Shown here piece after piece: positions 1-64,000 of a DNA stretch of 64,000 nucleotides. The notes beneath the pieces were generated by a model that had not been told where the DNA came from, made no database searches, and saw nothing but the letters and a program-made list of their open reading frames with translations. Source of the stretch: Lingula anatina (lineage: Eukaryota > Animalia > Brachiopoda); assembly GCA_051362555.1 (NCBI GenBank), contig CM120641.1:6882001-6946000 (forward strand), given 5' to 3'. The first letter of the stretch is position 1, and every line of letters begins with the position of its first letter. Both the position numbers and the translations under genes were made by a program.

Positions 1-26
1 CTTATTTCTAAAGATCTGTTATTTAC

Positions 27-3000
27 CAGTTTTCCAAATGACAAAGTCCAAAAATGTTCATTTCTGAACTCTAAAACCCCATCAAGAGTGGAGGCCTCTC
101 TCAGGCATTTGTCCAGCTGACCAATCACATAGGTGGGGGTGGTCTGCAAACAAGTAAACAATAATATTCAAAGCAAAAACATGAAAAAGAAACCACGAGT
201 TAAATATGATACATACGAAGACAAAATACTAAAGAATGTTCCCCATTCAATATTCCCATGTGTGTCTAGTATTCTGCTCTGTATCAGGCAGGGAGACCAT
301 TAAGGGATTATACAACAGCGCTTCCAAGTGGGGTCGGCCATATTTGATCTGTGGACCAGTTAGTCTGCTGATCATCTGTTCTGAATGCAGTCTTAGTCTC
401 ACCTGTAAAAGGATCATCCCACTGTAAACAGCCATGGGAAACATGGTGCCAAACGTCATCACTGAGATACACATAGCTGCCCAGGTGTCTGCAGCTTGGT
501 AATTACTAAGGAGAACAAAATATAACCCTGCACATTAAGTTTATCTGGGTCCAGTTTCACCAACACTGGATAGGACCATCCTATGGATAACACTATACAT
601 TGCATAAAATTGTTGTCCTCTAGACAGATACCCTGTTAATACTATTCCCAGGATAACTGTCTTATAAAATTGCTTAGCTGACTTTGGATGTTTAACTTTT
701 TGATTAAATAAATTACAATTCTTGAAAGTTCACAACTGAAAATTTTAGTCTTACTTAACCAGTCTTAGTCTGATTTGAACCAAACAAATCTGTAATGTGC
801 CAATTGAATGAAATATTGTTGTGCTAATTGAATGAAATATTGTTGCTGCTTCATAAGAAGAAACATGTGGCTACAGTTTTAATTCGCCAGCTTCTCTATT
901 AATGCAGATTTATTTTAAATTGAAGCAGACCAAAATTTTAACCAAAAACTTGAGACTTACTTTCTGTCTACAGTGTTATTGTGAAACTGACCACAGAAGA
1001 TATATTACTAGTACAAGTATCTCACTTACTACATGTCTATGAGAACATAGGTGACAAAGAGAGCTGTGGCCCCAGCAAATGCTATCAGAGCGAAGGGGTT
1101 GATTCTAGGTAGCAACAGCCTGCTTAGTCCAGGGACCACCTTACAGAATCTGAAAAACGAATTGAAATGAATCATTCAACCCAGGTTCCTCTCCACATGT
1201 CGCCACTCTTGAAGAAAGCTTATTTTTCACATTTTGACCTCAATTATAAAATAAAGATGCAAAATAGGTCATTTTGTCAATTTTGATGCAATAATAAATA
1301 ATGCTTATAATAGCACTGTCAGTCAACACTGAATTTTAATCATGCACAACAGGTAAAATGGTCAATAACATGAGCGGACCCAGAGATATTTTCTGACAGT
1401 ATTCCAAAGTATCTATTTTGATCCATCCTCCATTTTGATGGTCTTCCAACAGAAAAAAAAATAGATACCAGGCAATATAAACTTAATAACCTGACTGTCT
1501 TCCGGAAGTCCCAGAAGATGGTCTCAATCTACCCTTTCAATAAGATTACAGTTTCAGGACCATGAGAGTTCAAATTCACATGATGTAAGTCTCAATATTT
1601 GAAAAATGATGACAGTGCATAAAATAATATTACATAAGTAACATAATGTTTAAAGACATAAAAACAATACAACTGCTTATGTGGAAAAACAGAAATGTCA
1701 GAGTCTCAGGCGGATGAGAGTTGTCACAAATGCAAGTGTTTGAGAAAAAATTATAAAGGAAAACAACAAAACTAGAAAAGCACTCCGAGAGTGCAGACCT
1801 CTGCCAAGGTAGCAATTGTTGATTATTATTGATTTTTGTCCTCTTTGGCCCACTTCTGACAGTTCCTGAAAATTTCAGCAAAATCGGTCCATAACTTTTT
1901 GAGTTATGTTGATGACAAACAGGGGTGAAAATATAACCTCCTTGGCAGAGGTAAATATAATTCCAATGAAGCTGCTATTCAAACTTTTAATCTTTCAGTT
2001 TGATATATATATATATATATATATATAAAACTTATTTGCAATATTAAACAAAATTTACCTGCATAATTATCACTGCTTCCTTATTATTAATCTAGCAGAG
2101 AGCTTAACCTATGGGAGTTTACAGGGAAATATCAACAAGTGTGCTTTATGTAATCTCAAATCACAAGTGTGCTTTATGTAGCCTATCAATTAGGCAAATT
2201 ACTTTATAACTGAAATTAGCGAAGTGATACCCAAGGGAAATTTATAGACTGACCCTCTCAAAGGTCTTTCAGGCCCATAAGTCACAACTTAAGAAGAGCA
2301 CAAAACAATAATGCACAAAATAGGAGACTACCACTTCTGATGCAATAATACATTATGTTTAACTGTACAGTCAACATCAAATTTTAATTTTGCACAACAG
2401 GTAACACCGATGAGAGTAAAAGCATAAGGCTTCAGGCCCATCAGAGTTCAAGTTTATACTTAAAAAGTGCCAGAATGAGAAAAATGAAATTTCACACAAA
2501 ATTGCATTAAATTCAATAATAAATGATAACCCAATTGACCTGGCTTTCTAATTTGAACTGCATGCCAATCCTAAAAATCATACTCTTAAAGGGATAATAA
2601 CTCTTCGTTTCGGCCAAAAAATGAATTTTCCTGGAGTAAACAACAATTTTCCCATACTTACCAATGGTTAATGAATCCATTTTTACATTCAAAGTTAGTC
2701 CCTGGTTTTTTTCTAAAAAGTTTGCTTTTTTGTTAAAATCTCTTAAGAGATTTTAACAGAGTATAGCCATCAATGGAGGTCACGTGGTCTAAAGACAAGC
2801 TCAGATATCAGAAAAAATAGCTATAACTGCCGTTTTTGTGGTAAAACAGAATATATTATATTTCTATGAGTTATTCACAATGTTTTCATTGTGAAATATA
2901 GATCTCATACGAAGAGTTATTATCCCTTTAAGTTAAATATAATAATAAATAACACAGTTTTCTTTTCATGTTTGCAGTAGCAGTGCAAAAAGATTATTGT

Positions 3001-6000
3001 CAATTTTGATGTAACATTACATAATAAATTATAGAATAATTATCACCAATTTTTGATTATTGACTATAAATAGCATGAACATGTAGAAAATTTGATTACC
3101 ATCCGGCTTCATGTCCATGGGAGCTCCGAGTCCCACAATGAATATGCCAAAAAGATAATGAATATTTCACTAAAATGAATAACTTCCAGAAAAAGAAGCC
3201 CATTAGACTGCTTTTCCAACTTGGGCTGCATTTTAGTCCTGTGTTTCTTTTTTGAAAGTTTGACAATCATAACGAACACGGTTTTCCCATCATGGTCATC
3301 ATGGCAGATGTGGATGATTGAATCTGACAAACTGCAATGATATGAGTTTATTTCCGTTTTGGACACTTGATTACACAATACATGATAACAAGTTTACCAT
3401 CATTTTTACATAATCAACTAACAATGTTGTAAAGATGCAGGAAATATCAAACACACACTTTTACGTATCTTATTAGTTCAATAATGAGACTGTTAACATG
3501 CCTAAGAATTGAATCTGAGGAAATTTGAAAAAACAGTACAACTTCTAAAATAATGGCCCGATAACACTGATTTTCGAACTCAACCTGCATTTTTGTAAGA
3601 TTGACCACTCCTGTGAGTATAATGACAATTGGCTAAGCTGTTTTTCTTATATTGTGTTATTAATGTTGCATATATGTTGAAAAAAGTGAAAAAACAGCAT
3701 AAAAAAATTAAAAGAAAATGTAAAATAAAACATAACAAAAAATACCAATAAAGCTGCTATTCAAACTTTTAATCTAGCTGTACAATTACTAACATGATAT
3801 GAATAACCCTATTGAGTTTGAGAATAATAAGGCACTGTTATTCATCTTTAGCATTAATGTAAGCGTTACACAAATTTTTTTTTGTAAACTTATTTTCCAT
3901 ATTAAATAACATTTACCTGCATAATAATCATCGATTCCTAATTATGTGACACAGTTAAGAAAGCTAAACCGATGGGACTTTACAATGAAATCTCAATGTG
4001 TGTTTATGTAATCTCATTTAATACCCACTTGAAAATTAATTAAGCAAATTATTTTATAACCCTGAAATAACTTGAAAATCAATTAAGCAAATTATTTTAT
4101 AACCCTGAATTAACTCCCTACTATCCATATACATTTATTGCACCAAATAGCACTGTACTGCATTGCTTTCAAAACAGAAAACAATTACGATGGTTTTCCA
4201 ACACAAGCTGCACTTCACTCTTTTCAGTAAGGTTGATTATCATAAGTAACATGGTTTTCCCTTAATCGCTATCCTGGCAGCAGTGTCCAAAATAGGGTTT
4301 TCTTTAACTTTCATGCAATATAACATAATACTTAACAGCATAATGACCATCAAATTTTTTATAAAAAAATAAAAGTATCATGGATATTCAGAAAATGTGA
4401 TATGGAAAGGTCTCCAAGGACATGGAAGTTAGGGTCACACTTTCAAAATGCCAAAATGTTAACAAGAGATAACTGTACTGAAATGATTTTCTTTCCATTT
4501 TCAACACCTTTTTTACATAAAACCATCATCAATTAACTGTCATTTTTAAATGATCAACTAGGAAAATTGTTGACATAGGAAAAATATCAATAGAACAATT
4601 TATAATGTCCAATTAGCTCCATTTGGAGATTCTGAACATAGTGAATGATTGAATCTGACGAACTGCAATGATGAGTTCCTTTCCATTTTTGATACTTTAT
4701 TACACAATGCAGGATAATAGGTTTACCGTCATTTTTATATAATCAACTAACAATATTGTTAAGAAGCAGAAAATGTTAAAACAACACTTTAACATATCCA
4801 ATTAGTACCGTTATGAGACTGTTAACATGCTTAAGAATTAAATCTGAAGAAAAACCACTTATATACAAAAAGGCTAATAACTTCATCAAAACTTAACTGA
4901 TCAAGCTTATTTTCAAACTTGATCTGTATACTGGTCAGATTGATCACTCCTGTGAGTTGCAAGACAAAAGGCTGATTGGTTTTCCTTAAAATGCGTTATC
5001 AGTGTTGCATGTATGCTGAATAAAGGGAAAAAAACAGCATTACTTTTGTAAAAATAGTCCAATCATGCCAATTTTCAAACTTGACCTGCGTATAATAAAT
5101 ATTCACCAGTTCTGTAAATTTCAATCCAAGGAAAGGAAAAACATTTTTACACTTATCATGTTATCGGTGTTATAAAAGTGCTGAAAAAATTGAAAAAAAA
5201 AAAAAAAAAAAAAAAAAAACAGGATAACTTCCATAAAAATTGCCCGATCTTGCTGATTTTCGAACTTGACCTGCGTATTATGAATATTCATCAGTTTTGT
5301 AAGTTTCAAGTCAAAAGGTAAAATGGTTTTCCACTTATCGTGTTATCAGTGCTGCATATATGCTGAAAAAAGTGAAAAAACAGCATAAATTCCCTAAAAG
5401 TGACCCGATCATGCTGATTTTCGAACTTGACCTGCGTATTATGAATATTCATCAGTTCTGTAAGTTTCATACCAAAAGAAAAAACAGTTTTCCATTTATC
5501 GTGTTATCGGTAAAAGTGCACGGCGACGGCGACGGCGACGACGGCGACGGCGACGACAGACGCAGATGATGGCTATATGTACAGACACATCTGTGTCTGT
5601 ACATAAAAAATGACTTATGCTCTAATAACGTTTTCTTTTTGTAAACAGTATCAACCTCAGAGCAGTCCTGCTTGGCCTGTGCAGCACTACTACGTACATG
5701 TAATTAAAGCAACCGCAGCTGCTGCTTCATTGTCTTAAAATAAATTTGTTTGTCTATATACACTGCACTGTGGTTACTGAAGAATCTGCATGTTGGGTAT
5801 GACTGGTGGTGAGAGAACAAACTCACCCTTCACTGATGTCAGCTACATGTTCCTGAAGCCAACTAGAACTGGAAGCCTCCACAACATGGTTGAATGCCTT
5901 GTTTTCAACACTGTATGTCATGAAGATGTGAACCAAGAAAGCTACCAAGGCTCCTAGTAATAGCCTGCCTCTAAAAAAATCAACAATTTAAAATATTTTC

Positions 6001-9000
6001 ACACAAGTTATTGAAATAATCAGGTACCATAATACTTGCTCATGCTTATATATATATATATGCTTATATATATAAAGTTAACAGTGCTGAATATAAAACA
6101 AAAAACGTGCACACAATATGCTTCAGAGAGAGAGAGAGAGACAGACGGAGACAGATGGAGGGAGGCAGGTAGACAGGCTTGGGTCCTGGCATATAACTAA
6201 TTATACAGTTAACCTAACCAATGCATACTTACTCATGAACATCTGGTTGCTGTATCATTCTTTCCACACTGAAACAATATGTATTGTGCAATAAATGTAC
6301 CCAGATGATGAAAATGACATTCATGATTGTCAGTGTCTTGTTTCTTTACACAAATATGAAGACAACTTTAACACAAAATTATCAAACTTTTTTTAACAAC
6401 CTGACACTTTTTGCTGTCAAACTGCTTATAAATAAATCATATTCACACCTTTTTTTGCAATATGTTTTGCAAAACAGTGTTACTTGTAAAAATAAGATCC
6501 TTACCTTTCTTTAATGATAAAGAAGGACCCTAGTTGTGCCAACATTGTACTTGAGAACACAGCTAACACCTCAAAACGCTCATATCTGAAACACATAATA
6601 CAGTCATTCATTTTTCTTTTACTGAAATTCTGCATCCTGACATGCTCTCTCAAACGTTTTCTTCCTATATCCTCTGTGCTGTTCCTTATACTAAATTACA
6701 AATTTGATCCAAAAATCACATTTCATAAAATAACATGGGCAACTGACCTATGATCCTGGTAAATTTGGAATTCAAAGAACGCTTTACCTAGCATTAAGTA
6801 CCAGCTAACATATTTTCATTATAGCTTAATTCCCTTCTACTCTACATGTTGCATCTGAGGAAAACAAAGGCACTGAGCCAGTTACAGCTTTGCTAAACAG
6901 ACCCAGAGTGATAAAGACTGGTCCACAGGAGAGCATATATACATACCCAAAGGAAAAAACAGAAGATGGACCCTGTTTCTGAACCCAAAGGGTTATCAGT
7001 GCGGTCAGCAACCTAAAAATGAACAATCCCATCATAAAATTGGTTCCTAATATTGTCAACATACAACTGTATTGATACAATATACAATGCAAAACAACAA
7101 CATGAAACAGTAGACTATGGCTGTGATACAACATGCTTAGTTTTTTTTGTTTCAGGATCAGGACATGTTGCACTTTAAATATCTGTATCCTTTCAGCAAA
7201 ATCACTCTTCTATATCCACACTTACCTCAGCAAATCAAATATTGCCAGATATGAGTAAGCTGTCAGTGCTGAAAAAGACAGTATGAAATTGAAATATGAA
7301 TTTTAGCAAGAGGCCTTTAACAGTATTTATTGTGATTTGGGAAATGTTAGAGATGAAATGTCAAAGAGAAAATTCCAATGCATTATTTTCACTGATACTT
7401 TGGGCACAATTACTAGTGCATCCTGTTTTATTCATATATTCTAGAACTCAAAGTAACATTCATTTCAGCTCTAAAGTTTTATTTATAAGTAAATGTTTTT
7501 TTCCTAATCTAAAAAGCTATTCTTACCCATGCTGTTTGTTGAGTGACACCAAAGAAGTAAAATGAAAACACAAACAATATTAACTGCTGCATAGGCAATG
7601 ATCCTCCTTGCCTGAAATAAATCAAATAATTCTTTTATTATAACTGCACTGGACCCTTCAGGATTCTTCTGGTATATACCAGTTAATCTTGAAATACTTT
7701 TGTTACATCACATATACATGTGTGCATTATTATATTTGGTAAGCCAGTATTACATGTACAACCATGCTGAGATTGCCACACTTTATTTATCACTATTAAG
7801 CTATACTGTTATTAACCAACCTTGGGCTCTGCCATAAGAAAATCCATTTCCTTGGCAACCATTTTCAAAAATGAATTTCTACTGCTGTTGTGAGGTCCAA
7901 ATGGATGAATAGTTCCCTAAGACATAACCAGAGGAATGATAAAAATAGTTTCTAACATTTCATCAGAATTTTGTATACTTCATCAGAATTGCTATGTAAT
8001 GAATTAAACATGAATTATTTGTCTTACCAAATCATTTATGAAATATTGCATTTCAGATATATACAGACTTGAAAATAAAGATTTAAATGTCAGTTTTAAA
8101 ACAAAATGATTCAAACAAAATATTGTTACACTGCTAATTATTTTGAAAACATTTTATTACACAGCTTTAACAATAACTTTCTTCTCTCCATGTACCCCCT
8201 TTTCTCTATTTTATATGAATTTTTAAAATACTGCAGTGCTGAGAACATGAACATATTAATGTGGACTTCATTTTACTTCTGGGTAGACATGGAAAGGGTT
8301 GAGTCACCTTTCCTTTTTCTTTTCAGGGGAAACTAGCTCCACTGATATGCATTGTTGCTTTCTTTTAAATTCTACAACAATTTATAGATTAGGCCACACT
8401 TTTTTATTTTTATGGATGACATCCTCTGGGTACCCCAAAATCGGTGCGAGAGGGCGAAAAAAAAAAAAAAAAAAAACAGTCCAAAAAAAAAAAAAACTGC
8501 TTAAGTAAAGGAATGCTGTCAGTACACAGCTGGAAACACAAATTTAACCACATAAACACGTATCAAACTAACAATATGTCTTTATCCATGCTCTCAAAAT
8601 ATTAAAGCATTGTCAATACTTCGTAGAAATGTAAAAAAAAAGTCATGAATTGATATACTTCATATTACCAAATCTATTTAAGGTTATTTCATGCATTCAT
8701 TTGGTATAGCAATCAATAAAACAAATATCAATCAAACAGTGCGTCTTTATTTGTATTCTCAGAATATTAAAACATTTTGAACACTTCACAGAAATGTTTA
8801 AAAAATGATGCAAAGATATGCTTAATACTACCAAATCTATTAAAGGTCATTTCAGACGATGCCATTTTGTCAACTTCAACTCACACGAAGCAGCTAAACT
8901 GTCAGGTGGCCTGTCCGACCTTCAGCCACCAAATACCTCGACGCCCTTGTCGACCCTTTTTTCACTACAGAAAACCTGGTATTAATGTGCTGCTTTATAC

Positions 9001-9504
9001 AGAATGTCACAGAAATGTTTCGGCCGCCTCCAGCCTTTCGCACAATTGTAAAAAGGTGATATCTCCATGCCCAATATCAATGGCATACCAATCCAAAACG
9101 ATGGCGCCCGTTCTCTTGATGACTTTTATTGTTGTGTAATTTGAAAGTAATCCTAGAGATGAATTTGACAGCAAAGTGGCCGCATTTCCACGTGGCGAAA
9201 ATACGCATGCGCAGAAAGCTCATTTCCTTAACAACGTTTGCGACAACCGACTTCGTTGGGGGCTGGGGGGGGGGGGGGGGGCTTTTTTTTTTTTTTTTTT
9301 TTTTTTGGAGAACGGGCGAAAATCCGTGCGCGCGCAGGATGTCATCCATAAAATTAAAAAAGTGTGGCCTTACATTCAAAGCTGAATCTAATTATAAGTC
9401 AGAGCAAATTCCTAGAGATTAAAACACCATATAGAAAGTTGACAGTTTGTACCACTCACCAGGGCAACACTACCACCCAAACCAGCAGTGTGTTTTCCAT
9501 TCAT
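27..9504 (-). CDS. SLC30A6: Zinc transporter 6 (ZnT6, CDF family), 5' part; 3' exons lie beyond the left edge
   Basis: GT-AG bounded coding exons 9460-9504 (MNGKHTAGLGGSVAL), 7821-7916 (GTIHPF...), 7527-7611 (LLWCHSTNSM), 7226-7268 (ALTAYSYLAIFDL), 6947-7012, 6505-6585 (YERFEVLAVFSSTMLAQLG), 6233-6268, 5827-5970 (SWLQEHVAD), 1030-1149, 403-505 (TFGTMFPMAVYSGMILLQ), 27-143 (TTPTYVIGQLDK...NEHFWTL). Phases are consistent and the peptides match remembered vertebrate ZnT6. Confidence 0.95.
545..996. mobile_element. Degenerate MITE in an SLC30A6 intron
   Basis: Imperfect terminal inverted repeats ctgggtccagtttcac ... gtgaaactgaccacag; no clear TSD. Confidence 0.4.
1769..1953 (+). mobile_element. 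Short non-autonomous Helentron-type element (HINE-like)
   Basis: Starts AACTAGAAAAGCACTCCGAGAGTGC (short palindrome), has a subterminal inverted repeat ACCTCTGCCAAGG / CCTTGGCAGAGGT, and sits in an A/T context without a TSD. Confidence 0.6.
2590..2927. mobile_element. MITE with TTAA TSD (Kolobok-like), copy 1
   Basis: TIR AGGGATAATAACTCTTCGT at both ends, flanked by TTAA (2586-2589, 2928-2931); internal palindrome tgttaaaatctcttaagagattttaaca; near-identical inverted copy at 49558-49887. Confidence 0.85.
3300..5610 (+). repeat. Degenerate tandem repeat array ending in a Helentron/HINE-like 3' end
   Basis: Recurrent motif (tttcg)aacttgacctgcgtattatgaatattcatcagtt at about 5078, 5263 and 5424, with more diverged copies upstream. 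It is followed by a GACGGC microsatellite (5521-5557), a hairpin tatgtacagacaca-tc-tgtgtctgtacata (5576-5605) and an A-run. The left boundary is uncertain. Confidence 0.6.
8392..9369. mobile_element. PIF/Harbinger-like non-autonomous DNA transposon, copy 1
   Basis: TIR GGCCACACTTTTT(T/A)ATTTTATGGATGACATCCT, TTA on both flanks (8389-8391, 9370-9372); second copy inverted at 60253-61318. Confidence 0.85.
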
Positions 9505-11391
9505 AGCTGTGTCTACAAGTGAATCCAAAACACCACAAGTTAAAATAACTAAATTAAACTAAAAATAGGCAAAGGAAAGCAGCTCAATATACCACACCAA
9601 GTGTAAAAAGTAAAAATAATAGATCAGACTTAATCTAAGAAGTCCTCAAATATAAGTGCGTGATGGGTATCAAATGTAACATTTATGTTACCCCCCCTTT
9701 TTTTTTGGGGGGGGGGGATTTAAAGATAAATCTTTTCAATCTGCGGTCTTAAATATTCACAATTTTAATTCCATTCAAACTGTAACACAAACCAATAATA
9801 ATAATATTCATCAAATTTGGTTTCTGAGTAGTTACAAGTTGGTTAGGAATGAGCGATGGGAGATGAATAAAATACAAGCAAAATGTTTGGGTGAGTAAAC
9901 TACTGTCTTCCATAATCTTATATTTTGTACTAAGAAAATTGTTAAAAATTCACAGTAAAGTATATTAACTGATTAAATACATGTGCAACCACACTTGTAA
10001 TACAAATGTCTATGCTGAAAGCATGGGATGACCATTGCTCCCTTAATAAGCTCATTTAAGAATCTATTTCCTTTAACAAATGAATTGGACAACTTCAGAC
10101 TAATGCAAAGGCTAAACTGAAGTAATGGAAAATTTGTTTAAAAAAGTTTATATAAATTTTTTCAGTCACAAAAAGTTACCCCTGATCGAAACCTACTAAC
10201 CTACCAGGTAAAACAAACCCAGAATTAGTAGTCGTAATCACAGGTAATGGGCTGATTGCATTAAAAAAAATTTGGAGGTATAAATGATTGGTTTAGGGGC
10301 GTGGAAAATGTAACAATGGCATGAGTGATTTTAAAAATCTTAAAATTTTTTTTTGTTCTTATGATGCTCAGCAGGCCGCCTGAGAACAGTAATTAATTCA
10401 CCATGGACAGCAAATTGGTACTGAAGCAGCAGCTCCCCCCCCCCAAAAAAAAAGTTACAATTCTTATTTTAAACTTTTTTTCTAAATTCAGTTATGTAAT
10501 GTAAATATCAAGTCCATTCAAATTAATGAGGGCTGGAGGCAATATAAGGGTGAACATCGAATATAGTTAATAATATTCAAAACTAATTTATTTGAAAAGC
10601 AGGGCCACTGATCAAAGAACGTCACCACAATGACAACTGAATATTAAAAACCATAGCCTAGGAAATCTAAGACTTGCATTTGGAAGTATTATTGAGTTAA
10701 ATAACGTAGTGCATTGTTTGGCTAGTTTCCTGCGGTACGTTTAAAGCAATAAAATGGCATCGTACCGATTTTAGTAGACAACCTGACTGTAATTGAAAAC
10801 ACAGATACCGTCTACAAATAATACAAAGCCATCACTAAAATTTCCATACGGATATTTCTAAACAAAAAACCAAGATCCGTTACAATTGAATTAGAAATAT
10901 AGGTCGATCTATTACCTACCCTTATTTACAATACCTGCTGTTTGAAATGTTTTAAGAGTACATATTTTAAATCCTTCTACAGTATGATGAGACGTGGACC
11001 CGAATAAAAAATACCGGAAGAATAGACCTACTTATTGAAAGCGAGGCCTTATCAAGACAATCCCCAGTCCATTTGCCAAACCGATTTTCGATGGGTTAAT
11101 GATTCCGATATCCACTTTATAAAGCGACTTAATAAAGCATATGGTATTAGAATAACATAATGCAAAATATGTTATCAAAACCTATAACGTATTTTTAAAC
11201 GAATTCAATATTTATTAAAACCTTAGGCCAAACTACCTGCCAATATACGTAGGCTACGGCTACAGTTTAACGTTATGTTAGGCAGACTGTCGAATTAAAC
11301 CTGGCACAGATGAAATTTTTTGATTTTCTAAATAATAGTATAGATATGAACATGTAGCCAGCGTAGCTGTATATGACCGATTTCGACTAAC

Positions 11392-11460
11392 CTTTTGCAG
11401 GGAACTGAACAGATCGTTTCAGCTGCCGTCTTACGCGGTTTTTTAATTAGTGGACTGAAC
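11392..11460 (-). promoter_or_regulatory. Probable non-coding first exon / promoter region of SLC30A6
   Basis: The ATG exon (9460-9512) has an upstream splice acceptor, so a 5' UTR exon is needed. A minus-strand donor AAG|GTTAG at about 11391 lies in a locally CpG-richer stretch. Boundaries are approximate. Confidence 0.4.
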
Positions 11461-11776
11461 GTCTATCTTCAGTTGAGAATCAATGGGCATGGGCAACTTT
11501 TCACTGACTTTTCAGCTGACTTTTGACCAACTAGCCTACACTTGTTATGAAGATCCTATGCCCATTAGGCCCTACATATAAAATCCCTTTTCTTGCTTTT
11601 GTAACTTAAATTTTATTATTACTATTTTTTTCATAATAAGTACGCTCTGTTTGTTATTCACAAAGAAAATGATTTTGGACAAAGGGAGAAAAGTGTGCAA
11701 TTTATACTAGTTATACAAAATCTAGATGAAGCGTACTTTTTCTCTTCAATACAAAATCATTTGCCGTATGCCGTTT

Positions 11777-11958
11777 GGGGGCCGTAGCGATAGTCCGAAG
11801 GTTCAATAGTCCGAAGGTTCATTGGTCCGAATGTTCACTATAGAACCTTCGGACCAATGAACCCTTGATTAAAAAAGTCGATGAAAATGTTAGGCCTACC
11901 ACTTTTCGGACCAATGAACCTTCGGACCAATGAACCTTCGGACTATCGAGACGCCCCC
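11777..11958. mobile_element. About 180-bp palindromic MITE with 15-bp subterminal repeats, copy 1
   Basis: GG...CC termini, repeated (a/g)gtccgaaggttca(a/t)t units inverted at the two ends, TSD tgccgttt (11769-11776 / 11959-11966). Confidence 0.85.
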
Positions 11959-12445
11959 TGCCGTTTGTACAGTATTTCAAAGAAACAACATTTCGTCGCA
12001 CCAGTTTCTAAAAGTTTGGTATATTCTCTAAAAAGATGTATTTACTAAACATTTTTAATAATCAAATCTTGATATCAGCAATAAAGCACCACAAAATCAT
12101 TAATTTGTTTGCAAAAGCTTTAAGGCGATGTTAAGATGTTATTTAACAGTGTAGTAGTTTTTCCTGTCTTGAGTTCAGATCGTGATTTTGACAGATTGAT
12201 TTTCGACAGATATTCACAGATATGTCTCTAGATAAATAGACAGTCATTTTGGTCTGATGTCAACAAATTTTGTAATTTTGACATAAACTGGATCCAAACA
12301 GGCGCAAGTAAGATATGGAGATAAGGAGCTATGGACTAGCACTGCCTTTATTAGGGACAATAAGCAGAGGAAGGTGCACACCGACCTATTAATTTTGTAA
12401 TTGAAAATAGTAATGACGAAGGCCACAAATCCATATAGTCGGGAG

Positions 12446-12619
12446 GAGGGCGTCTCGATAGTCCGAAGGTTCATTGGTCCGAAGGTTCATTGGTCCGAAA
12501 AGTGGTAACATTTTCATCGATTTTTTAATCATGGGTTCATTGGTCTGAAGTTTCTATAGTGAACATTCGGACCAATGAACCTTCGGACTATTGAACCTTC
12601 GGACTATCGCTACGGCCCC
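12446..12619. mobile_element. Same MITE family, copy 2 in opposite orientation
   Basis: Reverse complement of 11777-11958 with few changes; it has its own TSD gtcgggag on both flanks. Confidence 0.85.
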
Positions 12620-14218
12620 GTCGGGAGCTCTATTTCACCTCAATAGTATGGCGATTTATTTTTATTTTATCAACTTGACGCTTAGGCCCAATTTACGTTA
12701 GCACCCACTTACAAATTATCAAGTTTATAGGCCTTTGTTAATATAAAGGAAGCAGTACTTCGGCTATCTTTATATACAGGCAGTGTTAATGTATGTTTAT
12801 ATTCTGTTTGTGTCTGTCCCTGTCGTCATGCTTGTTCACCCCCAAACCGTATCATTTACTTAAAATCTTATTTGGCAAGAAGGCAGATTGAGTCAAATAT
12901 TTTTCAAAACCTGCCCATGAAGATGACGAAAATGTGGTTATTCAATACCATAGTTACAATATCAACCATGGCTGATTACAGATTTTAGAGGTGAATTGTA
13001 GAAAGGCAAAACGTTCAGCCAGCGATAATATATCTTGATCTTTTTTCTTTTTCACGGACAGGTTACAGGCCTGGGGTCGTATCCTGGAAAGGATGTAACT
13101 TACAAATTCTTGTAACTTTTTAAGAGTAACAAATATTTTGAAGAAAATTGTGTGTCCAAAATTACAAACGCGCGTAAATTGCTACAAACTGTTGTAAGTT
13201 ACAAACATTCGATCAGGCGCGTCTTATAATGAGTACCAACATAACACCAAGTTTTGCTGTCTAGAGATCAGTGTAGTGTCCTCTTAAGTACCGACTACTA
13301 ACCCCTACATTTATTTGTATCTTTTTATACCTTCACGTATACAATAGCATTGGCTTTCCAGCCAGGTGGGTTGCCAGAGTGGTCACTTTAATTCAATTAC
13401 ACATATGATAGAGAAGACTTCCAGACTAAGTACTAAATGACTTTTACTAGCAGACAATAGGTTGTAATTAACTAATTGTAACTCTCTTAGCTCCTTTGTT
13501 CTCAGCATGCCACATGATTTGAACTTTACTTGTTCCAATCACTTTGGTAATACCCCTAGTAATATCTATCATCTCCAGTTTATGCAGCAAAGGCTCAAAA
13601 CTATTGTTTTACCATTTTGCATTTGGCTGGAGTTAAACACCCAATGTTAACCTCATTTTTATTAATCCCTCAATAAGCCAAGATATACACAGATATACAA
13701 GCCCTATACATACACATGTGCCAGTGTTCGTTCAATACATGTACGCCTACATTTTTTACAGAACATTTTTCAGACGTCATGATATCAAAATATACCTGTA
13801 CAAAAAATGAAGTGTTAAACAGAGTGGTGAACTATCTGAAATGGTCCCCTGAAAGAAAAAATGGAGAAGGATGAAAATAACAAGAAACTAACTGAACTAC
13901 TGTTTTAACCTTCTGGTGAATATTGTTATGTTATTACAGCTCACACTTGAAAATTGGCCTCATCTGAAACCACTTTCTGTAAAAGCCATATGCTCTTATT
14001 ATTTTTTTTACCAAGCATTTAACTGTATAAATCCATGATAATTAACACAATGGAACCAGTTTTACATAATATTGTGTATCTTACAGGAGCATTTCAAAGA
14101 AACAGCCCAAGTTGAAATATGGTCTGTATTGCACCAATTTTACCAAAGTTATCCTGTTGTCATACATATACAATGTATGTTTCTGCAATTTGAATTTGTG
14201 TGCATAATATGAGATCAC

Positions 14219-14863
14219 ATGAGAAGCAGAATTATCAAAGCGATAGATTTTTATACTTTAAAAATTATGTCCCTTATTTCTGACAACCATAACATGGCAC
14301 AAACTTTAGGAAAAGATGTAAAAATTATCGAAAATGAAATTCACTTTACATCACTAGCTCTGGCCAAACTTTTTCACCAATCTACACTTGCAACAAAACT
14401 TTCCAATGAAATTCACAAATTTCAACTAGGATTTAATGATCTCTTGTTAGGCAAACTGTCACCTCTTCTTGTTCCCCCTCATGATCTGAACAACATTCTC
14501 AACAACAATCAAAACAAGTTATCAAACACCACCTTAAAATTGCATATCCAAATATACAGCATGTCTATTCTACATCACACCCAACAGTTAGCAAACACAG
14601 AAACAAGATTTTGATCACCCTGCCAATTCCACTGACTCCCTTTGTCCAACCATTTACTGTTTATTCTGCAAAATCATTTCCAGTCCCCGTCATCAACAGC
14701 ACAACTCAAAGTACACATTTTTAAAATTGACATACCACAATACTTTGCTACAAACAAGCCAGATCAAACTTTTTACATAGACAGTTTAGACCTGCAATCA
14801 TGCATGCACCAATGCTCTCACTTTTGCCATCTTCCATACCTAAACATTTTTCTTGCCTATTGA
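14219..14863 (+). pseudogene. Decayed env-like ORF of a Gypsy-type LTR retrotransposon
   Basis: Helical segment followed by LLLGKLSPLLVPPHDLNNIL, then a frameshifted ILITLPIPL strand and a Cys-containing region, resembling invertebrate Gypsy env proteins. Confidence 0.55.
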
Positions 14864-15249
14864 ATAACTTGCTGCCATGATTTCATGAGAATAGATCTTT
14901 GAAAAGTGATGGTTTCCCACTGCTGACCGTGGCACAGACAGCGGACACTAGCACGTTTCACCATACAGGGTTTGTTCCAAGGAACTGACAATTACTATAC
15001 ATATTATGAATTTATTAAAAAGACTTATGTATGTACATGTAATGAGCCTAATGAGTACAGGCTAAAGCATATTGGACTTGAAAACACAAGGACATATATA
15101 ATATATGAACTAATAGAATTTCCTCAATATTATATTGACATGTACAAGCTTTTTATACACATTGATATATATACATATGATATACTGTACAATTTAATTT
15201 CACTTAAGGATCCGTGATAGATTTTTATACTTAAATTGGAGGACCAATT

Positions 15250-15713
15250 AAAAAGAGGTGGAGGGTCATATCATAGTGATAGATTTTTACTTTTTCAAAT
15301 ATAATTAAATCTTGTGCAATAGATAGAGAACTAGTGCAATTCACATTTACATAGATGAAACATAGATGTAGACAGTACGGGGACGGTAGACAGGAAAGGG
15401 GATGTACAGTAGATTGGATAGAATAGAATAGATAAGACGCTTCCTGTCAGGAAGTATGGGGACCCTGGGGGGACCCCTACTTCTGGATGGGTGTGTTCTT
15501 AACTTAGATACTAACCAACAGAGTTTAAGTTAGCGGTAGTTGACAGTGATTTGTAAGGTGGCAAGAGAGAGATATAGCAGTAGAGACATACATATAGAGA
15601 TAGCAGAGAGAGAGAGAGAGAGACAGCAACCACTGAGAAGTACAATAAAAGGAGAATAAAGAAGTCAACTTTAAGACAGTCTTGTTTCAGATCAAGGAGG
15701 CACATACTTTACA
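15250..15713 (+). mobile_element. Polypurine tract plus 3' LTR remnant of an LTR retrotransposon
   Basis: Purine tract aaaaagaggtggaggg (15250-15265), then an LTR-like segment with two AATAAA signals near 15644-15660 ending ...TTTACA; lies downstream of the env-like remnant. Confidence 0.5.
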
Positions 15714-16226
15714 ATACTTTAAAATCTAAAATAGTCTTGTGTTAGAATCCTCCCCAGAAGTCAATGCGACAGTTTCCTTCAAGAAGTCGGGACACAGTAT
15801 TCGATTGTTTCATATAATTCGGGTGTTTGTGTGAATAGAATATTTTTCTACATTTTCTCATTGACCCATGTTTGCAAAAGTGGCCCATTATTTTAAAGGG
15901 CCATTGGCAATTCTAAATTCTCCCATTTCATAAGCAAAATCCCTTTTTTTTACTGGATCATGTAAATTATCTTTATATTCTCTGTAGGGATGTTTTTTTT
16001 TTTAATATAAAACTTGTTCTCTTTTCTACATAGATTCAAGTACAGAAGTAAGCTTTAAAGAGTTTATATGGGAACAGCATTAGGAAAGATGGACATGGAA
16101 TCCTAATAATGTCCTAGGACTTCCATTCCTAGCAACGTATTGTAAAGTATGTGCCTCCTTGATCTGAAACATTACGCAACATTTTCGGTAATCTAGAAAA
16201 CCACATTAGTTATTCATTCAAGTGTG

Positions 16227-16762
16227 TGTTGACCAAATCATTAAGAAAGACCATTTCCTTTTCGGCAAAATTAAATTTTTAATGATTTTCATTTATTCAG
16301 CCCTTTAGACAAGTACCTGCTTTAGGCACTAATTAGAAAATCATTTAGCTGATAAATGAACCTTGACCACCAATCAACCATGACGCTAATGAGAGGACGG
16401 CACAGAAATAACCCTTTAAGTGACCTAACCCAGTCTTCCCCTCCCAGTGTCCAGGGCTCGGATGAGTCCGGCCTGGGGTTCCAACCTCGGTACATTTGTC
16501 ACGTTAATAGCTTGGCGTGACAATGGTAGAAGATAAGTTCTTTTAAATTACTAACTTAAGGATATATAAAGCAGGGATTTTCCCTTAGCCAGTACTCATT
16601 TATTCATTCTATATTATTGTATTTAAGCTCTCTGATTTAGCAGCACTATTGTAGTACCACTGGTTACTGAACTTTATAGCCAAGACAAGACTGATGTAGG
16701 AATAAAAGTGTATTTACTCAAGTGATCGTTTTGTTACTGAAGAAGACCGCGCCAACTCAACA
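16227..16762 (+). mobile_element. Probable solo LTR (BEL/Pao- or Gypsy-like)
   Basis: TGTTGA...TCAACA inverted termini, TATATAAA at about 16563, AATAAA at about 16700, imperfect 5-bp flanks gtgtg/ctgtg. Confidence 0.55.
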
Positions 16763-16965
16763 CTGTGCAGCCGGGCTTGATAATCTTGCGTTCCGTTGTG
16801 CATTGTAAGGTGTAAACTTTACAGTATGCCCTAGGACTTGCATTCCCAGAATTGTCCAGTCAGACTTATGTTATAAGGACTACCATTCCTTTGATACCAG
16901 CACTTCAGCTGACATATACAGAAGCATCTTAGCACATATCCGTGAAAAAGAATACAAATTAAATA

Positions 16966-17325
16966 TTGACGATAACAACCCCCGTCAAACAAATACGTAA
17001 GGAGAGGAATGTGATTTGTCACGTGCAAAACACTCCAGGACCACATGATGGGGATGAGACAGATGTTAAATCTGAGCTTACTTTTGTCATCAAATCCTAT
17101 CTGGCTGACAATCCTGATATTGCATGTGGTAGTAGGCCAAGTTTCAAGGTTAAATTCTGTGGTGATGGAACCACTATATCTAGAAAATCTAATATGTGTG
17201 TCATGAGCTTTTCTGTATTTTCACCCCAACACCCTACTATCAGTCCTAGTCCCCATCATGCGGTTGCAGTGGTTAAAAGTACAGAGAGTTATGAAGTGTA
17301 CAAGAAACCTGCCATTGGATCATAG
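16966..17325 (+). pseudogene. Transposase-like fragment
   Basis: FKVKFCGDGTTISRKSNMCVMSFS resembles the first catalytic strand of DDE-type transposases; the family was not determined. Confidence 0.4.
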
Positions 17326-17911
17326 GGGGAATCCCTACATGTCCAAACCAATCAAATTTTATGTAACATTTCTACCTCCACCCTTTTTGGAGAACTGAAA
17401 TCTGGTGGCAACTATGTCTTGCTGCCACTTGTCTACACCAAGTTTTGCTTGTGTTTAGTCGCAAGAAAGCATATGTAAAATTGCACTTATATTTCCCCAG
17501 TTGATTAAAGCAAATAATATCCTTTGTAAAGACAGTACTTGGTTTATGTTTGTGTAACATTAAAGCAATATGCATTGCCACTTTACTTTTGATTTTTGAT
17601 TAATGGTGCGATTAAATACAGGGACAAATCTCTATGGTGGGAATGAGGATAAGTTATTCCGCATATTATTAAGCATTATTTTCCAAACACATTTGAAGAG
17701 GGACTGTAAATTAAGTAGGCAGCGGTCCTTTTAGGCTGCCTGGGAGAAGGAACATCCCTGGTGCATGGAGCACTCAGCATGACTACACTGCCCAACAGGG
17801 GGCTTATAAGAAATATTCCAAGTTAAAGCTAAGGCATGCAAAGAAAAACTAAAAGAATTAGATGCTCCAACCATTCAAAAAATTCAAAGATAGACTGACA
17901 GTCCATATCAC

Positions 17912-18464
17912 AACAAAACAGATTAGAAAGTCCATATATATGAAGGCCAGTAAAAGGAGACAACAGTGCCAGCCAGTGTCTGCCTAGCAGCAGAAATACC
18001 TTTTTGTAAAATACCACTTTGGGAACAGCCTCCAGGTCTGCCATCACTGGGAGAAGCAGTGTTTTGGGCAATGGCACCTGGACCCAGCACCCCCTATGTC
18101 ACGCACCCAACCCCAGCATCCAGCCTGGTTCCAAGCACTCCGGGGAACCCTCGGCCGTCAACTTGCAACCCAGCAGCAACAGTAGCTACCTCCGCGATGA
18201 CACCCGGACCCAGCAGACTCTACTTCACCCACCCAGCCACAGGATCCAACCTAGTCCCAAGCACTCTGGGGAACCCACAGCTGTCAGTCCCCAGCACAGC
18301 AGCAACAGTAACCACCCCCGCGCAGCCTCGCCCGTTGACAAGCCCCATGTTTAACAAAACAGATTAGAAAGTCCATATATATGAAGGCCAGTAAAAGGAG
18401 ACGACAGTGCCAGCCAGTGTCTCCCCAGCAGCAGAAATACCTTTTTGTAAAATACCACTTTGGG
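17912..18464 (+). repeat. 112-bp direct repeats (17912-18023, 18353-18464) flanking a Pro/Thr/Ser-rich internally duplicated segment
   Basis: Near-identical aacaaaacagattagaaagtcc...aataccactttggg copies; the interior holds two diverged units encoding TPGPS..YxTHP...LVPSTxGNP. Confidence 0.85.
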
Positions 18465-19710
18465 TATTTTATAACTGTTAAGAATATCCAAGAATAATTA
18501 AAATAATATTCAAAGAAAACTTAAATAAAGATTATTGCCTGTTCATAATCGGATTTATCAAGATAAGGGGTCACTGCTGAGTCGCTTCCTGCAGCTACCG
18601 TTGTAAACAATATTACATCATAAGTCATAGCAATGTAACAAATCGCGTCGCGAGTTTAATACCACGTGACCAAAGAGAGCGAGGTTTAATTGAGGCGATA
18701 CCCTGGATATCACTTGCTAGCCTGCCACAAAGCTGACTAGACGCATACAACCAACAATTGCCAATTTGACCAGTGTACCAGAACACCAAGTAAGGGTAAG
18801 AGACAAATCCTTGATTTATTTTTGGGCCGCTAAAATCCCCTCGGCACTTTCTGCAGACTAGATTAGCTATTACACTATACGCGTAGTAGAAAACAGCGTG
18901 CTGTATATGCCGCGTTTTCAAAACTTTATCCAGCGAGGTACGCACAAGGGAATTTTTCCCGCAGTATTTCCTACGTCACCTCCTTTTGTGACAGGGATCC
19001 CTTTTAAAGTTGTGCCGACAGGACTTTATGGCCTTTTGACGTAAACATCAGTCAGGTTGGTTATTTTCGCTTAGCTAAAGGAGGTTCATATACTCGGCTT
19101 CATAATTTAGTCATCCAATATGGCAAACGTTCCTCAATAATCAAGCTTAGTTCAATTTTGACGCCGATACATCTCTTAGTTCCAACACACCGACACTAAG
19201 TTAGGTTATTGCTGTTTAATACTTGCACACTCGAGATACGGAAACCAGTACCCATTGTATTCACCACATACGCTGCTTTGAAACTCGCATATCTTATGCA
19301 TAACACGAAGCAAACATGGCGCCAGCGTTCTACGCTTACGTAACAGATAATTAACAACACATGGCGGATGGTCACTTAGCGGCTTGGAGGCATCAAGGTC
19401 TCTAAGATCACAGTCTTTATGGTCAAACATAGTTAGTCTTTATGGCCTAAGGTTTATTTTGCCAGGAAATTAGCTGCATGCTTAGCCTTTCTTAACTCAT
19501 ATCAACAGACACCTGTTATCTTACAACCATGCCAGCACTTATAGGCGCCCAAGCGTGCATGCACGATGCATGCACACACACACAAGCACAAAAAAAAAAA
19601 AAATGCTGTGATATTGCTGTTCTCTAGATAATTAGTCATATAGATATTGCATGCCTATATCCTAGTCTATTTCTTTCAGACACCTTAGTGTACTCCTTAG
19701 CCTCTTTCAA

Positions 19711-20095
19711 CATGAGAATTGTCATAGCTGGGCATAGTCTTATCAAAAGTTTAGAACACGATTCCCCGCCCAACCTCAACCTGGACCCTTCACAGTACCA
19801 TGTCATCTTTTATGAAAAGAGAGGGACTCGCATCGAACACTTTCTTCAGAGTGAGGACTTTTTCCACACCCTAAGGATGACTGATGTGCTTCTGTTCCAA
19901 GTCAGAGGAAACGACGTGAGGGGATCACCATTTGACCCACCAAAGATGATGGACAAGATCGCAACACTGAACCTTAGGATTCTGGAGCGCTTTCCCTACA
20001 TCACAATCTTCTGGGGCCAACTGCTATACAGATCCTCCCCCAGCTGAGGGTACTTGCCGACTAGAGAGGACCAAGACAGATATAATCTTACAGTA
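19711..20095 (+). pseudogene. SGNH-hydrolase-like ORF fragment of a DIRS/Ngaro-type retrotransposon, copy 1
   Basis: IVIAGHSLIK ... RGTRI ... LLFQVRGNDV blocks; homologous copies at 22205-22655 and 26125-26335. Confidence 0.65.
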
Positions 20096-21359
20096 GCAAA
20101 CGAAGTTGGTACTTAACAATTGGCGAGCTCGCCAGGACATTTTTTAGAGGTCTACAGAGATGAACCCGAATTCTCTTCAGCAACTGTTTGACAAAAACAA
20201 TGCTACAAGCGCACCAGGAAGATGGACAGTAGAGAAACTTAATGCAGGAAAAATGGAGAACAGAAGATGCTTGAAATGCACGGATGTAATGCAGGAAAAT
20301 GGAAGTGACCCCACCAGAAAAAACTGGACGTACTGTGCAGGGTTAAGTAAGTTTCCCATAGAGTCACCCATCAAGTGCAGGAAATCACAAAATATGGGCA
20401 AAACAACATCCTTTTCCCAAGCTTCAGGCGAGCACCTTGCAGGTATTACCAACGGACTACACCAAGGTTGCTTATAGAAACCATCCCATTGTTGGAGCAA
20501 TGGCTCCCACACCTACTGTTTATCCTTGGATGCAACCCAATATTATGTTTGTGAGGTCAGCTTCCTCCTGACCATATTGTTTAAACTCACAGGCATAATG
20601 GCCAAACCTTTACCCTACCAGAGGTTGGTGACCCAGTGCTCTATCCCATCTGACTGGAACTGGAACGTGCAAGTACAGAATGTCCTTAAATAGCATTCCT
20701 TACAATGGCTGACCTAACTCCAATATACAGACACCTCCCCTTGTCACCACTAGCGTACAACACCATCCAGGATGTGCTGGTCACCATAACTTCAAAATCC
20801 ATGGCTATACTTTAAAGGAACGGTTTGGAACCACTACTACCAGAATGAACTATGCCACACTGGACGTGTTCATGCATATCTAAATGTACTTGAAATAACG
20901 GTATATACTTAGGACTGAACAATATACTGCAATGGACAAGCTTGCATATTCTGAACTCTTGCATATTCATAGAACACAATTATATGGATCCATTTTATAT
21001 TCCACTAAAACAGAGGACCAGCAATTCATGAGAGCAGTGACTTCAGTATTGAAGTTAACACTTAGAAATTTGTAAGCTGCTCTTCAGAGAGAAAAAAAAA
21101 AGTATATTCCAAGAACTTGACTCATTTCATCAATATTTTACAAAGCTAAATGAGGCTATGGAGTTAGTCTTGCTATACTACTCCTTATGGTAGCCCTGAC
21201 TGCGAGTACGGGAGATATTACTCCACTGAAAGATGGACTTACGATATGCAGTTGGGAACCCATGAGAAAACAGCTGTGCTCCCAACAGACTTGTGTCTTA
21301 GTGATGGAGAAAAGTCTGACGAAGGCATGCCAGGGCCCAGTGGCATAAATATGCCAACT

Positions 21360-21490
21360 GTATCTGAGTGTCAGAAAGAAATAGAAACTAGAGTAGAGAC
21401 GATGAACAAAACAGTGGGGGAGACAGCATTAAGAAATATCAGAAAGGCACAACAGGAACAAAAATAGCAATATGATGCTTGCCATTTGAC
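21360..21490 (+). pseudogene. Gypsy/Ginger-type integrase C-terminal fragment
   Basis: ALRNIRKAQQEQK*QYDA matches the NIxKAQxKQKxxYD motif that follows the integrase core. Confidence 0.5.
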
Positions 21491-22204
21491 AGGTAACTTA
21501 TAAAACATTTGTTTCACATGGTAAGACCATTATATGTACACTGTTTGACTGATGTTATTTTATATTGCTGTTGTTGCAGTGTGTACATATGTGTATTTCA
21601 AAATCGGGAGCATACATCCTCCAAATTGAAGGGGGCTTAAAAGTGCACCATGGTCGTGGGCCTGGGAACTGGATTGATGGCCACCAGCGGAATAATAGGT
21701 AAACACCTCAACCTCCTTGCTACACCATTGGATTCTCATATCCTCCAAACTGTAGGGGCCAAAATTGTACCTGAAGAGATTGTTAATATTCGTCAACTTC
21801 TAAACAAAGAGCAAAAGCAAAACTTAGCATAACTGAGCTTATTTTGAACAATAAAAAGATTCCACTACTTCAGATCCTGATAAAACAAAACTAAGGGTCC
21901 TGACCGCTGAAGTTTCTCCTCTCAATAAACAAGCCACACAGAGAGAGTGCTAGCGAGAAAGTATAAAACCCAATGAAAAAAATGTTTGTAGAAATGTTGA
22001 ACAATAGGGGTGCACGCACAATATAAGTGAAGGCTCAAAAATGGGTGACTCCAGTTAATGCCCAATATAAAAACATAATTATTAAACCTAGCAAATAATT
22101 TTACTTTTCAAATAAACTGAATTTATAAATTAAGGCTGGTGAAGCTTTGGCTCTACCCTAGTGTATTATATTTTAGATTGTTGCATGCCTCCTATTCTCA
22201 CCAC

Positions 22205-23491
22205 TATGACCATCATGATAGCTGGCCATAGCCTAATTAAGAGATTAGAACATTAGTCCCCCCACAACCTCAACCTTGACCAAGCCACATTTAACATCCA
22301 TTTTTATGGCAAAAGTGGGGCCCAGCTGGACCACTTTCTGTCCAGCAGTGACTTTCTGGAAAAAACAAAACACTCGGACCTCATCCTTCTCCAAGTGGGT
22401 GGCAACAATGTAAGAGGCTCCCCATTTGATGTACAGAAGATATTGGACAAGGCAACCCTTCTGATCCTGATAATACAGGAAATCAACTCCAAAGCTATGA
22501 TTTTCTGAGGACAGCTTCTCTTTAGATTGGCACCAAGCTGTGGATACCTCCCAACAAAGACAGACCAGGACAGGTACAACAACTACGTCAGGGATGTGAA
22601 CAGGGCCTTGAGAGAAGCCTCCCATGCCATCCCCCTTTCTATTTTGCACATAGGGTTATTACCCTTTTTAGTAGTAAAGTTGTAAGCTGGAGGACTTATG
22701 ATGAAAAGTTCTGCCTCAAACGAGCCAGCGAGTCAGTAAAATGGGAGGAAAAAGACCCAGTCATTTATGGGCACTCCTTAGGTTCACCAAAATTAGATAA
22801 TTTTCGTCCCCAAGAAACCTGCTAAAACTACAATAAAGGCAAATGCAGATACCTGCACAAATGTTGCCAGAATTTCAACAGATACCTGAAGCGCTGTGCC
22901 AAGTAGGCTTTCAACAGATACCTAGAGCACTGTGTCAAGGCGGCAAAACTTTTGCACCTAAATATCACAAGCCATAGCTTTAGGATAGGAGAAGCAACAC
23001 TCACAGCCAGTCTCGGCATGTCAGAAACACAAATCAGACTTTTAGGCAGATGGAGATCAGATGCTTATAAAAAAATATCTCAGATTCTAAATACAGAGTA
23101 TAACCCCTATGACATTATGGTGATGACTGCTGACAATTCTCCATGAGCCTCGGTCCTCACTAGCCCAACCTATCCTCCCAACCCTGCCATGGGTCTCCTC
23201 GTCAACCCATCCCCCTACTCTCAATCCAATTCCATGCTCCCCAACCTTTTCCCCCTCAATACATCGCCCCTTACCAAATGTCCCACCAAAATTTTGCACA
23301 TCAGACGCCACAACCTGACTTCACGTATGCCCCACCCCAATTTCCGGATTCCGGAGCAAGGTAATAAAATTCCCATAACTTCAATCGACCACCATGTAAA
23401 CCACAAATTAAGATCGAAAATTTGGGATGATGAATTTGTTAATCTAAAAGACCTTATTCCCCCTGACTCTTTGGCTAGAGCTACAATCTAA
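22205..23491 (+). mobile_element. Scrambled DIRS/Ngaro-type retrotransposon fragments, block 1
   Basis: SGNH piece (IMIAGHSLIK...LQVGGNNV, 22205-22655), gag-like YDEKFxLKRA..WE plus Cys/His finger (22690-22880), tyrosine recombinase C-terminus SHSFRIGEAT...IRLLGRWRSDAYKK (about 22950-23085), and gag-like KLRSKIWDDEFVNLKDLIP (23189-23491). Confidence 0.8.
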
Positions 23492-23694
23492 TCATGATTG
23501 TCTGGGCATCTTTGAAAACCAGACTTGCTTGCAACTTTGTAACATATTTGCTTTTATGAAATTCCAGAATGCAGAAACAGTCCTTAAGGGAGCAGGTTTG
23601 ACTTTGGTTAAACAGTCCATCTGCCTAGATACCTTTTAGGGCTTATGTTAAGGATCGGCTATTGCGGGATTTCAGGAAAAGCAAGGAAACCTTT

Positions 23695-23785
23695 TGTGAT
23701 ATACCATTTTGTAAAAATGGATTACCACAAATGGATCCAGTGCAATATCTGTACTTCATGGTGCCACACAGTGTGCCAACATAAA
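23695..23785 (+). pseudogene. PHD-finger fragment, probably transposon-derived
   Basis: KWIQCNICTSWCHTVC fits the WIQCxxCxxWxHxxC pattern of a PHD finger. Confidence 0.55.
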
Positions 23786-24279
23786 GACAAAAAAAAAAAG
23801 TGTATAGTGGGACTTACGACTTAACACCCAAATAGAAAATTTCACACAATCACCCTATGAAAATCTCACATCATACAACAGAAAATTACAAGAATAAAAA
23901 GCTAACAGAACCTTCCACATCCCAGGGGATGCGGAACCCCTTATCCTTAGGGTATACACTCAAGACTTGCCGAATACCATATAGTTAGGGGACAGCAAAA
24001 CACTAACAGGCACCTTATCAGCTTAAACTGGACTGAAACTAAGAATGCCAGCAGAGAGGTCTTCTAGCAATTCAAAGGGGAAGCCTGTCAGGCATTTAGA
24101 ATAGATAATATGGAAATAGGGGTATTTAAGTTTAAGAATTGACTGCACACTATGTTGATTCATTTGCCAACTCTCCCCTTAGAGTCTAGCTTTGGATATA
24201 ATTGTGTTAGGCGATATGAAGAGAAAACATTAGATCACTGATAGGGTGACAGATGAAGGTATGCGTTTATACTGCCAAA

Positions 24280-25830
24280 CATGTTAAGAATTGAGAGCCC
24301 TGCAAAAGAGAGATATTTCAAGTAAATTATGGTAATGTTACATTTAAAAGAGGACATAGGCGGAAGGGCGGAAGAGGGCAGTCAAATAGTCTGTTTGGAG
24401 TAGCAACAAACGAACAGCTTAATAAGGTAATAGAGCATGTCAAATCTTTGCAAACTAGGCAACAGAAAGCTCTGCCTTTTCTAAATTCAGTTCCAGGGTG
24501 ACGACAAAATCAGGAACTTTGTGGCGTAAATTATAAGAATAGGGAGGAAGGTTAAATTACCTGATCAGCATATAATGACAGCAATATTAAATGGGATACA
24601 ACCCTCAGTTTGGGCAACAGTAATGATGCAAAGGCCAAGTAGTCTTACATATTTAGAAGCAGTATCAGAGTATATAAACCCCTCTGAATCTTGACATTAA
24701 CAGTAGATGTAGTAGACTCAAGAGGAGGTCAGATCTGTGGCAATAAAGGTCTCTCCAGTTACTCTCTGTGTTTTTCATTTGAAGAATATACCTAGAGAAG
24801 TTAGACCCTCATACTGGTGGAGAACCTGAGCAAAAATATGCGCAGAGTATCCCCCAGATCAGCAATGGCCACATAGAGAGAGGGAGAGACCAGCCAGCCA
24901 GCAGTACCTCCTCAGCAGCGTGTAGAGGCAACTACACTTAACACCAGTACTGAACAACAGCAACAACTGCAAATGGCACCTCCACTGTGAGTAGAGCCAG
25001 CAGATGAACCAATCCCCCCTTCGGCACAGCAGGCGGAACTACTACATCTCAGACTTGTATAAAGCAAAAAAGGAACTAATGTTGGAACATCTCAATATGG
25101 TAAATAAAGAATGGTACAACGAGAATACACCAGTGTTTTCTCTTTTTGATAAAGATACCCTTATTTACTGCATAAAACTCCCCCTTGTCAACAAAGAAAC
25201 ATATTTTCTTTATAATGTTAGGACATTTAAATCCCCGCACACGAAACCAGGTTATAGCGCAAAATTGGCATTACCAGCTTCAAAAATTGGGTTGCATCCT
25301 AAAACTGGTGATATTTTCAATCCCACACAATGTCTTGGTAAAAATCCAATAGCATGTAACTCGGGGACCAATATTTAGAACTGGACAGATTTGTGAAAGA
25401 GCTTATAAGAGATCCCAAACACAGAAATTTGTGTGTTGTTGAAATTACTCAAAGGACTCAAGTTATAGTTTGGACACAGAAATTGACTCTGGAAAATTCT
25501 TCATCAAGACATGGGGAGAAAGATTGTAAACTAGATGTATAAAATCACCAGAAACTTTAATACAAATCACCTTTGGCACATATCTAATTGATGTAGAAAA
25601 TGGGTGTTCTGTCCATGGAAACAATTTTATTTTGCCAGGCATAATACGAAAAATTGGGAAAATTTCGTTAAAACCCATACAATTACATTTTACAGAATCT
25701 TTTAATATTCATGCTGTTATAGTTGAAACAAAAGCAATAAAATTATTAGAAAATTTGGAGGCAAAAAATTTTAAAATGTCAGCAAAGACAAATTTAGCTC
25801 CTTTGGCTGACACAGAAGGATCAAACTAGG
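24280..25830 (+). pseudogene. Gypsy-type env and gag-like fragments
   Basis: LFGVATNEQLNKVIEHV fusion-peptide-like piece (about 24390-24440), a gag-like piece (24490-24800), and an env-like IKLPLV...LYNVRTF...CLGKNPIAC region with frameshifts (25040-25830). Confidence 0.5.
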
Positions 25831-26124
25831 AGGAAATTTAAAAAAAAAAGATATATATAACAAACAATGTTTTAATATAGAATACACACGGTACATAGCA
25901 ACAGAAGTAATAAAAAAAAGAACCTACCATTATAATTATTTCTCATATAGTTAAACACTATCATTGTACAACTTATGTTTTAAGTGTGAATATGGTATAA
26001 AAAGTGTGTATAACTGTCTTTAAGTCCAAAATGACTGATACCAGTCATTTTGAGAGGGGAAAGGGAGGACTTACTATTTACCTACAGCGCTTTCCCACGG
26101 AAGCCCTTCTGGCCCTATTAGTCT

Positions 26125-27830
26125 TGTTTGAAGATTAGAACATGAATCCCCCCCCCCAAACCTCCACTCAGCAGCGTTCAATGTCCGCTTCTATGGCAAA
26201 AGTGGGGCCCCGATTGGACCACTTCCTGTCCAGTGTTGACTTCCTCAATTAAGTCCAACACATGAACCTCATTCTCTTTCAAGTGGGTGGAAATGATGTA
26301 AGAGGCTCCCCCTTTGATGTGCAGCATGGCAAATTTTTACTACCATTTACCTTCAAAAATTTCCCTCTCAGGCCATCTCTCTTTCTATCTATGCTCACAG
26401 AGTTATTACCCTCTTCCCCAGCAAAGTAGTAAACTAGAAAAACATACGATGAGAAATTCAGTCTCAAAAGGGCCAGTGAGACAATAAAATGGGAAGAGAA
26501 TCCAGTTCCTTAAGGCCACTCTTTAGGGTCACCTAAAATAGAGAATTTTCATCCCCAGCCCTAAGAAACATGCAAAAATTTCAACAAAGGAAAATGCTCA
26601 TACTCTAGGTGCAGATTCTTAGACAAATGCCTGCTTTGTGGCAGATACCACCCCCTGTCGCTCTTCCGGTCAGCACCCAGAAACCCCACACCCTACCAAA
26701 GAAAAAACAACTAGCCTCGATTCAAATTCTTCACAAATGAAAAGGACCATCCTGTTATGCTGCTACTCAGAAAACTCATCTTACATTGTTTAAAAGAACA
26801 ACATTAACTTTTGCACCACCCACATATACCTGGCGTGGACAATTGTGCTGCTGATGTCCTTTCTCGGTCTAATTTAGACTGCACCGGCGGGCAGATCCTC
26901 ATCCTACATCTATTTCCCCAGCTTGGTCAATAGACAGCTTACTCAAGATTTCAACAGCACACTGGAAGCTGACCTCGCCAAGAACACCAGGAGGATTTAC
27001 TGCAAAATTGAGCCTCTTTTATTAGAATTCCAACAAAAAACTGGACTGAGAGCACTACCTTTGGATCTAGCAGTCACAGCCCTATTTGCGCAATACCTGA
27101 GTGAAAGGTTCAGACCATCATCCATCAGGACACACACCTCTGCGCTGAGCTATAAATATAAGATGGTGAGCATTATAAATATAAAGTCTTAGCTAGTGAT
27201 AAAGATTATTGCTTACCCATAAATCTGATTTATCAAGCTAGGATTTTATCAGAGTCGCTTCCTACAGCTGCCTCCATAAATAACATATCATGCATTGAAA
27301 CTTCTGGCAATATTAGCCAATCACGCAACGAGTTTGAATCACCTGAAGAGGATGAGAGAAGAGGCATTACTCGCGCTTTTCCGAAGACACTCACTAGACT
27401 GCAGTGCAGCCGTACAGACGTGCACGGATAAGAGACAATCAAGCTAGCTAACATGTATTTACAATGGTCTTTGCAAACCACCAATATAAAATTCTGGAAA
27501 ATGAAGGGCAGCTATGAAGCCACATCTGCCATGGTATGCGCAGACAGCACACATTTCAACGTCTATGGACATGTCAGGTTTTAGAAAAATCCCAAGTATG
27601 CTGCTAGCACCTAGCAAGACAATTGTGCTGCTGATGTCCTTTCTCCGTCTTATTTACAGGCCTTCAGAAGACTGCGCCCGTGGGCAGATCCTCACCCGAC
27701 ATCTATTTCCCCAATTTGATCAATAGACAGCTTACTCAAGATTTAAACAGCACACTGGAAGCTGTCCTCGCCAAGAACACCAGGAGGATTTACTGCAAAA
27801 TTGAGCCTCTTTAATTAGAATTCCAACAAA
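26125..27830 (+). mobile_element. Scrambled DIRS/Ngaro-type fragments, block 2, with an internal duplication
   Basis: SGNH piece (LFQVGGNDV), gag YDEKFSLKRA..WEE, RNase H end HIPGVDNCAADVLSR (about 26821-26868) and tyrosine recombinase N-terminus (26923-27175); about 26837-27040 is repeated at about 27617-27830. Confidence 0.8.
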
Positions 27831-28299
27831 ATACTGAACAAATAGTGAGTAAAATTAAGTTTAATTTATTCAAATGTATTTAAGCATGGCAGAAAGAAGT
27901 TAGTTTGGAATGCAAATAAGGATCAGGTATAAAAGAGGGTACAGAGCCACAGAGAGGGGGGGGGGGGACATATATAGAGAGAGCAGAGACCCGAGTTTTA
28001 CAGTCAGTTAAATAAACCACGTAGAGAAAGAAAACTACACCTGCCTGTCTCAGTTGTGTCATTGGTAAAAGGAAATCTAAGTACCCAAATAACTAACCAG
28101 CTGGTTATTACAATACACAGATGTAGACCACAAGATAATTCCTATGAAAGCAGATCAAATATTTATCAGTGCCATTATTTCACCATCCACCCTGGAAACC
28201 CTACTGGCCAGTCTACCACTTACAAGAGCCACAATTCCTACAAGAATCTCATGAGAATTTTCCTGTCATTTTTGTTTCTGAACTTTTTGGAGGCATATC

Positions 28300-28560
28300 T
28301 GCCAGGTAGATTACAGAGAAGTAGATTTTTGGCTAACCTGCAGAATGGAGATAAGGTCATGGTTGACCATGAATTTCAAATTCAGGACTTCCTGCTCTCA
28401 TACAGAGCTACTCTAAACGTGCCCCCTTTCATCAGAAAGTGCAACTATGACAAGGATAAAAGGTTTAACCATTACAGATAAATAAAAAATATTGCTAAAC
28501 ACAGAATCCATGTAGAGTGTGCAATGCAAAGACTTAAGTTATTCTGATTTGTAGAAAATG
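28300..28560 (+). pseudogene. Harbinger/ISL2EU-type DDE transposase fragment
   Basis: LQNGDKVMVDHEFQIQ...LNVPPF...IAKHRIHVECAMQRLK matches the GDxVMADRGF...PPF...RIHVER motif series. Confidence 0.75.
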
Positions 28561-29329
28561 AACTATGTTCCCATATGGCAAATCAGTATGTTACCTGCAG
28601 CCAGCACTTGTTACTAAGTGATGCAACAGAAAAATTCATTTGAGTGCAATAAAAGCAGAAGAATGAGTGCAGAAGACTTATTTATGTAAATAATACAGAA
28701 TGATTAAGAAAAATTGATGAGGGAGGAAGATGAGCCTGATCTAGCTGTCACAGCATTATTCAAACAATTCTTGAGCAATCCTTACAAGCCATCTTCCATC
28801 AGGACACACCTTTTTGCTACTAATACAAAATGCAAACTTCTGACCAACAACCGTATGAAGATCAGAACTGATATTCTGACCTGGCAATGAACTATATTCC
28901 AAAGCTTCAATAACAGGCAGTGTAAAGCATAAACACATATGAAGTAGAATTGGCTTTTTAAACACAGTCGTGGGTAATCAAGTTAACTCTTGAAGAATAT
29001 ACACTAACAACTTAGGGAGAGACAACATACACACCATGCCTGCATTCACCTGCAGTGTCTCACACCCTTGGGCTTGGGATGTGTTTGAGCCAGGTGTTCC
29101 AGCACATCAACCAATTTTACCACCATTAAAAGAAAGAACGGAAAAAGTCAGTGTGATAGCTATTATGGTTTAAGAATAGAAAACCACTCAAGTTACAGAA
29201 AATCAATTTGACAGTCCTGCCCTGTCTGTAAATTAGCAATTGTAAAACCCTCCAGGGAAAGGTGGTGGAGTCAGAAATTTACTGAAGAACTACCCCAGCA
29301 ATAGTACAGGCAAACAACAAATGCCATCC

Positions 29330-29405
29330 AGTTCAAGAGGTATGTGATGTGAAAGAGGCAGAAATGCTTCTGATTAGACACTCTCAAAGGGAATTATACT
29401 CAACC
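29330..29405 (+). pseudogene. Possible BEL/Pao pol fragment
   Basis: VKEAEMLLIRHSQRE resembles the AExxII+xxQ helix between RNase H and integrase of BEL elements; the match is short. Confidence 0.3.
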
Positions 29406-30263
29406 CTAGTTCAGGGCATGCATAGGTAAAACGTGAGTAGTTGAAAATTTATACATTTATATTCAGAGATTATAAACACAATATGGTCCCCATAATCTGT
29501 CTGAAAGTGGTTATAAACTCTTTATCACTGAATACTAAATCATTAAATCTGTTGATATAGAAATAACTACTTTCCTTTTAAACCTGTAAAGCAGAGTAAT
29601 TTACAAAAATATAATGCGAAATTGAAAATATCACAAACTGCATATAATATGAAAACAGATAACATCAAATGGCAGGAATAAATATAAAGCATAATCTCAG
29701 TTTCTTTAGCATATGATAATTTCTCAACAATTATACTAACCCAAGCTACATAAAAAGAAACTTAATTCACTACACTGTAAACTGAATATATAATCTCATA
29801 GCAAAAATATATGTCTGATAATTCTATGTTTCTTCTGTGTTAATTGATATCTTATTATAGAACTTAAGTTCTCTGCACATTATAAAGTTTTAGCTAATAA
29901 AAATCCATTCCACAAGATTTGTTTGAGATAAATGATAATTGGTGTTATAAAGTGATGAGTTATCATAGCTTACAATATTTGATACTGTTTAAGCCACCAT
30001 TTCAAATTGTATTGCCCTAATGTTCATGCTCCTAATGTAATCACTAACCAAAATTTGCTTGTCTGTGAACAGTTATTAAGTCCTATAAAAGCAAAAACTG
30101 CAGTCACTCATTTATAATTACCATTATTGTTTCAGTACATAAGATTTTTAAAATAAATGAGATTCTTATATGGCATCATATGCCCTAGTTTCATGCTCCA
30201 TCAGTATTAGTGGTGAAGGCAACAAAAAGGTAAATGAGATTAATTAATAAATTTGTACCGTGA

Positions 30264-32874
30264 CTAAATGGTACACTCCTGTTCATAATAATGTGGAATG
30301 ACTTCATGACTATCTCTAAGAGTATACTTGCTCCAAACTGCATACTGTAGAACACCTAGTGTAAGTGGAATTAAACACAGCAGGTAGAACATGCTGCTCT
30401 GGAGTTGGTCTATTCCGGAATGTAGTTTGCCAAGCTTGTATTCCGCATACCCATTCCTATTGAGTATGGCCACTGCTAACATTGGGGCAAGAGATATGGC
30501 AGGCTTGATCACAAGAGCATTTGTACCATAGACCATGGAAGATATTGGGTGCCTGGAATGGATAGCAAGGACATTTTACCATGTGAATGGACAGTGTGGA
30601 GATGAAACTTATGTCTAGGAAGAATATTGTAGACATAACATTTAAGTCCAGGGTGTAATAAAATCTTATCTGTGCCACAACCACAAAAGGAATAAGCTAG
30701 GCCAGCCTTCAAGTTACTTACTCTCGATTATACAGTTTGGAGTCTTCATCCACAATATCTGACATAGGCATGTTCATCAAGGAGGATGTGGCACTGGTTA
30801 CACTACTGCAAGGCAAACAAAACACAAATGTGAAATAATAATCTCCAAGTTTTCTGTGTTTTAATTTTTGAATTAATTTCATACTTGTTTAATAGTATGA
30901 TCTTCTTTACTGACATTCAAGATATGTCTGTGCTAAAAATGAAATGTTTTTTTAGTACTGATGTCATTTTTTTCGATATGTAGTGCCAGGGGCAGGTAGA
31001 ACCGGCCGGATAGCTCAGTTGGTAGAGCACTCGCCCTGTTAGCGAGAGGTCCCAGGTTCCATTCCTGGTCTGGTCGGTGATTTTTCTGCACTCACCCCAA
31101 ATCGCTACAATGGTGGCAGCGGTGTTGCGAGATAGGGCTCGCGTCTTTCGGCACTTGGGGGGGAGGAGTGTAATGCCAGGGGCAGGTAGAACCGGCCGGA
31201 TAGCTCAGTTGGTAGAGCACTCGCCCTGTTAGCGAGAGGTCCCGGGTTCGATTCCTGGTCTGGTCGGTGATTTTTCTGCACTCACCCCAAATCGCTACAG
31301 ATATATAAGCTACCACTTATGCATAGAAGTATTATGCTTCTGAATATTTTTTAAATAAGCCAAGCTGAAATGAATGTCTAAAAGTACATACCTGTCTGTT
31401 ATGAGGAAAACCATCAGTAGATAGAGGTGGTCTTTGCCCCAAAACAACATGAAAAGAGATGAAAATATTTTCACCACAAAAGAGCTCCTGAAAATTTGAT
31501 ATGAACCAAACCTGGCCACCAAAGGAGATCCCAATAGCACCAGCATCTGAAATAGTGATTAATACTAGTGTTATAGAAAATGCCACTTTTAGGAAAATTA
31601 AGTTTCACTGAGGTGATCATAATTAAGTGAACTCACATCTACTAGTAAATTTCCCTTTTTTTATCATTTACATTTTTGCTTCTTTTTTTAAATAAATCTT
31701 ATACAAAAAAAGAAATCAAATATATATACTGTAGAAGGAAAATACTGTTGAAATATAAATATTTCTAATAGCTAGCAAAAAGATTTTTCAGAAATCTCAT
31801 ATATAACATACAGAAAATGGATTTTTACTAGGAATAGCATAACTTTGATTTAGAGAAATAAAGTTTATATTCGACCAATTTATATCACTTTTTTTTGGGG
31901 GGGGGGTCAAATTTTTTACATACCTACTTAAAAAATGCTTCAGTAACTATAGTGAAAAGAAAAACTCAAAATAGTATAAAGCTTACCATAGGTATCACAG
32001 TCACAAATCCATAGAAAACACTTCTGTAAACACTGGGCAATATTTCCTGTGGTACCATCATATCAGTGATAATGGCAGTAAAGTTCAACAAAAATGTTCT
32101 GTGTAATACTTGACAAAAGTTCATTAAAACAAAACAGATAAAGTTCCTCTGTCTCAGCAGTTGCCATGTCAGCTGCAACATGGAATACTTAGAAGATCTT
32201 GCAGCCTGATCTGTTCTGTTCTGACTGTCAAGAGAATTAGGTTTCAAGTCATATTCTGTATCTGCATAAATTCCAGTATAAGACATACACAGGAAGGCTA
32301 TCATAGCAATTAACATAGTATAACACTGAAATTCTCCTATTTTCTTCAAATTATCAGAAAACAAATTTGCGAAGAAAACACTGCCTGAACCAGCAAATGC
32401 TGCTAACTGTGCATACTTGATCAGTCTCAGCCTGTCCTGGTGCTTGCCTGACATTTCTGTGAAAATACAACACTGAGCAAGCAGCACAAAAGTAAACATG
32501 GCATCATAAAAACATAGCGCTACCACCAGGTGGAGCCCACAAAGCCAGCTGGAAATTCCAGGCTGATAGTTCCCCCAGGGAAACCAGGGCACCAGGAATG
32601 AAAGTGCAAAGAAAGGTCCGCCATAGAGCACAGCGTGACGTCTCTTCCTCACACACGCCAAGTTTGAATTGTCTTGACAATACCCAAACAAAGGGTCATT
32701 GATGGCGTTCCATATCATGAAGATGACCTGTGCAACATTGAACCACTCTTCGGAAATGTGATACAAGTTGAGGAAGAACTTGACGTAGTAGAACATGAAG
32801 ACCTCATTCATCATAGTGGCTCCCACACTGGTGGTGGCATAGGCCACTGAGGGCCAGTGAATCCTAACCATCAT
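30264..32874 (-). CDS. MFSD13A: Major facilitator superfamily protein 13A (TMEM180)
   Basis: Exons 31987-32874, 31392-31546, 30722-30805 and 30264-30552 with GT-AG junctions in phase give about 471 aa. Motifs include WNAINDPLFG, AVLYGGPFFALSFLVPWFPW and SSMVYGTNALVIKPAISLAPM. An acceptor at 32883 implies an upstream UTR exon. Confidence 0.93.
31004..31076 (+). pseudogene. tRNA-Thr(TGT)-like cassette in the 5' LTR
   Basis: Cloverleaf GGCCGGA/TCTGGTC, GCTC/GAGC, CTCGC-CCTGTTA-GCGAG; the T-loop is mutated to TTCCATT; non-canonical C33 and T37. Confidence 0.7.
31194..31266 (+). pseudogene. tRNA-Thr(TGT)-like cassette in the 3' LTR, with intact A and B boxes
   Basis: A box TAGCTCAGTTGG and B box GGTTCGATTCC, full cloverleaf, T5 run just downstream. 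The anticodon loop CCTGTTA lacks U33 and a purine at 37, so it is unlikely to be a translating tRNA. Confidence 0.75.
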
Positions 32875-34630
32875 TACAACTTCTGAAACAAAAATCATAA
32901 CATTATTGATTTATTGATTTAAACCATACCTGACATGGTATGATCAGCCTGTCAGCACAAAGTATTATTATTTTTTACTCTTAAATGTGACTGTATGACA
33001 GGATGAAAAAAGGATGCCATCCAGTGTAAGTTTAGACACAGTGCTTGGAGTTTTCAACTAAGTGCACTTTTCCAGCTAACAGGATTTGTTCTCAGTTATT
33101 CCAGGGCTGTTCATGCTTAGAACAGTTAACATGCCAGACAACCAGTGATTATTCCTGCTAAAGTTAATTTCTGTTTTCTGCCAACCATGACTAGTGTGGA
33201 CTTTCTCCATGATATCTACTAAAATATGTACAAAAATTCTAATCACACTGTAGGGCCCTGTGGGAATGGATCTACTTAGAACATCTGGAATAATGAGACT
33301 ACCATGCCTTTACGGGCTGAAATGCAAACAGTTGTCCATTAATATAACTAATCACCCTGATCACAGACTGTTCTATCTTATACAACCTAAACAAACCAGC
33401 AGATATTCCCTGGGAATTTAAATCTGAGTCACTTTAAAAGACAGAAAATCAAAATCAAACATCCAATGGGTGGTTCACAAATTATCATGTAGAAGCTTCA
33501 AGTTGACTGGCAAACTTTTTTTACTTTTTAATTATTTCATTTGTTTTAATTTATATAAAGGGATTGTATCCTGGTCTTTTATATCCAACAATACCCTTAT
33601 TTTTCTCAGTTACTAACTAGCAGCTATGTAGATACAGTGTTACAAACTCTTTATGTAGAAGTAGTTTCTACACAGCTGGAACAAAAAGACAAACTGGTGT
33701 TTGAACCAATACAAAAGGAATTTATAAAAGGAAATTATATATACTACCAAGACATGGGTATTTGTAGCCTTGGGACTTTGAAACAGAGTGGAATGAGGCC
33801 TTGCCTGCTTTAGGTACTTACTGTAGCTGAGACAAAGTCAGGGCTCATAAATATGATAATTGCATCAAGAGCCTTTGATTTGGGAGTGCAAATACCTGAA
33901 TTAATGACACTGTGCCGCAATTTAAGTACCCCAACTTAAAATTAATAGCCACAAGCATAGCGATGGACCACACTAATAATTGGTCTCAGGCCTTATTCAT
34001 ATATGACTACTTTCAATATGGCTGAAGATATGTGATATTTTTCCCCTTTCTACGTCTTTGGAGATTTTTGACATTTACGTCCAGGGACATTAAAGTGGTT
34101 AAAAATCTTTCATGTATTTATAGTTATCTTAAGAAAAATAAATGTACAGTATGTAAAAATTCTCAAAACAAACCAATCTTATGTATTTGTATATTCTACT
34201 GCCTGTAATGCATATTAATTAATACGGCAGCAATGCACTCTCAACAATATCCAGCACAATAATGAACATACTAAATGGGTAGAAAAGCAGATTTGCGGCT
34301 TGTGGACCATAGTTTCACATGGTACTTTGGGATTCTTAATTCATGGCTTGGGTCATTTATCTCGGCATTTGAATTCACAAACCTGAAGCTTGAGTTCGCA
34401 AACCCATTCAATTATCTGTTTGTAAGGCATGAGGGTGGCGCAATACAAACAGTTAAATAATATAAATAGAAATAGCATTCACTTCAAACTAGAAAGAGAT
34501 GTAAAAATCTCTTTAGTTTGATGCAAATGATCATTTTTACTTACAATGTGCTCAACGTCGGAGGGTATTTTCGTCTCCACTGCAACGAATTACGTGGCGC
34601 CTCGGAACCTCGATCCCAACACTTCCAATT

Positions 34631-34746
34631 GAATTAAAGTTGCATGTTTATTGATCATAAAGAACCTTAACATACAAGGTACAGATCATTGATAGCGTAC
34701 AAGCAAATATAAAATGGTCACAGAAATACAATACTAGATATAATAG

Positions 34747-34786
<40 letters not shown>

Positions 34787-35622
34787 AAAACACTACATGG
34801 AACATACGAATTAAACTTACACCTAAGAAAGGATATTTTACTGACCGACATCCAACTATAACAAGGCACCATAACACTACTAGCAATAATGACGCACAAT
34901 TACAATGAGAAATAAATAAATAATTATATAGGTTATATATCCAGCTACAGTAGTTTTTTTGTGTGTAGCATTTCGTTAACCCATACTATCCATCCATCCC
35001 GACTTTGCTAATGACACACAGGGATTATGTTAACTAGTGTTCTGGATAGTGAGCAACTTATCCCTAAGTTTTAAACAGCTACCTAAATATTGTACTACAA
35101 CATATATAATGTCCATCTCAACAGACCCCATTAGAAAGTTGAATATTTCTTTTTCACTAAACCCTTCAAATGATACAAAAGACTCTAGCTTAGTACTCAT
35201 TTGGTTCCGCTGCTCTGTATATACTGGGCATTCCCTAACTAGATGAAATTCATCTTCTATTCTCTGAAGATCGCACAATTTACATAACCTCTGCTCCAGC
35301 GGTGTCTTAGGTCGGGTAAATCTCCCCCGCTCCACCTGTAGGGTATGTGCACTTAATCTTATTTTACAGAAGGTGGCTCTTAGACTCTTATTCATAATAG
35401 TAGTGTAATTCTCACATGAGAATCTGTTTTTGAAGCCTACATATGTTCTAAGTTTTTTACTACTATCTACTGCCTTTATCATCCCTTCCCATTCCTCACT
35501 GTAGGCCTGCTTCATGTGTTGGTTTACTATGGCCTGTGTGTTGCTGTTGGATATTTTAATGGGATTAGCCCATAATTCCTCGGCATGGCCTACTACATGT
35601 AAGAGTGCCGCACATAATTCGA
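34631..35622 (-). mobile_element. 5'-truncated non-LTR retrotransposon (LINE; L2/CR1/RTE-X-like ORF2 C-terminus)
   Basis: ORF 35030-35515 with KLRTY...RLSAHTLQVERGR...RLCKLC...IEDEFHLVRECPVY; 3' UTR with AATAAA near 34647-34652; 10-bp TSD acttccaatt at 34621-34630 and 35623-35632. Confidence 0.85.
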
Positions 35623-35632
35623 ACTTCCAATT

Positions 35633-36111
35633 TCGTCAAATTGTATTTTTCTGCCCTTGAGGTATTTTACTAAGGGGTGGTAAGCCAAGCACAAAGCCTT
35701 CCATTTCCACCACGTGCAAAAAATAAAGCCACACACAGGGGGCAATAACACTGCTAACGGCTCAATTGTTTAAAGAAAAGTGATGCATACTCGACTGATC
35801 TGCAAGGAGCATGTCGAATGAATTACGGATCTCCAATCATAGAGAGCGGCTTAATCAAAAGAGTGAAAAATATTATTTGAAAATCGAATGGTACCTGTAA
35901 TTTTGTAAAATAAAATATTTAACATATTTTGTATACAATCTGAAATTGATGTAACATTTCATATATTATATATATATATTTCCCATCAGGCAAAATAAAC
36001 CGGAAGCATATGTCAAAGCAACTTCCGATTAATAGGACTCGTGTTTTCGAGAAAGTTCACCGTTATTATTTGCCCAAGCCTTAGTATTTTTGTTTCATTT
36101 TTTGGAATATC
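35633..36111. promoter_or_regulatory. Probable divergent promoter region between MFSD13A and AHSA1
   Basis: Head-to-head gene layout; ETS-like CCGGAAG at about 36000 and ACTTCCG at 36021; E-box CACGTG at 35711; candidate MFSD13A UTR-exon donor (minus GTAAGT) at about 34544. Confidence 0.45.
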
Positions 36112-37420
36112 ATGGCGAAGTGGGGTGAAGGAGATCCTCGTTGGATCGTAGAAGAGAGAGCTGACGCAACAAATGTTAACAATTGGCATTGGTAAGTTAC
36201 TTTTTACAAGAAATGCCCAAGCTAAAGAGACTAAAGAGATGGAGATATCCATGACAACTTCAACTAAAAACTGAGTCTCAAGTAAAATACATCATCATGT
36301 TTTATGTCTTTCATTAAGAATAGAAAAGGATATCGTGAGCTGGTAGACTAGATATTTTTTTATTATAATTTATGTACGAATTCAAATATGTGGATTCTCC
36401 TGCCGTAAACAGTTAGAGGATGGCACATACAATAGATCTGTGGATTCCAGGGGTCATGCCGATACTCCCCCGCACCGTTACTCCCCCGCACCGATACTCC
36501 CCCGCACCGTTACTCCCCCGCACCAATACTCCCCCGCACCGATACTCCCCCTTAGTAATTTTTTGCATTATGCACATCGATACGACCCCACACCGATAGA
36601 TCCCCGCATCGACAAACCCCCTGTAAAATTGCCGTTATACGCGCACCGTTACTCCCCCGCACCGTTACTCCCCCGTACCGATACTCCCCCGCATCATTAC
36701 TCCCCCTATGCAATTTTGACGAAACTGAGGATGGAGTAACAGAGTCAACCCTCCATTTAATTATACAGGTTAGGGTCAGTCTAGGTAAGTGGATCAAAAT
36801 CTACGACCCGTTTAAGTCCAAATTTTGCGGAGAATCTCATGTACTACGCAAGTCCTTTATGCGAAATTTCGAGTTCGCACGTATGTAAGCACGTACGGAA
36901 GATATTGAACATTTCCAATAGATTCTACGAATAATCTGCGAACAGCGAGGCCGCAAGCGTAATTTGCTCCTTTTCTAAGGAGTTTGCGATTGGTTTGCAA
37001 GTGACACTTGCCTGGTCCAAGATGCACGCCGCAAGAAATGAAGGAGAAAGAGCCCTTTGCGTGTTGAGTACGGCGCACGCCCTCACATCTATAACGAACA
37101 AAATCGAAAACAAGACGGGACTGCGAGTATAAAAGGCGCGCTCACGACGCATGCTCGTGTCTCGACAATTTCGTTGTGCAACAATTTTCAAAATTTTTGA
37201 ATTTTGCTCAATTCAGATTCTAATCTAATTCAGATTCAAAAGACAAGGGAAAGAAGCTTAAAGAGCAGAAAAGAAGGTTGGAGGAAAAAGACGGAAAAAG
37301 AAGCGCTTTAGCACTTCTTTTTTATTACTTAATAATTTTACGAATTCATCGTTGCCTGAAAAAAAGACATAGCTGCGTTATCTTAGATCAAAACTAACTT
37401 TGCCTTAAGTTAATAAAAAA

Positions 37421-37455
<35 letters not shown>

Positions 37456-38906
37456 AAGACCGTACAATATATATACAGTAACTACTGAGTACAGTAGGAG
37501 AACAAAATTAATTTTGCAAAAACATTTCTCAAAAATCACAAGGAAGAGCTGTAGACCTACGTACTGTCAAGCTGCACACAAAGTCTGAGATTGACTTCGT
37601 GTAATGTTCTTTATTTTTCCCAATATATTTCGAATAAAATTAGTCAATTCTGTGTCCCAAGAGGGTGATGCATCTTGAAAAAAAAAAGCATAGAAAGTGT
37701 TGTAAATTACGAATGGGGTTTACAAAGCCAAGGGAATCTATGCCTTGGGGGAGTAGTGTTTTTGCGGAGTATCGGTACGCGGGAGCATCAGTGCGGGGGA
37801 GTATCGGTGCGGGGATGTAAAGAAGCGGGGGAGTATCGGTGCGAGGGAGTATCGGTGCGGGGATGTAAAGAAGCGGGGAGTATCGGTGCGGGGATGTAAA
37901 GAAGTGGGGGAGTATCGGTGCGGGGGAGTATAGGTACGTAACCGGATTCCATAATCTTATTATAGCTGAATAGCAATATGTGTGTGTGTGCGTGTGTGTG
38001 TGCGTGTGCGTGTGTGCATGTAGGCGTGCCCACATGTATGTGTATGTGTTTGTGCATGTTACTTATTTCTTTGATATAGTGAGTTGCATTTTTTCACTTT
38101 ATTTCAGGACAGAGAAAAATGCTTCCAACTGGTCTAAAGACAAAATTAAAAACCTCTTGACAGGTTTAAAAGTTGAATGTGATGATGGTAAGGAAACTCT
38201 GCTTAAAGTTATTTTTAAAATTTTCATAAACAAGAAAGTAGTATAATGGTTTCATAATAGTTTGACATAAAGTTTACCAAAGACCATGTAGTTTTTCCAT
38301 CTTTGGCTACATTTTTTCTGTAAAACTGTAGAATTAGTTTCTTTACTACTGTGCATTTTTTCTAATTAGGCTGGTGTGAAATAAAAGAGGTGACCAAGGT
38401 TGAAGGGGAGGCTTCAGCAAGTAACAGAAAAGCAAAACTAATCTTTTTTTATGAATGGGAAGTGGAGGCTGATTGGACAGGTTTGTACTTTGAATGATTT
38501 TGTGTCACCAGCTAATAAAACTGAGTCCACACAAAAAGTTATTTTGGCTAAGCTTAGGTGACTATTCTTGGCTAGCCACCAAACCAAAGTTGAATTTACC
38601 TTAAAATTGGTGTAATAGCATATCAAAGACAATAAGGCCATGATAAATGGAGTTCGTATACCTAAATGGGCTTTGGTCACCAGTGAGAGATAAAAGCAAT
38701 GTGCAGACAATCACAGTGAGGGAAAACCAGACATAACTGACAAAATTAATGAGTGTTGACTGTCTGTATATGGCATTGTGGGACAAATTTCATTTTTGTT
38801 TTTTAAACATTATGTTTAGGGAAGAATCTATTTTAGCAGATGCATCTTTTTTTTTTCATTAGAAAGGGGAAGAAATGTCAAATCCACAGTATGGGCAATT
38901 TTTTTT

Positions 38907-38949
<43 letters not shown>

Positions 38950-41282
38950 AAACACTACTTAGCTGAAATTTTAGCAGTTTTCACAAACTTTAAGATATTT
39001 TCTTGTATTGCAAGGACATTTGGTGTCATGCCTTTCCAAGTAATATGAATTACAGTAAGTTGATAGAAATGTTTTTTTTTATTATTGTAGGACAATTGGA
39101 TGACAGTAAAACTAAATATAAAGGGACCCTAAAAATACCTAACCTGAGCGAGGAGAATGATCCAAGTGACATTGATGTGAGTTCCTTTTATTGATTATTG
39201 CATGGCAGGTTTTTACATTTAATTGTAGGTATTGACATTTTTTTTCTTCTGAGAAATGTGAAGGAATCGCTGTTAAGGTTGGAGATGGATTCTATTATTA
39301 TTGAGTGAAGTTTATGCTTTTTGTCATATATCCATACAGATTAATTATTTCCAGCCATATATTAGTACTTTTGTTTAACTTCCACTTTCTTTACCTCCAA
39401 CATTGATGCAAATGATATTTAAACAGGTTATAGTGACAGTTAAAAATGAATCTGATGAAGCATTTAAAGTGAAAGAAATCCTTAGGAAGAAGGGGACTCC
39501 CATGATACAGGAGCAAATAGCCAAATATATTAAGGATTTAAAAGTGGGTAAGTAATACTACAAAATTAAGACAAAAATAGATTTAAAAAAAATATATATC
39601 AAAAGATTGAGTAATAGTGCAGAACAAGGAAGTAAGCTGTTGTTATTTTGAATTTAATTTTTTTTTATCAATAGCTATTGATATTAGTATTGTTTGTATA
39701 GCTATTGGGTAATAACAAAGTAAATGCATTATGTAGACTACGAAATGAAAAAAGAAAATGTAAAGGAAAACCAAAACATTGCTGATGATATGGACCTGTA
39801 TATTCTAGAGTTCAGTCAAGGAATGATCCTTCCTGCTAAGGGTGCAGTTGAAAAACCTAGAGTGCCAAGTCCTGTAAGTGTATATGTAAACTTGACCATT
39901 TTTGCTTTACTTCAAAAAAAAGTGCAACTGCTGTGTTTTTGTGTAGAAGTTTTGTATGCAACTATGAATGTATTCTTGGTAATGTCTGAATTCTTTTTCA
40001 CACTTTCATATCTCCTTTCCTAATTTTGTAAAATATGGTTGAATAAATCTGTAGGTTTATAAGATGCTAATCACTAGGAACTGAAGTTTGAAATGTAAAT
40101 TTTTTAAAACACTTTTTAAAGGCTACAACAAATCTTGCCAAGCAAGAACTCTCCAAGCCGATAATGGGCGACTCCGCAAAACCAGTGGGTGTTAAGATTC
40201 ACACAAAGAAACTTACAGACAAACAAAAATTTAAGTGCAGAGCAAGTGATTTGTATAGAGCTTTGACAGAAAAAGAGGTACGTGTTGTTTGAAATCTCAT
40301 CACATTATCATGTTACACATAATGCAAGAAACCAACTGTTAATGTTGAAATTGAACAAAAGAGAAATCTGACATTTGTATATACATACTTGTTTTTATCT
40401 AAATCATTGTAGTCTTGATTAAAGACGTTTAAATGTTAGTGTTAATAGAGTTACCTTTTTTGCATTTAAGGAGGATGATGATAATTGTAGTGGTTTGAAA
40501 ACTATTTGGAAGAATTTTGATTTCTTTTTACTTCAGATGGTTCAAGCTTTCACCAGGAATTCTATGTTAGCATTTGAAGCAGAAAAAGGTGGAGGTTTTG
40601 TCTTGTTTGATGGATATATCTCTGGAACATTTACAGACTTGGTAAATATGCCACATCTCTTCACATTTATATAATAATATCAAAAACTTTCAAAATGAGA
40701 GGAAAATGAAACACCATAGTTGTGTTTTAATTGAAATGACTATTTCATTACTTTAAATAATGGGTTAATTAAAAAAAAAACTAACCCACAGCTGTCAACA
40801 TTTCACATCTTGTTGCATCTTCTGTGGTTTTATGCTCCATCCAGTTGGGTGTGGTAGCTGTGGAAATGTTTCATGTCTGATCATCACAACTTTTTAAATA
40901 GGTAATATGATAATAGAGTGAGTGAAGGCCTCTATATTCCGAACACTGGTGGTAGCTCCCAGTCAAGTTTTCTTGATATTGCGAGTACGTGTGGGAGCAT
41001 GTGGTTGTGTTATATATTATATTTATTAATATCTGTAAAATGTTCTTCTCTTTGCAGACTCCACACGAGAGGATAGAGATGCGATGGCGCTGTCAGAACT
41101 GGCCAGATGAACATTACTCTAATGTAACTTTTGAATTTAAAGAAGGGGAGGACGAGACTGTCCTTCATATTACACAGACTGGTATTCCTTCCACGGAGTT
41201 TGAACGCACTAAAGAAGGTTGGGAGAGATATTACTGGGAAAGCATACGACAGACATTTGGTTTTGGTGTCAGGCTAATATGA
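36112..41282 (+). CDS. AHSA1: Activator of Hsp90 ATPase (Aha1)
   Basis: Exons 36112-36191 (MAKWGEGDPRWIVEERADATNVNNWHW), 38108-38187, 38370-38480 (NRKAKLIFFYEW), 39091-39176 (IPNLSEEND), 39427-39547, 39809-39873, 40122-40277, 40537-40641 and 41058-41282 (GWERYYWESIRQTFGFG). Total 1029 nt, 342 aa, all GT-AG. Confidence 0.97.
36450..37943. mobile_element. Foldback-like non-autonomous DNA transposon with 16-bp subterminal tandem repeats, in AHSA1 intron 1
   Basis: Left arrays of tactcccccgcaccg(a/t) (36460-36710) mirrored by cggtgcgggggagtat arrays (37745-37930); GG...CC termini; 8-bp TSD ggattcca (36442-36449 / 37944-37951). Confidence 0.85.
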
Positions 41283-43336
41283 TGGAATATCACAAGAAAT
41301 GTTTTATAGTTAAATTATCAACTTCTTGAGTAAGACTTATTACTATATATCTTTAAAAAATGGACATTTGAAAAAAAAAGAACCTACTGATATGGTTGCT
41401 TAGAAATATCATGGTCAAATTACAATGGCTAAAAAATGTCCCAAGCTTAAGGTTACATTTATTGTTAGGGCCATGAAGCACATATTCTGCCCCACGCCCC
41501 TTTCTACTGGTTACATTATCACCAGGTGGTAGTGTTTTATCTATGCTATAAATTGGCTTACTTTCCACACCATTGAAGCATTCTGACAGGGAGTGGATCC
41601 ATTTGTAACCCAATTTCACAATGTATGTTATCATTTTGTGCATGGATAAAAGTTTGCTATAAAGTCACCAAGTTAAGCTCTGCTTCTACAAACTTTCAAA
41701 AATGTGAAACCGTGTTCAAGAAGTGTCAAAAGTATGTTAATTTTTGTCATTTCCAAGTATTTAGTTAGAGAGAAGGAATTATAGTAAAGCATCCTGAAAT
41801 AATGCGATATAAACCAGATTTCACTTTTTTTCTACAAGGAAAAGGAGAGGAGATTAAGATATTGTGGATATAGTTTTGCCTTCTGTCCAATTTAAAAATT
41901 GATCAGGATAAATAGTTTTAGAAAAAATCAGGAATAAAAATGAAATGCATGATATTAACATATTAAAAGAGGTAAATTGTTTACAATTAACCTTGTCAAT
42001 GATACTGAAACCAAGAAAAGTGAAGGTGGTTTTGAATCCTACATTTTATTAGTTTTCCTTGAGTTTGAGAAACCTACTTGTGCTACATAAACATCTTGAT
42101 GTCTCTTTTTTCACATGTCATAATAAAAAATGATATGAGAAAAAACTAGAGTATGCAAATATTCTTACTTTGATGCATGTAACTGGTTAATGGCAACTCG
42201 ACTGGATATAGTCTATCCATATAATTTGATAAGCACCACCGTACTATAACACAATGCTGTTTTAAACAATTAGGACATTTCTACTTAAGACGTACATGTA
42301 GATGCCTTGAAGCACATAACACATAGAATTTATAACATTTTAATCTAATGCATGGAATTTAAAGTTCCCCTTTGTAGTATTTACACTCATTTTTCACAGA
42401 CAACTACATAAATCCAACAAGGCATCCATAACCAAGATGGCTGCCAAGTATGTCATCCACTTGATCAACCAGTAACACTGATACTTAGCAATACCAATAC
42501 ATTAAACATATTAAATTTATATAAACCTTGGAACAAAGAATCTTTTTGTGATGAGCTGTAACATAAATGCACAGAATGCCATACAATACATGGCAGGATG
42601 TCGTTAAACCCACATCCTCGGTGTATATTGTAAATGATGATTGAAATGTTTTTGCTGAACTTGATATCAACTTGCTTTTCACCCAAACTGTTCAGATTCC
42701 TTAATGTGTTTGAATCTAATTTTTAAATCATTAAAAAAAAAAAAAAAGAAATCCTTATCCTGTTGTCAGTAAAGGGAGGCTAAATTAATACCAGTTTTAA
42801 AAACGGTTTTAAAAGCTGATCAATCTGATCCTATGCTGCAATAAACAACCATTGTACTTTTTCTCTAATGTGCAGTAAACACTGAAGCAACATTACTGAA
42901 AATATCCATTCCAACAGCACAACCATTATGCTACTGAATTGCACAAAAAGTTTGATTGTGGTTGGTTGTCACCGGGATACTTGTATTAACTGTCAAGTTA
43001 CCATTCTGGTCAACTTCTCTCTACAATTGTATGCAAAGTAAATTCAACAACAATCAGATTTTAAATTGCACACCTAGACAATAAAATCTTGCACAAGTGT
43101 AAGGGCACTTTAAAAATCATATTTGTTTGAAGAACAAGGATAGTTTGTGAGCTTGTGGCCAAGTGTGACCATCTGTATCAGAACTTAATGTGAAACATCA
43201 AGCAATAAACATGTCGGAAAAAGGGCTACTATAAAATTTAAAATGATGCCAACCTTACGTCTTGTCTCTCCAGTCATTTATGCCAGAACAGAAAAAGATG
43301 GATAAATCTCTGACAAACCATAAATTGGTCTCTGGT

Positions 43337-46300
43337 TTAGTCCTTTTCTTCTGTTGATTTCTCAGTAGTTGAAGTGGAAGTACAACTTGTTTCCTGTACT
43401 TTGTCAGTTCTTTTACGAAACATGTTAAATATGCACTCAATGTTACGAATTACATAGTCTACCCAGGTAGGTTTCTCTTTGTGAGCCGCTTTTCCTTTGT
43501 GACTAGAAGCATTTTCTTTTTTATCACCAGTTTTCGTTTTATTGTCAGATTTATCTTCCATGTTTTTACCCCCTGTGTCTTCTGTCGTTAGTTTCTTTTC
43601 TTCAGTGTGAGTCTCGATGCCTTTTTCTGCTCTCTCTTTTTCTTCCTTTGTGCCAGTGCTGCAAGTGGCAACTTCTTCATCAACTGCCTTTTTCTCTAGT
43701 TGTTCAGAAAGCTTGTCATGGCTCCCACTGCCCTCTGGTACAATGACATCACTGTCACTGTCTTTACTACTTTCCTTGACATCAGATGTTTTTAGTGGGA
43801 CTTCTGACTTCTCAACAGAATCTTCTTTTTCACTGCTTATTCTCCTCTTCTTTGCTGGGGCAATTGCATTATCTGCAACAATATCATTTGGTTCACAAAT
43901 ATAAACCCATTATATATTTAATGCCTATTTTACTTTATACAAGAGCTTTGGTAACTTTTAACCCCATTTATTGTAAGAGGATACTGGGAAATGAACATGT
44001 TATCAATTTTTTTAAAGAAAAAAACAACAGTATACAACAAACTTATTTTTAGAGCTACAGCTAACTGTTGCACAATTATTAGCTACGTTAATGTGAGTAA
44101 CCAATTTCTATACACCAAATAATTTTTTTTTTTTTGCATTTCATGTTCCAATCTAAAATAGCAAAAACAAAAACCTGAATCTTCTTCATCACTCTCTTCA
44201 TCTTCCTCCATGTCCCTGCCAGCATCCTTCTTACCACCTTCTTGTGATGTGGCCCCCACCTTTTCCTCCTCCTCCTCCTCTGCCATCTTCTGTTGCTGTT
44301 CCTGCTCCAGTATCTCTGCCCTCTCTTTCTGGTAGTCCTGGCACACCTGGAAAATGTACTCCAGGGTTGAAGCCAGCAGGGTATTGATGTGCTGAGGAGC
44401 TTGTACTGAGAAAATGAGAAGCATGGCTCGCAGGTCCTGTGGAGGATAAAAAAAATCCTACATGAATACAAACACACACTCTTAGCTGATGTGTTAGTTT
44501 ATGGCATGCAATACTTCAAGTTTAAATGATGACTTTTCATATTCAACACTCCCCAAAAGTTGTTTAGCAAATCTTTGTCTGGTCACCCCCCAACAAGCAT
44601 TTCTCTCTTTTGATAGAAGCCAACAATTTGTCGCCTACATATTTATCAGATACAGTGTGAAACGTACCCCATTTAACCTGTGTGCAATGTTCAGCATGTC
44701 TTTGTGTGTCTGGGCATTCTCCAGGGACGACTTCTCTGCAGTGATGGATGCAATCAAACTGTCCAGAAGGGAGTGACCCTGGTCATTTAAAACCTGGTGG
44801 CATATCTGGAGATAAAACGAGTAGAATTGATGACAACTTACAGTACATGATCCTGGTCAAAGTTAGTAATAGGTCTTAATTTAGTAAAATTAATAGCTCT
44901 GCAATAGTTTTATGACTATGAAGTTTTATAAAACTTATATTATATCTGACAGTTATTTACATATCTCTGTCATTATCATCATGATCATAATCCTTATCAT
45001 TTGGTTAATTACAACTGAAAGATAATCCCTTCCTCATTATTCTTCTGAACAAAACAAAGACAGAAAATTGACCATTATCAAAATCAAGACACACCTTATA
45101 AATATCACATTTCTCACAATTTTGCATTTCATTACCTTTGGGAAGTAAGTACACATAAACTGGTAGATGACGTGATTGTTGAGGGATTGCCTCTCATCCA
45201 GTAGAATGGCATCCACGTAGTCAATGAAGTAGCTGCTGTTACACAGAATGTTGATGTAATTCTTGTCCACATGCTGAAAAATGAGACTTTATCTTAGATA
45301 TATCTATAGGTCAAATACAAAAATATCAGCTGACATCAGTAATGTACCCACTTAGATAAAAATATTTCAATAATTGAGGACCCATATCTTGTTTATATTA
45401 CCAACAGAACGTGATTTTAAAGTTTAAAAAAGTTTGGTTCATGTCAAAGTTTACTCAACAACAAGTCAAAATTTTAAAATATTCAAAATATTTACGAGAA
45501 GAGTTCATGTTCATGTGAAGACTCCTATTATTTTCTCTTAAAATTTCACAATAAAATTGCTTTTGGTTTTACTTGTTATATAGCTTGATGAACTGTGTTT
45601 ATTGACAGCAAATCTAATTATTTCAAATCATGTCTTGCTAAAATAATTCCTTTAAAATCAAAAATGTTCCACAAATAATTCTAAATACCAACTAACCTCA
45701 GAATGATAGATCTCATACCAGAGCTTTGGAAAGAAAGGAGAGTGAAGAGGAACACCTTCATAGGCTACCATAGCACCTGTAAAATAATGTACCTGCATAA
45801 GTAAAAAATTAACACAAACATATATCTTAGGCATATCTATTGTTGTCCTTTATATGACAATACTAATCAAAGTGAAAAAGAATTTAAACATCTTCACAAT
45901 CTTCTCAATATCATCATATTAGTCGGGGAATTTTTTGTCTTTATTCCCATGGGTGCATTTGACGCTTGCTGTCAAAAATATTGCAGTAAACTCTTTGTTT
46001 CTACAATTTGATGGTAATTAAATATTTACGTTGGTACAAAATTATACATGTCTGAGATGCCTTAATATATGACTGTGACTACACACTACTTACTGAGGTT
46101 GATGACCATCTCTGTCATATTCTCCTGGTTGACTGCCACCCTGCAGATCAAGTCAACAAAGCTGAAGTAGGGCCAGAAGAACTCCTGGAGGGCCTGGTCA
46201 TAGGATTCATCCACACCCTGGAGAAGCAAAAATCACAGATTTCTTCATAAGGGTTATTAAAAAAGAATTTAGTAAATAAAACACAAACAGTTAATTCAGT

Positions 46301-49300
46301 GAGATATTTTGGATTTATTTCCTGCAACACCTTTTGCCTCATCCAGGTGTGTGCTTTTTGAAATTGAATCACCACAAGTAATTTTGCTCGACCTATTACC
46401 ATTAATACACTCGTTTATACTCTTGAACAGTGCATCAGGATGATTTCAATCAATTCTTAGACTGACTCTTCCAAGAGTTAAATGGGGTCACTGTTTCAAC
46501 TACGCACACACCACACTGAATCTATATCTTGACTTACAAAGCCTATCAAAAAGTTAATCAAGGAACCGATTTGAAAAAAAAATCTTTGTTCATATCACCT
46601 CAACTTGATGTTTTATAATCATCATAACATTCTTTACGCATGAACTAAATACATCTAGGCTCACCTAAAATATCTGATTTTTATTACACCTTTGCTATTT
46701 TCAAATTTACTGCAGTCAATCTCCTACCTTTGTAGCCTCAAGCTGGTTGTTATGCAGGAGCATCTGGAACTGTGGCCGCGGTGGGCGTACATTAGACTTG
46801 GAAGATAACAGCTTTTGGCCCCTTCTTGGAAAGAATGGTCCCATGTTGACTGAAATGACAGATTACAAACTTGAGAATTTTGGCTACTTTTGTAAAAATT
46901 AACAGTCGGTAATTCGAAGTCACACTAGTTATTGTCTGCCATTAACAATGGTAACATGTTGACTGGAGTTAAAGAAGAAACTAAGTGGTCTACTTTCATA
47001 AAAATAAACAGTTGAACAATCAGGTCTTACTACTCAATCTCTGATATAAAGGCCCATGACCCATTTTTTAAACTCTTTTCTTCAAATATATTCACTAAAC
47101 AAATGGCTGGGAAATGGTTCCATTTGGCACAAAAATTCGATTCACATGTTGCAAAGAATGACAACAGTTAAACAATCACACACTGTTATTGGTCACTTTG
47201 AGGTTTACTCAGGGTAAAGTTAAAACAACCATGTAGTATGGCTTACATATGGCAAGGTAATAAGAACTTGTTCTGACTCGGTGAAATATCTAAATAAATA
47301 ATCTTAATCCAGAAATGATAATGCAGAATAAGTTGCTAATTTTTCATTAAATACAAGCCAAGTGCTAAGCAAGGGGAAAGCCATTACCTACTTTTACCAC
47401 AATGATTTACTAGAGTCTGCATAAAATCCACTTGTTTACCCATGTGTACAGATGTTGGTATTATCATAATGTGCAGTACTTACTTGGTACGTTATTTTCC
47501 TGGAATGAACTATGTGCGTGAGAAAGGATGGGTACCACAGTCTGCAGACACTCACTTTGGTATAGGAGCAGCATCTCTTTACAAACATCTGAAGTAAGAG
47601 ATAAAGAGATAAAAAGTTTGATGTAAGCAATACTCGTGTCAGTAAATTTAAATCTCAGCTTTAAACCTAAGAACTAGCTAATATACTGGGCAAACTCTTT
47701 ACATTATATTTTGAGGTCTGGCATATTACTGGAAGAAAATACCCCTAAAAACGGGTCTCCCATTTAGTCTTTTTCTTCTACTGATTTCTCAGTGCTTGAA
47801 GTGGAAGTACAACTGTACTTTGTCAGTTCCATCAAAAAATGTGTTCAATATGCACTCAATGTTATTGTTTGGAGGAAAATAACCCATTTAGATTTTGAGG
47901 ACATTTTAACACATTTCCATCTTAGATCAAAATCATTCATTTGCAATTTGTCTTTCATTTAAAACTGAAATTGATCTTATCATACTCACCCACTGCCACC
48001 TGTCTTATTTCTGGAGGGGTGTAAGCATTGAGTAGGGTCAACAGCTTCCTCACCAGATCCATACGATCCTTCCAACTGTGGAGGCAGCTCTTCACTTCTG
48101 CATCTGGAACATTATCATGGGGAGTAAAACATGTGTGGAAACATTTTGATTCACTTACTTATATTTTTGGAGTAAGACCCCCCACCCCCCACACAAATAA
48201 TAATAATAATACAAAAAAAAAATAATAATAAATAAATAAATAAATAAATAAAATAAAATCTTTACTTTAGTGACAAGACACCCAGAAATACAAAGCAGAG
48301 GTCCATGAGATCCAAGTATTCATACTTACGTCTCCTGTCCACATACTGTCTGGCAGTTTTCAATACTCCCAGCAGTATAGTAAGGAGGTCCACCAGATCC
48401 TGAGTCACATGGCAGGCTGTGGCCTCATGGTACATCATATGCAACATCTGGAATGCCTGGGATCAAAAAGATGGTGCATGTCAATATATTTATCTCAAGG
48501 CCTATCATGTAAGTGGCAGTAATACATAAGATGGTGGGCGAGTCATTTAGTTCAATACATTACTCAATATATCAATAACATAATTATGTAACTCAAGATT
48601 AGGCTGCATACTCTGTTCATTTAATATCAAGTCCAGTTATAAAGCCTATTCAATGTTTGACACTCTATGAAAAAAGCTACATTCTTTTCAATAAAGGTTC
48701 TGCACAAAAAAGAACATTAATAAAAAAAAGGAATAAACAAAAAAAAAAAAGAAAAGTTTATTCACCTAAGTCTTTCAAGTTAAAAATAACAATGGAGAAA
48801 ATTTAAGAAATTTCCATTGACTATTATGACTACTATCCACAGATCAAACTTACCTCAGCAATCATGGACAACCCATTCTGATACAGCACCAACAGCTTGT
48901 CATCTATAGTATCCACTAAAGTTTTCATGGCCCTGTGATAGAAGACAATATGTTGAGACCCTAGGCTTTGAAAATGGGAAATATTGACAGCAAAGGTGCC
49001 ATTTGTCTCAGGACTATAATCATGCGTACCGCCAATGCCATGCTGCTAAAAAGACCATTACAAGAATACCCCTACAATACCTGTTGTAAGGGTGCCAAAA
49101 ACTTTTGACTAATGAGATCGCGAGCTAAAACTCGTGACCTACAAACGTAATCAACCCTTTCAGTTCCAAACCCTTTATAATACTGACTTTTGTTACCTGC
49201 CCTGTGTTGAATTCTGGCATTATACAAATTAATTAGAAGATCCAAATAATTATTACTTATTCCCATAGCATTTTCTAGCACATCATATCTCAACAACTAA

Positions 49301-52300
49301 TTTTTGGGGAATTTTGATAATAAAATAGTTAGAAAAATGACAAAATTAATACCCCTCAAACCCTGTTTAGCCTAATGGCAATGTGAGTATTTGCATATAA
49401 AAGGATTTTACCCTGTGGAAGACATGAATCTCTTTACAGGGGGACAAAAATTTTAGAATATTCACTACTATTTTACTTAAAACATCCTTAAAACATAATA
49501 AAACAAACAGTGGTCACCTAACCTGTGTTTAATTCTGGCATTATACGAATCAATTAAAGGGATAATAACTCTTCGTATGAAATCTGTATTTCACAATAAA
49601 AATATTGTGAATGACTCATAAAAATATAAAATATTCTGTTTTCCCACAAAAACGGCTGTTATAGCTATTATTCTGATATTTGAGCTTGTCTTTAGACCAC
49701 GTGACCTCCATTGATGGCTATACTCTGTTAAAATCTCTTAAGAGATTTTAACAAAAAAACAAACTTTTTAGAAAAAAACCAGGGACTAAATTTGAATGTA
49801 AAAATGGATTCATTAACCATTGGTAAGTATGGGAAAATTGTTGTTTACTCCAGGAAAATTCATTCGAAACGAAGAGTTATTATCACTTTAAGATCCAAAT
49901 AATTTACACTTATCCAACTTGTATTTAAGAAATGGCTATGCTAATGGTGATAGTAATGACCAGTTTGATGTTAAAAGGCTCTAAAGGGGTTTGTGTTTAA
50001 CTTAAGCCAACCTATGTTGTTCCTTTACTCCAAATTCTGTATTCAAAAAAAGAGTACAAAAAAATTAGCATAACAGTAAAAATATAATTGTTTTAATCTT
50101 TTTAAACTTTTTTAATCATTACAAAATTATTTTGTGACATCAAAAATCAAAAAGTCTTAATAAGGGGCAACATTATCACAACAAATTTGACAGCCTACCT
50201 CTGAATTTGTGGAACCTAAGAAGTGGTTAAAGATTAGTAGTTTGTTGAGAAAAAAAGCCTTTTACATAAAAACCCTTACAATCCCCTTTGTAAAGGTGCC
50301 AAAAACTTTTGACTAATGAGATCGCAAGTTAAAACTCGTGACCTACAAATGATGTTGACCATTTCAAGTTCCAAAAACTTTATTAATACCAACTTTTGTT
50401 ACCAGACCAATGTTTAATTCTGGCTTTATACAAATTAATTAGAAGATCCAAACTAGAGGATCAGAGAGGCGATACCGCCTCTGGATATTGTACCACCAGC
50501 TGGAGTAAGCGCATTCTCATGGAAACCCCACCCCCAAAAAATGAACACCACCACCAGTCTTGTGCTTGACAAGCTCTATAAAATGCAATAAACAAGAGTT
50601 CTCAAAATATGCAACAAAAAAAAAAAAAACAATAATAATAAATAAAAATAAAAATAAATAATCGAACAAACATAACTGTTCAAATCAAGCAGATGTTCAA
50701 ATTGAGCTGTATTTTCCTAACACTGATCACTCCTGTGATTTTCTAGACAATAGGCCTATTGGTTTTCCTTGAAATGTGTTATCAGTATTGCGTATTTGTT
50801 GACAAAAGAGAAAACCTAGGGACAACAGTGGGCAGATCTCTGCTAGTTTTGAAGATATGAGGGGCAAGAAAATATGCAGAGTTCAGTTTGTGGTGAAAAA
50901 GTAGGTCAAAGGTCAATTTCAAGGTCATAGTATATGACTTCCTATTCAAGTTCAATAGTAACTATGGGCATATCTTTGCCAGTTTTGGAGATATAAAGAT
51001 CAGAAAACTTGCAAAGTGCAGTTCATCATGAAAAGTAGGTCAAAGGTCAATTTCAAGGTCACAGTTAGATTACCAGTATATGACTTCCTATTCAAGTTCA
51101 ATAGTAACTATGGGCATATCTTTGCCAGTTTTGGAGATATAAAGATCAGAAAACTTGCAAAGTGCAGTTCATCATGAAAAGTAGGTCAAAGGTCAATTTC
51201 AAGGTCACAGTTAGATTACCAGTATATGACTTCCTATTCAAGTTCAATAGTAACTATGGGTGTATCTCTGCTAATTTTGGAGTATTTCACATTTTCCCCA
51301 CTGAATATTGCGATGTTGTAATTTTTGATATAGGGCAACGCCTAAACCATATCAAAAACAAAAAAATGGACACCACCTCCAGTATTGCACTTGACAAGGT
51401 CTACAAAATGCAATAAAAAAGAGGTCTCTGGCATTTACCGTTCCAGATTCAGAGCGAGTTTTCAGTTTCGGTATCTAATGGCTGCTTCTCCCGTGAAAAT
51501 GCACCGATTGACCCCAAACTCCCAAAGATGAAAGGAGTCCCCAATGATAACCCCTCACTATAACACGATAGCTTAGGGCTGCGTAGTTTCCAAAAATTAG
51601 CACAAACAAATTTTTTTTTTACAGAAAATTCCCATTTTTAGAAAATTTTGGCTTGTTTGACCTTGAAAAAAAGGTCAAAAGTCAAATCCAAGGGCATATT
51701 TGGAATCTCCACATATGACTTTCGGTCAGACTTCTGTAGTAATTTTTCCCATAATTCTTTTGGTTTGGGATATATTTAGCATTGAATTTTCAAAAATTTT
51801 GACAAGGGTGCATTTCAACAAGCGTCACATCATATCTTAACAACTTATTTTTGGAAAATTCTGATAATAAAATAATCATAACAATGATGAAATTAAAAAA
51901 GCCATTAAACAAATCGCATAATTTTTAAATACCCCTCAAGCCTGCTATGGTCTACTGGCAATGTGAGTATTTGCATATGAAAAGGATTTCACCCTGTGTA
52001 ACTAGATAATATGTGGCATGAGGCGATTTCTATCAGCAACATTTAGAAATATTTTAGTTATAATTTTGATTTTCTGCATCTGTTCATTATGTAAAAGAGA
52101 CTGAAAAATATGTATACTCCATATCTTGGGTCTCATATTATTAAGAAAAATACCTGTTACAAGATCTATACTTCTTTACTCAAAATTGCAATTAGGTATC
52201 TAAGTAATGAATGATGAAACCAGCTCAAATGAGACAATACAAGACCAATATTAACCTTCATCTCCTATATCAAAATTTTTAGCACAGATACATTGTATTA

Positions 52301-53088
52301 TAACAATTGACCTAATGACTTAGCAATATGGCTCATTTGTGCCCCCCCCCCCCCCCCCCCCCCCCCTTTGACATCATAGACTGTCTGATGTAAATGCAAC
52401 AATCTGCCATTCATTCTAATGGCACTGTCAAACACAGGATATCACCACATTTTTTTTTTTGTAATAATAGAAACAGGATAAATCTCAAAGAGATCTCAGT
52501 TACCAAAAGAGTGGAGGATATCTTCCAATAAGGTACAGTTTTTTTTTTTTTTTTTTTTTGTTAAAATGACATATTGGATAGCTCTGTAATTAAATCCCAA
52601 ATAAATGTTATTTTAACTACTCAAATTCCCCATTCAACCTCCCAGTTGCCTTACATGATCATGGTCTGCCACTGAGTCCGGGAGTCCAAAGTCTCCAGGT
52701 ACATCTGCAGTGTGACACGTTTGAAATGGGTAACAGCCTTCACTTCATCCTCTGTGCTCTCAGGATACTTGGTCGCCATGAGTTTCATGAGTCGGAACAA
52801 CTCTTCAACAGCCTAAAATATGGGCCAAAATAACTTATGTAACATATGCATATATTAAGAAATCAAATTGGGAAAATTAAGCCAGAATGATAGACTTTGA
52901 TCCAATGTTATAAAAGAATTGCTATTCAAAAGTGCATTAAATGACCAGTGGTCTGTGTCTGCCCCGTATCTGTCCACAGTGTGCTACTTGAGGTCCTGTG
53001 GTCATCAGAGAGCAAAATACTCTAGGGAGAAATAGTGACATCTGAAGCCATCTTAGTAGCACAGGTGTGTATCAAGTCTCCCAGTGTT

Positions 53089-53157
<69 letters not shown>

Positions 53158-56100
53158 GAGTCTACATGCTTGATGCAAATCATAAATCAATTTTCTTTGT
53201 TTTTAACAATGATTCTTTTATTAACTATATGATAAAACGTCTATGTATTATGGGAATTCGTTTTTTTTTTATTACATGAAAAATGAAATAATTATGTTTT
53301 TCAGTACAAGATTGTTGTAAATCACTGGCAGTATACTCACAGCTGTGTACTGAGCTGGATATGGGGTGATATTTTTGAAAGCCCACTGTATGTTCTGGTG
53401 CTGGGCAAGCTGCCTTGTGAAGTTACGGGACACGTGGCAGCACATCCTTAATATCCCATAGTAAGCAGGCAGCATACATCTGTTGAATATGACAACCTCT
53501 TGGTCATCATGGTCTGCACTGAAATAGGAAGACAAAGATGTATGAATACAGTTGAAGACAGATATCTTTTAATTCCATAACCTTTATCTAACTGGTAATA
53601 TCTTTCCTCCTGTGCAATGCCTATTCAAAACCCTTCAATAATATATTTAGGTGTTATCACTGTCAATAATATAAGTAACAGTTGGGCTCCACATTTTCAG
53701 AACATAAATGCACAAAATAATATGATTAAATATCCTCAATACAATCTTACAGTATTATTTAATTAAAGTCACATATTCACTTATTATAAATGCCATGTGT
53801 AAACAATCCTGGAGAGAGTTAATTACATGTAAAGTAGTTTTGGGCACTTTTTAAAATCAGTATCACTTATTTCTATGTGCCATGCAAAATCTTACTGACC
53901 AACAACATTTATAATACATCAACCATTCAACTTACAATACAATATCACTAACAGTACAGTATATCACTAACAGTACAGTATCAGTATCATTTACAGTACA
54001 ACAACAATGCAACTTATAGTGCACTTTCATTTGGAGTACAATGTCAATAACAGTACAACATCAATATCACTTACAGTATATAGTTAAATGCAATGTTCTT
54101 GGTGACATGAGGGTTGGAGGTGATGAGTCGTATGTTCTCCTGGGTCTCGTTACACACCTGGTACCAAAACAACAGCAAGGCCTGCTTGTTGTGGTTAACT
54201 GCTATAGGGGGCTCTGACAGCTTGGGCTGGAAAAGCTGCCACAGGTCCAGGAAGAAAGGGGAAAACTGGAATATAAACAAGCGGGTGTAAATAATTCAGA
54301 GCATACTGTAAAGCTTCTTTGATTTGTCTGTAGCTGCAATTTTAAGCTTTTTTTCTCTGCTGTACTGGTCAAATCTTTGACTTTGTATTTAAACTGGTAC
54401 ATAGTCTTTTCTTCTGAGCAGTGCTGTGTTGCTTTTACAAATTCAACTGTTATGTGGATTACTTGCCTCATTCCCATGTGTAGACACCATGCAGTAGAAA
54501 ATGTTATCTTCCCATGAGTTTCTCCTGTTTAGACACCAGGTAGTAGAATATGATATCTTACCATGAGTTTCTCCTGTTTAGGCACCAGGCAGTACAATAT
54601 GATATCTTACCAAGAGTTTCTCCTGTTTAGACACCAGGCAGTACAATATGATATCTTACCATGAGTTTCTCCTGTTTAGACACCAGGCAGTACAATATGA
54701 TATCTTACCAAGAGTTTCTCCTGTTTAGGCACCAGGATATAGAATATGATATCTTACCATGAGTTTCTCCTGTTTAGACACCAGGCAGTAGAATGTGATA
54801 TCTTACCATGAGTTTCTCCTGTTTAGGCACCAGGCAGTAGAATATGATATCTTACCATGAGTTTCTCCTGTTTAGGCACCAGGCAGTAGAATATGATATC
54901 TTACCATGAGTTTCTCCTGTTTAGACACCAGGCAGTAGAATGTGATATCTTACCATGAGTTTCTCCTGTTTAGGCACCAGGATATAGAATATGATATCTT
55001 ACCATGAGTTTCTCCTGTTAAGACACCAGGCAGTAGAATGTGATATCTTACCATGAGTTTCTCCTGTTTAGACACCAGGCAGTACAATATGATATCTTAC
55101 CATGAGTTTCTCCTGTTAAGACACCAGGCAGTAGAATATGATATCTTACCATGAGTTTCTCCTGTTAAGACACCAGGCAGTAGAATATGATATCTTACCA
55201 TGAGTTTCTCCTGTTAAGACACCAGGCAGTACAATATGATATCTTACCATGAGTTTCTCCTGTTTAGACACCAGGCAGTAGGTCATGAGAGCAAAATAAG
55301 ACATCAGCTGTGTGGTACTGTAGGTTGTGGCATCTGCATGGAAATAAAGATAATATCACTCAAAAATCATCACTCTGATTAACAAAAAATATTTAAAAAA
55401 CTCAATATTACACAAAAAGTTCGAGATAATTTGGTTCATAAATGGCAGCCCTGGCAATGTGTCTGCGACTAATACATATGCTTTCATTTTACAGACTAGA
55501 GTACTGAACATAACTGGGTATATGTACAGAAAAACTGTATATTATGCACCAATAAGCAGAAGTTGTAAACGTCTTAGGTATTATAAGCTTGTAACCATCA
55601 AGGTTAATGGTATTCTTCAGATTGATGCCTAAGTCATGAGTGTGGTCATGTCACTCTCACACGCACATGCATAATAGCATGCCAGCAATTATTTCCTCAC
55701 CGACATAATGCTTGGCTTTGCTCAACAGTCTCAGGAGCTCCATGTATATCTGGTGCAGCACAGCCAGAGCCTCGTGACCCATCTACAACATATACATATT
55801 ATATCATGCAACACATGTTTTGTAATAAGTGTTTGTATCCCACATGAAAACTTTTCTTTTCCCAAATTCACACAAGAAAAGTGAAAATTGTTTGCAAGCA
55901 ATATGATATTGATTTTTCATCTTTACTTATTAATTAATTTATTTATTTATTCATTTTACATTTATCGGGTTATAATATGATTAAATTGTTATTTCAACTT
56001 ACAGAGATCTCCTTGTGTGGACTGAGGATACTCCTGGCAGATCTGTAGGCCTGTCTGAAGTGAGGGCTGGGGACCAGAGACACCAACAGCAGGGCAGCAG

Positions 56101-56603
56101 CTAGGAACACAGACAGGAATTATGACTTTCATGATATTTACTTAAAAATTGACTGAACACAGACAGAAATTACAACTTTCAAGATCTTAACTTAAAAACT
56201 GATTCAGTTAGAAAATGGCACTAAATTAATTTTCCCAGTACAGTAGGATTCATGAGACAATAATATTAATAGTGCAATGAAAGCACAATGTCAAAGTATG
56301 TGAAACTCTAAAAAAAAAAATCCAATCCAGACAATTTAAAGTGAAGAAATGCCAAACAATGTCAGTTTATGATCAAAGTAAATGATCACAGTGCAGGCAA
56401 CACAATATAAAAATCTTCTTCACAGATTATGAAAGTAACCATTCCCACTCACCATTCCTGACCCTAGCATTGCTGTGTGCCAGTAGATAGTGCTCCACCC
56501 ATCCACTCATGTGCTGGAGGACAAAACTATGGGCTAGCTTGTTCCTGGTCACCTGGGTGGACATCCACTCCAGACACTGCTGGGGGCAGTACTCACACAC
56601 CTG

Positions 56604-56660
<57 letters not shown>

Positions 56661-59600
56661 TATTTACTTATTTATGTAGAGTCTATAGTCCATAAAAACA
56701 TGTTACAATTAAAATACCAAGCTAGAAATGATTATCTTAAATTGAAAAATAATGGTTTTAAAAGTAACAAAAAAAATGTCCAATTCCAATAATAATATGT
56801 TATACAACAAAATTTTTCAAAAGATAAGTTTTCAGTTCTTTTGTTAAATCATCAGCTGAGCTTAGGTTTCTTAGTTCCGATGGTAACAAATATGACAACA
56901 TGGTACTGCAGACATTTGAAAATCCCACATTGTGTATTGAGTACTCTTGTGGAAGAATGATAATAAACAATTACACATACATTATAAGAGTTCATGGATG
57001 CAATCATTCAATTTCAATTGAAATCAAAAACCTCATAAAATATGATTGTTTTACTTACATCCCAGAACTTGTGCAGCACATATTGTGTAAAAGATGGCAT
57101 CCCAGGGGGTCCCCCAATAAACTCCACCAACATAGACAAGATCTTGAAGAAAGGCTGAGCATACTGGAATCAGAACAAAGAAACTGGACATGGGCATGAA
57201 TTCACAAATCAAAAATTTCATGAGGACATGACACTGTATCATATCATTTTATATCATAACATGTTACAGAAAATAATTTAATATGGAATCCTGAATTTAT
57301 CCAAAAAGAGAGACAAGAGCAGAATAATAAGACATGTTTACTAACTTACCTCCTGGTTCAGCTTAGTAATGGCAGTGAATATCATGTGTATGGTCTGAAA
57401 AGAAACAAAAGAAAAAATTACACCTGAATTCAAATGAAGAAATGTAATAGTTTTAACTTTATAAATGTGTGCCTGCATGCATCTCATGTAAACCTACACT
57501 CATATAAATATTTTAAAGATCTCTTTGGGTAAACTTATCAACCAACTGGTATGTCAAAATTCAAGCTTTATTCCTTGCATACACAAAGAAACATCTATAT
57601 TCTCACCTGAGCAGCAAGCCTGTCATTCCACCTGCACAAACTGAAGATAAGGTTACAGGTTTGGCGCAGGTTAATACTGTCTCGGATTTGACTAAACAGG
57701 AACGGATAGCCCTGAAAAAATCCACAATAAGTTTTAAAGCAAAGGAAATGTAATCATGATCGAGATATAATCAAAATTTGACATTTGTAAGTTCAATTTT
57801 CATTAAAAATTTGTGGTCATTACAACTTGATCTATTTTACAAATCAAAAACATCACTCCAGCAAAATATGTTGCAATGACTTTCAAATAATCTTCAGCAT
57901 TTCCAGTGTGACAGGTGTGGATTATGCACAAGGGTAAGGGCTGGCAGTTACTATATCACTTTTTTGTTTTTGTTAGGTGAACTAGTGTATTGTATAATTG
58001 TCCTACCATTTAAAATTCCTAATTCAGACAACCAGATACATCCAGAAACACTTTAGTCCAAATAGTTAACATGTATTCCATCAACATGTTTCATCTTTAC
58101 TACCTTTCCTCCAAGAAGAGCATTGTAATCCTTCTCCAATAGATGGAGCTGGTTGTCCTCCCCTCGCGCACTCTCCACCAACATGGCAATGAGATTGATC
58201 ATTTTGTCTAAAGATGGAGGACGGTACTTGCCCTCAGACAGGGTTATCACTTCTTCTTCCTCATCCTCATCTGATAGGATCTCAACCTGTAAATTGGGGT
58301 AATGTGAGATATTTTTTAAAATGATTTTCACAAAATTATAATCTGCTTCACGAGACAGATAAAAGTAAAGTTAATAACACATCTCTTTATAATCTGGTAT
58401 AGATGTACATCTCAAATATGTTAGTAACTTAACAAATTTTTAACATTTTAATGGTATTTGGCAAGGTGGCAGTCTTTATAGCACAGAACATAACCCATAC
58501 TTACGTATTGTTCTTGAGATTTCTGTCCCAGATAGAAGTGGATCAGGGTAGAGATAGCACCAGTGTTGAGCAGGAACATTTTCTCTTCTTCTCCCATTTT
58601 TGCAAACTCACACAGGAAGGCAAAGTACTCTGTCAGGTGCTTGCTGTTGGGGCGAGCACCTTGCTCGGTCTGAGGGGACAGAGACGGAGAACATATAGAT
58701 AATTCAAATACTCTATATACATCAGTGGATTCATAAATGGACAGGAACAATGAAAGTGAGAATTTATGATTAGATTATTCTTTAATGACTTCTTCCCCTA
58801 CCATCCAACCTATCTCTCTTGCCATCTTTCTGTCTCTCTTGAAAAAAATAATTATAAAAACACATGCCCAGTGAAACAGAAAAACTTACAATGGCAAGCA
58901 TATTTCTGATGAATCTGGTCACACATGACTTGCTTCCTATCTTATCCACATCAACTTCATCACTAGAATGAAAAATATGAATATTGGTCAAGAGATAACT
59001 TATGATTTTCTGACAGTTGTTTTGGACTTAAACGATACTCTTTCCAATATCCAGTGAGTAAGAAAAAAATCTTTAAATCTTATTCATCACAAACTAAGAT
59101 AAATTTGAAAGTGAAAGTTAAGCTAGATCCACTGCTCACCTTTCTCCTAATGGCAACAGGTACAAACTAACATGAACTGGTTTGAGCTGTGTTATCACAT
59201 GTATAAGTAATCTCTGAAACATCTGAAAGAAAAATTTACTTTTAAAATTCTGTTTAAACATTTCTCCACTCCAATGATCCCAGGTACACAAACATTGCAT
59301 TCAAGTCTTTCTTTTCAATGGAAGCTTTTAAAATATTAAAATATGTCTGAAGCAATAAGAATAATAATAAGTGTCCCCTAAATATCCCATATCCCTATTT
59401 CTGTCTGCTGACATAGCAGAACTAACTCACCTGTCTAACAGTTTGGTTGGGGCATTTGATGAGTATTTGCTGTGGCCACCAGTCATCTTCAGCCATGGTG
59501 TCCAGGAACCACTGTAAATAAATTAATAAATATATACCTGAAAACATGACATTACCTTACTAATACCTGCAGGATGTCTTTGATTGAGTATTCGAGGTAA

Positions 59601-62600
59601 ATACGCATATCTGTTAAAATTTGAAACTTGGTACCAAGTATATAATTTTATGCCTATATTTTATAAGCTTTATCAACAGAACATGGACTTGAGGATAAAT
59701 AGAATGGAATGCCATCTTTTAACAAGTGGAAAAACTACTCACCTCACAAGCTGCATGGCAAGAATTGAACTGTTTGGTCAAAAGCTCTATCCACTGTAAC
59801 ATAGTGGGCTGGAAAACAAAGGGGCAAGGGACTATGTATGTATGTATTTCTTTATAATACATTAACTGCAACTAATTCTTTTAGAAAGCTCAAATACAAC
59901 AAACAATGCATTTAAAAAATAATGACTTAAGGCTATATTTCCTCACCTTTTCTTTGGCATGAATGAAGGTTTCCAGCACAAAAGATGTGCTGAGTTTGGC
60001 AGCTAGTAAAGGAACCTCTGGATTGTCCTTGGGTAGGGTTGTAGGAAGATAGGCACAGATCTGCCACATGAACCTGAATAATGCAACAAAAATATTGCAA
60101 TATAACTGTCAGCCTTAAAGGTTAGAGTATAGTTTAGAATAGATGAGGTATCTTGAAAGTTACACTGTATGGAGTGATCTAGATCTGTTTATATCACCGT
60201 AGTGGCATACAGACAGGTTTGGTGTGTTCAAAATTTCCTTAAAAGCTGCTTAGGCCACACTTTTTTAATTTTATGGATGACATCCTGCGCGCGCACCGAT
60301 TTTCGTTCGTTCTCAAAAAAAAAAAAAAAAAATCCCCCCCCCCAAAGGAAGTCGGTTGTCGCAAACATCGTTATTGAATTTGCCGGAAAATGCAATCAGC
60401 AATTCTCTGCTAATTCCGCAAGCTCCATACTGTCATTGTCGACTGCGGAGACATCCGAGTAGTTCCGAGTGTGGAAAATGAGCTTTCTGCGCATGCGTAT
60501 TATCACCACATGGAAATATGGCCGTTTTGCCGTCAACTTCATCTCTAGCATTAATTTCAAAATACACGACAATTTAAGTCATAAAGAGAACGGGGGCCGT
60601 CGTTTTGGATTGGTTTGCCATTGATATTGGACATGGAGATATCACCCTTTTACAATTTTACGAAAGGCTGGCCGCGGCCAGCAATCATCGCCCGGAAAAT
60701 TTCAGTGACATTCTGTCCAAAGCAGCACATACCAGTTTCTTTTTGGAGCGAAAAAAGGGTCGACAAGAGCGTCGCGGTATTTGGTGGACTGAAGGTCGGA
60801 CAGGCCACCCAATAGTTGGCTGCTAGCGTGTGAGTCGAAGTAGACAAAATGGCATCGACCGAAATTACCCTAGTAGTAGGAAGCATAGGCCTATCTTTGC
60901 TTAATTTTTTTAACAATTCTGTGAAGTGTTTACAATGCTTTAATTTTCTGAGAGTACAAATAAAGACACGCTATTTATTTGATATTTGTTTTATTGGTTT
61001 CTATACCAACAGAATGCATGAAATAACCTTAAATAGATTTGGTAATATGCAGCATATATATTCATGACTTTTTACCTTTCTACGAAGTAGGCCCTATTCA
61101 CAATGCTTTAATATTTTGAGAGCATGGATAAAGACATGTTGTTAGTTTGATACGTGTTTCTGTGGTAAATTAGTGTTTCCAGCTGTGTACTGAAAACATA
61201 ACTTTTCTTAAGCAGTTTTTTTTTTTTTTTTTGGACTGTTTTTTTTTTTTTTTCGCCCGCTCGCACCAACTTTGGGGTCCCCAGAGGATGTCATCCATAA
61301 AAATAAAAAAGTGTGGCCTTATTATGAGTATTTTTGTAATATACATTCTACATGAGAACTGTTTAAAAATAATGGAAAGATCTGGTTTTACTTACCCAAA
61401 ATATGTGTGTTCAAACAAGTTCTTGTCCTGGATAAACTGCTTATTATCCTGCCAAATCCACTGGAGGAAAAAGACAGAAAAATTAAGGCAACAATATTAG
61501 TAAGACCCAAATCAACAACAAATCATGCAATTTTCATCAGTTCATTTCAAACATTTCTAAGCATCATTCCACTCACTATTCAGTTTCTAACATTTGAGCC
61601 TAATGAAGCAAGTACAAATGTTCATAGTCTAGAGGCTAGAAGCTGTACTTACATCTGCCAGTTCCTTGCCTAGCTCAAAATTAAACCTTGGTAACACAGT
61701 CTGCTCCACCTGTACATTAGAGGCCTGGGGCTTCATTCTCTCATAAAACAACATGTATGCACTGTTGGTCTGAAAGAAGAACATGTTTCACCTTTCCTTT
61801 TTTTTTTAAATAACTTTTGATACACAGCATTCCTCATAAGCAAATTTACCTGACTTAAAGGGATACAGACATGTCTAACGTCAAATTAATATTTAAGAAT
61901 GTCTTCAGTGAACCATTTTAGATCTGACTGATAATTGCAAGTTACCTTTTCAAAAGAAAAGTCCATAAACTTGTCTGTCATGGTATCATAAGTCTTGCTC
62001 TGAAACAAGATAGTGATATGTAAAATCTAAAACTGAATGGTATTAACAGCAATATTTTAATACATTTATTATATGTAAAATATCATTGAAATATTCAATA
62101 GACTTTAGTTGCAGTTCTAAACAAATAAGATCTAGCAACAATGTAATAAATTTAAAGAACTGAAATATATTCATAAACATTTCTTAAATATTTATCCTAT
62201 TGTTTTAGGTATAAAATAAGTCAAAGTGAAAAAGTTAATAAAATATCTAATTTACTGTCATTTCTCCTCCAAAGCACTCTGTGGCCAGCTGGGCAGGATC
62301 AAATGGTTTCACTTCAGCATCATTAAAGAGATACCTAGATTATGAGACAAAATGCAACTTCTTAGTGAAATTTGACTTAATAAAATTCTATATCCCCAAA
62401 GGCGAAAAAGGACCACAAACAAAAATTACTTTTTCTTTTTAAAATGTTCTAATTTCTCATGCATATCTTAATCAAACAAAGAGCAGAAGCAGAGATGCAG
62501 ACACCAAAGGTTACATGCTTCCTACAACAATTGTATCAAATTTAGAACACTATTTTCAAACTGCTGGTGAAATAATATCTATCTATAAGAACACCAGAAC

Positions 62601-63938
62601 CTATTGTGGAATTAAATGTGTGAAAGTTATGTCATCAAAATTTTTATCACCTCAGCTTAAAGGTAATTCACTAGGTTCACCACTATATGGCACATCAAAT
62701 TTTAGCTCAACTATTCTGATTTGTGTACTATTTTACTTTTTTGCCAATTTTGTTACCAACTATGGGAAAAAATTAAATTATCCAGATATTATATCTGACT
62801 CAAGTGGGATCAAATCTAAAGCCTCAACCTCCTCACCATCTATCCTGACCATTATCAGACTGGTGGACCCTGTCCCTGATAAAGCTGTAGTAATGACCTC
62901 CGTCTGCTGTCCCAGTATGGACAGTCACTCCAATCAGTTCATAGTCATAACCTTCCCTCTCCGCCTCTGTGTCACTGTCTGTTTCTTCCTCCACCTTGTC
63001 CTGGGGTTTCTTCTCCACATCTTCATCTGTAAATAATACAATATATTTATAGACTCCTTTGGTAAAAGTTCATAGTTTAAAAATGACCTCTCACCAAGTA
63101 TGACATATAATACTACTTTTAGCTCTAGCTGATCCCAACGAAGCATTTTCTTTCATACTCAAGGATTTTCTATTTACAAAAAATGCTTTGATTGGACCAT
63201 TTCTTCAAACTCAGGAAATTTCTATGAACTAATCTTTTCCTCTCTTGTCCTATTACGCATTTTTTTCACATTCAAATAAATTTCCAAGAAAAGGCTTCCT
63301 CTCTTTGGTCTCATGAAAATATCATCTTTTTAATTTCAGGGAATTCTCTAGGAATCTACCTTTTGCTCTCTCTGGTCCCATCAATGTCTTCTCCATGTAG
63401 GGTGACATGTCCAGTCTCAGTGGGAAGGAGAAGTGTGTGTTGACCTTCTCTTTCAACATGGTCACCATATTGAATGTATATCGCATGGTGTTGAAGCAAA
63501 GAATCTTGGGAAGTTTCTTGAAGCACGCCCTGAATAATAAATAAATAAATAATAATAATAATAATAATAAATAAGACAAGATAAAGTCGGTAAAGACTTC
63601 AGCAACTTAAAAATAAGATAAAGAAACAACATGAAATTCAATCTGTCATGTGTATCATTCTAGGGCACTACCTAACAAAGGAAGATTTCCTTTTTTGCTC
63701 TCCTATGCTAAATCAATTGTAATGTTTTTTATGTTTATCTATTACATCAATTTAAAAATTAGGCCTGAAGATACACCAAAAACAAAATTATGATACACAA
63801 GACATGAACTACAAAATCATTATCATAATATTAAATGGATACCTTTTTTCAGCCCTAACTTTTTTGCCACAGTTTGAGCAAGTATACATGTTGTCTCCCT
63901 CCAGTGTGTCCTTTACTGTCACCTCATCAAGGGACTCC
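43337..63938 (-). CDS. USP34: Ubiquitin carboxyl-terminal hydrolase 34, C-terminal half; 5' exons lie beyond the right edge
   Basis: 35 GT-AG exons: 63843-63938, 63360-63529, 62837-63026 (His box HTGTADGGHYYSFI), 62256-62334 (YLFNDAEV), 61946-61999, 61653-61769 (SAYMLFYER), 61396-61460, 59947-60073, 59743-59808, 59431-59511, 59140-59222, 58890-58962, 58505-58669, 58104-58286, 57607-57711, 57350-57394, 57059-57163, 56453-56600, 56003-56100, 55701-55782, 55248-55333, 54075-54265 (FQPKLSEP..NHNKQALL), 53341-53518, 52655-52812, 48854-48932, 48330-48456, 47990-48103, 47484-47588, 46728-46848, 46094-46217, 45697-45776, 45136-45273, 44668-44805, 44175-44436, 43337-43872 (stop TAA). Confidence 0.96.
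47763..47865 (-). pseudogene. Diverged intronic copy of the last about 110 nt of the USP34 CDS
   Basis: Aligns with 43336-43445 (NIECI...TDKVQ...EKD*), with substitutions and an 8-nt deletion. Confidence 0.8.
48960..52000. repeat. Nested repeat cluster in a USP34 intron (Helentron/HINE-like, with satellite core)
   Basis: Segments of 49068-49420 recur at 50270-50452 and 51820-51998. An element starting ACTAGAGG..agaggcgataccgcctct (50452) contains about three 146-bp tandem units (tgacttcctattcaagttc at 50935, 51081, 51227). Confidence 0.65.
49558..49887. mobile_element. TTAA-TSD MITE, copy 2, nested in the repeat cluster
   Basis: Inverted near-identical copy of 2590-2927 with TTAA flanks; it interrupts a motif that is intact at about 49215-49250. 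Confidence 0.85.
53090..53152. repeat. (TG)n(AG)n compound microsatellite
   Basis: Directly visible in the sequence. Confidence 0.95.
54473..55281 (-). repeat. 49-bp minisatellite (about 16 units) built from a USP34 exon 3' end and its splice donor
   Basis: Plus-strand unit catgagtttctcctgtttagacaccaggcagta(g/c)aatatgatatcttac; the terminal unit is part of exon 55248-55333. Confidence 0.95.
56603..56660. repeat. (TAA)n microsatellite abutting a USP34 splice acceptor
   Basis: About 19 AAT units immediately upstream (on the minus strand) of the acceptor at 56601-56602. Confidence 0.95.
60253..61318. mobile_element. PIF/Harbinger-like non-autonomous DNA transposon, copy 2
   Basis: Same TIRs as 8392-9369, TTA on both flanks, interior homologous in reverse orientation. 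Confidence 0.85.
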
Positions 63939-64000
63939 TACAATATGGAGATTGGCATGTTTATATGACAGTAAACAGTGTTTTCATTGTCTTAAATATT

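What the first reader, a model, noticed from the sequence alone, without database searches (positions are those of the whole stretch)
30975..31303. Intact 321-bp LTR retrotransposon whose LTRs are built around a tRNA gene (Pol III-driven TRIM)
Seen: two 131-bp direct repeats with TG...CA ends, each holding a complete tRNA-Thr(TGT)-like cloverleaf with A/B boxes. The 59-bp interior has only a PBS (TGGTGGCAGCGGTG) and a PPT, and the element has a perfect GATA TSD. Established: the PBS is complementary to the 3' end of eukaryotic tRNA-Leu (…CACCGCTGCCACCA). Plant Cassandra TRIMs carry 5S sequence in their LTRs, and from memory tRNA-bearing TRIMs with 4-bp TSDs in animals have been described as Helenus, so the class is known but this family may not be. 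Inference: it is a SINE/LTR hybrid using a Pol III internal promoter and borrowing RT/integrase from a tRNA-Leu-primed Gypsy partner. The preserved stem pairing suggests selection on RNA structure, and only 3 LTR differences suggest a fairly recent insertion.
Basis: partly seen in the sequence, partly recalled or inferred. Interest (0 to 1): 0.8.

Follow-up and report, generated by a model that had tools for sequence, protein, structure and literature searches.

The report
Known Helenus-1 mini-retrotransposon copy in Lingula
This is a real 321-base jumping-gene remnant with a tRNA-like unit in each end, sitting in an intron of a brachiopod gene, and it is a near-exact copy of a family published in 2024 (Helenus-1_LAn), so it is ordinary rather than new.

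Summary
In detail: two 131-bp TG..CA LTRs with 3 differences, a 59-bp interior (PBS, PPT), GATA on both sides and a tRNA cloverleaf in each LTR. The family is already published: Helenus-1_LAn of Lingula anatina (Kojima 2024, PMC10886601; 323 bp, 4-bp TSD). The interior matches at 58 of 59 bases; both LTRs differ from it by the same 4 substitutions and 1 indel (compared by eye). The host exon is 98% identical to L. anatina TMEM180, and the element lies antisense in a spliced 586-nt intron. One of 4 DNA runs, a diverged lineage, has two contigs with the site empty; all 4 hold the element's sequence with other flanks. The cloverleaf has C33, U37 and G2-U71, so it is probably not a working tRNA. 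Pol III transcription and Gypsy mobilisation remain inferred. Small extras: 4 of the 5 shared differences match Helenus-3_LAn, and a T-run after each cloverleaf suggests a leaky-terminator life cycle. The scan has 119 notes matching the search words Helenus, TRIM, tRNA and LTR in at least 21 genomes.

The parts
30975..30978 (+). left target-site duplication GATA
30979..31109 (+). 5' LTR, 131 bp, TG..CA
31004..31076 (+). tRNA-like cloverleaf in the 5' LTR; A box about 31011-31022; anticodon TGT 31037-31039 with non-canonical C33 and U37; B box 31055-31065 with G>C at 31060
31081..31085 (+). T5 run, putative Pol III terminator that a full-length RNA would have to read through (inferred)
31111..31124 (+). 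primer-binding site, 14 nt complementary to the tRNA-Leu-AAG 3' end
31157..31168 (+). polypurine tract abutting the 3' LTR
31169..31299 (+). 3' LTR, 131 bp, TG..CA
31194..31266 (+). tRNA-like cloverleaf in the 3' LTR; B box 31245-31255 intact
31271..31275 (+). T5 run, putative 3' end of the element RNA (inferred)
31300..31303 (+). right target-site duplication GATA
30806..31391 (-). host intron (586 nt, GT..AG on the minus strand) of the TMEM180/MFSD13A-like gene; the element lies antisense within it

Best explanation
This is an intact, non-coding copy of the published Helenus-1_LAn mini LTR retrotransposon, inserted antisense in an intron of the Lingula TMEM180 gene, and it likely spread as a Pol III transcript copied by enzymes borrowed from a Gypsy element. 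Shown: the anatomy, the match to the published family, the intron position, other flanks at the LTR ends, and an empty site in one diverged run. Inferred mechanism: (1) the A and B boxes in the 5' LTR cloverleaf recruit Pol III, which starts near the cloverleaf's 5' end; (2) some polymerases read through the T5 at 31081-31085, cross PBS and PPT and stop at the second T5 (31271-31275), giving an RNA of about 270 nt whose repeated R region is the cloverleaf itself; (3) host tRNA-Leu primes reverse transcription, and the RT, RNase H and integrase of an autonomous tRNA-Leu-primed Gypsy element make and insert the cDNA with a 4-bp TSD. The cloverleaf is probably a promoter and not a decoding tRNA. 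This copy is probably a neutral passenger removed with the intron, and the B-box change in its 5' LTR may weaken its own promoter.
For: Anatomy. Family: a search of the paper's supplement with window motifs led to Helenus-1_LAn, listed as LTR 132, interior 59, full 323, TSD 4, Lingula anatina. By eye the interior matches 58 of 59, and both LTRs differ by 4 substitutions (31010, 31020, 31040, 31047) and one missing base (near 31023). Reads of other copies carry the published letters at these same places (tables 3-4: 31010 G, 31020 A, +A after 31023, 31040 A, 31047 G, 31154 T; 31010 G, 31154 T). Host: the neighbouring exon is 98% identical to L. anatina TMEM180, and the splice joint 30805/31392 is seen in X13 (3 reads), X16 (1 read) and an X9 contig. 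Mobility: in X2, X3 and X7 unrelated flanks begin at 30978-30979 and 31299-31301; X10 has 2 contigs that skip 348 and 350 nt across the element, with 42 letters on the shorter side; X7 record 26 bridges the left junction. PBS shared with Gypsy-57_CaAu and Gypsy-130_CGi in Fig. S2. Pol III read-through of T-runs is described as common in a human-cell preprint (10.1101/2025.10.17.683076, passages).
Against: No direct sign of Pol III transcription. The 4 runs gave few reads over the element (X13 about 2-19 depth, both strands), no shared start or end points, and several reads running into unrelated flanks, which fits copies embedded in mRNAs; the libraries are poly(A), oligo-dT or unspecified and would miss a short non-polyadenylated RNA. 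No autonomous partner was found, but only the window could be searched. The empty alleles in X10 do not show a clean single GATA and their flanks differ by about 3-10%. The X2 and X3 junction contigs overlap the LTR by only 28-29 nt, below the tool's 31-letter bridging rule. The match to the published consensus was made by eye, not by an alignment program.
Confidence: 0.93

Rival explanations
1. A distinct subfamily or recombinant: Helenus-1_LAn ends and interior around a tRNA core shared with Helenus-3_LAn, made by template switching between co-packaged RNAs or kept from their common ancestor. This refines the main reading and does not replace it.
For: The 5 differences from the Helenus-1_LAn LTR are present in both LTRs, so they pre-date insertion. 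4 of the 5 match the Helenus-3_LAn state (by eye), while the LTR ends and the interior follow Helenus-1.
Against: One copy only. No genome was held to count copies with this pattern. Contig depths are no copy number. A majority consensus hides such within-family variation, so this may be ordinary polymorphism.
Confidence: 0.4
2. The cloverleaf is released by RNase P/Z and works as a real tRNA-Thr(UGU), so the element spreads functional tRNA genes.
For: Full 7/4/5/5-bp cloverleaf, Rfam 58 bits, a T5 right behind it. The paper lists 7 bivalve families that could encode tRNA-Thr.
Against: C33 in place of the invariant U, U37 in place of a purine, G2-U71 and G73 (the tRNA rules are recalled knowledge). 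The Lingula families are not among those I saw in Fig. S1 (nearly all of the figure). The author concludes Helenus is unlikely to encode functional tRNA.
Confidence: 0.05
3. A tandem pair of host tRNA genes or a local duplication that only mimics an LTR element.
For: Two tRNA nt apart.
Against: PBS and PPT abut the repeats, TSD present, empty site in X10, other flanks exactly at the termini, published TE family.
Confidence: 0.01
4. The family is copied from Pol II read-through RNA of host genes and the tRNA-like unit is a passenger from an old SINE insertion.
For: Family reads in poly(A) RNA lie on both strands and run into unrelated flanks. A T5 in the 5' LTR would stop much Pol III transcription before the PBS.
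Against: The paper reports conservation of boxes A and B across families. The 25-nt U3 leaves little room for a Pol II promoter. An RNA with long host flanks gives no defined R region.
Confidence: 0.15

Closest known systems
Helenus-1_LAn, Lingula anatina (Kojima 2024, Biology 13:119, PMC10886601, Data S1 and Table S1)
   Same: Same host genus, 59-bp interior (58 of 59 identical), same LTR ends, PBS, PPT and 4-bp TSD; 321 vs 323 bp.
   Different: Both LTRs lack one base in the D loop and carry 4 shared substitutions; each LTR has 1-2 further private changes.
Helenus-3_LAn and Helenus-2_LAn (same paper)
   Same: Same tRNA-Leu-type PBS, size and TSD; Helenus-3 shares 4 of the 5 states that separate this copy from Helenus-1.
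   Different: Different LTR 5' and 3' segments and interior; Helenus-2 has a different tRNA core.
Cassandra (plants) and Ajax (nemerteans), 5S-derived TRIMs ('TRIMp3')
   Same: TRIM with a Pol III internal promoter in each LTR; Cassandra keeps a terminator in its LTR.
   Different: 5S-derived and not tRNA-derived; Ajax makes 5-bp TSDs; Cassandra is the only lineage with validated Pol III transcription according to the paper.

Membership tests
TRIM | Two short LTRs with TG..CA ends, under 1000 bp in all, no coding capacity | tested here: met
   131+59+131 bp; the one 95-codon stop-free frame across it has no Pfam match
TRIM | PBS next to the 5' LTR and PPT next to the 3' LTR | tested here: met
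   31111-31124 and 31157-31168
TRIM | Dispersed copies and an empty target site | tested here: met
   Other flanks at the termini in X2, X3, X7; 2 empty-site contigs in X10, 1 of 4 runs
Helenus | tRNA-derived sequence with A and B boxes in the LTR | tested here: met
   5' LTR B box has one change at 31060
Helenus (animal) | 4-bp TSD | tested here: met
   GATA/GATA; TSDs of other copies not tabulated because no genome was held
Helenus (animal) | PBS complementary to a tRNA 3' end and shared with Gypsy elements | tested here: met
   14 nt to tRNA-Leu-AAG as printed in Fig. S2, same PBS type as Gypsy-57_CaAu; the Lingula tRNA itself was not checked
Helenus-1_LAn | Sequence identity to the published consensus | tested here: met
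   By eye: interior 58 of 59; LTR 4 shared substitutions and 1 indel plus 1-2 private changes in 132; corroborated by read alleles
TRIMp3 | Transcription by RNA polymerase III | not testable with these tools
   Available RNA libraries are poly(A), oligo-dT or unspecified; no defined ends seen
Helenus (animal) | Mobilised in trans by an autonomous Gypsy element | not testable with these tools
   No genome held; no second PBS copy and no RT or integrase Pfam hit in 76 frames of the window
functional tRNA-Thr(UGU) | U33, purine 37, C2-G71 (recalled rules) | tested here: not met
   C33, U37, G2-U71 in both LTRs

The most novel reading that the evidence does not exclude
Helenus elements run on a tuned, leaky Pol III terminator. 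The same short T-run must be read through in the 5' LTR and obeyed in the 3' LTR, which makes the whole tRNA cloverleaf the R region. The U3 and U5 flanks pair to extend the acceptor stem (whole-LTR hairpin, z -2.96) and so would shield the genomic RNA from RNase P/Z. By eye, 26 of 26 fungal LTR records in supplement part 1 have a run of exactly four T behind the cloverleaf, and 22 of 24 and 9 of 11 records in parts 7 and 9 have 4-6 T. The paper's main text does not discuss a terminator for Helenus. This 321-bp element would be a minimal test system, and may also be a Helenus-1/Helenus-3 recombinant.
Probability: 0.3. Interest if true: 0.45.

Novelty: already known. Interest (0 to 1): 0.12.

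Why it matters
As a discovery it matters little: the class and this family in this species were published in 2024. It has practical value as a reminder that tRNA scanners call such LTRs as tRNA genes (both ARAGORN and Rfam did here), and as a presence/absence marker between Lingula lineages. The open question that touches it is whether Helenus is really Pol III-transcribed and how it passes its own terminator; this locus frames that test but does not answer it.

Tried and rejected
No genome was held, so copy number, TSD tables, solo LTRs and a Gypsy partner search could not be run. No second copy of the element, PBS or LTR end in the window. No RT or integrase Pfam hit among 76 stop-free frames of at least 85 aa (the 77th, the TMEM180 exon, was scanned). 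No RNA holder listed for the stretch. RNA lay: X16 12 reads, X13 90, X19 4 on the whole stretch, no common start or end points; reads over the element mostly carry other copies' letters, so nothing can be said about this copy's expression. X9, filed as DNA, gave spliced contigs and was no use as a genotype. X3 has no cover at 30910-30960, which proves nothing. Self-priming rejected: the mimic's 3' end plus CCA would pair with the PBS only over TGG (sequence), as the paper also found for Helenus in general. Folding energy of the cloverleaf alone and of the interior is not better than shuffles (z -1.75, -1.31, +1.57). No covariation test of the LTR hairpin across families was run. The original Cassandra paper (PMC2311327) is not held. 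A by-sequence look-up of earlier scan notes found nothing.

Full report
Observation. Two 131-nt direct repeats at 30979-31109 and 31169-31299 differ at 3 positions (2.3%, 95% interval 0.5-6.5%), begin TG and end CA, enclose 59 nt and are flanked by GATA on both sides. Each holds a cloverleaf that ARAGORN calls tRNA-Thr(tgt) and Rfam scores at 58 bits. The interior starts with a 14-nt PBS and ends in a 12-nt purine tract; a T5 run follows each cloverleaf. The element is 58% GC in a window of about 36%.

Identity. Kojima 2024 (PMC10886601) defines Helenus as TRIMs with tRNA-derived LTRs and 4-bp TSDs in animals. I read parts 1-5 of 6 of the text, the figure legends and tables, and parts 1, 7, 9 and 10 of 11 of the supplement, plus two supplement searches. 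Its Data S1 holds Helenus-1_LAn from Lingula anatina: LTR 132, interior 59, total 323, TSD 4. By eye the window's interior matches at 58 of 59 bases. Both window LTRs differ from the published LTR by the same four substitutions (5' LTR positions 31010, 31020, 31040, 31047) and one missing base near 31023, plus two private changes in the 5' LTR and one in the 3' LTR. Reads and contigs from other copies carry the published letters at these places, which supports the by-eye comparison. Four of the five shared differences equal the Helenus-3_LAn state, so this copy may be a minor subfamily, an older state or a recombinant; one copy cannot decide.

Host and position. The exon at 31966-32910 (minus strand) is 98% identical to L. 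anatina transmembrane protein 180, and that protein maps to four exons around the element. RNA shows splice joints at 30551/30721, 30805/31392 and 31546/31987, all CT..AC on the plus strand. The element therefore lies antisense in a 586-nt intron that is spliced out; the sequenced animals' genotype at the site is unknown, so an effect on splicing was not tested.

Mobility. In one search four DNA runs were laid. X2, X3 and X7 show unrelated flanks beginning at the LTR termini, as expected for dispersed copies. X7 has a contig bridging the left junction (43 nt flank, 71 nt LTR); X2 and X3 have flank contigs that enter the LTR by only 28-29 nt, below the tool's bridging rule; none of these three shows an empty site. 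X10, whose flanks differ from the window by about 3-10%, has two contigs that skip 348 and 350 nt and keep 20-22 letters resembling the left flank, with no LTR remnant. The target there is not a clean GATA, but the simplest reading is an empty site in a lineage that split before the insertion. This refutes a conserved tandem tRNA pair.

Mechanism. Shown: anatomy, family, dispersion, empty site. Inferred: Pol III starts at the 5' cloverleaf, some transcripts pass the first T5 and end at the second (about 270 nt), host tRNA-Leu primes at the PBS (14-nt complement to tRNA-Leu-AAG as printed in Fig. S2, a PBS type shared with Gypsy elements), and an autonomous Gypsy supplies RT and integrase. The paper also infers, and does not test, Pol III use and Gypsy dependence. 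The mimic is unlikely to decode: C33, U37, G2-U71 and G73 (rules recalled). It cannot prime its own PBS. RNA gave no support for Pol III transcripts: few reads, both strands, no defined ends, libraries unsuited to short non-polyadenylated RNA.

A side observation. A T-run behind the cloverleaf is general in the published LTRs I saw. By eye, 26 of 26 complete fungal records in part 1 have exactly four T (one cut record dropped), 22 of 24 animal records in part 7 have 4-6 T (in one the run is only at the far end; one headless record without a T4 dropped) and 9 of 11 records in part 9 do (one headless record with a T5 dropped). There is no shuffled control, and such a run could simply be inherited from the donor tRNA gene or SINE. 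In the paper's main text 'terminat' occurs only for Cassandra, and 'read-through' and 'RNase P' do not occur. My searches for a treatment of this point listed no other Helenus mechanism paper, though the library lacks most subscription journals. Cassandra keeps a terminator in its LTR and yields multi-unit read-through transcripts (PMC7215508 and PMC12486564, passages). A preprint reports frequent Pol III read-through in human cells, and says yeast needs about seven T for efficient stopping, but also finds four T optimal for release in human cells (10.1101/2025.10.17.683076, passages), which cuts against calling T4-T5 weak in animals. The whole 5' LTR folds as a long hairpin topped by the cloverleaf, with the acceptor stem extended (z -2.96, 1 of 200 shuffles); the cloverleaf alone does not beat shuffles. 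PMC12859917 (passages) only cites Helenus.

Verdict. Novelty: already known. Interest 0.12. The leaky-terminator and shielded-cloverleaf model is the boldest reading left open (probability 0.3, interest 0.45 if true); it concerns Helenus as a class more than this locus.

Noticed in passing
window 30267-32910 (-): TMEM180/MFSD13A-like MFS gene with four coding exons matched to the L. anatina protein; the RNA splice sites differ by 9-32 nt from the tblastn block edges.
   Followed up: yes
window 31301, run X2: A 6-nt insertion in the right TSD region in one contig of X2 that leaves GATA intact.
   Followed up: no
window 37974-38243 and 40977-41279 (+): Exon-like frames with Aha1_N (weak) and AHSA1 Pfam matches: probably the AHSA1 gene.
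   Followed up: no
window 58451-58774 and 63325-63606 (-): Frames with DUF3517 and UCH matches: probably exons of a large ubiquitin-specific protease gene.
   Followed up: no
window 8373-9370 and 60252-61338: Two inverted copies (84% over about 880 nt) of an interspersed repeat with terminal inverted matches, probably a non-autonomous DNA transposon.
   Followed up: no
window 11778-12619: Arms of about 186 nt in inverted orientation (94%) with internal palindromes, MITE- or foldback-like.
   Followed up: no
window 54471-55281: Tandem array with a period of about 49 nt, 92-94% alike.
   Followed up: no
window 35030-35635 (-): 201-codon stop-free frame that looks like the C-terminal zinc-knuckle end of a LINE ORF2 (recalled resemblance); no Pfam match.
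   Followed up: partly
window 14213-14614 and 24995-25378 (+): Two short frames that recall envelope-like ORFs of LTR elements (recalled resemblance); no Pfam match.
   Followed up: partly
run X10: Carries the same species label as the other runs but differs by about 3-10% in unique flanks, suggesting a diverged population or cryptic species.
   Followed up: no
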